Below, piece by piece: positions 1 through 28,551 of a DNA stretch of 28,551 nucleotides. Each line of letters opens with the position of its first letter. Positions within the stretch are counted from its first letter, which is position 1. The DNA comes from Hyphomonadaceae bacterium (GTDB lineage Bacteria > Pseudomonadota > Alphaproteobacteria > Caulobacterales > Hyphomonadaceae). The notes beneath the pieces are model-generated. The model did no database searches. It was given only the letters and a program-made list of their open reading frames with translations, and was not told where the DNA came from. The stretch is from the NCBI GenBank assembly GCA_047601145.1, contig JASGJW010000009.1, forward strand, positions 1 through 28,551. Reading direction: 5' to 3'. The translations under genes were made by a program, and so were the position numbers.

Positions 1-195
1 GAACTCAAACTCCTTGGATCCGGTCGCGCGGGGCGAGTTGCTCTTGCGCGTTTCGAGCTGCGGGCCCTGGTCCTTGCCCATGACCACGTCGGCGTTGGTG
101 CCGGCCGAAGGCCCGCCGCATGCCTGAAGCGCAAGCGCCGCCAGAGCGCCCACCGTCGCCGTCGACAGCGCACGCCAGAACTTGTTGGTCCCCAC
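1..195 (-). CDS. lipoprotein, N-terminal 65 codons only; gene continues past window start
   Basis: GTG at 195-193 (minus strand) lies 5 nt after a GGAGGG Shine-Dalgarno. The translation MGTNKFWRALSTATVGALAALALQACGGPSAG... has a positive n-region, a hydrophobic h-region and a lipobox LQA-C. The frame is open through to position 1. It is absent from the ORF track because it is truncated by the window edge. Confidence 0.5.
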   Translation of the reverse strand, partial: MGTNKFWRALSTATVGALAALALQACGGPSAGTNADVVMGKDQGPQLETRKSNSPRATGSKEFEF

Positions 196-355
196 TTAGT
201 CCCTCCTGAGTCCCCAGCCCAATTTTTATCCCTGTGCGCGTTTACCTTATCGCAGGCACAGGGCCGCGGAAGGTGCGCAAGCCTTCAAGCTGCTGAAAAA
301 GTGGGAGTTGTTCGCCATCAACCGGCTGATCTATCAGCTGACGCAAAGCAAGCCG

Positions 356-430
356 TGGTGCCGCGTGAGGGGATTGAACCCCCGACCTTTGGTTTACAAA
401 ACCACTGCTCTACCGCTGAGCTAACGCGGC
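356..430 (-). tRNA. tRNA-Thr (anticodon UGU), CCA encoded
   Basis: The reverse complement reads GCCGCGT-TA-GCTC-AGCGGTAG-GAGC-A-GTGGT-TTTGTAA-ACCAA-AGGTC-GGGGG-TTCAATC-CCCTC-ACGCGGC-A-CCA. It has a 7-bp acceptor stem, the D-loop AGCGGTAG, U33 and A37 in the anticodon loop with TGT at positions 34-36, and the T-loop TTCAATC. Confidence 0.9.
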
Positions 431-908
431 CCTCGCGCGCCGACTACCCGCAAGGAACGCGACTGTCTACTGTCTCTTGTACGGGACTGTTCCTAAAGTA
501 CAATTCCAGTCGCCGAGGCGCATGCGGGTTTTTCCACGCAGAGCACGTCATCGCGCATGACCGCCGCACAAAAACGACGCTGGTTTCTGGCAATCCGGTA
601 GCGTTGTACGAAACTCACGTCCCTCGCGCACCGGACGACCGCGCCAGGTCGAGCGTGATCGAGATGCTGTGGGCGGGCGAGACGCTGTGGGCGAGAACAA
701 AACATAGCGTGCCACTTCATTAGCGCCGAGGAAGCCGGCGCAGACCACAGCGCGCCCCTAAGACCGCCCCGACGGCGCCATGTACAAAAGTCTGGATTTA
801 TCAAGCGTGTAGAGCGTAGCGCGCGCGGAGCGTTCTGAAAGCTACAAATATTTTCGCCGATCGTGTGACCCGATTTGCCGAGCTGGGACGCCATCAGAGG
901 TAAGACCA

Positions 909-1493
909 ATGGAGTCTCCTTTGATGCAAAGCCCTGTCGTCGACATCTCGCAGATCCCTCAGGCTTATTGGCCGCTCATCGACTGGCTGTTCACCGGCCT
1001 CATCGTCCTGGTCGTCCTCTGGATCGCTTCTACGGTCTTCATCGTTTTGCGCCGCAACGCGTCCGGACTTACACCGGTCCAGGCCGCCCGGATCAACAAG
1101 AACGCGCGTCCCGACTTCCTCGATGGCGATCAAAAGAAGCGCAAGGAGGCCCTGGAGCGGGGCGCCGCCTACGACCGCGAGCTTGAAAAGGCGGAAGCCG
1201 AAGAGCGTGAGGTCGAGCGCAGAAAATCCAAGGAGCCGCTCACGGCGACCCAGCGCCTGATGCGATTGTTGAGCCTCGTCATGGCGCTGTTCTCGCTTGC
1301 AACACTGATCGGCAGCGTGATCTTCCAGATTAACTACATCAGCGGCCTGCTGGAGCAGGCCTCGGCTGGCGACCAAATAATCCAGTTGGTTTTGCGCCAT
1401 CCAATCGGCGTCACGATCGCGGTCGTCGTCATCCTCTATCATGTCGTGACCTTCGTCACCGATAAGAAATGGAAGCCGGCCGAGCAGGTCTGA
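909..1493 (+). CDS. hypothetical integral membrane protein: 1 N-terminal TM, a charged coiled-coil loop, 2 C-terminal TM
   Basis: ATG at 909 with GAGG 8 nt upstream (alternative ATG at 924). The hydrophobic segments are LIDWLFTGLIVLVVLWIASTVFIVL, LLSLVMALFSLATLIGSVIF and PIGVTIAVVVILYHVVTFV. A KR/E-rich loop (KKRKEALERGAAYDRELEKAEAEEREVERRK) separates them. It is the first gene of the module. Confidence 0.6.
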   Translation: MESPLMQSPVVDISQIPQAYWPLIDWLFTGLIVLVVLWIASTVFIVLRRNASGLTPVQAARINKNARPDFLDGDQKKRKEALERGAAYDRELEKAEAEEREVERRKSKEPLTATQRLMRLLSLVMALFSLATLIGSVIFQINYISGLLEQASAGDQIIQLVLRHPIGVTIAVVVILYHVVTFVTDKKWKPAEQV

Positions 1494-1534
1494 TCCGCTC
1501 GCGCCGAATCCCTGACATTCCAGAAAGCTTCATC

Positions 1535-3133
1535 ATGTCCAGCAAGACCCTCCTTGTTAGCGATCCCTCGCTCGTCGCCGAGTTCGTGCGCCAGTCCGAA
1601 TTTCAGGGCATCCTGGAAAAGCGGTTCGCGGTGCCCGAAGATTATCTCGCCATCCTGTTCCGCAACGGCAAAATCGTGGACGCTTACAAGGGCGCTCACT
1701 TCTCCGTTGGCGGGCTTGTGAATTCCCTCAAGGGGATCATTGGCGGCTCAACCAGCATCGGGATGTTGATTGCTGACCTGAAACCATTCCAGGTCAGCCA
1801 GACATTCCGCGCCCTCTCGCAGGACAAGGTGGAGATCGTCGGCGTCGCCGCCATAGAACTTCAGCTGGACCCCGAACAGCCGCAGAATATTCTAGGCATG
1901 ATGTCGGGCCGCCGTTCGCTTTCGCGTGCGGACATTCTTGCTCGCATACGCCCGCACTTATCCGATCGCATTCTGGAAGCCGTCCTGGCGCGTCATGGCG
2001 CGCTGGAGATCCGCGGCAATACCGGCCTGCAGGATAAGATCCAGGCTGACATCATGAAGGAGGTTGAGCGCGTTGTTGGCGGTCTCGGCATCATTGTGAA
2101 CGCCGTATCGATGGAATGGGCGGTCAACGAAGTCGAGCGCAGCGCCATGGATAGCGCGGCGGCCGATCGGGCCGAAGCTGAACGTGAAGTTGCAATCAAG
2201 CGGGCGCTGCGCGAAGCCGAGCGCGTAAAGGATGCGACGGAATTCGCTATCCGCACCGATATAGACCAGAAGAAGTTCGCGCTGGTCAAGGAGCAAGAGC
2301 TTGCTCAGCTCATCCTCAACAAGGAGGTCGAGTTCGTGGACCTGCGCGAGGCGCACCAGCGTCGCCAGGAACTCGAGGTCATCGAGCACGAGGTCAAAAC
2401 ACTTCAGGCCGAACGCGAAGCGCGTTTCGAGAATGAACTGGCCGAAGCCCAGCAAATCCAGGATCTCACTCAGCGAAAGCTTGCGATCAAGAAAATCGAG
2501 CTGGAAATCGAGAAGATGGAGCGCCTGTCGCGCCTCGATCTGGAAAAGATCGAAGCCCTGACGCGCATCGAGATCAACCAAGCCTCTCAGGCCAGTGCGG
2601 CGCAGAATATCGCAACGCTCGCCGGGATCGAGCAGCAGCAGGATGAGCAACGCTCCAACTTGCGGGAAAAAGAAAAGCAGGCCCAACACGAGCGCGACAT
2701 CATCGCGACGAAAGTTGGCAACCAGGCAGAATACGACCTTCTGGCGCTCAAGGGAAAAATGACGCCCGAGCAACTGCTTGCGCAGCAGGCTGGGTTAAGC
2801 CCTGGCGTTGCCGCTGTTCTCGTGGAGCAGGCAAAAGCGCAATCTTCGTCCAAGGACGAAGTCATGCACATGATGCGTGAGCTGGTCGACGCGGCCAAGG
2901 AAGCGCGTGTTTCCTCTGAACAGCAAGCCAAGGCCATGTTCCAGATGGGTATGGACGGCGCGGTGGGAATCGCTTTTGGCGCAGGCGGCAAATCCGCCGC
3001 GCCGGCAACCGCCGCCGAAGCTGCCGGCCGCACGCCGGCTGCAGCTGTCGACATTGATTGCCCAAAGTGCGGCCGGACGAACGCGCCCAAAGCACGCTTC
3101 TGCGCCGGTTGTGGCCATCAGCTGCGGACCTGA
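1535..3133 (+). CDS. SPFH/band-7 (flotillin-like) protein without TM, with long E/A/R-rich coiled coil and C-terminal Cys4 zinc ribbon
   Basis: ATG at 1535 (MSSKTLLVSD). The N-terminal ~230 aa have SPFH-like features (GKIVDAYKGAHFSVGG ... DLKPFQVSQTFRALSQDKVEIVGVAAIELQLDPEQ). A ~250-aa heptad-rich EAxR/K segment follows, as in flotillin repeats. The protein ends with CPKCGRTNAPKARFCAGCGHQL. The stop at 3131-3133 lies 2 nt before the next ATG. The ORF track starts it at 1469 with a non-ATG codon. Confidence 0.65.
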   Translation: MSSKTLLVSDPSLVAEFVRQSEFQGILEKRFAVPEDYLAILFRNGKIVDAYKGAHFSVGGLVNSLKGIIGGSTSIGMLIADLKPFQVSQTFRALSQDKVEIVGVAAIELQLDPEQPQNILGMMSGRRSLSRADILARIRPHLSDRILEAVLARHGALEIRGNTGLQDKIQADIMKEVERVVGGLGIIVNAVSMEWAVNEVERSAMDSAAADRAEAEREVAIKRALREAERVKDATEFAIRTDIDQKKFALVKEQELAQLILNKEVEFVDLREAHQRRQELEVIEHEVKTLQAEREARFENELAEAQQIQDLTQRKLAIKKIELEIEKMERLSRLDLEKIEALTRIEINQASQASAAQNIATLAGIEQQQDEQRSNLREKEKQAQHERDIIATKVGNQAEYDLLALKGKMTPEQLLAQQAGLSPGVAAVLVEQAKAQSSSKDEVMHMMRELVDAAKEARVSSEQQAKAMFQMGMDGAVGIAFGAGGKSAAPATAAEAAGRTPAAAVDIDCPKCGRTNAPKARFCAGCGHQLRT

Positions 3134-3135
3134 TT

Positions 3136-4386
3136 ATGCCCGTTTCCGCTTCCCCCTCGGGCGCTGCGCTAGCCGACCTCAGCCATTTCGGGGTTTCCAG
3201 CCTCGTTGTGGATCACCTTCGGCCGAAATGCTGTCGGGCGAGTGCGCGTAGCTCTGCGGATGCGGCTTACTGCAACGAATGTGGAAACCTCATTCTACGT
3301 TGCGCAGCCTACGAGGAGTGCGGCGGTCTCGTTGATGAAACGGGTTTCTGCCCCTCCTGTTTCAACCTCGAGTCATTTCTCGATTCCGGCGCTGTTCGCC
3401 ACGCGAAGGTTGGCTCCTCGATGACGTTGCCGCTCATATTCCGCAATGCGGGCGGTCACGGGCGCGCGTTGTTTGCATCCGAGCTGTGGATCCGTCAGGG
3501 AGCGGGCGAGCGCGTACGCCAGCCGATTCCCTGGGAGCGGCTGAATGCGGGGCAAAGCGCATCATGGACGTTGCAGACGCAGCCCCTCCAGCAGACCGGC
3601 CGCCAGAGTTTCGAGGTTATTCTCGTCGTCGCCAGCCGTGCTCGTTGGCGCGAGGAAAAGTTCGCTCTTGCCGCAAACATGGAAATCGGCGTCGAGGACG
3701 ATGGTCGGGTCGTCGTAAATCAGACGATCAACGTGGCGGGCGGCGAAGTGGCAGGTGCGGGCCACACGGTCTACGCGCCGATCCGCATCGAGTCAGACAG
3801 CCGCAGCCACGTTCAGGAACAGGGCTCCAAAGATCCTTCCCCGCTTGCGCTTTCGCGGGCGGACGGCTTCGAGCGTGAGCGGCGCCTTCGTGGGACGACA
3901 CACGGTCTGGTCGACAGGACGGTCAAGCTCGAATGGAAGGGATTTTCCCCCGATGAGGCCGGTCCGCTCGGCCCTATCATAACGTCGGATGGAATGCTCG
4001 CGCTTGGCCGATCGCGCCTCAAGTCACAAGAGGGCGTAACCGACGTGCGCCTGACGGTTCGCGATGCCGCCGGCAGGCTCAACAGGGTTCTGAGCGAAGA
4101 GATTTCGCGCCGCCATATCGATCTGTTTGTTCAAAACGGCGCCCTTTGCGTACGGGCTTCGGGCAAGGCCGGTCTGAGAGTGAACGACCAGGGCCTGCGC
4201 CAGGGAGAAGTCATCGCCCTGGGGGATGGCGACCGTCTCGTCGTGTTGCCGCGCCGTCCCACGGCGCTGGCGCTGGACGTCCGCTTTGAAGTTCATCACG
4301 GCGTTGTCGAACTAGTGACGCTGACACGTGTGCCGGCCACGCCTGGCGAGGCCTCCTCAAACATTCGGATGAGAGCAGGATCATGA
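3136..4386 (+). CDS. zinc-ribbon / FHA-domain protein
   Basis: ATG at 3136 (MPVSASPSG). The N-terminus is Cys-rich (CNECGNLILRC ... CGGLVDETGFCPSC). The C-terminal ~100 aa match FHA hallmarks: LGRSRL..(G-R), SRRH (S-R-x-H), a NG..VN-type loop (SGKAGLRVNDQGL) and a GD..L motif (GEVIALGDGDRLVV). The stop TGA overlaps the next start (ATGA at 4383-4386). Confidence 0.6.
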   Translation: MPVSASPSGAALADLSHFGVSSLVVDHLRPKCCRASARSSADAAYCNECGNLILRCAAYEECGGLVDETGFCPSCFNLESFLDSGAVRHAKVGSSMTLPLIFRNAGGHGRALFASELWIRQGAGERVRQPIPWERLNAGQSASWTLQTQPLQQTGRQSFEVILVVASRARWREEKFALAANMEIGVEDDGRVVVNQTINVAGGEVAGAGHTVYAPIRIESDSRSHVQEQGSKDPSPLALSRADGFERERRLRGTTHGLVDRTVKLEWKGFSPDEAGPLGPIITSDGMLALGRSRLKSQEGVTDVRLTVRDAAGRLNRVLSEEISRRHIDLFVQNGALCVRASGKAGLRVNDQGLRQGEVIALGDGDRLVVLPRRPTALALDVRFEVHHGVVELVTLTRVPATPGEASSNIRMRAGS

Positions 4387-5957
4387 AGTGTCCGCATTGC
4401 TCCGTTGCGGTTCCCGAAGACGCGCGTTTCTGCCCCGAATGCGGCAAGCGCATAACCGGTGCGATGGCCGATGCTTCGGCGTCCATGTCGATGCAATCCG
4501 GTCCCGTGCTCACATTCGGCGGGTTGCAGACGATGGATGGGCCTTCCTCGCGCGCCTCCAGCACGGGTTCGACGGAGGCGTTGCTTGAGCCAGGCGATCT
4601 GTTCGCGGATCGCTACGAGATCAAAGCGGTTATTGGGGCAGGGGGGGCGGGCGTCGTCTATGCGGCGCGCGACAAGGTCACATCCGAAGACGTCGCGCTG
4701 AAACTTATCCGACCTGACCGCCTGCATGGGAGCGACGCCGTCTCGCGGCTGGTGCGCGAAGGCGTCACGGCTCGGGGCGTTCGCCACCCTAACGTGATCG
4801 CTGTCTATGACGTTGGAGAAGCTGATGGTCAGCCCTACATGTCGATGGAGCTGGCACAGGGACAATCCCTGAGATCGTGGAACCAGAAACGGCTTGCCGC
4901 GCGCCGTGACTGTTCGTTGAAGACAGCTGCGGTCATCGTGTCAGCGATCCTTGACGGCCTTGAGGCGGCTCACGCGAAAGGGATCGTCCACCGCGATCTC
5001 AAGCCTGAGAACGTGATCCTGACGAGCGAGCCGTCGGATGAGGGCGTCACTCTCAAGATACTTGATTTCGGCATCGCCATCGCGGTTGGCGCGACCACAG
5101 GAATATCGGGTTCCGGGCCTGCAGGCTCGATTGGTTACATGGCGCCTGAACAACTGACGGCCCCCGACACGGTCGGCCCCTCGGCGGACCTCTATTCCGT
5201 TTCGGTGATCTTCTACGAATTGCTGATGGATGCCCCGCCGCAGGGTCACTGGCAGCCGCCCAGCGGCGGGCGCTCTGGTATTTCAGCCGGAATTGACAGC
5301 TTGATCGAGAACAGCCTGTCAAACCGAGCGCGAAGCCGGCCGCAATCGGTTGCCGACTATCGCAAGGCTATGAAAGCCGCACTCGGCCCGATGGGCATGG
5401 TGGACTGGAAGACACTCTATCAGCCGCGTCGCAGCAAGTTGCCGACAAATATCCCAAAGTGGGTGTGGTGGACCGCGGGCATCATCATCGGCCTTAGCGT
5501 GATTGCTTACCTGATGGACGAGTATTCCGGCGCCAGCGGGGGCGACTATGATCAGTACGGTTCGGTGACGCCGGCGACGGCGGTTGGGACAGCGCCCGAG
5601 GGCGCCGTCAAGCAAACTGCCGTCACCGTCCCATCACAGAGGCCAGCTCCCTCGCGTCTTTCGGGTTCGTGGGACGACGGCGCCGGCTCGATCTGGCGGG
5701 TGAACGTCACCGATGGCGGGCAGGTTACCGGTCAGGCGACATCCGGAGCTGCGACGGGGATGGTCATGACGGGCGCCTTCGCCGGCGACCAGTTCAGTTT
5801 TCAGTCGGGCGTCAACGGCTATGGCGCGACGGTGCAGGGCCAAGGGCTCTTTGACGGCGGCTGCCACATCAATTTTCAGTCCTATGACGCTGGAACTGGC
5901 CTGACGTCGGCTGGGCAGATTCATGTCAATCACCCCGCAGGAGCGCCATGCCCATGA
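4383..5957 (+). CDS. Hanks-type Ser/Thr protein kinase: N-terminal zinc ribbon, kinase domain, single TM, extracytoplasmic Gly/Thr-rich domain
   Basis: MKCPHCSVAVPEDARFCPECGKRI is a zinc ribbon. Kinase motifs present: GAGGAGVVY (P-loop), VALK, HRDLKPENV, DFGIA and GYMAPE. The TM segment is WVWWTAGIIIGLSVIAYLM. A ~150-aa C-terminal domain lies outside the membrane. Confidence 0.8.
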   Translation: MKCPHCSVAVPEDARFCPECGKRITGAMADASASMSMQSGPVLTFGGLQTMDGPSSRASSTGSTEALLEPGDLFADRYEIKAVIGAGGAGVVYAARDKVTSEDVALKLIRPDRLHGSDAVSRLVREGVTARGVRHPNVIAVYDVGEADGQPYMSMELAQGQSLRSWNQKRLAARRDCSLKTAAVIVSAILDGLEAAHAKGIVHRDLKPENVILTSEPSDEGVTLKILDFGIAIAVGATTGISGSGPAGSIGYMAPEQLTAPDTVGPSADLYSVSVIFYELLMDAPPQGHWQPPSGGRSGISAGIDSLIENSLSNRARSRPQSVADYRKAMKAALGPMGMVDWKTLYQPRRSKLPTNIPKWVWWTAGIIIGLSVIAYLMDEYSGASGGDYDQYGSVTPATAVGTAPEGAVKQTAVTVPSQRPAPSRLSGSWDDGAGSIWRVNVTDGGQVTGQATSGAATGMVMTGAFAGDQFSFQSGVNGYGATVQGQGLFDGGCHINFQSYDAGTGLTSAGQIHVNHPAGAPCP

Positions 5958-6448
5958 TGCGCTCGCTCATCTTCCCTGGGCTGATTGTGCTCGTCGCCTG
6001 CGGTGAAGCTCCTTTCAAGGCGCCGCGACCGGAAGCGTCCGATCTAGACGGCGCTCCACCAAAATCGATCGCATTCCCCTCGGGAGACTGGACCGACGAT
6101 TACGGTGATTTGTGGAAGGCCTCTGTAGACGAGGGGAAAGTTTCCGCCGTCGCCTCCTGCGGTCCGCGACTTGGCTCGGTGCTTTCCGGCAACGTCGCGG
6201 AGGGCGTTCTCGACTGCAGGATCAGCGATGGCGCAGGCGCTGAGTACGCCGCGGGCCGCGCCCAGCTGATCAACGATCGACATGCGTTCTTCGAAACCCG
6301 CTTTAAGGACGGCAGCGCCACTTCCGAAGGCCTGCTGCACCTCCTTCATGATGCTCCCGTGCGAAAGTCCGGCCCAACCTCCTCGACAGCCTGCGTCGAA
6401 ATCCCGGTTCCCCCGCCGCTGGCGGCCCCGACAAATCCGACGCCCTGA
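5948..6448 (+). CDS. lipoprotein paralogous to the kinase extracytoplasmic domain
   Basis: ATG candidates at 5948, 5954 and 5957, overlapping the kinase stop. The signal peptide carries the lipobox LVA-C (MPMMRSLIFPGLIVLVACGE). SGDWTDDYGDLWKASVDEGKVSAVAS aligns with SGSWDDGAGSIWRVNVTDGGQVTGQAT in the kinase C-terminus. Confidence 0.6.
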   Translation: MPMMRSLIFPGLIVLVACGEAPFKAPRPEASDLDGAPPKSIAFPSGDWTDDYGDLWKASVDEGKVSAVASCGPRLGSVLSGNVAEGVLDCRISDGAGAEYAAGRAQLINDRHAFFETRFKDGSATSEGLLHLLHDAPVRKSGPTSSTACVEIPVPPPLAAPTNPTP

Positions 6449-6481
6449 GTTCAACCCTTTGCCACCCCAGCGGAGCGCGCC

Positions 6482-7444
6482 ATGAGTGAGATGTGGAAAT
6501 CCTATCGCCTCGATACCTGCTTGTTCGAGCCGCCCTCGATCCAGGCGCCCATCCTGCGCGCCACCGCCAGGATTTCAACGCTTCCGCCGCGTGTCGACCT
6601 GAGGCCGCTCTGTTCGAAGGTGGAAGACCAGGGTCAGGTTGGCTCCTGCGCGGCCAACGCCGTCGTTGGCGCGCTGGAGTATCATCAGCGCAAGGCCGGT
6701 CTCAACGTGACCGATCTTTCGCGACTGTTCGTCTACTACAACGCCAGAAATATGGCCAACAAGACTGCGGAAGACTGCGGCACGATGATCTCGCACGTGA
6801 TGGCCTCCGTCCTGGCCTTCGGCGCCTGCGAGGAGCGCTTGTGGCCATACATCGAAGCCATGTGGCCTGAAAAGCCGACACAGGCCTGCTATGGAAACGC
6901 GCTTCGCTATGAGGCGGTGTCTTATGCGCGCGCGCCTTTGGGCGATGCGTGCCTGATAGCCCTGGCGCAAGGCCTGCCGATCGTGTTCGGCACCTTCCTG
7001 CCGAGTGATTTCTATGGTGTCGCCGCGCAAACGGGTGTCGTGCCCGAGGTCAGCGAAAGCGTGGAGGCGCCAGGCGGAGGACACGCAATGCTGCTGGTGG
7101 GTTACGATCTGCCGACGCGCACCTGGCTGGTTCGCAACAGCTGGAGCGAGAAGTTTGCAGACCGGGGCTATTTCCGCATCCCTTTTTCAACGCTCAACAC
7201 CTATTCAATGCCTGATGGGTTCTGGACGATCGGAGCCATTGAAGTTCTCGAGGGCGTTCAGTTGCACGGTCTGGGCGTGCGGGAAGCGATGCGCGCTGCC
7301 AGCATGGCCGCCCCTAACGATGTCGAGAGCAGCCTCGAGCGGTTACGCAAGAATATCCGCAAGAAGCTGAACACTGATCTTGAAGAGAAGAGGAAAGACG
7401 TCCGTGACCGTTTGCGCGGCCCAGGTGTCGGAGGAGGCTACTAG
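6482..7444 (+). CDS. papain-like (family C1A-type) cysteine peptidase, no signal peptide, with C-terminal basic/coiled extension
   Basis: LPPRVDLRPLCSKVEDQGQVGSCAANAVV aligns with papain [31 protein letters not shown], with Gln19 and catalytic Cys25 conserved. GGHAMLLVGYD matches GGHAV..VGY, the catalytic His. VRNSWSEKFADRGYFRI matches the NSWG..WG..GY Asn motif. There is no N-terminal signal peptide, and the disulfide Cys22 equivalent is Val. Confidence 0.75.
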   Translation: MSEMWKSYRLDTCLFEPPSIQAPILRATARISTLPPRVDLRPLCSKVEDQGQVGSCAANAVVGALEYHQRKAGLNVTDLSRLFVYYNARNMANKTAEDCGTMISHVMASVLAFGACEERLWPYIEAMWPEKPTQACYGNALRYEAVSYARAPLGDACLIALAQGLPIVFGTFLPSDFYGVAAQTGVVPEVSESVEAPGGGHAMLLVGYDLPTRTWLVRNSWSEKFADRGYFRIPFSTLNTYSMPDGFWTIGAIEVLEGVQLHGLGVREAMRAASMAAPNDVESSLERLRKNIRKKLNTDLEEKRKDVRDRLRGPGVGGGY

Positions 7445-7557
7445 CCTTCCGAGCGAGCATGCCGGCAAGACAGAAACTGTATTCCCCCGCATCGTCAAAA
7501 ACGAGGAAGCGGGCCAAGACGCGGGCCAAGACAAGGAAGCGGACGAAAACGAGGAAT

Positions 7558-7590
7558 CGGCGAGGGAATGGGCTCGCCGCTTCTTCATGG
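7558..7590. terminator. possible bidirectional terminator hairpin between convergent genes
   Basis: CGGCGAG-ggaatggg-CTCGCCG is a 7-bp stem with an 8-nt loop at 7558-7579. It is followed by CTTCTTCAT on the plus strand and ATTCCTCGTTTTCG on the minus strand. It lies between the peptidase stop at 7444 and the convergent gene stop at 7622. Confidence 0.3.
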
Positions 7591-7621
7591 GTTTACGGCG
7601 ATTGTCGCCTGCACGGCTCGG

Positions 7622-8434
7622 CTACTTCCTGCCCAGCCGCGCCAGCAGCTCAGCCTTTTTCGCTTCAAGTACAGCGTCCAGACCATTCATCGCAGCGGCT
7701 GGTGGTTTGCCGGGGCCGGACCTCGTCGCTGCCAGCGCCTCGCGGGGTGAAACGACTTTTGGCGGTTTCAGTGGTCCCATGGGCGGGATGGGCGCAAAAT
7801 GCGTGGAGGCAAGATAGCCTCCACCTGCGCCTTGGCCCGCCATGGAACCTGGCGCGATGACTTGCAGTTCACCGGCGACGGTCACCAAAGTCTTCAGCAC
7901 CGCGTTGCGGCCGGAGATCATAACCATGGTCTCGCCGGGCGCTTCCGGGATGAAGGCATGCTCCATCTGGTCGCGTCCGCGGGGGAAAAGCCGGAAGATG
8001 CCGCCGTTGGCGCCATAGAGTTCAATAACCACAGAGTGCAGGTCGCGAAGACCCCGCATGCGGTACCGCCACTCACGGCCGGCTTCCGTCTGCCTTGGGG
8101 CTTCGACGTCGATAATGTAGCCCCCGCCGGCGCCGGGCCCATCATCACCCGCACGGGCGCCAGAAGTTGCGGCTACCGTGAAGCTATGGCTGGCCCTTGC
8201 AATCGCTGTTCCGAACTCATCCTGCGCAATCGCATCTATGCGTTCTGCTCCGGGAAAGCTCATGCCTGCGCTGTACGAGAGGGATGTGGCGCCCCGCGTC
8301 TCCTTGATATCAAATCCCACATTGCCGGAGATACCTGCCACGTCGAACTTGATCGAATACGCATCGCCAAAACTGGCGGCTGTTACGGTGATCGAGCCGT
8401 TGTCCGAAACACGCGATGGACCCGTAAGATGCAT
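7622..8434 (-). CDS. hypothetical glycine-rich protein, no signal peptide
   Basis: ATG at 8434-8432 (minus strand) has AGGAG 7 nt upstream. The translation MHLTGPSRVSDNGSITVTAASFGDAYSIKFDVAGISGNVGFDIKETRGATSLSYSAGMSF... has two GAGGGY motifs and a helical basic tail (LEAKKAELLARLGRK). The ORF track extends it to 8731 without a credible start. Confidence 0.5.
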   Translation of the reverse strand: MHLTGPSRVSDNGSITVTAASFGDAYSIKFDVAGISGNVGFDIKETRGATSLSYSAGMSFPGAERIDAIAQDEFGTAIARASHSFTVAATSGARAGDDGPGAGGGYIIDVEAPRQTEAGREWRYRMRGLRDLHSVVIELYGANGGIFRLFPRGRDQMEHAFIPEAPGETMVMISGRNAVLKTLVTVAGELQVIAPGSMAGQGAGGGYLASTHFAPIPPMGPLKPPKVVSPREALAATRSGPGKPPAAAMNGLDAVLEAKKAELLARLGRK

Positions 8435-8643
8435 TTGAAACTCCTGCCGGCCGCATTGGCCCCAACAGGGAAGGCGCAGGATCCGCCGGGAACGGGCCAA
8501 GTCGCCGCCTTTTTTTTGATGAATTTTGGGCCGCGCCCGACCGGCCATCCGCCAGACGCCTTGCGGGCGCAGGTAAAATGAAGTGAAATCAGGCCGCTGG
8601 TTCTCTGGCGGGCGCGCAATCAAAGGGGACGTTGGCGCCTGTC

Positions 8644-8667
8644 GAACGAGTGGGTTGCCGGGTCTGA
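8644..8667 (+). promoter_or_regulatory. candidate ECF-type (autoregulatory) promoter, GAAC -35 / GTCTGA -10 like
   Basis: tcGAACgagtgggttgccggGTCTGAtat lies ~50 nt upstream of the proposed GTG start of the ECF sigma gene and resembles GGAAC..N15-16..GTCT ECF promoters. It is a weak match. Confidence 0.2.
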
Positions 8668-8718
8668 TATTTGTTCCGGGGCGGCCCGCGGGGAGAATAC
8701 CGCAACAGGGGTAGGCGC

Positions 8719-9261
8719 GTGGGCGGTGCAAACAGCGACGAGGAGAAGGGGGCCGGGCGGGCCACCCATCGGGACGCCTTGCTGCGCGAACATTATGACG
8801 AGTTTCGCAGGGTAGCTGGCCGGGTCCTCAATGGGGACGCCAAGGTGCTGCAGATTCAGCCGACCGATCTCGCGCATGAAGCAGTGATCCGTCTCTCAAA
8901 GCTCAATCAGATTGACCTCGAAGGTCGCACGCATTTTCTTTCGCTCTCGGCGCGCGTGATGCGTCAGATCCTGATTGACGAAATTCGCCGGGTGCGCGCA
9001 GCCAAACGTAAACCGCCCACGATTGTCACGCAGCTTCCGCCTGAGCTGGGCCACCAGTCAGTTGATCTTGAAGATCTCGACCGTGCTCTTACAAAACTGG
9101 AAGCGATTGCCCCTGACCATGCCCGTCTCGTCGATCAGCGTTATTTTGCCGGCCTAACGGTTGAACAGATCGCCGTGGTTGAAGCGACGTCCGTCAGCAC
9201 TGTGAAGCGCCAATGGCGAGCCGCCCGCGCCTGGCTGCTTGCGGAACTTGGCGCGCGATAG
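8719..9261 (+). CDS. ECF-family RNA polymerase sigma factor (sigma-70 regions 2 and 4)
   Basis: Region 2-like DLAHEAVIRLSKL and region 4 HTH LVDQRYFAGLTVEQIAVVEATSVSTVKRQWRAARAWL. GTG at 8719 is chosen because an upstream candidate promoter would otherwise sit inside the ORF. The ORF track starts at TTG 8671, so the start is uncertain. The stop lies 3 nt before the next ATG. Confidence 0.65.
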   Translation: MGGANSDEEKGAGRATHRDALLREHYDEFRRVAGRVLNGDAKVLQIQPTDLAHEAVIRLSKLNQIDLEGRTHFLSLSARVMRQILIDEIRRVRAAKRKPPTIVTQLPPELGHQSVDLEDLDRALTKLEAIAPDHARLVDQRYFAGLTVEQIAVVEATSVSTVKRQWRAARAWLLAELGAR

Positions 9262-9264
9262 GTC

Positions 9265-11697
9265 ATGAACCATCCGCTGACCCGCCGCGCTCTTGATATC
9301 TTCGAGCAAGCCCTCGGAATTGATGAGGCGGGGCGGGATCTTTGGCTCGCAACAATTTGCGCAGGCGATGCCGCGTTGGGCAGCGAGGTCCGACGTCTTC
9401 TAGCCGCGGATGCGATCGCCGAGCGAGCCCTGCCGACCGGTGATCTGCAGCCCCGTGACGGGCCTATCCCCGAACACATTGGCCGCTACCGCATTGTCGA
9501 GCGCCTTGGACAGGGCGGCATGGGCGATGTCTTTGCCGGAGAGCGTGATGACGGCCTCTTTGACCATGCCGTCGCTATCAAACGCGTGCGTCCCACGCTT
9601 TTTGCTGAAACCGCCAAATCTTTGTTCGACCGCGAACGCCGCGCGCTGGCAACTCTCAGTCATCGGCATATCGCGCAGTTGTTTGACGGGGGCGTAGATG
9701 AGACCGGCGCGCCCTATCTCATCATGGAACTCGTCCGCGGTGTCTGCATTGACGAATTTGTGCGTCAGCATGACCTTTCACCGCAAAAAATCGCGGCCAT
9801 GATGATCGCGGTCTGTGATGCTGTTCAGCATGCCCACCAGAAGCTCATCGTTCATGCCGATCTCAAGCCAGCCAATATCCTCGTGAACGAAGCGGGCGAT
9901 CCCAAAGTCGTTGATTTCGGCGTTGCGCGACTGATTGGGGAAGGAGGCGAGGGCGGGATCTATCCCCATACGCGAGGCTATGCCAGTCCGCAGCGCGCGG
10001 CCGGCGCTGCGCCAACTCCCGCCGATGACGTCTATGCGCTGGGGGCAATTCTGTGCGTCCTCCTTACGGGCGAGCCCCCTGAGAGCGGTAACGCACTCCT
10101 CACGCCTTCGCGCGTGACCGAGCGGTCAGCTGCTTTTACCGATCGCTCCGCCAATTGGCTCCGATCACGGGCGCGCGAAATGCGGGGCGATCTCGACGCC
10201 ATCATTGCACGGGCCTGCGCTGAAAATGCCGAAGACAGGTATCCCGCCGCCCACGCCCTCTCTGCCGATCTGCAGGCCTGGCTCGAATTTCGCCCGATCG
10301 CGTCCAGGTCTGAAGACACCTTCTATGTCTTTCGAAAATTCGTCCGCCGTCGCCGCTGGCGAGTGATTGGGGGCGCCACATTTTCCATCGCGCTCATCAC
10401 TGCGCTCATCGTCACTGTGTTGCTCTATACTCAAGCCGACTTTCAGCGTCGTCAGGCTGAGGCGCGTTTCGATGAGGTGCATTCGCTCGCAAGGTATTTG
10501 TTATACGATGTCTATGACCGGCTCGAGCAATCCCCCCAGACCCTAGCGATGCGTCGCGACGTTGCCCGCGTGGCTCAGGGCTATCTCGATGTGCTGGCCG
10601 CTGCTCCGTCGGCCCCGCCGGATGTGCTGCGCGAAGCTGCCGAGGGGCTGGTGCGGATTGCCGATCTTCAGGCAGGCCGATCGCGCGCCAATCTTGGCGA
10701 GCTGATCCAGGCTTTGGCAAACCTCGAGAAGGCGAGTGCGATCGCTGCCCGTTTGCCGGAGCACCCGCAGCGGGATGGTTCCACGTTTGCTCTGCGTGCT
10801 GGCATTGCCATTCGCCAGGCGTCCCTGGCGATGAATTCCAATCAGGATTTACCGAGAGCTTCGCGCCTGCTCGATCAGGCCGCGCGAGACATCGCAAAGC
10901 TATCCGACGACGGCAAATTGCGATCAATGCTGACGCTGCAGTTCGAGGTCGAGTCAGCCGTCCTTGCCAACTGGAAGGGCGTCTACGCCGAGGGCGTTCA
11001 GCATGCCCAGCGTGCAATCAATGTTGCGGGTGCTCTGCCCATCAACGCGGCGGATGCCCGCGACGCCCACTATCTCCTGGCGCGCGCGTGGGATGCTTAT
11101 GCGGAGGCCACCTACTACGGCACGGGAGAGGCAGCATCGGTGCCTGCTTACAGCAAGCTCGTGAGCATCGCATCGAGCTATGCGTCATCCCATCCCGACG
11201 ACATGATGGGCGTCAGGATCGCAATCGAAGCTCACTGGGCGCTTGGAACCACCCTCCTCGGCATCGAGCGTCTGCGTGACGGCCTGAGGGAGCTCGATGA
11301 TGCGAACAGGCTCCTTCCCCGGCTGTTGCGGTTCCAGCCCGATGACGAAGGTGCACGTCGGACCCAGCAGATTGTGCTCGGCGCCCGGGCCCAGGCGCTC
11401 GCGATGAATGGGAGGTTCGCCGAAGGGGTGGCCATCCTGAAGGAAAGGCTAGCCTCTGCAGAACAGGCGGCGAGCACGCCAGACGCAGTTGCGGCGGACA
11501 AACGCTCGCTTGCCGTTACAAAGACAATGCTTGCCGATCTTTACGCCGATTCAGGTCGCGCTGGACCCGCGTGCACGCTCTATGACGAGGCCGATGCGAT
11601 CTTTTCTGGCCTTGAAGCGCAGGGTCTTCTGTCTCAGCTTGACCGGGACAGCGCTCAGCGGATGGCGCGCGAGCAGAAGGACAAATATTGCCGATGA
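9265..11697 (+). CDS. membrane Ser/Thr protein kinase (HAD variant of HRD) with C-terminal TM and large helical repeat (TPR-like) domain; likely partner or regulator of the upstream ECF sigma
   Basis: Kinase motifs LGQGGMGDVF, AVAIKRV, HADLKPANIL and DFGVARL, plus an APE-like GYASPQ. The TM segment is VIGGATFSIALITALIVTVLLY. A ~400-aa helical C-terminal domain lies outside the membrane. It is translationally coupled to the sigma gene. Confidence 0.75.
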   Translation: MNHPLTRRALDIFEQALGIDEAGRDLWLATICAGDAALGSEVRRLLAADAIAERALPTGDLQPRDGPIPEHIGRYRIVERLGQGGMGDVFAGERDDGLFDHAVAIKRVRPTLFAETAKSLFDRERRALATLSHRHIAQLFDGGVDETGAPYLIMELVRGVCIDEFVRQHDLSPQKIAAMMIAVCDAVQHAHQKLIVHADLKPANILVNEAGDPKVVDFGVARLIGEGGEGGIYPHTRGYASPQRAAGAAPTPADDVYALGAILCVLLTGEPPESGNALLTPSRVTERSAAFTDRSANWLRSRAREMRGDLDAIIARACAENAEDRYPAAHALSADLQAWLEFRPIASRSEDTFYVFRKFVRRRRWRVIGGATFSIALITALIVTVLLYTQADFQRRQAEARFDEVHSLARYLLYDVYDRLEQSPQTLAMRRDVARVAQGYLDVLAAAPSAPPDVLREAAEGLVRIADLQAGRSRANLGELIQALANLEKASAIAARLPEHPQRDGSTFALRAGIAIRQASLAMNSNQDLPRASRLLDQAARDIAKLSDDGKLRSMLTLQFEVESAVLANWKGVYAEGVQHAQRAINVAGALPINAADARDAHYLLARAWDAYAEATYYGTGEAASVPAYSKLVSIASSYASSHPDDMMGVRIAIEAHWALGTTLLGIERLRDGLRELDDANRLLPRLLRFQPDDEGARRTQQIVLGARAQALAMNGRFAEGVAILKERLASAEQAASTPDAVAADKRSLAVTKTMLADLYADSGRAGPACTLYDEADAIFSGLEAQGLLSQLDRDSAQRMAREQKDKYCR

Positions 11698-11886
11698 TCC
11701 CCTCAGGAAGCGCTATTTGAGCCGACAGCTCTGCCTGTCAGACGAGAGCGTCTACTCCCCCCCTGCAGCCAACTCGGTCCTGGCGGTCCGCAACATCTTG
11801 GCGCGACAGCTCGAGGCGCGTTGACCCTTCAGTTGAGCTCCCACGGCTCCTTGCGTTTACGCGTCAGCAACAATCCATGAATAAGG

Positions 11887-11920
11887 TGCTATTAGCATAT
11901 AGATGCAGCGCGGCGCTGCA
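11887..11920. promoter_or_regulatory. two adjacent palindromes upstream of the pilin gene (candidate operator or 5'-UTR hairpin)
   Basis: TGCTA-T-TAGCA at 11887-11897 and TGCAGCGC-G-GCGCTGCA at 11904-11920, ending 20 nt before the pilin ATG at 11940. Confidence 0.3.
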
Positions 11921-11939
11921 GTCGAGCTGGGTTTGCGGG

Positions 11940-12470
11940 ATGGCATCGCTTCTTCGAAGGCTGTTTGAGCCTCACAAGACCGCATTGCGGTTCACGCTCG
12001 TTGCTTTGGCGTTCGGGCTCTCAACCGTTGGCTTGGCCAGCGCCCAGACAGCGACGAGTTCGTTCAACGTCACGGCGAGCGTGCAGAATGCATGCACGAT
12101 CAGCGCGGCTGATCTGGCGTTCGGCGTCTATTCAACGATCAGCGGCGCCAACCTCGATGGCTCCTCGACGATCCAGGTCAAATGCACCCTCAGCGCGAGT
12201 TATGCAGTCTCGCTGAACGCTGGGACGACTGCTGGCGGCTCGATATCGGCCCGCCTGATGACCAATGGGTCAAGCACGTTGGGCTACAATGTCTACACAA
12301 CCAACGGCCGGACAACGGTCTGGGGGGATGGCACAGGCGGATCCTCTTCGGTTGCCGGCACGGGCACTGGCCTTACCCAGAACCTCACCGTCTACGGACG
12401 CATCGCGGGCGGGCAGAACCTCGCTGCCGGCAGCTACTCGGACGTCGTCACAGCAACGATCAGCTTCTGA
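11940..12470 (+). CDS. spore-coat-U (SCPU) domain / Csu-type pilin subunit
   Basis: Signal peptide MASLLRRLFEPHKTALRFTLVALAFGLSTVGLASA|QT. The mature part is Ser/Thr/Gly-rich with paired Cys (NACTIS ... VKCTLS), as in CsuA/B-like SCPU pilins. The alternative ATG at 11877 would give a 58-aa leader and is considered less likely. Confidence 0.65.
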   Translation: MASLLRRLFEPHKTALRFTLVALAFGLSTVGLASAQTATSSFNVTASVQNACTISAADLAFGVYSTISGANLDGSSTIQVKCTLSASYAVSLNAGTTAGGSISARLMTNGSSTLGYNVYTTNGRTTVWGDGTGGSSSVAGTGTGLTQNLTVYGRIAGGQNLAAGSYSDVVTATISF

Positions 12471-12477
12471 GGCCGCA

Positions 12478-13197
12478 ATGAAGAACACCCCCCTCCCGAC
12501 ATTATGTGCGGCTCTGGCGGTGCTCGCACTCCTGGCATCGCCCCAGCCTGGGTACGCCGTGACCCTGTCGCCGCTTACGCTGGTCATGGAGCGCGACAAG
12601 ACGATCGTGACCCTGCATGTCCAGAACGACGACAAAGAGCCGAGGATATTTGAAGTTCAGGCGTTCCGATGGAGCCAGGAAGGCGGGGAAGACAGGCTGG
12701 CGCCGGCGATCGATCTCGTGGTGACGCCGCCGATCGTGAAGCTCGCTCCGGGAGAAGAAAAAATCATCCGCGTGGGCGTCATGAAGAAAGATCGCGAAAG
12801 CAATGGAGAAAAGGCCTACCGACTTCTCCTGCGCGATATTACCCCGACCGAGCTTCAGGCAGGCGAACTCCATCTGCAGATGCAGTACCTGTTGCCACTA
12901 TTCGTGTCGCCTGTCCGACCGCATGGCGGTGTGCAACTGGTCGAGGCCGCCTCGTCAGACGATACGCGCTGCATAAAGATAACGAACACCGGGAATGTTC
13001 ACGCCAAGCTCGTGTGGACGGCGGGAGATGGAGCGCCGGAAAGCGTCTCGCCGACGCAGAAATATGTTCTGGCCGGGGGGCAGACGCTCTACTGTCCAAA
13101 GGTCGCCTCCGCCGAAATGGGGGCCGCGAGGGTTGGCGTTACATCGGCCTATCAGAGCGAGGTGACTTCCTATGAGGTCATGCCGCCCGCACATTAG
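12478..13197 (+). CDS. periplasmic pilus assembly chaperone (PapD/CsuC-like)
   Basis: ATG at 12478 with GAGG 6 nt upstream. Signal peptide MKNTPLPTLCAALAVLALLASPQPGYA. PapD-like features include TPPIVKLAPGEEKIIRV (PP..L.PGE...RV). The ORF track start at 12265 overlaps the pilin and is rejected. Confidence 0.75.
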   Translation: MKNTPLPTLCAALAVLALLASPQPGYAVTLSPLTLVMERDKTIVTLHVQNDDKEPRIFEVQAFRWSQEGGEDRLAPAIDLVVTPPIVKLAPGEEKIIRVGVMKKDRESNGEKAYRLLLRDITPTELQAGELHLQMQYLLPLFVSPVRPHGGVQLVEAASSDDTRCIKITNTGNVHAKLVWTAGDGAPESVSPTQKYVLAGGQTLYCPKVASAEMGAARVGVTSAYQSEVTSYEVMPPAH

Positions 13198-15535
13198 GGA
13201 AAGCTACCTTCTTCTGACCAGCTGTCTCATGGCCATCACGGTCAGCCAGCACGCTTCAGCGCAGGAGCAGGTATCAGCCTCGCCGCTTGATTCCTCAGGC
13301 GGCAACCCCGACGAAATCCTTCTCCTCGAGCCGCGGATCAATGAGGGTGCGCCGGACCCGCCGATTTTTGTCGTGCGTCGCGCAGGCCGCCTCCTGCTGC
13401 CGACAGATTATCTGCAACGTCACGACTTCCTGTTTGTCGGCGCGGGCGAGAACATTGGAGGAGATACCTACGCCCCAACTGGAGACATCGCCACGTTCAG
13501 CGCCCGGATCGATGAGGCTCGCGGTCTCCTCAGCATCACGTGCGAGGCCGCCTGCTTCAGCGGGGCGAGCCTTGCCGTCAGTCGCGCTCATATCGCTGCC
13601 GTTTCGCCGATCGAGCCTGGCGCCTTCGTCAATTATGACGCCTATGCGGAGGCTGGCGATGCTGGTCCATCCTCCGGCGCGTTTGCCGAGGTTGGGGTGT
13701 TCTCGGATTTTGGAACGGGTGTCACCGGGCTATTCTGTTCGCATCGCGCAGACGAGAGTACTTGCGGCCGGCTGGAGACGAGCTGGACGATCGATGATCC
13801 CGCAAGCGCGCGTCGGCTGGTGCTGGGCGATGCCCTTACACAAGCCGCGCGATGGGGCGCGCCGGCGCGGTTTGCGGGGATTAGCTGGGGAACGGATTAC
13901 TCTCTCCAGCCCGACTTCGTCACGTATCCGACGCCGGTCGTGTCAGGGGACGCAACGCTCGCCAGTTCTGTTGACGTCTACATAAACGATGCATTGCGGT
14001 TCCAGTCGCCGGTGTCCGCAGGGCCGTTCCGTATCACGGACATTCCCGTCATCACCGGTGAGGGAAGCGCGCGCGCCGTTGTGACGGATCTCCTCGGGCG
14101 CGAGCAGACAATCACGACGGCGTTTTATACAGCCCCCGAAATGCTTCGGCGCGGTCTCGACAAGTATGGCGTTGAGGCTGGCCTACTCCGCAAGAATTTT
14201 GGAAGCGAGAAGGACGCCTATCAGGATCCCTTTCTGGCCGCGGGCTATTCACGCGGCCTGTCGGATGACGTGACAATAAGCCTTCGATCCGAACTTGGCT
14301 CGCGGCAACAATCGATTGGCGCCTCGGCGATGATGGCGAAGACGGGGTTTGGACAAAGCGAAGGCGCTCTTGCGTTTTCCGGGGGTGAGAGCGGGGAAGG
14401 AGCGCTCGGCCGTTTTGCCCAGGATTTCAGGTCGCCACAGGTCACGATTGGCGGCGTCATCACAGCAGCAACGCCAGGCTATCGCACCTTCGGCTCGGAT
14501 CGGCCGATCGCAAGGCTCGCCTCAAACGTCTTTATCGGCTTCAACAGCGAACAGTACGGTTCTGCTTCTTTCAGCTGGGCGTATCGTGATGAGCGTTACG
14601 ACGAAAATTTTTCTGCGATCGGCATCAACTACGCCGCCAGGATCATGGGCGCATCGATATTCCTGACGGCGTTGCGAACCAGCTCTGCCCAGGAGGGCTA
14701 TTTTGGCTCGCTGACGATTTCCGTTCCACTGGGTGGTGGGAGCTCGGCTTCTTCCGGCCTTGAATATGACGGCAGGCGTCTTGGCGCAGACCTGCGTCTT
14801 CAAAGCGATGTGCCAGTATCGGGTGGCATTTCCTACCGGGCGCGGGTCGCCTCGGGAGGCGTTGATCGCGCCGACGCGGGCCTCACAGGGCGCGGACCAT
14901 TCGGGGATCTCTCGGCGGATTTCAGCAGCGCCAATGGCGAGGAAGCGTTCCGGCTATCGGCGCGCGGCGGGCTTGCTGCGGTCGATGGCGAGTTGATTTC
15001 GGCTCCCACCATCGGCGGGGGTGTCGCCGTGGTCTCCGTTGGACGCCAGCCGGGCGTTCGTGTGTTCCATGACCGGCAGCTGGTTGGCGTGACCGACGCC
15101 GAGGGCAAGATCATCGTTCCCGCCCTGCGTTCATTCGAGCGCAATGTGATCTCCTTCGATACGGAAGACCTGCCGCTTTCGGTCGATTTCGACGCGACCG
15201 AGCTTGTCGTCACGCCTGGTTATCGCACTGGCCACAAGGTTGCGTTCAAGGCGAGCCAGACATTCAGCATGATGGTCAGGATATTCACCGAGGATGGCGC
15301 TCCATTGCCGACGGGAGCATCGATGATCAATGCCGATACGGGCGAGATCTATCCCGTAGGCTCCGATGGCGCCGTGTTCATTCCTGGTGCAGGCAAGAAG
15401 GTGCGGCTCGATTATGAGGCTCCGTTCGAGCGGTGCGACGCAATCATTGTCACGCCGGACGAACCAACGTCCGTCCCTGTCTGGGATGGAGGCACGCTGG
15501 TCTGCCACAGATCAGCACTGCAGGCGCTGCGATGA
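13172..15535 (+). CDS. outer-membrane fimbrial usher (CsuD/FimD-like)
   Basis: 787 aa. Signal-peptide-like N-terminus (LLLTSCLMAITVSQHASA|QE). It sits between the chaperone and a second pilin gene, with size and beta-rich composition typical of ushers. It overlaps the chaperone end by 26 nt and the next gene by ATGA. Confidence 0.7.
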   Translation: MRSCRPHIRESYLLLTSCLMAITVSQHASAQEQVSASPLDSSGGNPDEILLLEPRINEGAPDPPIFVVRRAGRLLLPTDYLQRHDFLFVGAGENIGGDTYAPTGDIATFSARIDEARGLLSITCEAACFSGASLAVSRAHIAAVSPIEPGAFVNYDAYAEAGDAGPSSGAFAEVGVFSDFGTGVTGLFCSHRADESTCGRLETSWTIDDPASARRLVLGDALTQAARWGAPARFAGISWGTDYSLQPDFVTYPTPVVSGDATLASSVDVYINDALRFQSPVSAGPFRITDIPVITGEGSARAVVTDLLGREQTITTAFYTAPEMLRRGLDKYGVEAGLLRKNFGSEKDAYQDPFLAAGYSRGLSDDVTISLRSELGSRQQSIGASAMMAKTGFGQSEGALAFSGGESGEGALGRFAQDFRSPQVTIGGVITAATPGYRTFGSDRPIARLASNVFIGFNSEQYGSASFSWAYRDERYDENFSAIGINYAARIMGASIFLTALRTSSAQEGYFGSLTISVPLGGGSSASSGLEYDGRRLGADLRLQSDVPVSGGISYRARVASGGVDRADAGLTGRGPFGDLSADFSSANGEEAFRLSARGGLAAVDGELISAPTIGGGVAVVSVGRQPGVRVFHDRQLVGVTDAEGKIIVPALRSFERNVISFDTEDLPLSVDFDATELVVTPGYRTGHKVAFKASQTFSMMVRIFTEDGAPLPTGASMINADTGEIYPVGSDGAVFIPGAGKKVRLDYEAPFERCDAIIVTPDEPTSVPVWDGGTLVCHRSALQALR

Positions 15536-16023
15536 CCGTTCTGGCCCGCATGGGTTGGCTTCTCATTTTCTGGCTGGCCTCGGCAGGACCTGCCAGCGCG
15601 AGCTGCGTTGGCGTCAAGTGCACATGTTCGGTCACCGGCAACACGATCAGCTTTGGGAGTTACGCGCCAACGGCGCCAGGCGACGTGAAGGTTGCGGCCG
15701 ACATCAGCGTCACCTGCAAGGCTTTCGTGCTGGGCGTGATTTCCTATGAGATACAGCTTGGTCCAGGGATTTACGGGACCCTCTCGGACCGCAAGATGAG
15801 CAATGGCGCCAGCTTGCTGTCGTACAATATCTATACGAACGCAGCCCGCACGATCATCTGGGGTGACGGCGCGGGCGGAACCGGCGTGGTGGGCGATTCC
15901 TATCTCCTTGCCCTCAACGCAACGCGCACGGAGACGGTGTCGATGTACGCCAAGCTGGGCGCAGGACAGAATGTCAGTGCTGGTTCGTACTCGGATACGA
16001 TCGTCGCCACAGTCGTCTATTGA
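15532..16023 (+). CDS. second SCPU-domain pilin-like subunit (minor or tip subunit)
   Basis: ATG at 15532 overlaps the usher stop (ATGA). Signal peptide MTVLARMGWLLIFWLASAGPASA. It has Cys pairs (CVGVKCTCSV ... VTCKAF) and a C-terminal GSYSDTIVATVVY that parallels the first pilin's GSYSDVVTATISF. Confidence 0.7.
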   Translation: MTVLARMGWLLIFWLASAGPASASCVGVKCTCSVTGNTISFGSYAPTAPGDVKVAADISVTCKAFVLGVISYEIQLGPGIYGTLSDRKMSNGASLLSYNIYTNAARTIIWGDGAGGTGVVGDSYLLALNATRTETVSMYAKLGAGQNVSAGSYSDTIVATVVY

Positions 16024-16147
16024 GGCGTCCGGACCGGTCTGGATCGGCCCGTTCTTGTCGCGGCGACCGTTCGAGCTTCTGTTAGATGTCGACAGTTGGC
16101 GACGAAACCGGCGCCATGGGCGCGGCGGCGTCCGAGCGTATAGCCTG

Positions 16148-16175
16148 CATTACCGGCCTGACATTACTGGCCTGA
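16148..16175. repeat. tandem 14-bp direct repeat (cattacCggcctga / cattacTggcctga)
   Basis: Two adjacent copies differing at one position, ~107 nt upstream of the ATG at 16282. Confidence 0.5.
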
Positions 16176-16281
16176 AATGACCCTGCCTGCGCCACAATCC
16201 GCCCGGATCGCGCCCTTCGGAAGCCGTTCCGGGAACTAGCCTCGGGTCTTGATCGTATAGGGACAGGACTGGGAGGCCGAC

Positions 16282-16668
16282 ATGCAACGACTGACCGCAA
16301 TGACAATGGGCGCCATCCTGCTCGGACTGGCCGGTTTCGTTTATGACAGCGCATCGGCGCAGGCGCCGAAAGCCTGTTCGACCCGTGCAGTCGACATCTA
16401 TTTCGAAAAGGACTCAGCCGAGTTCAACTCGTTCTCGCAGCAACTTGTCGAGCGCATGGCGCAGGAAGCTCGCAGCTGCGGGTCGAAACAGGTTCTAGTC
16501 GAGAATGCGTCCGGCCCAAGCCGCGCGAATGCGGTTTCGCAGAAGCTGCGTAGCCTGGGCGTTCAGGTGATCTTCGCGCCTCAAAAAGCCATGGCGCCGG
16601 CGGGTGACTCGATTGCGGACCGCGCCGTCACACTGCGGGTGGCTGGCAAGGCCGCCGCGGTCGGCTGA
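16282..16668 (+). CDS. small secreted protein, weak OmpA-C-like signature
   Basis: Strong GGGAGG Shine-Dalgarno 6 nt upstream. Signal peptide MQRLTAMTMGAILLGLAGFVYDSASA. IYFEKDSAEF ... resembles the start of an OmpA C-terminal domain, but the domain is short and the call is tentative. Confidence 0.45.
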   Translation: MQRLTAMTMGAILLGLAGFVYDSASAQAPKACSTRAVDIYFEKDSAEFNSFSQQLVERMAQEARSCGSKQVLVENASGPSRANAVSQKLRSLGVQVIFAPQKAMAPAGDSIADRAVTLRVAGKAAAVG

Positions 16669-16731
16669 TCTATCCCGGCAGAAGCGAAGCGTGCCACATT
16701 CCCGTCGCTCATGGCGACTCGGAGTGACGCG

Positions 16732-17466
16732 ATGAAGGCCAGTTCCCTCGTTTTCGCAGCCTGCTTCGCATTCACGTGCGGGGGGGCAATTGCACAGCAG
16801 ACGCCTTCCTCAAAGTCCGAGCCGGTCACGGTCGAGAAGCCCAAGGCGCCGGTGAAGCCGGTCGTTCCATCGACAAAGTCCGCCGCCACACAGGCCAAGC
16901 CGGCCGGAGCGGCCACGAAGTTCGTTTCCGAGTTGCAAGGATTTTCACCCGAAGCGCGCGCCTTCGCGACGGCGAAGCTCTCGGCAATGACACCAGCGTT
17001 GCGCGTACAGGCCGCTTCACGCGTTGCCGGCAAGGCCATCGCACTCAATGAAATTCCGCAGACATGGCTGGCGACGGCCGCCAACCCTGCAGGCGCCATG
17101 CTCTGGCTCGGCGGCAAGGATGTGAACCTGGTGACCGGTCCCGATATCGAGCCAATGTTCCAGATTGCGGCCGGCGAGAGAAATGAGAGCGGGGTCTGGG
17201 TGCAGTTCAACGCCGAGGCAGGCATCCGCCACGTATTGGTCTGCGACATGACCGGACCTGCGCGCTGGGATGTCGTGGTCGATTCGAAAACGCGCAAGGC
17301 GATGATCGCGGACGCTGACACACGGGGCATCGCGCTCGTCCCGGCCAATGCGACCAAGGCCTACCAGCGCGTGTTGCTTGTGCTCGCCCGGCCGCTGGAG
17401 ACGGGGCCGGGAAGCAGCCTCATGGAAGCGCTGCGTCGCTGCGAAGTGACGCCAATAAGGGGCTGA
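16732..17466 (+). CDS. secreted hypothetical protein (Pro/Lys-rich linker then globular domain)
   Basis: ATG at 16732. Signal peptide MKASSLVFAACFAFTCGGAIA|QQ, followed by PVTVEKPKAPVKPVVPSTK. The ORF track start at 16711 adds 7 aa. Confidence 0.5.
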   Translation: MKASSLVFAACFAFTCGGAIAQQTPSSKSEPVTVEKPKAPVKPVVPSTKSAATQAKPAGAATKFVSELQGFSPEARAFATAKLSAMTPALRVQAASRVAGKAIALNEIPQTWLATAANPAGAMLWLGGKDVNLVTGPDIEPMFQIAAGERNESGVWVQFNAEAGIRHVLVCDMTGPARWDVVVDSKTRKAMIADADTRGIALVPANATKAYQRVLLVLARPLETGPGSSLMEALRRCEVTPIRG

Positions 17467-17548
17467 TACTGGAGCCGGGGATTGTCGTTCCGTCACGCTG
17501 GCGTCGGTGAGGCCTCGTGCTACAAGCCGCCGCTGACGTGGGATCCCG

Positions 17549-18247
17549 ATGGACAAGAAAATTCTCGGCCGCATCTATAGTCGGCTGATTCACAAGTACT
17601 TTCTGAACGACATGTACCTCGATCTGCGGGTGCGTGCGAAGAAGGACACCGTCGACTACATCGAGGCCCATCTCAATGAAGCGATGCTCTGCGCGGGTAG
17701 GAAGCCGCTGATCCAGCTGTGCCTGCAGCGAGAGAGGAAGGCGGGCCTCAACGGCCTGGTGCTCGAGTTTGGCGTCTCGGCGGGCGGCTCAATCCGGCAG
17801 ATCGCGGGACTGGTCGGCGCCCGCCCGGTCCATGGTTTCGACAGTTTCATCGGCCTGCAGGAAGACTGGACCGGCACGCACGAGCAGCTGGGCCGCTACA
17901 CTGTGCAAGGCAAGCTGCCTCGCGTTCCGGCGAACGTTCAGCTGCACAAGGGCTGGTTCAACGAGGTGCTGCCGGGCTTCCTCGCCGCGCATCCAGGACC
18001 GGTCAGTTTCGTCAATATCGATTGCGATACCTACGAGTCGTCCAGCTATGTCCTGGGGCAATTGGGCGACCGGATCCGCGAAGGAACGATCATCCTGTTC
18101 GACGAATACTATAATTACCCGAACTGGCGGGAACACGAGTACAAGGCTTGGCAGGAATTCGTGGCGGTGCGGAAGCTTTCCTATCGCTATATAGGGTTCT
18201 CCACGTCGCGCTATCACGCGGCGGTTCAGGTCACCAAGGCAGGTTAG
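17549..18247 (+). CDS. class I SAM-dependent O-methyltransferase, TylF/MycF (macrocin O-methyltransferase) family
   Basis: LVLEFGVSAGGS (SAM-binding G-x-G-like), FDSFIGL (D-S-F-x-G-L) and IDCDTYESS (D-x-D-x-Y-E-S) are characteristic of TylF-type enzymes. Confidence 0.65.
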   Translation: MDKKILGRIYSRLIHKYFLNDMYLDLRVRAKKDTVDYIEAHLNEAMLCAGRKPLIQLCLQRERKAGLNGLVLEFGVSAGGSIRQIAGLVGARPVHGFDSFIGLQEDWTGTHEQLGRYTVQGKLPRVPANVQLHKGWFNEVLPGFLAAHPGPVSFVNIDCDTYESSSYVLGQLGDRIREGTIILFDEYYNYPNWREHEYKAWQEFVAVRKLSYRYIGFSTSRYHAAVQVTKAG

Positions 18248-18256
18248 CAGAAGCGT

Positions 18257-19981
18257 ATGTCCCGTATCCTCATCACCTCGGCGCTGCCGTACATCAACGG
18301 CGTGAAGCACCTCGGGAACCTCGCGGGTTCGATGCTTCCGGCGGATGTCTATGCGCGGTTCAACCGGGCGATGGGGCGCGAGGTGTTGTTCATCTGCGCG
18401 ACCGACGAGCACGGCACGCCGGCAGAGCTCGCCGCGATCGAAGCTGGCCAGACCACCGCGCAATACTGCGATGAACAGCACGAGATCCAGAAGCGCGTCG
18501 GGCAGGGCTTCTCCCTGTCGTTCGACCATTTCGGCCGCTCGTCGAGCCGCCCGAACCGCGAACTCACGCAGCACTTCGCCGACGTGCTTGAAGACAATGG
18601 CCTGATCGACGAGCGCACGTCGAAACAGGTCTACTCGGTCGACGACAAGCGCTTCCTGCCGGATCGCTATGTCGAGGGCACATGCCCGAACTGCGGTTAC
18701 GAAAAAGCCCGCGGCGACCAGTGCGACAATTGCGGAACGCTGCTTGATCCGGTTGAGCTGATCAATCCCTATTCGTCCGTGTCTGGATCTAGGAATGTCG
18801 AGATCCGCGACACGCGCCACCTCTATCTCCTGCAATCGAAGATGCAGGACGACGTACGCAAGTTCGTGGATGCACGCGCCAGGGACTGGCCGAACCTCAC
18901 CACCTCCATCGCTTACAAATGGCTCGATGAAGGCCTGATCGACCGCTCGATCACGCGTGACCTGTCGTGGGGCGTGCCCGTCACGCGCGGCGGCCAACCG
19001 CGCCCGGGCTTCGAGAACAAGGTCTTCTACGTCTGGTTCGATGCGCCTATCGAATACATCGGCTCTACGGTCGAATGGGCCGAGGCCAACGGCCAGAACT
19101 GGGAGCGCTGGTGGCGCACCGACAAGGGCGCGAGCGACGTCACCTATGTCGAGTTCATGGGCAAGGACAACGTCGCGTTCCACACGGTCTCGTTCCCGGT
19201 CACGATCCTTGGGTCGAAGGAGCCGTGGAAGCTTGTCGACAAGCTGAAGGCCTTCAACTGGCTCAACTGGTATGGCGGCAAGTTCTCCACCAGCCAGAAA
19301 CGCGGCGTCTTCATGGACCAGGCGCTCGAACTTCTGCCGGGCGATTACTGGCGCTGGTACCTGATCGCGAACTCGCCGGAGAGCTCGGACACCGCGTTCA
19401 CATGGGAGTCGTTCAAGGCGGGGATCAACTCCGACCTCAACGACGTGCTCGGCAACTTCGTGAACCGCATCACGAAATACGCAGCGGCGAAGTTCGACGG
19501 GAAGGTTCCGGACGGCGGGACGCCGGGCGAGCACGAAGCCTGGATGGCAAATGAACTCGCCACGCGCCTGCCTGCGCTCATCAGCTATTACGAAGCGATG
19601 GAATTCCGCAAAGCCGCCGCCGAAACCCGCGCCATCTGGGCTGCCGGCAACGAATACATCACCAAGTCCGCGCCGTGGACAGCCTACAAGACGAGCGTGG
19701 AGCAGGCGGCGGTTGGCATTCGCACGGGCCTCAATCTCGTGGCGCTGTTCGGGATCATCGCCCAGCCGATCATTCCGGAGACGGGGAAGAAAATCCTCGA
19801 GGCCCTCGGTGTGCCAGGCGACCGGCGCAGCCTCAACTCTTTGGGCCTCGGACAGGGCGGCTATGCCGCACTACTAGATGCGCTGCCACGCGGAATGCCA
19901 ATCAACGTCCCGCCCCAGCTCTTCACCAAGATCGAGGATGCACAGGTCGCCGAATGGACGGCGCGGTTCGGCGGGGGCTGA
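18257..19981 (+). CDS. metG: methionine--tRNA ligase (short form lacking C-terminal tRNA-binding domain)
   Basis: [13 protein letters not shown] (the HIGH-type motif), the zinc knuckle [28 protein letters not shown] (the KMSKS motif) and overall class I aaRS architecture. Confidence 0.9.
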
Positions 19982-20833
19982 TCAGACGTTCGTCTTGCTT
20001 TTCGCGTAGGCCTGCGTGCCGGTGGTGACCACGCCATCCGTCGCAAGAACCGTTTCCGGTCGATGGCTGACGCCATCGCCAAGCCGCTCGTAGAGGGGGG
20101 CGAAATCCGTATCCACCGTGGCGCGGAAGAGATCCTCGTACGAGCGGATGACGAAGTAGGTCTGCTGGTAGTCGTCGATGCGGTAGTTGGTGCGCATGAC
20201 GCGTTCGAGGTCGAAGCGGATGCGGTTGGGGCTCGGGTCTTCGAGAGCGAAGATGCTTTCCTCTTTCGAGGACGAGATGCCGGCGCCGTAGATGCGGAGG
20301 CCCTTCGGGGTTTCGATCAGCCCGAACTCGACCGTGTACCAGTAGAGCGCCGAGAGGTTCTTCAGGCGGCCGAACTTCATCGCACGCAGGCCGCCCTTGC
20401 CGTAGGCCTCCATGTAGTCCGCGAAGACCGGGTTGGTGAGCAGCGGGACGTGGCCGAAGACGTCATGGAAGATGTCCGGCTCCTGCAGGTAGTCGAGCTG
20501 GTGGCGGCCGCGGATGAACTGGCCGGCTGGGAAGCGGCGGTTGGCGAGGTGAGTGAAAAACACCTCGTCCGGCACGAGGCCGGGCACGGCGACCACGGTG
20601 AAGCCGGTGCGGGCCTTCAGCTCCTCGTTGATCACTGAGAAGTTCGGGATGCCGCCGCGGTTGAGGTTCAGCGTCTCGAGGCCCTGCAGCATGGCGGGGT
20701 CAGCGCGGTCCTTCAGGATGTCGAGCTGGCGGCGATAGAGGAAATCCCAGACAGCATGCTCGTCCGCCGTATAGGCAGCCCAGTTCTGGTCGATGACATA
20801 GTCATCTTCGCGAACGGTGATGTGTGTGCTCAT
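19982..20833 (-). CDS. phhA: phenylalanine-4-hydroxylase (aromatic amino acid hydroxylase)
   Basis: PDIFHDVFGHVPLL supplies the iron-binding His pair. At 283 aa it is typical of bacterial PAH, and the overall sequence is consistent with the biopterin-dependent hydroxylase family. Confidence 0.8.
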   Translation of the reverse strand: MSTHITVREDDYVIDQNWAAYTADEHAVWDFLYRRQLDILKDRADPAMLQGLETLNLNRGGIPNFSVINEELKARTGFTVVAVPGLVPDEVFFTHLANRRFPAGQFIRGRHQLDYLQEPDIFHDVFGHVPLLTNPVFADYMEAYGKGGLRAMKFGRLKNLSALYWYTVEFGLIETPKGLRIYGAGISSSKEESIFALEDPSPNRIRFDLERVMRTNYRIDDYQQTYFVIRSYEDLFRATVDTDFAPLYERLGDGVSHRPETVLATDGVVTTGTQAYAKSKTNV

Positions 20834-20882
20834 GACGTCAATGTAGGGTGCGAGCGCGATTCCGTCACGCCGCAGCTGTGTG

Positions 20883-22151
20883 TCATTTCTGGCGGGATTG
20901 AAGCTCTTTCAGCGCTTCGGCCTCAAGTTCCCCGCTGGAATTGAGACGCATGATCCATGGATTCCAGTCTGCGGCGCCGCTCTGCGAGCCGGTATAACCC
21001 GCCACGATGAGCGAGCCGTCGGGCAAGATTGCAACGCCCTTGAGTTCATCGCGGCGGCCGCCTCCAAAGGTGCGACGCCAGACCACGTCACCGTTGGCGT
21101 CGAGTTTGATGAGAAGGCCATCCCAGTTGTGACGCCCAACTTTTGGACCATCGATAAGATAACCTGCGCCGATGACACCGCCGTCGGCGGTTGGCGCGAG
21201 GACATTTATCCCGTCGCCATTCTCGGTTGGGAAGGTGCGGTCCCAGATCACGCCGCCGCTTGCATCATGCTTTCGCACGTTGACGTCGTCGTCCTCGAAC
21301 AAGCCAACGCGCTCGGTGGTGAACATCGAGGGCGATGTCGCGGGCGCGCAGGTTTCTTCCAAACCCACGCCGGTCGTCAGCAAAACAGAGAAGCAGCGGG
21401 CGGGTTGAAGGTCGACGAGCGTGTTCTGCATGGCCTGTACATGCAGCTTGTCTCGCTCCACGTTTCCAAGCCTTGCGCTTTCATTGACGTAACTCTTGCC
21501 CGTAGTGGTTGAGAATTGAATGCTCCCGATGGCAGGTGTTTTTCCCTCGACGAAGTCCGGCGGATTGAACTCCCATGCCGACCCGCCTTCGCGTTTCAGC
21601 TTGATGACCAGTGCGCGCGAGCCGCTGGCGCCCTCCGGCGTATCTTCCCCGGCAGCGAGAATGGAGCCGTCTTCCATCAAGATCAGGGCGTTGAGTGAGA
21701 CCCGAAGTTCGCCGCTTACTGTCGTGTTCCAGATGAGGTCTCCGCCCGAGCTGTAGCGCGCGACAAACCCATCCGAGCGGACGGAGCGGACGGTCTTGTC
21801 CAGCCGAACATTTGCCATCCCCGCGACGATTATCGATCCATCATTGTCGAGCTTGAGATCAGAGACTGCATCACGGTTCTCGCCGCCGAATGTCCGCGAC
21901 CAGAGCTGATTTCCATTGGCCGAGTAGCGCGCGAGCCAGGCGTCGCTCGTGCTGCCCTGCACATCCTTTCCTTCGCGATTGATAAATCCGGAGACGATGA
22001 TGTCGCCGTTCTGGGCGAGGACCAGCTGATCAATCTGGCCGCGGTTGCCCGGGACAGCGATCACGCGCTGCCATGTCACTGATGGTTGCTGGCCATAGGA
22101 GGGCGCGACAAAGGCGGCGATGCAGACGGCGAGTCCGATCAGCGTACGCAT
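20883..22151 (-). CDS. secreted beta-propeller protein with SBBP-type repeats
   Basis: ATG at 22151 gives MRTLIGLAVCIAAFVAPSYGQQ. Repeating ~50-aa units include DAWLARYSANGNQLWSRTFGG...DGSIIVAG, DGFVARYSSGGDLIWNTTVSG...DGSILAAG, VIWDRTFPTENGD...DGGVIGAGY and VVWRRTFGGGRRD...DGSLIVAGY. The ORF track start at 22181 adds 10 aa. Confidence 0.55.
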   Translation of the reverse strand: MRTLIGLAVCIAAFVAPSYGQQPSVTWQRVIAVPGNRGQIDQLVLAQNGDIIVSGFINREGKDVQGSTSDAWLARYSANGNQLWSRTFGGENRDAVSDLKLDNDGSIIVAGMANVRLDKTVRSVRSDGFVARYSSGGDLIWNTTVSGELRVSLNALILMEDGSILAAGEDTPEGASGSRALVIKLKREGGSAWEFNPPDFVEGKTPAIGSIQFSTTTGKSYVNESARLGNVERDKLHVQAMQNTLVDLQPARCFSVLLTTGVGLEETCAPATSPSMFTTERVGLFEDDDVNVRKHDASGGVIWDRTFPTENGDGINVLAPTADGGVIGAGYLIDGPKVGRHNWDGLLIKLDANGDVVWRRTFGGGRRDELKGVAILPDGSLIVAGYTGSQSGAADWNPWIMRLNSSGELEAEALKELQSRQK

Positions 22152-22214
22152 CAATTTTCCCCAACACATGGCGTGAGCCATCGTGCCGGACAGTACGGAA
22201 TTTTCCGGGAGGGG

Positions 22215-22547
22215 CTAGTGCGCTGTCGACGTCCGGATGCGGTAGGCGCCGTGGTCGTCGATCTCGAACATTTCCGGGACCTGGGGATGGTTCACGGGTT
22301 CCGGGGCTTCGTCGGCCAGGAGGTTCTGTTCGGACACGTAGGCCACGTAATAGGACGAGTCGTTTTCGGCCAGCAGGTGGTAGAAGGGCTGGTTCTTGGA
22401 GGGGCGGATCTCGGCCGGGATCGACGTCCACCATTCCTCGGTGTTCGCAAATTGCGGGTCCACGTCGAAAATGATCCCCCGGAAGGGGAAGAAACGGTGG
22501 CGGACCTGCTGCCCGATGCCGAATTTGGCTGCCTTGTTGACGTCCAT
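22215..22547 (-). CDS. hspQ: heat-shock protein HspQ (YccV-like hemimethylated-DNA-binding domain)
   Basis: MDVNKAAKFGIGQQVRHRFFPFRGIIFDVDP closely parallels E. coli HspQ (FGIGQQVRH...VVDVDP). The length is 110 aa. Confidence 0.8.
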   Translation of the reverse strand: MDVNKAAKFGIGQQVRHRFFPFRGIIFDVDPQFANTEEWWTSIPAEIRPSKNQPFYHLLAENDSSYYVAYVSEQNLLADEAPEPVNHPQVPEMFEIDDHGAYRIRTSTAH

Positions 22548-22771
22548 GACCGCCGGCGCCCCTTGCCTTGATTTGCCCGCGAAATTCCCAGCCAGCGCAA
22601 GCGGATATCATCTGCGCCGATGCGCTTCAGACCAGCCCCGCCAGAGCCGTGCGCATCATTTGGCGCCGGAATTAACGACCTGCAACTGCCGAACACAGTA
22701 AACGCGCAGGGAAGCGTGCCATCGCCTGCAGATCAGTCTATGGATGTCGCAACAGGATCACGGATTACTCC

Positions 22772-23914
22772 ATGGCGAAGCCATCGAACGCCCGGCGCGG
22801 AAAGCCGCGCGGTCGGCCGGGCGGCGCGACGAAAGTCTACGCGGCGCTTGACCTAGGGACGAACAATTGCCGGCTGCTGATCGCCGAGCCCACGCAGGCT
22901 GGCGGGCTGCGCGTGGTCGATTCGTTTTCGCAGATTGTGACGCTGGGGGAAGGTCTCGCCACGACAGGCGCGCTCTCCGAAAAGGCCATGGGACGGGCGA
23001 TCGATGCGCTCAAGAAGTGCAACGAGAAGGTGAAGAAGCACCGGCCGGTGCAGGCGCGCTTCATCGCGACGCAGGCGTGCCGGCAGGCGACCAACGGACG
23101 CGCGTTCGTTGCGGATGTGCAGCGGAAGGTCGGGCTGCGCATGGAGACGATCACGCCGAAGGAAGAGGCGAAGTATGCGCTGCTCGGATCGCTCGATCTC
23201 GTGGACCCGAGTCATGACTTCGCGCTGGTGATCGATATCGGCGGCGGATCGACCGAGCTGAGCTGGATCGATGCGAAGTCGGCGGTGACGCGCGGCATCA
23301 AGGGATGCGCCCAGCGGCCGCCTATCCTGGGATGGGCATCGTTCCCGGTGGGCGTGGTGACGCTGTCAGAGGGTTTCGCGGATCGCGAGCCAGGCTGGTA
23401 CGATCGGATGGTGGAGCACGTGGCGTCGCTGATGCGTGCGAACGATGCGGCAACCCGGTTCGGGCCGCTGTTCCGGGCAGGGCGCGGGCAGTTGATCGGG
23501 AATTCCGGGACAGTGACCAGCCTGGTTGGCGTGCATATGGGGCTGGAGCGGTATGTGCGCTCGGTCGTGGATGGGCAGTGGCTGGCGCGGGAAGATGCGG
23601 TGGCGACACGGCAAAGACTGCATGATGCAACCCCGGAGGAGCGGGCGGCGGAAGGGTGCCTGACTGGGGGGCGGTCGGAGCTGATGCTGCCGGGGCTCGC
23701 GATCCTGGACGCAGTATGGACGATCTGGCCGGCAGCAAGGCTGCGGGTCGGGGATCGCGGGCTGCGCGAGGGTATCCTTTTGTCGATGATGCATGGGGGC
23801 AAGGGCGGGCATCGTCCGCAGACGGGCGGAAAGAATTCCGGAGGGCGGCGCCAGCTGGGGCGCGGGCGACACGGCGGACGCAAACCAACATCTGGAGAAG
23901 GCGCGCCGGCATGA
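22772..23914 (+). CDS. ppx: Ppx/GppA family exopolyphosphatase / guanosine pentaphosphate phosphohydrolase
   Basis: DLGTNNCRLLIAE and IDIGGGSTEL are actin-like ATPase fold motifs of Ppx/GppA. There is an unusual Gly/Arg-rich C-terminal tail. The stop overlaps the rlmE start (ATGA). Confidence 0.75.
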   Translation: MAKPSNARRGKPRGRPGGATKVYAALDLGTNNCRLLIAEPTQAGGLRVVDSFSQIVTLGEGLATTGALSEKAMGRAIDALKKCNEKVKKHRPVQARFIATQACRQATNGRAFVADVQRKVGLRMETITPKEEAKYALLGSLDLVDPSHDFALVIDIGGGSTELSWIDAKSAVTRGIKGCAQRPPILGWASFPVGVVTLSEGFADREPGWYDRMVEHVASLMRANDAATRFGPLFRAGRGQLIGNSGTVTSLVGVHMGLERYVRSVVDGQWLAREDAVATRQRLHDATPEERAAEGCLTGGRSELMLPGLAILDAVWTIWPAARLRVGDRGLREGILLSMMHGGKGGHRPQTGGKNSGGRRQLGRGRHGGRKPTSGEGAPA

Positions 23915-24630
23915 GCGTGGAAGAAGACAGCAAGGGCCGGCGACGGTGGAAGCCGCCTGCGGAGGGACTGCCCGACCAGGGCGGCCGCTCGATGCAGAAG
24001 AAGGAGAAGGTGCGCAAGAAGACGCTCTCCAAGTCTTCGCGTGATTGGGTGGATCGGCAGCTGCGCGATCCCTATGTGCGGCGGGCGCAGGAGGCCGGTT
24101 ATCGCGCGCGGGCAGCCTACAAGCTGCTGGAGATCGATGAGAAGTTCCACGTGCTGAAGCGCGGGGCGAGGGTGATCGATCTCGGGTCGGCGCCGGGCGG
24201 ATGGCTTCAGGTGGTGACGGAGAAGGGCGCGGCGGCTGTAGCGGGCGTGGACCTGCTGCCGGTGGATCCGGTTGGCGAGGCGGTGATCTTCCTGGGCGAC
24301 ATTCATGAGCCGGAGATGACGGACCGCCTGCTTGCGGCGATTGGCGAGAAGCCGACGCTGGTGCTGTCCGACATGGCGGCAAACACGGTCGGCCACAAGC
24401 AGACGGATCACGTGCGGACGGTAGGGCTCGCCGAGATGGCGGCACAGTTTGCGGTGGACAATCTGGTGAAGGGCGGGACGTTCGTGGCGAAGGTGTTCCA
24501 GGGCGGCGCACAGGGCGAGCTGCTGGACTTGCTGCGTTCGAACTTCACGGATGTGCGCCACTGGAAGCCGCCGGCAAGCCGGTCGGAAAGCCCGGAGACG
24601 TTCGTGATCGCGCGCGGGTTCAAGGGCTAG
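23911..24630 (+). CDS. rlmE: 23S rRNA (uridine-2'-O)-methyltransferase RlmE/FtsJ
   Basis: KKTLSKSSRDWVDRQLRDPYVRRAQEAGYRARAAYKL aligns with the E. coli RlmE N-terminus. The SAM motif is VIDLGSAPGGW, and the catalytic region LSDMAAN...VAKVFQG is present. Start set at ATG 23911. The ORF track extends to 23656 through a non-protein-like sequence. Confidence 0.85.
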   Translation: MSVEEDSKGRRRWKPPAEGLPDQGGRSMQKKEKVRKKTLSKSSRDWVDRQLRDPYVRRAQEAGYRARAAYKLLEIDEKFHVLKRGARVIDLGSAPGGWLQVVTEKGAAAVAGVDLLPVDPVGEAVIFLGDIHEPEMTDRLLAAIGEKPTLVLSDMAANTVGHKQTDHVRTVGLAEMAAQFAVDNLVKGGTFVAKVFQGGAQGELLDLLRSNFTDVRHWKPPASRSESPETFVIARGFKG

Positions 24631-25280
24631 GCGCGGACGCGCGCGACGGTTGCCGCAACATTCCAGCTTGAAATGTCGCGCGCCTGCTCGTGGGCGCCGA
24701 GGTCTTCAGGGCCGATGCCGACTGTGTAGAGCCCTTCGGCGCGGAGGTTGGCGATGATCGGGGCGCCATCTTCGATGCAGATCGCATGGCGGGGCAGGGC
24801 GCCGAGGGCGTTGCAGGTGATGCGGTAGATTTCGGCGCTGGGCTTGGGCGCAGCGGCGCGGCTGTCGGCGATATAGTCGACGAGGTCGATCAGCTTCAGG
24901 CGTTCCAGGACGATCTGGACGTTCTGGCTGGCGGAGGCGACAGCGGTGCGGAGGCCGAGATCACGGCAGGTGGAAAGCTTCTCGCGGGAACCGGGGAAGG
25001 CGTCCGCGGGGGAGAGGTTGGCGATCAGTTCGCGGTAGCGCGTGTTCTTGAAGGCCATGACGGCGTCGCGCGTGGGCTGGTCCATGGTGAGGCCCGCATG
25101 GGCCAGCAATGCCGCGAGGGAACTTGCGCGTGGAACGCTCCGGGTGGCGCGCAGGCTTTCTTCGGTGACGGGAAATTCGAACTGCATCGCAGCATCACGC
25201 CACGATTGTTCATGACGCGCCGAGGTGGACGTCAGGACGCCGTCGAGATCGAAGATGGCGGCAAGGACGCCCTCGGGCAT
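24627..25280 (-). CDS. HAD-superfamily hydrolase (beta-phosphoglucomutase-like subfamily IA)
   Basis: MPEGVLAAIFDLDGVLTST is HAD motif I (DxDGxL). Start set at the ATG at 25280. The ORF track TTG start at 25334 adds 18 aa. The stop overlaps the rlmE stop within CTAG. Confidence 0.7.
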   Translation of the reverse strand: MPEGVLAAIFDLDGVLTSTSARHEQSWRDAAMQFEFPVTEESLRATRSVPRASSLAALLAHAGLTMDQPTRDAVMAFKNTRYRELIANLSPADAFPGSREKLSTCRDLGLRTAVASASQNVQIVLERLKLIDLVDYIADSRAAAPKPSAEIYRITCNALGALPRHAICIEDGAPIIANLRAEGLYTVGIGPEDLGAHEQARDISSWNVAATVARVRA

Positions 25281-25387
25281 CGATTGAAATCTCGCTGATC
25301 TGGGTCCGCGCCATCTGGCTTCCGGCGCGGTCAATAGTAGACTGTCTTACAAGTTCAAGACTCATACAGGAACTGGGAGGACTGGGA

Positions 25388-25822
25388 ATGAGGACTGCTC
25401 TTCTGGCGATATTGTCTGTCGGCGCCTTGGCTGTCGCGGGTTGCGACGCTCCGGGCGCCAAGACCGAGACCGCTCCGGCTCCGGCTGCGGCGCCCGCACC
25501 GGCGCCTGAACCGGCCGCCGCGCCCGAGCCTGCGCCGACAGCGACGCCCGGCCTAACCGAGGCGTACAAGACCGAAGCCGACTGGGTGAAGGCCTGCACG
25601 AGCGGGACGCCGCCTGTTCCGGAGTCGGTCTGCACCTGTGTCGCCAAGGCGGCGGTGAAGGAAGCCGGCGCTGACGTGCTCTATGACTGGCTGTTCGCCT
25701 ACTTCGTGAACAATGACGGCTTCGCCAAGTCGCGCGCCGATCGCTGGTTCACTTCGAAAGGCCTCGACAAGGCGAAGATGCAGAAAGTCGCCGACGTCAC
25801 CGGCAAGTGCTACGTGAAGTGA
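25388..25822 (+). CDS. lipoprotein with Ala/Pro-rich linker
   Basis: GGGAGG-type Shine-Dalgarno. Lipobox VAG-C (MRTALLAILSVGALAVAGCD), then APAPAAAPAPAPEPAAAPEPAP and a Cys-containing globular domain. Confidence 0.6.
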   Translation: MRTALLAILSVGALAVAGCDAPGAKTETAPAPAAAPAPAPEPAAAPEPAPTATPGLTEAYKTEADWVKACTSGTPPVPESVCTCVAKAAVKEAGADVLYDWLFAYFVNNDGFAKSRADRWFTSKGLDKAKMQKVADVTGKCYVK

Positions 25823-25935
25823 GTTTTCGCGGAGGGCGTTGATCCGCCCTCCGCCGCCGTGATAAAAAGGGAAACCATGCGAGGGACGTTCCCTCGCATG
25901 GCGCTCCCCGCGCCGGACCCCGATGGAGGCGCGAC

Positions 25936-26331
25936 ATGCGAACCCGGCTTTCCCTGACAATCGATGACGTCCAGCCTATGATGACGGCGGCATTACAGGC
26001 TGCGCGCGACGCAGGGCGGGCGGTGAGCATCGCCATCGTGGACGATGCCGGCGTGCTGCTCGACTTCCGCAGGATGGACGGGGCGCGGCCGCACACGGTT
26101 GAGGTGAGCCAGCGCAAGGCGCGGGTTTCGGCGATGGTCGGCGTGCCAACCTCTGTCATCGAGGCGATGGCGAAGGACCGTCCGGTAGCGCCTGACATGA
26201 TGGTGGTTCAGGGCGGCATGCCGGCCATTCACCATGGCGATTGCGTTGGCGGGATTGGCGTTTCCGGCGGCAAGCCCGAGGAAGATGACGCCATCTGCAC
26301 GGCCGGACTTGGCGCCCTGAAAGGCGGCTGA
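25936..26331 (+). CDS. GlcG/HbpS-like DUF336 (heme-binding) protein
   Basis: 131 aa. [31 protein letters not shown] and GGIGVSGG are typical of the DUF336/GlcG family. GGAGG Shine-Dalgarno. Confidence 0.6.
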
Positions 26332-27876
<1,545 letters not shown>

Positions 27877-27903
27877 ACCGCTCGCGACTGGGGGGGGCGC
27901 GCG

Positions 27904-28392
27904 ATGATGGATCTCACCGAATACTGGGCGACGTTGGTCTCGATCGTCATCGGCCTTGGCATTGCTGACCTGTTGTTGAACCTGCTGCGGTTGATCCACG
28001 AACGTGGACGCGTCGACTGGGATGGCCTGCCGCTGATGTGGATGATCGTCGCTCTCGGGTGGATCATCAACTACTGGTGGGGGGTTGCCGCAAACCTCGA
28101 CGGATCGCGCGATGCCACGGTAGTCGGCGCATTCGGCCTTCTACTCGTTCAGCCGATCTTGCTGTTCATGATGTCCGCAAGCGTGCTGCCCCGCTCTATG
28201 CCCGCCGTCGGGCGCTTGAGCATGCGCATCGAATGGGCCGAGCTCGCGCCAGGTCTTCCTTGTCCTTTTCATCATCAACCAGATCGCGACCTGGATCAGG
28301 GTCATCGTCGTCCGCCAAGAAGTGGTCTGGGATGTCGCCTCTATCACGCGCACAGCCACCCTCGGCGTGTTGATCGCGCTGTTTTTTCCTGA
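27904..28392 (+). CDS. hypothetical multi-TM membrane protein; reading frame appears disrupted after ~28240 (possible pseudogene or sequence error)
   Basis: The first ~110 aa are clearly membrane-like (three hydrophobic helices). The remaining frame-1 translation, PGLPCPFHHQPDRDLDQGHRRPPRSG, is Arg/Pro/His-rich nonsense. The +1 frame from ~28243 reads as membrane protein (VFLVLFIINQIATWIRVIVV...ATLGVLIALFF). After a T6 run at 28383-28388 the next frame continues VEWAGVLAIFAFLSFRLATQPVQ to a stop at 28466. Confidence 0.35.
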   Translation: MMDLTEYWATLVSIVIGLGIADLLLNLLRLIHERGRVDWDGLPLMWMIVALGWIINYWWGVAANLDGSRDATVVGAFGLLLVQPILLFMMSASVLPRSMPAVGRLSMRIEWAELAPGLPCPFHHQPDRDLDQGHRRPPRSGLGCRLYHAHSHPRRVDRAVFS

Positions 28393-28551
28393 GAGATCGG
28401 CGCGTTGAATGGGCCGGCGTTCTGGCAATCTTCGCCTTCCTGTCCTTCCGCCTTGCAACGCAACCGGTTCAATAGCTCTGAGGCGCTTGTTCGGATTCGA
28501 TCGTGTTTCCCTATCAACCTTAGCAATACGTAACGAACCAAGTAACCAAAG

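Follow-up and report, generated by a model that had tools for sequence, protein, structure and literature searches.

Along 28,551 nucleotides of a Hyphomonadaceae contig (the whole stretch analyzed, hereafter the window), six genes follow one another between positions 909 and 7444, raising the question of whether they work together and, if so, at what. The initial annotation had described them as a translationally coupled module for sensing envelope stress or for an abortive-infection-like defence. The operon is real and previously undescribed: no system found in PADLOC, NCBIfam or the searchable literature has its gene combination, which that annotation had already set apart from the described NfeD-FloT, PspA-YdjGHI and FhaA-PknB arrangements.

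Layout and products of the operon

An ORF check of the window placed all six genes (g1 to g6) on the plus strand at 909-7444, as first annotated, and reading of the sequence bore out their junctions. The stop of g1 (1491-1493) is followed after a 41-nt gap by the ATG of g2 at 1535 (an in-frame start further upstream, the ATG at 1469, is unused in homologues); g2 ends in a TGA at 3131-3133, 2 nt ahead of the g3 ATG at 3136, g3 and g4 share an ATGA overlap at 4383-4386, the coding regions of g4 and g5 overlap at 5948-5957, and the g6 ATG at 6482, with GGAG ahead of it, follows the g5 stop at 6448. Gene junctions are likewise tight in the copy of the module in Hyphomonas neptunium ATCC 15444 (locus L001, from the gene called at 9434-9997 to the C1 gene at 14363-15310; its SPFH gene is HNE_1634). 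Between the convergent g6 and g7, a consensus scan found a weak terminator-like GC-rich hairpin (7558-7579, plus strand; 7-bp stem with 6 GC pairs).

The first gene, g1 (909-1493, plus strand), encodes a membrane protein of 194 aa with three TM segments (residues 19-51, 116-148 and 156-186) and a highly charged cytoplasmic loop of ~65 residues, for which profile searches gave neither a Pfam nor an NfeD match. In 65 of 66 loci (the related loci with enough flank, window counted) a gene of this type immediately precedes the SPFH gene; the g1-type product carries an invariant juxtamembrane motif, RRxA[ST]NLT, with T55 kept in 76/78, together with a second conserved motif, PDF[LM]xVDxKAR; g1 is a candidate membrane anchor for g2.

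The g2 product (1535-3133, plus strand; NCBI product P0001, 532 aa) has no predicted TM segment and combines an SPFH fold with a long coiled coil, a helical C-domain and a C-terminal Zn ribbon. While Zn_Ribbon_1/DZR was found in 25/25 members of its family, Pfam Band_7 matched 0/25, and g2 itself fell below the thresholds of both Band_7 and Band_7_1. Its AF2 model (pLDDT 71), in which an SPFH alpha/beta domain is followed by helices at 199-408, was compared with the PDB by Foldseek; the top matches were all SPFH, 58 with E<=1e-3, HflK/C reaching 4.6e-10 and the HflK/C-FtsH entries 7vhq, 9cz2 and 7wi3 being among them. Distant relatives of g2, moreover, exceed the Band_7 gathering score. The flotillin-like SPFH call of the initial annotation, which was to be given up if it failed HMM thresholds, thus formally fails in Pfam and is rescued only by structure and intermediate sequences, whereas the claim that the protein is TM-less stands. 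The SPFH assignment is clear at the fold level, on a model of only moderate confidence, and homology to YdjI or flotillin would extend only to the fold or superfamily.

The FHA, Hanks kinase and C1 peptidase calls were upheld by HMM searches. The g3 protein (3136-4386, plus strand; 416 aa, no TM segment predicted) has a double Zn ribbon, a beta-sandwich domain and a C-terminal FHA domain scoring 24.2 bits against a gathering score (GA) of 20.7; G296, R297, S329 and R330 are invariant in 75/75 homologues, as are the Zn-ribbon cysteines, and the deposited annotation (P0121, 321 aa) misses this conserved Zn-ribbon N-terminus. In its AF2 model, of moderate confidence (pLDDT 63), the beta-sandwich at 78-200 has only weak Ig-like matches. 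The sensor kinase g4 (4383-5957, plus strand; 524 aa) consists of a Zn_Ribbon_1 at residues 2-23, a Hanks Ser/Thr kinase domain (Pkinase E 3.5e-41) in which K107, HRD, DFG and APE are invariant in 48-49 of 49, a single TM at 360-379 and an extracytoplasmic domain of ~145 aa, replaced by DUF805 in some lineages. This ectodomain is paralogous (29% identity at g4 residues 427-517, E 2e-8) to the g5 lipoprotein (5948-6448, plus strand; 166 aa, lipobox LVAC), which matched no family in domain and family profile searches.

The last gene, g6 (6482-7444, plus strand), encodes a xylellain-type C1A cysteine peptidase of 320 aa (Peptidase_C1 50 bits, GA 20.7; nearest solved structure 3OIS, E 1.8e-33), predicted to be cytoplasmic with neither signal peptide nor TM, in which Q50, C56, H201 and N219 are invariant in 84/84. 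With catalytic or pThr-binding residues invariant in 49-84 homologues, the g4 kinase, the g3 FHA protein and the g6 peptidase are predicted to be active.

Conservation and genomic context

Homologues were found co-localised in other genomes: in 58 of the 66 loci TM protein-SPFH-FHA-kinase-C1 form a single chain on one strand, these loci spanning Hyphomonadaceae, Sphingomonadales, Pirellulaceae and Gammaproteobacteria, and the operon is intact in ~60 marine and soil bacterial species. Independent look-ups started from the peptidase arrive at this module too, including a case in which the peptidase gene lies convergently. These results bear out the claim that the genes make up a single conserved functional unit, of which the core has five genes rather than six; g5 is an accessory present in only 13/66 loci, and the system also reaches 7622-11697. 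That the neighbours came together by chance, or are purely syntenic and share no function, is scarcely credible: the domain families are each common among bacteria, but the order is kept at 34-50% protein identity across phyla, stop and start codons overlap, a natural SPFH-FHA fusion protein exists (P0259), and the association outlasts rearrangements (FHA and kinase swapped in L037, L042 and L044, peptidase convergent in L088, FHA displaced in L025). The sequence comparisons already contradict such an arrangement.

Only 92 relatives were recovered from 185,579 species, and 1.8 billion representatives yielded 67 clusters at E<=1e-30. The carriers belong mostly to Hyphomonadaceae (Hyphomonas, Henriciella), while those in Pirellulaceae form a clade of their own; the phylogeny is clade-wise, and within clades the module keeps a stable position and stable flanks (L001/L021/L068, for instance, have coordinates in common, as do L009/L010/L012). 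Its patchy spread across phyla implies horizontal transfer, a history that would also suit an accessory or defence role. A tRNA-Thr gene at 356-430 (minus strand), 479 bp from g1, had suggested an insertion hotspot, a proposal that found no support: its 3' end is directed away from the module, the window contains no repeated tRNA fragment, and 51/60 related loci lack a tRNA within 10 kb.

Linkage to an ECF sigma/kinase pair and a recurrent promoter-like motif

Upstream of g1 we found a bipartite promoter-like motif (866-893, plus strand; TGACCCGATTTGCCGAGCTGGGACGCCA; PWM 22.1) with a -35-like TGACCC, a 16-nt spacer and a -10-like CGCCA, its form being TGACCCG-N16-GCGCCT; it ends 15 nt ahead of the g1 ATG and is preceded by an AT-rich stretch at 846-855. 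At least 43 of 79 loci have a homologous motif ~60-67 nt upstream of g1, against 3.5 expected from shuffles; the PWM matched 83 times over all loci, and in a 20-locus subset 30 matches were observed vs 0 after shuffling. The motif also precedes displaced FHA and STK2 genes (an FHA gene in L025, for example), g7-like genes and the gene for a 142-aa protein with 4 TM present in 37 loci.

Its second copy in the window (8472-8499, minus strand; TGGCCCGTTCCCGGCGGATCCTGCGCCT; PWM 20.8), with an upstream A-run, putatively drives g7 (7622-8434, minus strand), whose ATG at 8434 lies 37 nt past the end of the motif behind an AGGAG RBS. The 270-aa g7 product is cytoplasmic, matched no Pfam family and has the peptidase-tail motif twice (GPGAGGGY, GQGAGGGY). 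The C-terminal helix conserved among module peptidases, in g6 a basic ...VRDRLRG followed by PGVGGGY at the C-terminus, often ends in PGAGGGY; the Gly-rich motif is the exact C-terminal end in 32/84 peptidases, and second peptidase paralogues bear 2-6 tandem GPGAGGGYD[KR] units. Among all ORFs of ~80 loci (~1.5 Mb), G[AV][GA]GGY was limited to C1 peptidases and g7, which is likely a co-regulated client or substrate; g7 homologues in L008 and L013 likewise sit behind the promoter motif.

Next to g7 lie g8 (8671-9261, plus strand; start codon uncertain), a kinase-associated ECF sigma factor (PF07638 Sigma70_ECF, E 7e-34), and g9 (9265-11697, plus strand), a transmembrane Ser/Thr kinase of 810 aa (Pkinase E 6e-36, TM at 365-393) with a large C-terminal helical, TPR-like domain whose TPR match is weak. 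No anti-sigma gene is adjacent to g8, and in its sigma2.2 region a Ser/Thr-containing QPTD (STGD in most homologues) stands in place of the first acidic residue; the catalytic K, D and DFG of g9 are conserved in 47/47, and g9 is the presumed activator of g8, phospho-activation being documented for kinase-partnered ECF sigmas (PMC13147305, PMC7826278). Sigma factors of the g8 type are linked to the module in 42/66 loci, in several orientations, and g9-type kinases in 43/66. Presence of the motif goes together with that of an ECF sigma gene in the same locus (31/4/4/17; Fisher p 2e-7, phylogeny not corrected for), and where the kinase is split from the sigma gene (L042, L062) the motif precedes the kinase gene; no copy was found ahead of the sigma gene, an unusual arrangement for ECFs. 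In about a third of loci (Pirellulaceae, Gammaproteobacteria and several Hyphomonadaceae MAG clades) the pair is missing nearby and the usual position lacks a strong motif. The g1-g6 operon may well belong to a local regulon of the kinase-activated sigma g8 and its kinase g9.

Proposed function and competing explanations

The part of the initial annotation that read the module as sensing envelope or membrane stress is strengthened by the sigma/kinase pair and the shared motif, both of which it had missed. We tentatively propose, at a little under an even chance, an ECF-controlled membrane-stress module in which a tethered SPFH assembly organises phospho-regulated proteolysis. We infer its transcription, oligomerisation, phosphorylation targets and peptidase substrates as follows. 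On sensing an envelope or membrane signal, g9 would activate g8 through phosphorylation, as in ECF43 systems, and switch the operon on. The g2 protein would oligomerise into a flotillin/HflK-like assembly on the cytoplasmic membrane face, tethered by the charged loop of g1. A periplasmic cue would be read by the g4 ectodomain, aided by g5 where present; g4 would then phosphorylate a partner threonine, the best candidate being the invariant T55 of g1, and binding of this pThr by the Zn-ribbon/FHA protein g3 would assemble or open the complex. The output would be regulated cytoplasmic proteolysis by g6, whose C-terminal helix and Gly-rich tail may dock it to the scaffold or hold it latent there, g7 being a co-client or substrate through the shared tail.

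The other suggestion of the initial annotation, anti-phage or abortive-infection (or anti-predator) defence, in which the kinase detects infection or attack on the envelope, FHA relays the signal and the peptidase is a toxic effector restrained by the SPFH scaffold, gained no positive evidence and is unlikely. PD-T4-6, MADS6 and other defence kinase models give the kinase domain strong scores, the spread over Alphaproteobacteria, Planctomycetota and Gammaproteobacteria is patchy, and peptidases and kinases are duplicated and sensor domains variable among loci, a pattern typical of fast-evolving conflict systems; in Xanthomonas, an anti-amoeba T6SS is under the control of an ECF43/kinase pair (PMC13147305), and phages have acquired xylellain-type C1A genes (PMC10380794). 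However, PADLOC matches cover the generic kinase domain only, the other five proteins matching nothing, and no copies were found in 72,556 plasmids, 50,697 phages or 2.9 M viral contigs. The flanks are ordinary chromosomal housekeeping genes (pilus operon, MetRS, ectoine synthesis, SOD, TonB receptors) with no defence islands, GC content is even, and neither the within-clade stability of position and flanks nor the unconserved tRNA link fits such a role.

Hyphomonadaceae and Pirellulaceae both contain budding bacteria, and in Actinobacteria STK/FHA pairs (PknB-FhaA) control cell-wall growth and division. This would suit a morphogenesis or cell-cycle module of budding or prosthecate bacteria, with SPFH and kinase/FHA organising growth of the membrane or envelope at stalk or bud and the peptidase processing a structural protein; loss of YdjG/H, too, causes shape defects under stress (PMC8581546). 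We consider this improbable, as the module is not universal and also occurs in Sphingomonadales and Gammaproteobacteria MAGs not known to bud, division and peptidoglycan genes are absent nearby, and alternative, stress-type sigma control points to conditional expression. Just as doubtful is a peptide- or protein-processing system in which the peptidase cuts specifically at the Gly-rich G-P-G-A-G-G-G-Y, the tandem repeats of paralogous peptidases and g7 are precursors yielding short peptides or fragments, and SPFH, kinase and FHA only time the processing. The distribution of the motif and weak Peptidase_C39_2 (double-glycine peptidase-like) matches among homologues speak for it; against it, more than half of the peptidases, including the whole H. 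neptunium clade, lack GGGY and stop at ...RLRG(K), few loci have g7-like genes (window, L008 and L013), the module holds neither exporter nor modification enzyme, and the motif might just as well serve for docking or auto-inhibition.

For the membrane-stress reading, the closest analogues appear to be the sigmaW-controlled PspA-YdjGHI system and HflK/C-FtsH. The former is an ECF (sigmaW)-controlled operon in which a TM-less SPFH protein with a C-terminal zinc finger, YdjI, is anchored by the small membrane proteins YdjG and YdjH (PMC8581546), much as g1 is proposed to tether g2; in the latter, SPFH cages, whose fold g2 matches, are partnered with a protease. Unlike PspA-YdjGHI, the present module has no PspA/ESCRT-III gene, and unlike NfeD-FloT it has no NfeD gene; a phosphatase gene is likewise absent. 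Taken together, the operon looks like a membrane surveillance device under the control of a stress sigma factor, not a mobile phage-defence island.

Gene order and conservation of the operon

All six plus-strand open reading frames that the initial annotation had placed between positions 909 and 7444 are present in the window, a Hyphomonadaceae MAG contig of 28,551 bp, and the junctions it described are borne out on the sequence. Gene g1 (membrane protein) stops at 1493 and g2 (SPFH protein) begins at ATG 1535; the TGA of g2 at 3131-3133 is followed by the ATG of g3 (zinc-ribbon/FHA protein) at 3136; g3 and g4 (Hanks kinase) share an ATGA overlap at 4383-4386; g4 overlaps g5 (lipoprotein) at 5948-5957, and the g5 stop at 6448 precedes the ATG of g6 (C1 peptidase) at 6482. 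The true start of g2 is 1535 and not the in-frame upstream ATG at 1469, which would open a 554-aa ORF, homologues and the deposited 532-aa product (NCBI protein QM773_21600) being in agreement on this point. In the case of g3 the deposited annotation (P0121, 321 aa) uses an internal start about 95 codons late, omitting window 3136-3420; since the double zinc ribbon encoded 5' of that start has invariant cysteines in 75/75 homologues, the true start is 3136.

Relatives of g2 were collected by scanning 185,579 species, each represented by a single genome. This gave 92 relatives; 80 loci were fetched and the window proteins were mapped onto them. Co-occurrence was counted over the 66 loci with enough flank, the window among them. 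The idea that homologues of these genes are never co-localised in other genomes fails decisively, as the chain TM protein-SPFH-FHA-kinase-C1 is kept on a single strand in 58/66 loci. Taken one by one, the g1 homologue and the FHA gene are each found in 65/66 loci, the kinase gene in 64/66 and the C1 peptidase in 60/66; g5 is present in 13/66. Linkage is also kept through rearrangement, namely where the FHA/kinase order is swapped (L037, L042, L044), where the FHA gene is displaced (L025), where the peptidase gene is convergent (L088), and where the kinase is duplicated or one to three peptidase paralogues occur. Moreover, the same module was reached by two look-ups that began with peptidase homologues and did not depend on the SPFH query.

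From the kept order, its survival through rearrangements and the invariance of catalytic and binding residues, we are highly confident that the module genes are one functional unit. The six-gene module proposed by the initial annotation therefore stands as a conserved unit but not in its composition, as five genes are core (g1, g2, g3, g4 and g6) and g5 is accessory.

In P0259, a metagenomic cluster representative of 943 aa, the SPFH and zinc-ribbon/FHA proteins are fused in frame (over 373 residues it is 38% identical to g3, E 3e-75). This may be a genuine SPFH-FHA fusion or an indel artefact, the latter because the two genes lie only 2 nt apart.

Domain content of the encoded proteins

The g1 product has three TM segments and a charged loop of ~65 residues, and it matched no Pfam or NCBIfam family; its motif RRxA[ST]NLT holds an invariant Thr55.

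The assignment of g2 to the SPFH proteins is secure at the level of the predicted fold and is the weak point at the level of sequence. In the AF2 model (pLDDT 71) long helices spanning ~200 residues come after an N-terminal alpha/beta domain, and a Foldseek search of the PDB returned 58 matches with E<=1e-3, at the head of which (probability 1.00, best E 4.6e-10) stand HflK/C, stomatin, prohibitin, erlin, flotillin, QmcA and the major vault protein (MVP). Neither Band_7 (PF01145) nor Band_7_1 (PF13421) matched g2 in Pfam at E<=0.1, and NCBIfam likewise gave no match; 0/25 members of the g2 family, each searched singly, matched either model at E<=0.01, and the family profile retrieved only zinc-ribbon matches among PDB sequences. 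For this reason it is the structure, together with a set of intermediate sequences, that supports the SPFH call. The latter came from an exhaustive search of 1.84 billion representatives, in which the distant relatives P0361, P0349 and P0337 matched the g2 family profile (E 1e-19 to 1e-31) and themselves passed Band_7, with 31-48 bits against a gathering score of 23.6. The HMM check suggested for SPFH thus had a mixed outcome: the Pfam gathering score is missed by g2 itself, and the fold is supported by AF2/Foldseek and by relatives that pass Band_7.

These three relatives, together with P0324 and P0331 (same range of profile E-values, Band_7 also passed), belong to a wider and very diverse set of proteins of 520-680 aa with SPFH, coiled-coil and one or two zinc-ribbon parts, at 14-28% identity. 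A metagenome scan for the gene context of P0361 found nothing.

The helices predicted by AF2 at residues 199-235, 271-304 and 308-408 of g2, C-terminal to the SPFH domain, make up the coiled-coil region, which aligns with the walls of flotillin and HflK/C in long Foldseek alignments. No hydrophobic segment that could serve as an N-terminal membrane anchor was found anywhere in g2, which in this respect resembles YdjI and MVP.

The FHA, Pkinase and Peptidase_C1 assignments of the initial annotation held up against HMMs: g3 passes Pfam FHA (24.2 bits, gathering score 20.7), g4 matches Pkinase at E 3.5e-41 and g6 passes Peptidase_C1 (50 bits, gathering score 20.7). The pThr-binding residues G296, R297, S329 and R330 of g3 are present in 75/75 homologues, and H332 in 68/75. 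The g3 family profile matched no PDB sequence, and a fold search with the g3 model gave for the middle domain only weak generic Ig-like, ApaG or CARDB matches, none at E<=1e-3. The DZR-FHA layout of g3 presumably recalls that of cyanobacterial FraH.

In g4 a zinc ribbon precedes the kinase domain, one TM segment and an ectodomain of ~145 aa; K107, H203-R-D205, D228-F-G and P255-E are invariant among homologues (Lys/HRD/DFG/APE in 48-49 of 49). The ectodomain is variable, and in some lineages DUF805 stands in its place. The g5 product, which has the lipobox LVAC, is paralogous to this ectodomain of g4 (29% identity, E 2e-8).

The g6 product is a short, intracellular C1A peptidase of the xylellain type. 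Its catalytic Gln50, Cys56, His201 and Asn219 are conserved in 84/84 homologues, and xylellain of Xylella fastidiosa (PDB 3OIS) is the closest solved relative (E 1.8e-33, residues 30-253), with which it shares the short form lacking an I29 propeptide and the catalytic Gln/Cys/His/Asn. No signal peptide, hydrophobic N-terminus or I29 match was detected in g6, and the Pfam match begins at residue 34. A class of short bacterial C1A peptidases has been described, and reported as rare in Alphaproteobacteria (PMC10380794). Unlike xylellain, g6 has a set place in an operon alongside SPFH, kinase and FHA genes, and it bears a C-terminal extension of ~65 residues (basic helix and RLRG-PGxGGGY) outside the 3OIS alignment.

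This tail is a family trait: past the catalytic domain, 84/84 peptidases bear a basic amphipathic helix ending in R-[DES]-R-L-R-G, and in 32/84 the sequence P-G-A-G-G-G-Y that follows RG is the very C-terminus (PGVGGGY in g6 of the window). Second C1 paralogues end in two to six tandem GPGAGGGYD[KR] units (L030 7924-8994, L035 13982-15058, L041 14015-15106, L042 14829-15899, L053 14052-15185, L066 11098-12204 and L071 14052-15155). Among all ORFs of at least 50 aa in ~80 loci, G[AV][GA]GGY was found only in C1 peptidases and, twice, in g7, a minus-strand gene at 7622-8434 of the window. The start of g7 is ATG 8434 (270 aa), the mechanical ORF of 369 aa from TTG 8731 being too long judging from the ribosome binding site, the ATG and a promoter motif; the protein carries the G[PQ]GAGGGY motif twice, its basic helix at the C-terminus is similar to the peptidase tail, it matches no family and has no TM segment, and its homologues among the related loci are limited to L008 and L013. 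The peptidase tail may serve for docking or as a cargo signal, may inhibit its own enzyme as a pseudo-substrate, or may be where cleavage takes place.

The sigma/kinase pair and a promoter-like motif

Downstream of the module, g8 (8671-9261) encodes an ECF sigma factor (PF07638, E 7e-34) and g9 (9265-11697), beginning 4 nt past the g8 stop, an 810-aa transmembrane Ser/Thr kinase (Pkinase, E 6.4e-36). The catalytic K, D and DFG are invariant among g9 homologues, and g9 of the window has HAD where most read HRD. No anti-sigma domain was detected near g8 in the window. In region 2.2 the first acidic residue gives way to the Ser/Thr-containing QPTD (STGD in most homologues), the second Asp being retained, as the acidic residue is in the QATE of EcfK (PMC13147305). 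With its adjoining Hanks kinase, its lack of an anti-sigma and the Ser/Thr in region 2.2, g8 bears hallmarks of the kinase-activated ECFs, in which uncharged residues with a conserved phospho-acceptor Thr (consensus QTTA) take the place of the DxxD motif of that region (PMC13147305). It thereby resembles ECF43 (EcfP-PknT of Vibrio parahaemolyticus, EcfK-PknS of Xanthomonas citri), where an ECF gene likewise sits beside a transmembrane Hanks kinase without anti-sigma and where QTTA/QATE corresponds to QPTD in g8 (PMC13147305, PMC7826278); the likeness is one of gene context and region 2.2, and no autoregulatory motif was found. The pair adjoins the module in 42-43 of 66 loci, at a variable position: divergent upstream (as in Hyphomonas neptunium), split around the module, or downstream.

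Alignment of the DNA 5' of g1 revealed a motif made of an AT-rich stretch, TGA(C/A)CCG, 15-16 nt and (c)GCGCCT, the 5' end of which lies 60-67 nt ahead of the g1 start codon. In the window one copy precedes g1 (866-893, plus strand, PWM score 22.1), and by PWM and sequence context another precedes g7 (8499-8472, minus strand), followed by AGGAG and the ATG. The motif occurs 5' of g1 in at least 43 of 79 loci, compared with 3.5 expected from shuffles; at a PWM score of at least 17 there are 83 matches in all loci (1.5 Mb, both strands), and for a 20-locus subset 30 were observed and 0 after shuffling. Its geometry (hexamer, 16-nt spacer, hexamer, leader of ~30 nt) is, to judge from the sequence, that of an ECF-type promoter. 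A scan for sigma70-type promoters inside the module gave nothing useful, and none of what we take to be the EcfG (GGAAC-N16-CGTT), RpoH and sigma54 promoter types fits the motif.

The motif and the sigma gene tend to occur together: 31 loci have both, 4 the motif only, 4 the sigma gene only and 17 neither (Fisher p 2e-7, uncorrected for phylogeny). Motif copies also lie ahead of a 238-aa membrane protein (8 loci), of the FHA gene displaced in L025 and, in L042 and L062, of the sigma-linked kinase, which is split from the sigma gene there. Based on the promoter-like geometry, the linkage of motif and sigma gene and the hallmarks of kinase-activated ECFs, we infer that the module is the main target of the g8-type sigma factor. 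Two observations speak against such targeting, as no copy of the motif was detected ahead of the sigma gene, either in the related loci or in the window, and lineages without a sigma/kinase pair nearby have only weak or displaced motif copies. On balance, control of the module by the sigma factor seems to us somewhat more likely than not.

In 37 loci the module has as a neighbour a protein of ~142 aa with four TM segments and the C-terminal sequence ARRDFGVG, often preceded by a motif copy of its own (L001, H. neptunium ATCC 15444, 5922-6350; also, for example, L016 15787-16086, L028 8923-9366 and L074 8713-9135). Its gene lies either 3' of the peptidase gene, or in the interval from the sigma gene to g1, or on the far side of the sigma-linked kinase; no Pfam family matches the protein, and the window lacks it.

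In one Hyphomonas clade a minus-strand motif copy lies between the peptidase gene and the sigma-linked kinase, and is followed by a conserved non-coding stretch of ~110 nt (L008 15767-15930, L009 and L010 15790-15953, L012 15752-15915, L013 11744-11907, L015 15793-15956 and L054 15784-15947, all on the minus strand). This stretch folds into three hairpins with 31 pairs, 8 of which show compensatory changes. This RNA, a candidate for a small RNA under ECF control, has no family in Rfam and does not occur in the window.

Distribution, known parallels and proposed function

Carriers of the module are mostly Hyphomonas, Henriciella and Hyphomonadaceae without a genus name, with separate clades in Pirellulaceae/Planctomycetota MAGs, in Sphingomonadales (including the isolate Pontixanthobacter aquaemixtae) and in two Gammaproteobacteria MAGs; taxon labels of the MAG carriers are those of their depositors. 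It is a small family, with 67 clusters at E<=1e-30 among the 1.84 billion representatives. The SPFH sequences group by lineage and the Sphingomonadales copies nest inside the Hyphomonas/Henriciella cluster, which suggests mainly vertical descent with some old transfers. The contig of L008 (LNFC01000013.1), labelled Acidobacteria bacterium Ga0077551, encodes an SPFH protein 85-88% identical to those of Hyphomonas loci L009-L015 in the same gene order, and is probably mis-binned or mislabelled.

Nothing in the module or its surroundings points to a mobile or defence element. No match to g2 was found among PLSDB plasmids, INPHARED phages or IMG/VR contigs. The GC content is even (module 0.614, rest 0.628), and the flanks are ordinary, comprising a chaperone-usher pilus operon and MetRS in the window and, elsewhere, ectoine synthesis, SOD, TonB receptors and acyl-CoA dehydrogenases. 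The pilus operon (11877-16023, directly 3' of the sigma-linked kinase: an SCPU-domain subunit, a PapD-like chaperone, an usher and a second SCPU protein) has no motif copy, and no linkage to the module was seen in other loci. The tRNA-Thr gene, which had been regarded as an insertion hotspot, does not bear out that view: it lies on the minus strand, so its 3' end (356), where islands integrate, is directed away from the module; no tRNA fragment of at least 13 nt recurs in the window, the neighbouring window genes yielded no integrase, and the linkage is not recurrent, 51/60 related loci having no tRNA within 10 kb. A tRNA island was ruled out on the grounds of orientation, lack of a repeat and these tRNA-less loci.

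Among the closest known systems is pspA-ydjGHI (samGHI) of B. subtilis, which is under control of the ECF factor sigmaW and responds to membrane stress (PMC8581546; bioRxiv 10.64898/2026.02.06.704340); there the small integral membrane proteins YdjG and YdjH, encoded just upstream, tether YdjI, an SPFH protein that has no TM segment and bears a C-terminal zinc finger (PMC8581546). Similarly, g2 is TM-less with a C-terminal zinc ribbon, g1 lies upstream of it, and the locus has a promoter-like motif of ECF type along with a linked ECF gene; the order and architecture of g1/g2 are analogous to YdjGHI, ECF control being read here from motif and linkage only. However, g2 is the larger protein by ~200 residues, its coiled coil extends much further and it has no Band_7/Band_7_1 match, g1 is unrelated to any named family, and the Bacillus operon lacks the Hanks kinase, FHA protein and C1 peptidase, all of which the module has. 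The sigma factor of the module appears to be of the kinase-activated type and not anti-sigma-controlled. No PspA-family (PspA/ESCRT-III) match was found in any protein of 909-11697 or in the related loci.

As in HflK/C-FtsH, stomatin-NfeD (STOPP) and prohibitin-m-AAA, an SPFH protein with coiled-coil walls is encoded beside a protease, presumably its partner, and in the structural search g2 matched HflK/C, stomatin, prohibitin and QmcA-YbbJ best. Nevertheless, HflK/C, stomatin and prohibitin are anchored by their own TM segment or hairpin and g2 is anchor-less; their proteases are membrane AAA+ or serine (NfeD) enzymes and that of the module is a soluble papain-like cysteine peptidase; and in the module a kinase/FHA pair sits between SPFH protein and protease. 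No NfeD domain was matched by Pfam or NCBIfam in g1 or any other module protein.

The kinase/FHA pair has its own parallel in actinobacterial PknB-FhaA/FhaB, where a membrane Hanks kinase with an extracytoplasmic sensor is also encoded beside an FHA protein with conserved pThr-binding Arg and Ser. Unlike that system, the module has no PASTA domains, PP2C phosphatase, FtsW or PBP genes, its FHA protein carries an N-terminal double zinc ribbon and a beta-sandwich, and the pair lies between SPFH and peptidase. Archaeal ESCRT-linked proteins with SPFH, coiled coil and zinc ribbon neighbour STK, FHA and Ig-like proteins (Makarova et al. 2024, PMC10936438), and g2 has the same architecture, the likeness being one of architecture; those loci belong to archaeal lineages, are built around Vps4 and ESCRT-III, neither of which is in the module, and no peptidase is described there. 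As for ECF43, its polymyxin-resistance or T6SS targets are unrelated to the regulon proposed here (SPFH operon, four-TM protein and g7).

Taken together, these analogies lead us to favour, at somewhat less than an even chance, an ECF-controlled membrane-stress module in which a tethered SPFH assembly organises phospho-regulated proteolysis. The sigma-linked kinase g9 would phosphorylate and thereby activate g8, following the ECF43 precedent, and so induce the operon. The g2 protein would form an SPFH assembly on the cytoplasmic side of the membrane, where g1 would tether it in the way that YdjG/YdjH do YdjI (PMC8581546). Kinase g4 would sense a periplasmic cue through its variable ectodomain, of which g5 would be a soluble paralogue, and phosphorylate a partner, the best candidate acceptor being the invariant Thr55 in RRxA[ST]NLT of g1; g3 would bind this mark, and the similar zinc ribbons of g2, g3 and g4 may aid co-assembly. 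The peptidase would be held or released by the scaffold, in line with the recurrent SPFH-protease theme (HflK/C-FtsH, stomatin-NfeD, prohibitin-m-AAA), these proteolysis-gating steps being less certain than the rest.

A more specific version, which we consider unlikely, is a cargo-addressed, phospho-gated proteolytic SPFH cage induced by a kinase-activated ECF sigma. TM-less g2, tethered by g1, would form a closed flotillin/vault-like cage on the cytoplasmic membrane face; clients would be loaded through the C-terminal targeting peptide (basic helix and RLRG-PGAGGGY) of the peptidases and g7, acting like encapsulin cargo-loading peptides; and Thr phosphorylation by the sensor kinase, read by the zinc-ribbon/FHA protein, would open the cage or free the protease after membrane damage.

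Other explanations were weighed against the membrane-stress module. That it defends against phages or predators is unlikely: generic kinase similarity, patchy distribution and turnover of paralogues are the only points in its favour, and in PADLOC 2.0 g4 was matched through its kinase domain only (PD-T4-6, mad6, MkoA and PglW models), g1, g2, g3, g5 and g6 having no match at E<=0.1. The abortive-infection or defence role first envisaged for this operon loses its footing on these generic matches, on the lack of plasmid, phage or viral copies and on the ordinary flanks. A part in budding or stalk morphogenesis, weakened by the Sphingomonadales and gammaproteobacterial carriers, we regard as quite improbable, and we give as slim a chance to a peptide-processing system centred on the GGGY motif, since that motif is missing from more than half of the peptidases. 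Mere chance adjacency of the genes has a practically negligible probability, given the conservation of their order.

Each part of the module belongs to a known family. An operon under ECF control that encodes a tethered SPFH protein without TM segments is already known, as is the pairing of SPFH assemblies with proteases. In the searchable literature we found no description of the combination of SPFH protein, Hanks kinase, zinc-ribbon/FHA protein and soluble papain-like peptidase, nor of the peptidase tail and the candidate regulon, and searches on Hyphomonas SPFH, SPFH phage defence and H. neptunium locus tags did not return this operon. The system is well defined but taxonomically narrow, and the function given here is a proposed one.

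SPFH proteins (flotillins, stomatins, prohibitins, HflK/C) build membrane-attached cages, the contents and access control of which are understood for very few. This operon is a compact, genetically fixed set of an anchor, a putative cage-forming protein, a sensor kinase, a phospho-reader and a soluble cysteine protease with a distinctive tail, and it is present in the culturable and genetically tractable Hyphomonas neptunium ATCC 15444, where HNE_1634 (locus L001) is the SPFH gene. It would let one test whether SPFH assemblies are gated by Ser/Thr phosphorylation and whether their clients are addressed by a peptide tag; it could show the purpose of intracellular papain-like peptidases, almost unstudied in bacteria, and, for a kinase-activated ECF sigma in Alphaproteobacteria, it provides a candidate for both the regulon and the promoter.

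Follow-up and report, generated by a model that had tools for sequence, protein, structure and literature searches.

The zinc ribbons carried by three consecutive genes of a Hyphomonadaceae operon, which encode an SPFH-fold protein, an FHA adaptor and a Ser/Thr kinase, are an old, strictly conserved feature of that operon. Sequence comparison places the ribbons of the SPFH protein and the kinase in one family (Pfam Zn_Ribbon_1/DZR), and from sequence and by analogy it is plausible that the ribbons serve as a common docking module. The window referred to below is the whole stretch of DNA that was analysed, 28,551 nucleotides in length.

The operon and its ribbons

The gene order is a 3-TM protein, an SPFH protein with a ribbon, a protein with a double ribbon followed by Ig-like and FHA domains, a Ser/Thr kinase with a ribbon, and a cytoplasmic papain-like peptidase. 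The genes and ribbons in the window are as follows.

909..1493, + strand: first gene, encoding a membrane protein of 194 aa that has three hydrophobic segments plus a charged loop
1535..3133, + strand: 532-aa SPFH-fold protein, start as in NCBI protein P0014
3059..3115, + strand: C-terminal Cys4 ribbon of the SPFH protein, CPKCGRTNAPKARFCAGCG, then the tail HQLRT*
3136..4386, + strand: 416-aa adaptor with N-terminal Cys8 module, Ig-like beta-sandwich (~aa 78-215) and C-terminal FHA domain (~aa 255-400)
3229..3360, + strand: Cys8 module of the FHA protein, CCRASARSSADAAYCNECGNLILRCAAYEECGGLVDETGFCPSC, CC-x12-CxxC-x6-C-x5-C-x9-CxxC, a derived double zinc ribbon
4383..5957, + strand: 524-aa Hanks-type Ser/Thr kinase (Pfam Pkinase, 141.8 bits)
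4389..4445, + strand: N-terminal Cys4 ribbon of the kinase, CPHCSVAVPEDARFCPECG, codons 3-21
5948..6448, + strand: accessory protein of 166 aa, lipoprotein-like and paralogous to the kinase periplasmic domain
6482..7444, + strand: cytoplasmic cysteine peptidase of the papain family (C1), 320 aa, with a basic helix at its C-terminus (Pfam Peptidase_C1, 50 bits)

Of the 59 genome loci that could be assessed, 41 have the full order TM-SPFH-FHA-kinase-C1 and the others have variants of it; the same gene order is found in metagenome loci. Individual core genes are present in 55-58 of the 59, including the C1 peptidase gene in 55. The loci derive mostly from Hyphomonadaceae, plus Sphingomonadales and Planctomycetota, and the operon occurs in at least 127 species genomes among those scanned. 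No description of this five-gene membrane signalling operon was found in the literature searched.

The SPFH protein, for which 373 homologues were found, consists of an SPFH domain, long coiled-coil helices, a disordered Ala/Gly/Pro tether and the C-terminal ribbon. The label SPFH, already given to it in an earlier note made from the sequence of the window, holds only at the level of fold: the top 50 PDB structures retrieved by Foldseek with its AF2 model (pLDDT 73) are all SPFH-fold (best E=6.6e-9), and its matches include prohibitin, stomatin, HflK/C, flotillin, QmcA and the major vault protein. In Pfam, no similarity of the window protein to Band_7 or Band_7_1 was detected. Residues 474-503 of the tether, ahead of the ribbon, have pLDDT <50. 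The protein has no TM segment, and in 58/59 assessable loci the gene immediately 5' of it encodes the 3-TM protein (hydrophobic segments 19-51, 116-148 and 156-186 by hydropathy; no Pfam family at its cutoff), which is the probable membrane anchor of the SPFH protein.

The annotated NCBI call for the FHA gene is only 321 aa long and loses the Cys8 module, but conservation down to 34-42% identity shows the longer reading frame to be genuine. The orthologue of the FHA protein in Hyphomonas neptunium is HNE_1635. The FHA domain scores 24 bits in Pfam (cutoff 20.7), Foldseek matches the protein to the FHA domains of Rad53, RNF8 and PNKP and also to Ig-like folds, and the phosphothreonine-binding GR and SRRH residues are invariant or nearly so. 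In the AF2 model (pLDDT 83, pTM 0.81), the Cys8 module is predicted at pLDDT ~90, which together with the pTM suggests that it is packed in the body of the protein and is not a free tag.

The kinase comprises the ribbon, a linker with a conserved GGL(E/Q)T, the kinase domain, a TM segment (360-379 by hydropathy) and a periplasmic Cys-containing domain, and 74 orthologues conserve its catalytic motifs VALKLI, HRDLKPEN, DFG and YMAPEQ. The accessory protein has an N-terminal hydrophobic segment and resembles the kinase in sequence (SGDWTDDYGDLWKA against SGSWDDGAGSIWRV of the kinase); its gene is present in 12/59 loci, in one subclade only. The C1 peptidase, presumed to be the effector of the system, lacks an N-terminal hydrophobic segment, and its Gln, Cys (SCxANA), His (GHAML) and Asn (NSWG) motifs are retained across 81 sequences.

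Ribbon motifs are present on all three proteins where the earlier note had located them. It had read the FHA motif as Cys4, overlooking the leading CC pair of what is a Cys8 module. It had also placed the ribbons exactly at the gene boundaries; they do sit close to these, but the FHA module begins 31 residues in. The SPFH ribbon lies 5 residues ahead of the stop codon at 3131-3133, the FHA ATG follows that stop by 2 nt at 3136, and the FHA stop and kinase start overlap as ATGA (4383-4386). We infer that all three predicted ribbons bind zinc.

The C-x2-C-x10-C-x2-C-G spacing is identical in 84/84 SPFH and 82/82 kinase copies among orthologues. The four Cys, the Gly and R531 of the SPFH ribbon are invariant in 44 sequences, as are all eight Cys of the FHA module in a 54-sequence alignment; the last of these is His in locus L078, a conservative change for a metal ligand. 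Duplicated kinases in loci L058 and L082 keep the ribbon on each copy, and N-terminal Cys4 ribbons are also present on the peptidase in two loci, L071 and L082.

Family and age of the ribbons

The Zn_Ribbon_1/DZR module is highly promiscuous and is found at the termini of bacterial proteins associated with membranes. Against Zn_Ribbon_1 (PF13240) the kinase ribbon scores 28.9 bits, above the curated cutoff of 25 that it alone passes, and the SPFH ribbon 23.4 bits; both also match DZR (PF12773), Zn_ribbon_3 and DUF7577, covering the Pfam models at full length. Profiles built from ~75 orthologous ribbons per kind and compared against a column-permuted null gave 19.7 bits for SPFH versus kinase, against -15.2 +/- 6.5 for the null (z=5.4; 0/20,000 permutations), with position-specific preferences beyond the cysteines common to both. 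P2, G5, A12, F14 and G19 are the shared residues preferred by both profiles across loci. Much lower profile scores were obtained with eleven unrelated ribbons of the same spacing taken from the same loci.

The two Cys4 ribbons therefore neither fall into unrelated Pfam families nor resemble each other only as random ribbons do, the two outcomes that the earlier note had set against its proposal of a shared ribbon. The close match that it saw between the SPFH and kinase sequences reflects a likeness beyond chance as a family, but nothing sets the pair in the window apart: of random SPFH/kinase pairs drawn across loci, 42% reach or surpass its non-Cys identity of 33%.

The Cys8 module aligns weakly to the whole of DZR (best Pfam match 13.8 bits, profile positions 1-44 of 45), and a match to the kinase ribbon profile (z=4.5) is found in the latter half of the first of its two ribbons. 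It differs from the family in that CC takes the place of the first CPxC knuckle and C-x5-C that of the third. The module is specific to this family of proteins and occurs almost only at the N-terminus of ~370-400 aa proteins. The sole match to PknG_rubred was the FHA module of one ortholog (E=0.058).

As an alternative to docking, the earlier note had suggested a recent domain shuffle at the gene junctions. By this, or by gene conversion, one ribbon would lately have been copied onto the neighbouring genes. Only the position of the ribbons near gene boundaries and the 9/19 identical residues of the window SPFH and kinase ribbons, including A-R-F-C, are in its favour. Comparative data refute it. 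Essentially every orthologous operon, ~80 divergent ones from several phyla, carries the three ribbons at the same spacing, and non-Cys identity is 0.49 between SPFH ribbons and 0.36 between kinase ribbons but only 0.27-0.29 between neighbouring ribbons. SPFH/kinase similarity is 0.268 within a locus versus 0.285 between loci (permutation p=0.997). In the window, the coding segments have 54% DNA identity and use the same codon in 4/9 identical residues, the shared residues are at positions favoured in both ribbon profiles across loci, and the likeness is typical of random cross-locus pairs. As the ribbons are closer to their orthologues than to their neighbours and similarity is not raised within loci, a recent shuffle is rejected, with next to no probability left to it.

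A possible docking scaffold and its rivals

Beyond the operon itself, the proposed mechanism draws on the following features of the window.

866..893, + strand: putative ECF-type promoter TGACCCG-N15-GACGCCA, just 5' of the operon
8671..9261, + strand: ECF43-like sigma factor (Pfam Sigma70_ECF PF07638, 117.7 bits)
9265..11697, + strand: Ser/Thr kinase of 810 aa, partner of the ECF sigma factor (Pfam Pkinase, 124.5 bits)

A strict form of the upstream motif, TGA[CT]CC[GC]-N15-xC[GC]CC[TA], always 28 nt long, is present in 27/79 upstream regions versus 0.33 expected from shuffles, with 0 occurrences on the reverse strand, and 24 of the 27 motif-bearing loci also have an ECF sigma gene. The sigma gene is found no more than 10 kb from the operon in 42/59 loci and the gene of its partner kinase, which has one TM segment (365-393) and no ribbon, in 44/59. 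ECF43-type sigma factors are described as kinase-activated, as reported for one of Hyphomonas neptunium (PMC8999054). From the adjacency and the promoter-like motif, we infer that the operon is a target of the ECF sigma factor.

The charge of the ribbons is distributed unevenly among the three proteins. Taken together with its tail, the SPFH ribbon has a net charge of +3.2 +/- 1.0 and is basic in 99% of copies; in 76/76 loci the SPFH ribbon is more basic than either of the other two. The FHA module is acidic in 91% (net charge -3.3) and the kinase ribbon has a mean net charge of -1.0. At column 11 the SPFH ribbon has Lys and both partner ribbons have Asp, although charge pairing at this column is not associated across loci (p=0.59). 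Charge correlations between ribbons are weak (r about -0.3, uncorrected for phylogeny), and no locus-specific covariation between ribbons was seen in charge or in identity within versus between loci.

In the proposed mechanism, the neighbouring ECF43-type sigma factor, phosphorylated by its own partner kinase, would turn the operon on. The 3-TM protein would anchor the TM-less SPFH protein at the inner membrane, an SPFH ring or cage would form, and a flexible tether of ~30 residues on each subunit would present a basic zinc ribbon. The SPFH ribbons, or a common site, would be bound by the acidic N-terminal ribbons of the FHA protein and the kinase in the cytoplasm, and in some lineages by those of the peptidase, concentrating the signalling components at the scaffold. 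The kinase would phosphorylate a threonine, for which the GGL(E/Q)T linker is a candidate, the FHA domain would read the phosphothreonine, and the peptidase would be the output. Support for docking is circumstantial and consists of the strict co-conservation of the ribbons, the basic SPFH ribbon versus its acidic partners, the peptidase ribbons and the precedent of YdjI/YdjG. Against it stand the likely packing of the Cys8 module in the adaptor body, the lack of locus-specific covariation and, for the promoter, a match of the strict motif to only 27/79 upstream regions. The analysis establishes the anatomy of the operon, its conservation, the common family and the age of the ribbons and their charge asymmetry, whereas all contacts between the proteins, the threonine to be phosphorylated, the promoter and the function of the peptidase are predicted. 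The mechanism as a whole, jointly with the view that each ribbon is an old copy of the widespread bacterial Zn_Ribbon_1/DZR module, maintained independently of the other two, is offered tentatively, as falling just short of probable.

The ribbons may instead be mutually unrelated, each serving its own protein: that of the kinase would regulate it or keep it close to the membrane, the Cys8 module would be a structural part of the adaptor, the SPFH ribbon would bind anionic lipid, and there would be three simply because bacterial proteins beneath the membrane so often carry the module. This account, possible but somewhat doubtful, agrees with the confident prediction of the Cys8 module inside a compact protein (pTM 0.81) and its near-exclusivity to its own family, with the lack of within-locus excess similarity or significant ribbon covariation, and with an SPFH ribbon that is uniformly basic, as a lipid-binding element would be. 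N-terminal ribbons are also described on other single-pass membrane proteins and kinases, such as YARHG (PMC3355149), PspC (PMC11237479) and actinobacterial kinases (PMC7159879). It accounts less readily for the co-conservation across phyla of three ribbons with invariant Cys in one operon, for the presence of ribbons, in some lineages, on the peptidase as well and for the systematic charge asymmetry between the SPFH and partner ribbons; the pairing of an SPFH protein and a partner that both bear zinc ribbons also recurs in the unrelated ydjGHI operon (PMC11237479).

A thiol/zinc redox switch, in which oxidative or electrophile stress would free zinc from the Cys4/Cys8 sites and alter activity or assembly, with the cysteine peptidase likewise redox-sensitive, is improbable. 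Such a switch would suit an operon whose three co-expressed cytoplasmic ribbon proteins have 16 invariant cysteines between them, which also encodes a cysteine protease and which is linked to an ECF stress sigma factor. Oxidation-sensitive zinc centres are known from RsrA-type anti-sigma factors (ZAS) and Hsp33, but the ribbons match the structural Zn_Ribbon_1/DZR family and not the motifs of either. No thioredoxin, peroxidase or similar Pfam family was found among the ORFs scanned at the thresholds used, and the description of ECF43-type sigma factors is of activation by kinases, not by redox (PMC8999054).

Comparison with known systems

The proposal of docking draws on a precedent, the pspA-ydjGHI operon of B. 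subtilis, in which YdjI is an SPFH/band-7 protein with a C-terminal zinc ribbon and YdjG joins two N-terminal ribbons to an NTF2-like domain and has a TM segment. Like YdjI, the TM-less SPFH protein of the present operon ends in a ribbon and adjoins genes for a protein that starts with a double ribbon and for a membrane partner. Published passages on these proteins state that YdjI needs YdjG and YdjH to get to the membrane (PMC11237479, PMC8581546), and the passage on two-hybrid contacts reports YdjH-YdjI, YdjH-PspA and YdjG-YdjH, with YdjG-YdjI not among them (PMC8581546). In contrast to ydjGHI, no PspA or TPM-domain (YdjH) Pfam family was found in the operon proteins or other window ORFs scanned, the double-ribbon partner is a soluble Ig-FHA adaptor and not an NTF2-TM protein, and the operon further includes a C1 peptidase and a kinase with a ribbon.

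The operon also encodes an SPFH-fold protein with a protease, as do SPFH/protease pairs such as HflK/C-FtsH, and the best structural matches of the SPFH model include the HflK/C-FtsH and QmcA-YbbJ complexes. Archaeal stomatin-STOPP/NfeD is another pair of SPFH scaffold and protease. The present protease is a cytoplasmic papain-family enzyme, and neither an AAA+ metalloprotease nor a ClpP-like serine protease, and an NfeD domain was not detected.

In the mycobacterial PknG-GarA system, a kinase with a Cys4 rubredoxin-like domain recruits an FHA protein through its phosphothreonines. The present operon likewise combines a Hanks-type kinase with an N-terminal Cys4 site and an FHA partner, with threonine-containing N-terminal segments as candidate docking sites. 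The rubredoxin domain of PknG packs on the kinase lobes, whereas the ribbon here is ~50 residues from the kinase domain, and PknG is soluble and without an SPFH partner. Anabaena FraH has a double zinc ribbon with canonical CxxC knuckles, a Pro-rich linker and an FHA domain. The adaptor shares its domain order, from N-terminal double ribbon to C-terminal FHA, a likeness of architecture, with an Ig-like domain in place of the Pro-rich linker and knuckles that differ from the canonical CxxC of FraH. One account gives FraH a role in intracellular membrane organisation (PMC6584798).

The neighbouring regulators resemble EcfP-PknT of Vibrio parahaemolyticus and EcfK-PknS of Xanthomonas citri, in which a PF07638 sigma factor likewise lies beside a TM Ser/Thr kinase and S/T-containing residues replace the DAED of sigma2.2 (PMC8999054, PMC13147305). 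These residues are QPTD in the window sigma factor and STGD, SSGD or QPTD in its orthologues. Unlike the proteins of the ribbon operon, neither member of this pair bears a ribbon, and the pair merely adjoins it. Although linked to Vps4/ESCRT-III and without the set of kinase, FHA protein and C1 peptidase, the archaeal 'Meth_adaptin' ESCRT loci encode a protein that joins SPFH, coiled coil and zinc ribbon in the same three-part architecture as here (PMC10936438).

Organisation and distribution of the operon

The ribbon-bearing genes are part of a closely spaced run of plus-strand genes, listed here together with the promoter-like motif and the regulatory pair that accompany them.

Features of the operon and its regulatory pair in the window
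866-893: promoter-like motif TGACCCG-N15-GACGCCA, separated by 16 nt from the ATG annotated for the 3-TM protein
909-1493, plus strand: protein with three hydrophobic segments (3-TM protein), 194 aa
1535-3133, plus strand: protein with a Cys4 ribbon at its end (SPFH protein), 532 aa
3136-4386, plus strand: FHA protein, 416 aa, its ATG 2 nt past the preceding stop
4383-5957, plus strand: Ser/Thr kinase, 524 aa, its start overlapping the FHA stop as ATGA
5948-6448, plus strand: lipoprotein-like protein, 166 aa
6482-7444, plus strand: papain-family peptidase, 320 aa
8671-9261, plus strand: ECF sigma factor (PF07638 match)
9265-11697, plus strand: second kinase, 810 aa, adjoining the ECF sigma factor

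The operon recurs as a single conserved unit in metagenome neighbourhoods of FHA homologues and in 80 genome loci retrieved through the SPFH alignment, and at least 127 candidate stretches in a 185,579-species collection encode a relative. Among the 59 loci with sufficient flanking sequence, which were used for the gene-presence counts, the 3-TM protein, the FHA protein and the kinase are each encoded in 58 and the papain-like (C1) peptidase in 55, with the exact order TM-SPFH-FHA-kinase-C1 present in 41. An ECF sigma factor (42/59) and a second kinase (44/59) lie within 10 kb of the operon, mostly in divergent transcription. The hosts are chiefly Hyphomonas and Henriciella, and also include Sphingomonadales, about nine Pirellulaceae/Planctomycetota MAGs and single MAGs of other phyla, a list in which MAG binning may be imperfect. 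The literature searched yielded no description of the operon and nothing on HNE_1633-1637 of Hyphomonas neptunium, which include the FHA orthologue HNE_1635. PADLOC defence models gave no match for the TM, SPFH, FHA or C1 proteins and only generic kinase-domain matches for the two kinases (PD-T4-6, mad6, PglW), so the operon is not classed as a known anti-phage defence system.

The lipoprotein-like ORF (5948-6448), present in only 12 of the 59 loci, is a paralogue of the periplasmic C-terminal domain of the kinase (5650-5957; SGDWTDDYGDLWKA vs SGSWDDGAGSIWRV). A tRNA-Thr (TGT) gene lies directly upstream of the operon on the minus strand (356-430), and GC content gave no sign of an island. Further downstream, the window carries a Csu-type chaperone-usher pilus cluster (11877-16023) composed of an SCPU subunit, a PapD-like chaperone, an usher and a second SCPU subunit. 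L006, the metagenomic locus closest to the window, has its kinase, FHA and peptidase genes split into several ORFs (8001-12268), with the FHA frame reading through to 496 aa; these gene breaks are probably assembly or frameshift errors.

Family, age and charge of the ribbons

All three motifs of the earlier note were found in the window sequence where it had placed them, at the C-terminus of the SPFH protein and the N-termini of the FHA protein and the kinase. Its further claim, that the three proteins carry the same Cys4 motif, holds for the SPFH protein and the kinase and has to be amended for the FHA protein, which carries a Cys8 module (3229-3360) with the pattern CC-x12-CxxC-x6-C-x5-C-x9-CxxC, including the variant knuckles CC and C-x5-C, rather than a simple Cys4 ribbon. 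The SPFH and kinase ribbons do not belong to unrelated Pfam families, matching the same models over their full length (Zn_Ribbon_1, DZR, Zn_ribbon_3 and DUF7577). The Zn_Ribbon_1 (PF13240) score is above the curated cutoff of 25 bits in the kinase (28.9 bits) and slightly under it in the SPFH protein (23.4 bits), many orthologues of which have precomputed PF13240 matches. The FHA module scores 12.5-16.8 bits against Zn_Ribbon_1 and DZR (PF13240, PF12773), under the cutoffs of 25-27.3 bits, and its best Pfam match, a weak one, is to the whole DZR (double zinc ribbon) model.

Conservation of these motifs is nearly complete. The pattern C-x2-C-x10-C-x2-C-G is present in all 84 copies of the SPFH C-terminus and all 82 of the kinase N-terminus, the Cys8 module is found in nearly all FHA proteins of the compared loci, and two loci with duplicated kinases (L058 and L082) keep the ribbon on each copy. 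In L078, a planctomycete locus, the last Cys of the FHA module is replaced by His, another metal ligand. The invariant Cys residues and this replacement suggest that each Cys4 site would bind one zinc ion.

The SPFH and kinase ribbon profiles have preferences in common at non-Cys positions (P2, G5, L/N8, P9, A12, F14 and G19) and score 19.7 bits against each other, compared with -15.2 +/- 6.5 in column-permuted controls (z=5.4). The second half of the first FHA ribbon (consensus LDRDATFCGECG) also resembles the kinase (z=4.5) and SPFH (z=3.2) profiles, and 11 unrelated ribbons with identical spacing from the same loci score on average 17-25 bits lower. This profile similarity, together with the lower scores of the unrelated ribbons, places the likeness above that of random ribbons of the same spacing, and the shared motif seen in the earlier note stands to that extent. 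One high-scoring ribbon initially counted as unrelated, in L071, was rejected as such: the ribbon of the second operon kinase of this locus sits on a frameshifted upstream ORF, and it was therefore taken out of the background set. An in-window example of an unrelated ribbon is the Cys4 knuckle (18650-18710) of MetRS (18257-19981), which has x9 spacing and lacks A-x-F.

The similarity between the SPFH and kinase ribbons is old, which goes against the recent domain shuffle at gene junctions that the earlier note had offered as an alternative to docking. Non-Cys identity is 0.49 and 0.36 between orthologous ribbons vs 0.27-0.29 between neighbouring ribbons, and SPFH/kinase identity within a locus shows no rise over that between loci (permutation p=0.997). 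Among random cross-locus pairs, 42% are at least as similar as the window pair (33% identity), and the DNA of the two window segments is 54% identical, with the same codon at four of nine identical residues. On these comparisons, recent shuffling and gene conversion are both rejected.

The ribbons differ systematically in charge. The SPFH ribbon and tail have a net charge of +3.2 +/- 1.0 (positive in 99%), the FHA module -3.3 +/- 1.8 (negative in 91%) and the kinase ribbon -1.0 +/- 1.7 (negative in 53%), and in every one of 76 loci the SPFH ribbon is more basic than the other two. The sole clash between the SPFH and kinase profiles is at column 11, with Lys in the former and Asp in the latter; pairing of these two residues shows no significant association across loci (Fisher p=0.59). 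Across loci, and uncorrected for phylogeny, the charges show a weak negative correlation (r about -0.3). Mutual information between SPFH and kinase ribbon columns was rejected as a guide to contacts because its top pairs resemble clade signatures instead.

Components of the system and its candidate regulator

The earlier note's label 'SPFH' is correct at the level of fold. The window protein has no match to Pfam Band_7 (PF01145) or Band_7_1 up to E 10, searches of NCBIfam and PDB sequences returned nothing informative, and precomputed PF01145 matches exist in a minority of orthologues. Because sequence searches were uninformative, the assignment rests on the AlphaFold2 model (44-sequence alignment, pLDDT 73), which comprises, in order, an alpha/beta domain, long coiled-coil helices, a disordered tether (474-503) and the ribbon. 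SPFH-fold proteins make up all 50 top Foldseek matches of this model in the PDB (E down to 6.6e-9, probability 1.00), with prohibitin, stomatin, HflK/C, flotillin, QmcA and major vault protein among the matches. No TM segment was found in the window protein, which may be attached to the membrane via the upstream 3-TM protein. Its extreme C-terminus (3116-3130) is a near-invariant H-x-(L/M)-R-T*, in which R531 is invariant in 44 sequences and the terminal Thr is conserved.

The NCBI call for the FHA gene (P0001, 321 aa) begins at about residue 96, so that the stretch 3136-3420, which holds the Cys8 module, is left out. Homologues with as little as 34-42% identity retain this module, and its eight Cys do not vary among 54 sequences, which indicates that the 416-aa ORF from the ATG at 3136 is the real gene; the correction restores a module that the truncated call had hidden. 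In a library-wide HMMER search, nearly every occurrence of the Cys8 module was N-terminal in a protein of about 370-400 aa, a position and size that match the FHA family and point to a family-specific derivative. The model of the protein (pLDDT 83, pTM 0.81) contains the Cys8 module, an Ig-like sandwich and an FHA domain, the last also recovered by Pfam (24.0 bits vs a cutoff of 20.7) and by Foldseek, which finds the FHA domains of Rad53, RNF8 and PNKP with probability 1.0. Foldseek against the PDB with the whole model gave weak E-values (at least 2e-3) that confirm the FHA and Ig-like folds and are uninformative for the ribbon module. Four of the phosphothreonine-binding residues in the GR and SRRH motifs (G291, R292, S324, R325) never vary in 54 sequences, and the other two, R326 and H327, are kept in 90% or more of them.

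The kinase is a Hanks-type Ser/Thr kinase (Pkinase 141.8 bits; catalytic motifs VALKLI, HRDLKPEN, DFG and APE conserved in 74 sequences) with one TM segment and a periplasmic domain. The linker between ribbon and kinase domain contains a conserved GGL(E/Q)T motif (residues 46-50, window 4518-4532). Its Thr is retained in 80% or more of 74 orthologues, and the motif is a candidate site of autophosphorylation and FHA docking.

In the peptidase (Peptidase_C1, 50 bits vs 20.7), the catalytic Gln, Cys, His and Asn motifs are maintained across 81 sequences. Its C-terminus is a conserved basic helix, and its N-terminus shows neither a hydrophobic segment nor a prodomain that could be recognised. In L071 (15915-18560) and L082 (15890-18406) it is a tandem fusion of the form [2-3 Cys4 ribbons]-C1-[ribbon]-C1, with ribbons of a subtype that lacks the A-x-F signature, so that in this lineage all cytoplasmic components of the system bear ribbons. 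The C-terminal tail of the window peptidase is RLRGPGVGGGY* (7418-7444), and a RLRGPGAGGGY tail is common to the subclade that also carries the lipoprotein gene. The related G-(P/Q)-G-A-G-G-G-Y occurs twice (GPGAGGGYIIDVE and GQGAGGGYLAS) in an unannotated 369-aa ORF on the minus strand (7622-8731), and could serve as a short linear motif for recognition or cleavage.

The ECF sigma factor (PF07638, 117.7 bits) has QPTD in sigma2.2 where ordinary ECF sigma factors have DAED, and its orthologues have STGD in 33 of 51 cases. A Ser/Thr-bearing sigma2.2 marks out the kinase-activated ECF43 group, to which EcfP (STTA) and EcfK (QATE) belong (PMC8999054, PMC13147305), and for one ECF43 sigma factor of Hyphomonas neptunium activation by a kinase is reported (PMC8999054). 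The window pair has the features of an ECF43 pair, namely Ser/Thr in sigma2.2, absence of DAED and an adjoining Hanks-type kinase. This pair is upstream and divergent in most Hyphomonadaceae loci and downstream on the same strand in the window (8671-11697), implying a rearrangement. Of 79 loci, 27 carry a 28-nt motif, TGA[CT]CC[GC]-N15-xC[GC]CC[TA], directly before the first operon gene (0.33 expected), and none carries it there on the opposite strand. In the window it lies so close to the annotated start that translation of the 3-TM protein may in fact begin at the second Met (924), or else the mRNA may have almost no leader. The motif suggests that the operon is a target of the ECF43-like sigma factor, and the sigma/kinase pair would then govern operon expression. 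No description of the regulon of this sigma factor in Hyphomonas was found in the literature searched.

A possible assembly role and comparison with known systems

The operon products would most likely form an SPFH-centred module for signalling and proteolysis beneath the membrane, in which the ribbons may act as common assembly tags; a role for them as docking modules is plausible. The chief alternative treats the ribbons as generic modules that have no relation to one another. This is favoured by the FHA model, which is compact and confident, and by the absence of covariation between ribbons. The charge asymmetry is compatible with acidic ribbons docking electrostatically on the SPFH ribbon and fits a lipid-binding SPFH ribbon equally well. 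A redox-switch role for the ribbons is possible but unsupported.

A more specific form of the docking idea, which we consider rather unlikely, is a heterotypic zinc-ribbon 'velcro', in which tethered basic SPFH ribbons would capture the acidic ribbons of the FHA protein and the kinase, and in some lineages of the peptidase, to give a scaffold-bound machine for phospho-signalling and proteolysis. The SPFH protein would form a ring or cage carrying many basic ribbons on flexible tethers, and, with the ribbons encoded at gene junctions, assembly during translation of the polycistronic mRNA would be favoured. If such capture occurs, it would provide a testable role that could be proposed for the very common Zn_Ribbon_1/DZR modules on sub-membrane bacterial proteins, including YdjI and YdjG.

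Many membrane-associated proteins of bacteria carry small terminal ribbons of the Zn_Ribbon_1/DZR type, and the literature searched gave no function assigned to them by experiment. The operon is an unusually clean case, with three and sometimes four ribbon proteins in one conserved SPFH-centred system; this, together with the systematic charge asymmetry, makes the assembly-tag idea directly testable in the culturable Hyphomonas neptunium. Apart from the ribbons, the analysis defines a widespread operon of an SPFH scaffold, an FHA adaptor, a receptor kinase and a cytoplasmic papain-like peptidase.

Zinc ribbons on an SPFH protein and its operon partners are a known theme; the widespread operon around them was not found described in the literature searched. 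SPFH proteins with a coiled coil and a zinc ribbon (ZnR) also occur in archaeal ESCRT-linked loci (PMC10936438), and ribbon-bearing kinases and single-pass membrane proteins have been noted in other systems (PMC7159879, PMC3355149). The closest precedent is pspA-ydjGHI of B. subtilis, in which an SPFH protein with a C-terminal ZnR likewise adjoins a protein with two N-terminal ZnRs: the band-7 protein YdjI has the former and YdjG the latter (PMC11237479), and membrane localisation of YdjI requires YdjG and YdjH (PMC8581546). Neither the PspA_IM30 nor the TPM (YdjH) family was found by Pfam in ORFs 909-9261 (E<=0.1) or in 10 ORFs between 9265 and 22181 (E<=0.001). The window operon thus differs from pspA-ydjGHI in having no PspA or TPM protein among the scanned ORFs and in adding an FHA domain, a kinase and a peptidase.

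Follow-up and report, generated by a model that had tools for sequence, protein, structure and literature searches.

Organization of the locus

The stretch of DNA analysed here, referred to as the window, comprises 28,551 nucleotides from a Hyphomonadaceae bacterium. It contains a cassette of genes on the forward strand that overlap or lie 3 to 41 nt apart, the last of which encodes a papain-type cysteine peptidase. A tRNA-Thr gene is located just upstream of the cassette. The features discussed below are as follows.

866..892, forward strand: ECF-like promoter motif TGACCCG-N17-CGCCA, 17 nt 5' of the first cassette gene
909..1493, forward strand: first cassette gene, 194-aa membrane protein (sub-threshold Pfam matches to membrane families only)
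1535..3133, forward strand: 532-aa soluble protein with an SPFH domain, a long coiled coil and a C-terminal Zn-ribbon (Pfam Zn-ribbon, AF2, Foldseek)
3136..4386, forward strand: Zn-ribbon/FHA protein of ~416 aa (Pfam FHA, E 5.2e-5, 24 bits, cut-off 20.7 bits)
4383..5957, forward strand: Hanks-type Ser/Thr kinase of 524 aa (Pkinase, E 3.5e-41; Zn_Ribbon_1, E 9e-7)
5948..6448, forward strand: lipoprotein-like protein of 166 aa with the lipobox LIVLVAC, an optional member (BLASTP)
6482..7444, forward strand: terminal cassette gene, C1A cysteine peptidase of 320 aa, ATG start and TAG stop
7558..7579, forward strand: GC-rich terminator-like hairpin between convergent genes
7622..8434, reverse strand: 270-aa protein with two GxGAGGGY copies, convergent with the peptidase gene, no Pfam match
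8671..9261, forward strand: ECF-type sigma factor (PF07638 / TIGR02999, from Pfam and NCBIfam), start codon uncertain
9265..11697, forward strand: Hanks kinase of 810 aa; its TM helix is followed by an extracytoplasmic helical-repeat domain

The 194-aa protein has an N-terminal TM helix, a charged helix and two C-terminal TM helices, and is a candidate anchor for the SPFH protein encoded by the following gene. The latter gene has an alternative start at 1469, and its product is YdjI-like in architecture. When the PDB was searched with the 532-aa protein by sequence and profile, the matches were to Zn-ribbons or noise only, and Pfam Band_7 was recognized in the sequences of just 2 of 45 homologs. 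Since the sequence searches were uninformative, the SPFH assignment was settled by the AF2 model (mean pLDDT 74) and Foldseek: the best 50 PDB matches were all SPFH/vault cage proteins (E 3e-10), which bears out the SPFH scaffold of the original prediction. The fold is the one found in HflK/C, stomatin, prohibitin, erlin and flotillin.

The FHA protein carries Cys-rich Zn-ribbons in its N-terminal part and the FHA domain in its C-terminal part. Its listed ORF begins with a TTG codon at 3058, and an ATG codon at 3136 directly follows the stop codon of the SPFH gene. The start of the 524-aa kinase gene overlaps the FHA stop by 4 nt, and the kinase consists of an N-terminal Zn-ribbon, the kinase domain with the motifs HRDLKPEN, DFG and APE in its translation, a TM helix and an extracytoplasmic domain of ~140 aa. 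The 166-aa lipoprotein is a paralog of this extracytoplasmic domain (BLASTP against kinase residues 427-519, E 1e-7). The cassette has no gene for PspA or for another known stress effector.

The terminal gene encodes a xylellain-type cysteine peptidase

The ORF at 6482..7444 is preceded by a GGAG Shine-Dalgarno-like element 9 nt upstream, and the 691 homologs of its product at E<=1e-5 show that it is not a chance ORF, while no identical sequence is on record. The original prediction had described a papain-type C1 peptidase, and all three motifs and the tail that it quoted were located in the translation. An HMM search placed the protein in the same family, with a match to Pfam PF00112 Peptidase_C1 over residues 34-235 (E 5.3e-13, 50 bits, cut-off 20.7 bits). 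The C1B model PF03051 matched residues 201-234 alone and was sub-threshold (15.2 bits, cut-off 22 bits), and this low score and partial coverage rule out membership in the C1B group of bleomycin hydrolase and PepC. There was no match to the I29 prodomain in the Pfam scan of the peptidase, and neither the peptidase nor the TM, SPFH, FHA or lipoprotein protein matched an NCBIfam model.

The AF2 model of the peptidase has a pLDDT of 91.7 and a pTM of 0.88 for the whole chain including the C-terminal helix, and Foldseek identified 302 PDB matches to it at E<=1e-3. The best matches listed were to xylellain, cathepsins, procathepsins and related papain-family enzymes, and the protein thus has the two-lobe papain fold. 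The nearest solved structure, both by sequence (E 1.8e-33, ~30% identity) and by Foldseek (E 1e-21, TM 0.83), is xylellain (PDB 3OIS), of which all 267 observed residues were aligned. The active-site residues are encoded at the following positions.

6629..6649, forward strand: active-site motif QGQVGSC (HMMER alignment, family invariance)
6629-6631, 6638-6640 and 6647-6649, forward strand: codons for Gln50, Val53 (papain Cys22 position) and the catalytic Cys56
7082..7144, forward strand: codons for His201 (7082-7084), Asn219 (7136-7138) and Trp221 (7142-7144)

An HMMER alignment against cathepsin S paired Gln50 with Gln19, Cys56 with Cys25, His201 with His159, Asn219 with Asn175 and Trp221 with Trp177, so that the catalytic residues are correctly aligned. 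Gln50, Cys56, His201 and Asn219 are invariant in 119 out of 119 family members and in 140 cluster representatives, and the Trp is nearly invariant in the family as well as among wider relatives. The peptidase therefore appears, as judged by its residues, to be catalytically competent. The same alignment places Val53 at the papain Cys22 position, while the Cys63 position is occupied by Cys99, a cysteine that only 28% of the family share, and the aligned protein lacks all three conserved classical disulfides. No signal peptide or TM helix was found among the 119 family members, in all of which hydrophobicity over 19 residues peaks inside the chain, near residue 155, and not at the N-terminus. 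Without an N-terminal hydrophobic segment, an I29 prodomain and the Cys22-Cys63 pair, the classical secreted or lysosomal C1A type is ruled out. The core of the original prediction, a papain-type C1 peptidase that lacks an export signal and has Val at the Cys22 position, thus stands.

The further claim that papain folds which are cytoplasmic and free of disulfides are uncommon among bacteria was contradicted by a profile search that found 39,462 clusters (50% identity) at E<=1e-3, and 3,474 such clusters at E<=1e-30. In 105 core-only representatives, the Cys22 position is always Leu, Ile, Thr, Val or Met, never Cys, and the Cys63 position is Ser, Ala, Glu, Thr or Asp among the residues tabulated, and again never Cys. 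Short xylellain-type C1A peptidases have been described as widespread in bacteria, with intracellular ones lacking a signal peptide (Kordis & Turk 2023). Judged from these sequences, the missing signal peptide and disulfides are normal for the large bacterial clade to which the peptidase belongs. With 3OIS as its best match and no Cys at the Cys22 position, the protein falls within the xylellain type, to which the tail is an added part. The product of the ORF belongs to the short bacterial xylellain-type C1A group and is predicted to act as a papain-fold cytoplasmic cysteine endopeptidase.

Segments outside the catalytic core

Three elements flank the catalytic core of the peptidase.

6482..6568, forward strand: N-terminal segment, residues 1-29, a candidate active-site-occluding pro-segment (conservation, AF2, Foldseek)
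7277..7417, forward strand: subfamily-defining C-terminal helix, residues 266-312 (AF2, column conservation)
7418..7441, forward strand: C-terminal short motif GPGVGGGY (family comparison)

The N-terminal segment has conserved positions at W5, Y8, L10, G12-C13-L14-F15-E16, P19, A22-P23 and L25, and residues 11-30 are modelled as non-helical with a pLDDT of 85-93. Foldseek aligns it with the N-terminal segment of 3OIS, while no sequence similarity to xylellain is detectable in the N-terminal 29 residues.

The tail, earlier described as basic and helical, is basic and is helical in the model. It comprises residues 255-320, beyond the core that aligns with xylellain, and the AF2 model contains a single helix at residues 266-312 (pLDDT 81-91). 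The helix has a conserved stripe of Leu and Phe at positions 285, 288, 292, 296, 300, 303, 307 and 311, and conserved Arg or Lys at positions 289, 293, 304, 308, 310 and 312, ending in F-R-x-R-L-R. The hydrophobic periodicity of 3.7 residues indicates an amphipathic helix, and the net charge in the family is about +3.7 for the helix segment 285-312 versus about -5.7 for the core. The tail is free of gaps in all 119 family members and missing from xylellain and from the ~100 core-only relatives examined. Tethering of the enzyme to the SPFH scaffold or the membrane, as originally suggested, would be one possible role for this conserved tail. The tail-bearing subfamily amounts to roughly 30-45 clusters at 50% identity.

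The sequence GGGY forms the C-terminal end in 40 of the 119 members, and some relatives carry the GPGxGGGY motif in tandem repeats; it is also present in the neighbouring gene at 7622..8434. N-terminal CxxC Zn-ribbons occur on 24 of the 119 peptidases (20%) and are of the same type as those in the SPFH, FHA and kinase partners. Such Zn-ribbon fusions, like the conserved free cysteines, are what would be expected in a reducing compartment. No Ser or Thr is conserved across the family in the N-terminal segment or the tail, and no direct phospho-switch is therefore obvious in the peptidase. Binding of the FHA domain to a phospho-Thr in the tail was rejected for lack of a conserved Thr there.

Promoter and downstream genes

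The promoter motif upstream of the cassette recurs at related loci. Its strict form, TGACCC-N14-20-CGC[CT], was found in 28 of 68 upstream regions of 200 bp (background 0.01 per 200 nt), and a looser form in 31 of the 68 (background 0.005), which corresponds to an enrichment of ~40-fold or more. A scan for sigma-70 promoters 5' of the cassette found nothing. The evidence for the terminator-like hairpin downstream of the peptidase gene is weak, since such sites in the region are not above the shuffled expectation.

The cluster of the ECF sigma factor is represented in 38 non-duplicate related loci, and tblastn gave matches in 47 of 84. The gene is adjacent in only about half of the loci. The 810-aa kinase, the cluster of which is present in 43 loci, is the probable partner of this sigma factor. 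There is precedent for ECF sigma factors that are activated by kinases (PMC13147305, PMC7826278), and the pairs PknT/EcfP in Vibrio and PknS/EcfK in Xanthomonas similarly place an ECF sigma factor beside a TM Hanks kinase, with no anti-sigma factor. Adjacency and the conserved motif suggest that the sigma factor at 8671..9261 controls the cassette promoter. The helical-repeat domain of the 810-aa kinase was also considered as a reader of the GGGY motif, an idea that was rejected because the domain follows the TM helix and should be periplasmic.

Conservation and distribution of the cassette

The terminal position of the peptidase gene in a kinase/FHA operon, as originally predicted, is kept at essentially all related loci for which the flanking DNA is long enough. 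The gene order is membrane protein, SPFH protein, FHA protein, Hanks kinase, an optional lipoprotein and then the C1 peptidase, and this layout is shared by Hyphomonadaceae, Sphingomonadales, Planctomycetota and others, so that the synteny is near-obligate. A tblastn search of 84 related loci gave homologs of the kinase at 82 of them. The FHA protein had homologs at 75 loci, the SPFH protein at 71, the TM protein at 68 and the lipoprotein at 15. Most of these homologs have the order and strand seen in the window, with the TM-protein gene directly 5' of the SPFH gene in loci arranged in this manner, and most gaps are due to short or truncated contigs. Gene calls at the related loci gave a matching layout. 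The 80 genome loci behind the synteny are those of the closest relatives (43-59% identity), and the more distant tail-bearing members are thinly sampled. Among loci reached independently via divergent SPFH homologs, the C1 gene was the last gene in three out of three. Swapping of the effector was rejected, as the C1 gene ends every SPFH-homolog locus inspected.

The peptidase is locked into the cassette in ~360 species from several phyla. The phyletic spread is patchy and covers Alphaproteobacteria, Planctomycetota, Acidobacteria and Gammaproteobacteria, and the cassette is present in most of the sampled Hyphomonas and Henriciella species. The flanking genes differ among many loci, while one clade has retained its chromosomal flanks. 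Carriage of the subfamily on plasmids or phages was rejected: no tail-bearing member was found there, and the matches covered the core only, with 30-38% identity. A search of the literature found no description of an SPFH/FHA/kinase/C1 peptidase cassette.

Comparison with known systems

The peptidase and xylellain share the arrangement of Gln, Cys, His and Asn and have a Cys at the GxCxE position. Both lack the Cys22-Cys63 disulfide, and in both a short N-terminal segment replaces the I29 prodomain. In xylellain, this segment reportedly blocks the active site. However, xylellain ends at the equivalent of residue ~254 and has no C-terminal helix, GPGxGGGY motif or Zn-ribbon variants, and the kinase/FHA/SPFH operon context was established here for the tail-bearing subfamily only. 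The two-lobe fold (TM ~0.8, normalised to the cathepsins), the catalytic residues and the motifs QGxxGSC, GHA and NSW are also found in papain and cathepsins L, S and K, from which the peptidase differs by its lack of a signal peptide, an I29 propeptide and disulfides, and by being cytoplasmic and operon-encoded. Bleomycin hydrolase and PepC have a cytoplasmic papain fold without disulfides as well, but they are ~440 aa long, compared to 320 aa here, and differ in architecture. In C1B enzymes, a C-terminal extension regulates the active site, and the arm of bleomycin hydrolase occupies the active site of the enzyme itself.

The coupling of a protease gene to a gene for an SPFH coiled-coil, cage-type protein recalls HflK/C-FtsH, prohibitin-m-AAA and archaeal stomatin-STOPP/NfeD. 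The protease of the cassette is a soluble papain-type enzyme rather than an AAA+ metalloprotease or a ClpP-like serine protease, its SPFH partner is soluble and ends in a Zn-ribbon, and a kinase and an FHA protein are encoded within the operon. The link to these systems, known here from gene coupling, is therefore one of analogy and not of membership. SPFH cages, including the HflK/C-FtsH cage as a link between SPFH proteins and proteases, have been described (PMC10936438). The pspA-ydjGHI operon of B. subtilis is controlled by sigmaW, and membrane proteins anchor its product YdjI, which is soluble and combines an SPFH domain with a Zn finger at the C-terminus (PMC8581546). The cassette resembles this operon in that a soluble SPFH/Zn-finger gene is located beside small membrane-protein genes behind an apparent ECF sigma-type promoter. 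In place of PspA, it has a C1 peptidase together with the Hanks kinase and the FHA protein, and the likeness to YdjI is seen at the level of architecture.

A putative role in membrane signalling

In the interpretation that we favour, and which we consider about evenly balanced between right and wrong, the peptidase would be kept latent, docked on a scaffold, and serve as the output protease of a module for signalling or stress at the membrane. We infer its latency, its docking, the direction of the signal flow and the nature of its substrate as follows. The enzyme would be made in a latent form in which the N-terminal ~29 residues cover the active-site cleft, by analogy with xylellain. The basic amphipathic C-terminal helix would then dock the peptidase on an assembly of the SPFH protein, the FHA protein and the kinase at the inner face of the membrane, and Zn-ribbons or GPGxGGGY repeats may strengthen the docking in some members. 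The kinase would sense a signal from the envelope and trigger an assembly dependent on phospho-Thr and the FHA domain. Finally, the protease would be de-repressed and cut a membrane-proximal cytoplasmic substrate. In a more elaborate version, which we put forward only tentatively and regard as rather doubtful, the cassette would encode a signalling machine, in which a TM-anchored SPFH cage, controlled by the Hanks kinase with its FHA partner and by an ECF sigma factor that a kinase activates, recruits the latent papain-type protease as its dedicated cargo or output via the C-terminal helix, the GPGxGGGY motif and the Zn-ribbons.

A different role in the cell would follow if the cassette were an anti-phage or abortive-infection module, in which an infection detected by the kinase and the FHA protein would lead the C1 peptidase, as the toxic effector, to degrade host or phage proteins. 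Architectures with a kinase and an effector are frequent in defence systems, the phyletic distribution is patchy with variable flanks at many loci, the tRNA-Thr gene is close to the cassette in the window, and a toxin-antitoxin pair lies nearby at one related locus. Both kinases also match generic PADLOC kinase models such as PD-T4-6, MAD6 and MkoA. However, generic models of this kind gave the only matches in a PADLOC-DB v2 scan of the window proteins: the other six proteins scanned had none, and the peptidase and the SPFH, FHA, TM and lipoprotein proteins are thus all without a match. Moreover, no plasmid or phage record contains a tail-bearing member, the presence in most sampled Hyphomonas and Henriciella species is not sporadic, and one clade has conserved chromosomal flanks. 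We consider a role in defence unlikely; envelope signalling fits better because of the periplasmic sensor domain of the kinase and the ECF-type promoter. The operon position would be meaningless if the protein were a housekeeping intracellular peptidase with a PepC-like role in peptide turnover. Short cytoplasmic C1A peptidases are indeed extremely common in bacteria and many stand alone, but the near-obligate synteny with four upstream genes across phyla, the tail that is specific to the subfamily, the Zn-ribbon accessories shared with the operon partners and the sub-threshold match to the C1B model make such a role quite improbable.

Instead of serving in docking, the tail could regulate the enzyme intramolecularly as a pseudosubstrate or autoprocessing site. 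It contains two classic P2-P1 pairs of the papain family, Phe307-Arg308 and Leu311-Arg312; F307, R308, R310, L311 and R312 are close to invariant, and the chain of many members stops exactly at RLR(G/D). The ending RLRG resembles the C-terminus of ubiquitin, and the C-terminal arm of bleomycin hydrolase may be seen as an analogue. The acidic core (-5.7) and the basic tail (+3.7) would permit back-folding, and the pTM of 0.88 includes the helix. Against this, the continuous 47-residue helix of the model, with a predicted length of ~70 A, would be longer than the domain and a poor protease substrate, and by homology the cleft would already be filled by the N-terminal segment. Furthermore, the internal units of tandem fusions have a tail that is shorter by its final third, although their catalytic motifs are intact, and we think that a regulatory tail is an improbable alternative to docking. 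Export by a non-classical route, for example for action on envelope proteins together with the lipoprotein, might be suggested by the position of the peptidase gene after the lipoprotein gene and by xylellain, which was first discussed as a virulence-associated protease. It is very improbable in view of the lack of signal peptides and TM helices in the 119 members, the Zn-ribbons and free cysteines, and the absence of the lipoprotein gene from most loci. No point specific to the 320-aa protein speaks for a catalytically inactive pseudo-protease that serves as a scaffold only, and the invariance of Gln, Cys, His and Asn and the near-invariance of Trp in the family and its wider relatives make this the least credible of the explanations.

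Although the papain family is well studied, almost nothing is known about the function of its very numerous short cytoplasmic members in bacteria. The tail-bearing subfamily offers a concrete handle on this problem, since it has a conserved operon and docking-like elements of its own. If the link between the peptidase and the favoured signalling module is regulatory only, the cassette would still be a clean case of an intracellular protease under ECF and kinase control. A physical link would extend the SPFH-protease theme to a cysteine protease under phospho-signalling control and provide a testable route to the physiological substrate of a bacterial C1A enzyme. A protease that is recruited by a cage would, if this holds true, be a cysteine-protease counterpart of HflK/C-FtsH, or of the cargo loading of vaults and encapsulins, and would provide regulated proteolysis in response to envelope stress.

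Identity and location of the peptidase

The open reading frame at 6482..7444 (+), which runs from an ATG start to a TAG stop and encodes 320 amino acids, is a genuine gene. A GGAG element is located 9 nt 5' of it, and the matching database entry is named "MAG: C1 family peptidase [Hyphomonadaceae bacterium]". The Pfam model Peptidase_C1 (PF00112) matches residues 34-235 (E 5.3e-13, 50 bits, cut-off 20.7); the C1B model PF03051 remains below its threshold (15.2 bits vs 22), and NCBIfam has no model for the protein. In a HMMER alignment to cathepsin S, Gln50, Cys56, His201, Asn219 and Trp221 correspond to Gln19, Cys25, His159, Asn175 and Trp177, and Val53 occupies the Cys22 position. Gln50, Cys56, His201 and Asn219 show no variation in the alignment of 119 family members and are likewise invariant across 140 cluster representatives (50% identity). 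The original prediction of a C1 peptidase with canonical catalytic residues therefore stands, in that the best HMM match is to C1 and the catalytic Cys and His are correctly aligned.

The AF2 model of the peptidase, built from the 119-sequence alignment, has a mean pLDDT of 91.7 and a pTM of 0.88. Its closest structure in the PDB is xylellain (3OIS; Foldseek E 1e-21), with a TM score of 0.83 normalised to xylellain and all 267 of the 267 observed xylellain residues aligned. Xylellain is also the top match by sequence (E 1.8e-33). Neither the family (C1A) nor the type (xylellain-like) of the peptidase is new.

The proposed lack of a secretion signal was borne out, as none of the 119 family members contains an N-terminal hydrophobic segment; in each of them, hydrophobicity over 19 residues peaks internally, at about residue 155. 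N-terminal extensions are present in 24 of the 119, and 23 of these 24 have CxxC Zn-ribbon units, from one to three each, which are cytoplasmic domains. The absence of Cys22 was also confirmed, the residue being Val53, and the Cys63 position corresponds to Cys99, which is a cysteine in only 28% of the family. These comparisons show an active-looking, predicted cytoplasmic C1A enzyme. Four further cysteines, Cys13, Cys44, Cys116 and Cys136 (6518-6520, 6611-6613, 6827-6829 and 6887-6889), lie outside the papain disulfide positions and are conserved in 97%, 99%, 100% and 76% of the subfamily, respectively; Cys116 is also kept in 101 of 105 relatives that align over the core only. If these cysteines have a role at all, it might be as a metal site or a redox switch.

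The premise that a cytoplasmic, disulfide-free papain fold is rare in bacteria did not hold. A profile search against 1.84 billion cluster representatives matched 39,462 clusters at E<=1e-3, of which 3,474 reached E<=1e-30. In 105 core-only representatives among the top matches, Cys is found at neither position: L, I, T, V or M takes the place of Cys22, and at Cys63 the commonest residues are S, A, E, T and D. Short "xylellain-type" C1A peptidases are described by Kordis & Turk as widespread in Bacteria, and the intracellular ones lack signal peptides (PMC10380794). Since the clade is huge, its core-only representatives lack Cys at both positions and the type is called widespread, rarity is unsupported, and the stressed traits are normal for the xylellain-like type.

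A conserved SPFH-FHA-kinase-C1 cassette

The peptidase gene is the last in a tightly packed operon, in which the genes are spaced by 3 to 41 nt or overlap. Its genes and the flanking features are as follows.

866-892 (+): ECF-like promoter motif
909-1493 (+): 194-aa membrane protein, first cassette gene
1535-3133 (+): 532-aa SPFH protein with a C-terminal Zn-ribbon
3136-4386 (+): Zn-ribbon/FHA protein
4383-5957 (+): Hanks kinase with an N-terminal Zn-ribbon and, after the kinase domain, a TM helix and ~140 aa of extracytoplasmic domain
5948-6448 (+): lipoprotein
6482-7444 (+): C1 peptidase, last cassette gene
8671-9261 (+): sigma factor of the PF07638/TIGR02999 type, followed by a Hanks kinase

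The listed ORF starts at 1469 (SPFH) and 3058 (FHA) are probably too far upstream: homologs and the NCBI record place the SPFH start at ATG 1535, giving 532 aa, and the FHA protein starts at ATG 3136, directly after the SPFH stop codon. A Zn-ribbon module is common to four of the proteins. Band_7 was found in only 2 of 45 homologs of the 532-aa protein, and PDB searches with its sequence returned only noise. Its AF2 model (mean pLDDT 74) combines an N-terminal domain rich in beta structure with very long helices and ends in a ribbon. The top 50 PDB matches to this model are exclusively SPFH/vault cage proteins (erlin, HflK/C, stomatin, prohibitin, flotillin, QmcA and major vault protein), with E down to 3e-10, so the earlier label of an SPFH scaffold was right. 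The lipoprotein is paralogous to the extracytoplasmic domain of the kinase (residues 427-519, 5661-5939 (+); BLASTP E 1e-7) and might act as a co-sensor or as a soluble decoy.

A tRNA-Thr (TGT) gene at 356-430 (-) lies some 480 nt before the cassette, and the listed ORF at 301-723 (+), which overlaps it, is an artefact. Downstream, a chaperone-usher pilus cluster at 11877-15535 (+) encodes a SCPU/spore-coat-U-type subunit, a PapD-like chaperone and an usher, followed by genes for methionyl-tRNA synthetase (18257-19981), an aromatic amino-acid hydroxylase and a Ppx/GppA phosphatase. These represent ordinary chromosomal context.

When 185,579 species were scanned, each represented by one genome, 361 loci encoding a relative of the peptidase were identified. 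The best 80 of the 361 are spread over Hyphomonadaceae (Hyphomonas, Henriciella), Sphingomonadales, Planctomycetota/Pirellulaceae, an Acidobacteria MAG, Pseudohongiella and others; for synteny, we used these 80 plus four other loci (n=84). With the window proteins as tblastn queries, the kinase was matched in 82/84 loci, the FHA protein in 75/84, the SPFH protein in 71/84, the TM protein in 68/84 and the lipoprotein in 15/84. Order and strand are as in the window for most matches, and most of the missing matches are explained by short contigs or contig ends. The gene calls of three independent genomes have a layout identical to that of the window, and the placement of the peptidase at the end of a kinase/FHA operon was thereby corroborated. 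Three loci found through divergent SPFH homologs, with chromosomal flanks common to one another, also terminate in one or two C1 genes, and no other kind of terminal effector was seen in the loci examined. Genetic coupling of the peptidase to SPFH scaffold, FHA adaptor and receptor kinase genes is thus near-obligate.

Outside the cassette, only five neighbours recur. The most frequent is a membrane-spanning Hanks kinase whose ectodomain is made of helical repeats (43 loci); next come a sigma factor of the ECF type (38 loci) and a multi-TM protein of 168 aa (37 loci; e.g. 16078-16584 in locus L002), and then a Metallophos phosphatase beside the cassette (9 loci; e.g. L002 11011-11727) and a second C1 paralog (8 loci). 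The multi-TM protein adjoins the cassette or the ECF-kinase pair, on either side, and has no homolog in the window. The phosphatase is a candidate partner of the kinase. In the window, the cassette was not seen to contain a phosphatase gene.

A promoter motif upstream of the cassette

Of 68 related loci, ~40-45% have the motif TGA-N-C-[CG]-G, N14-18, GCGCCT[CT] upstream of the first cassette gene, mostly 30-60 nt 5' of the gene and preceded by an A/T-rich run. Its strict form was found in 28/68 regions (background 0.01 per 200 nt) and its loose form in 31/68 (background 0.005), an enrichment of ~40-fold or more over the locus background. A promoter scan of the window found no sigma-70-like promoter upstream of the cassette. 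There is established precedent for ECF sigma factors that a kinase activates and that have no anti-sigma factor, for example PknS/EcfK (PMC13147305), and the ECF re-classification contains kinase-associated groups (PMC7826278). We infer that the sigma factor at 8671-9261 may drive the cassette.

The tail, the N-terminal segment and accessory modules

Residues 255-320 extend beyond the xylellain core, and residues 266-312 of this tail are predicted by AF2 to form one helix. The tail is ungapped in all 119 family members. A hydrophobic stripe (L285, L288, L292, L296, L300, A303, F307, L311) is kept along the helix with a hendecad-like periodicity of 3.7 residues, and Arg or Lys is conserved at positions 289, 293, 304, 308, 310 and 312. 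The net charge of the helix is about +3.7, as compared to about -5.7 for the core. In the search of the representatives, only ~45 clusters matched the profile end to end, at ~290 bits or more, and below this level the matches fall to the core only (profile positions ~28-250). When the top 148 representatives were re-scored, the N-terminal segment (residues 1-29) and the tail occurred together in 26 domains and the core only in ~102, the remainder being fragments or internal units of tandem fusions. Since end-to-end matches are few and the rest are core-only, the tail, as judged from these profiles, marks out a small subfamily.

The N-terminal segment contains the conserved residues W5, Y8, L10, G12, C13, L14, F15, E16, P19, A22, P23 and L25. 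Residues 11-30 are modelled as non-helical (AF2, pLDDT 85-93), and the segment falls within the Foldseek alignment to the N-terminal segment of xylellain. Leite et al. reportedly found, in FEBS Lett in 2013, that this segment of xylellain blocks its active site. Some core-only relatives align from profile position ~7, and the segment is therefore more widely shared than the tail.

Zn-ribbons are N-terminal in 20% of the members, and more distant members contain Cys-rich repeats C-terminal to the helix. The motif GPGxGGGY forms the C-terminal end in 40/119 family members and is repeated 3-5 times in tandem at the peptidase C-terminus in L078, L083, L084 and P0257. A six-frame translation of the window contains the form G-P-G-A/V-G-G-G-Y just three times, once at the peptidase C-terminus (7418-7441 (+)) and twice in a convergent 270-aa neighbour of unknown function (7622-8434 (-)). 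In the family of this neighbour (11 proteins; L003 145-987 (-)), nothing but the two DGPGAGGGY blocks is invariant. Tandem genes for peptidase paralogs are present in at least 8 loci, and two or three complete units occur in single polypeptides (P0241, P0242). Duplications are exemplified by L001 10969-11964, L085 15327-17330, P0241, P0242 and P0243; the multi-unit polypeptides interleave Zn-ribbons and reach 1181 aa. The duplications hint that the enzyme may work as a dimer or oligomer.

A model for the cassette

Beyond a cytoplasmic C1A peptidase encoded in this operon, we infer the functional steps. By homology with xylellain, the enzyme would be kept latent by its N-terminal segment. The basic amphipathic helix and the accessory modules would dock it onto a membrane-proximal SPFH/FHA/kinase assembly, and kinase signalling would activate it against its substrate. 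SPFH cages organise proteases, as in HflK/C-FtsH (PMC10936438). In B. subtilis, small membrane proteins anchor the soluble SPFH protein YdjI, which ends in a Zn finger and comes from an operon under the control of an ECF factor, sigmaW (PMC8581546). These precedents make docking and kinase activation plausible by analogy.

The tail could instead act in cis, given that two pairs near its end, Phe-Arg and Leu-Arg, never vary and are canonical P2-P1 pairs of the papain family, and that it ends in ...RLRG, like the C-terminus of ubiquitin; we consider this improbable. A role of the cassette in defence or abortive infection is possible, and about equally unlikely. It is less supported than docking and kinase activation because PADLOC matched the cassette proteins to generic kinase models only, no tail-bearing member was present in the plasmid or phage records searched, the cassette is broadly present within Hyphomonadaceae and the sensor domain of the kinase is periplasmic.

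No description of the subfamily, the modules or the cassette was found in the literature, PADLOC, Pfam or NCBIfam. The tail-bearing subfamily, its shared modules (Zn-ribbon and GPGxGGGY) and the conserved SPFH-FHA-kinase-C1 cassette appear to be new. The cassette's genomic association is a strong one, and the system is tractable.
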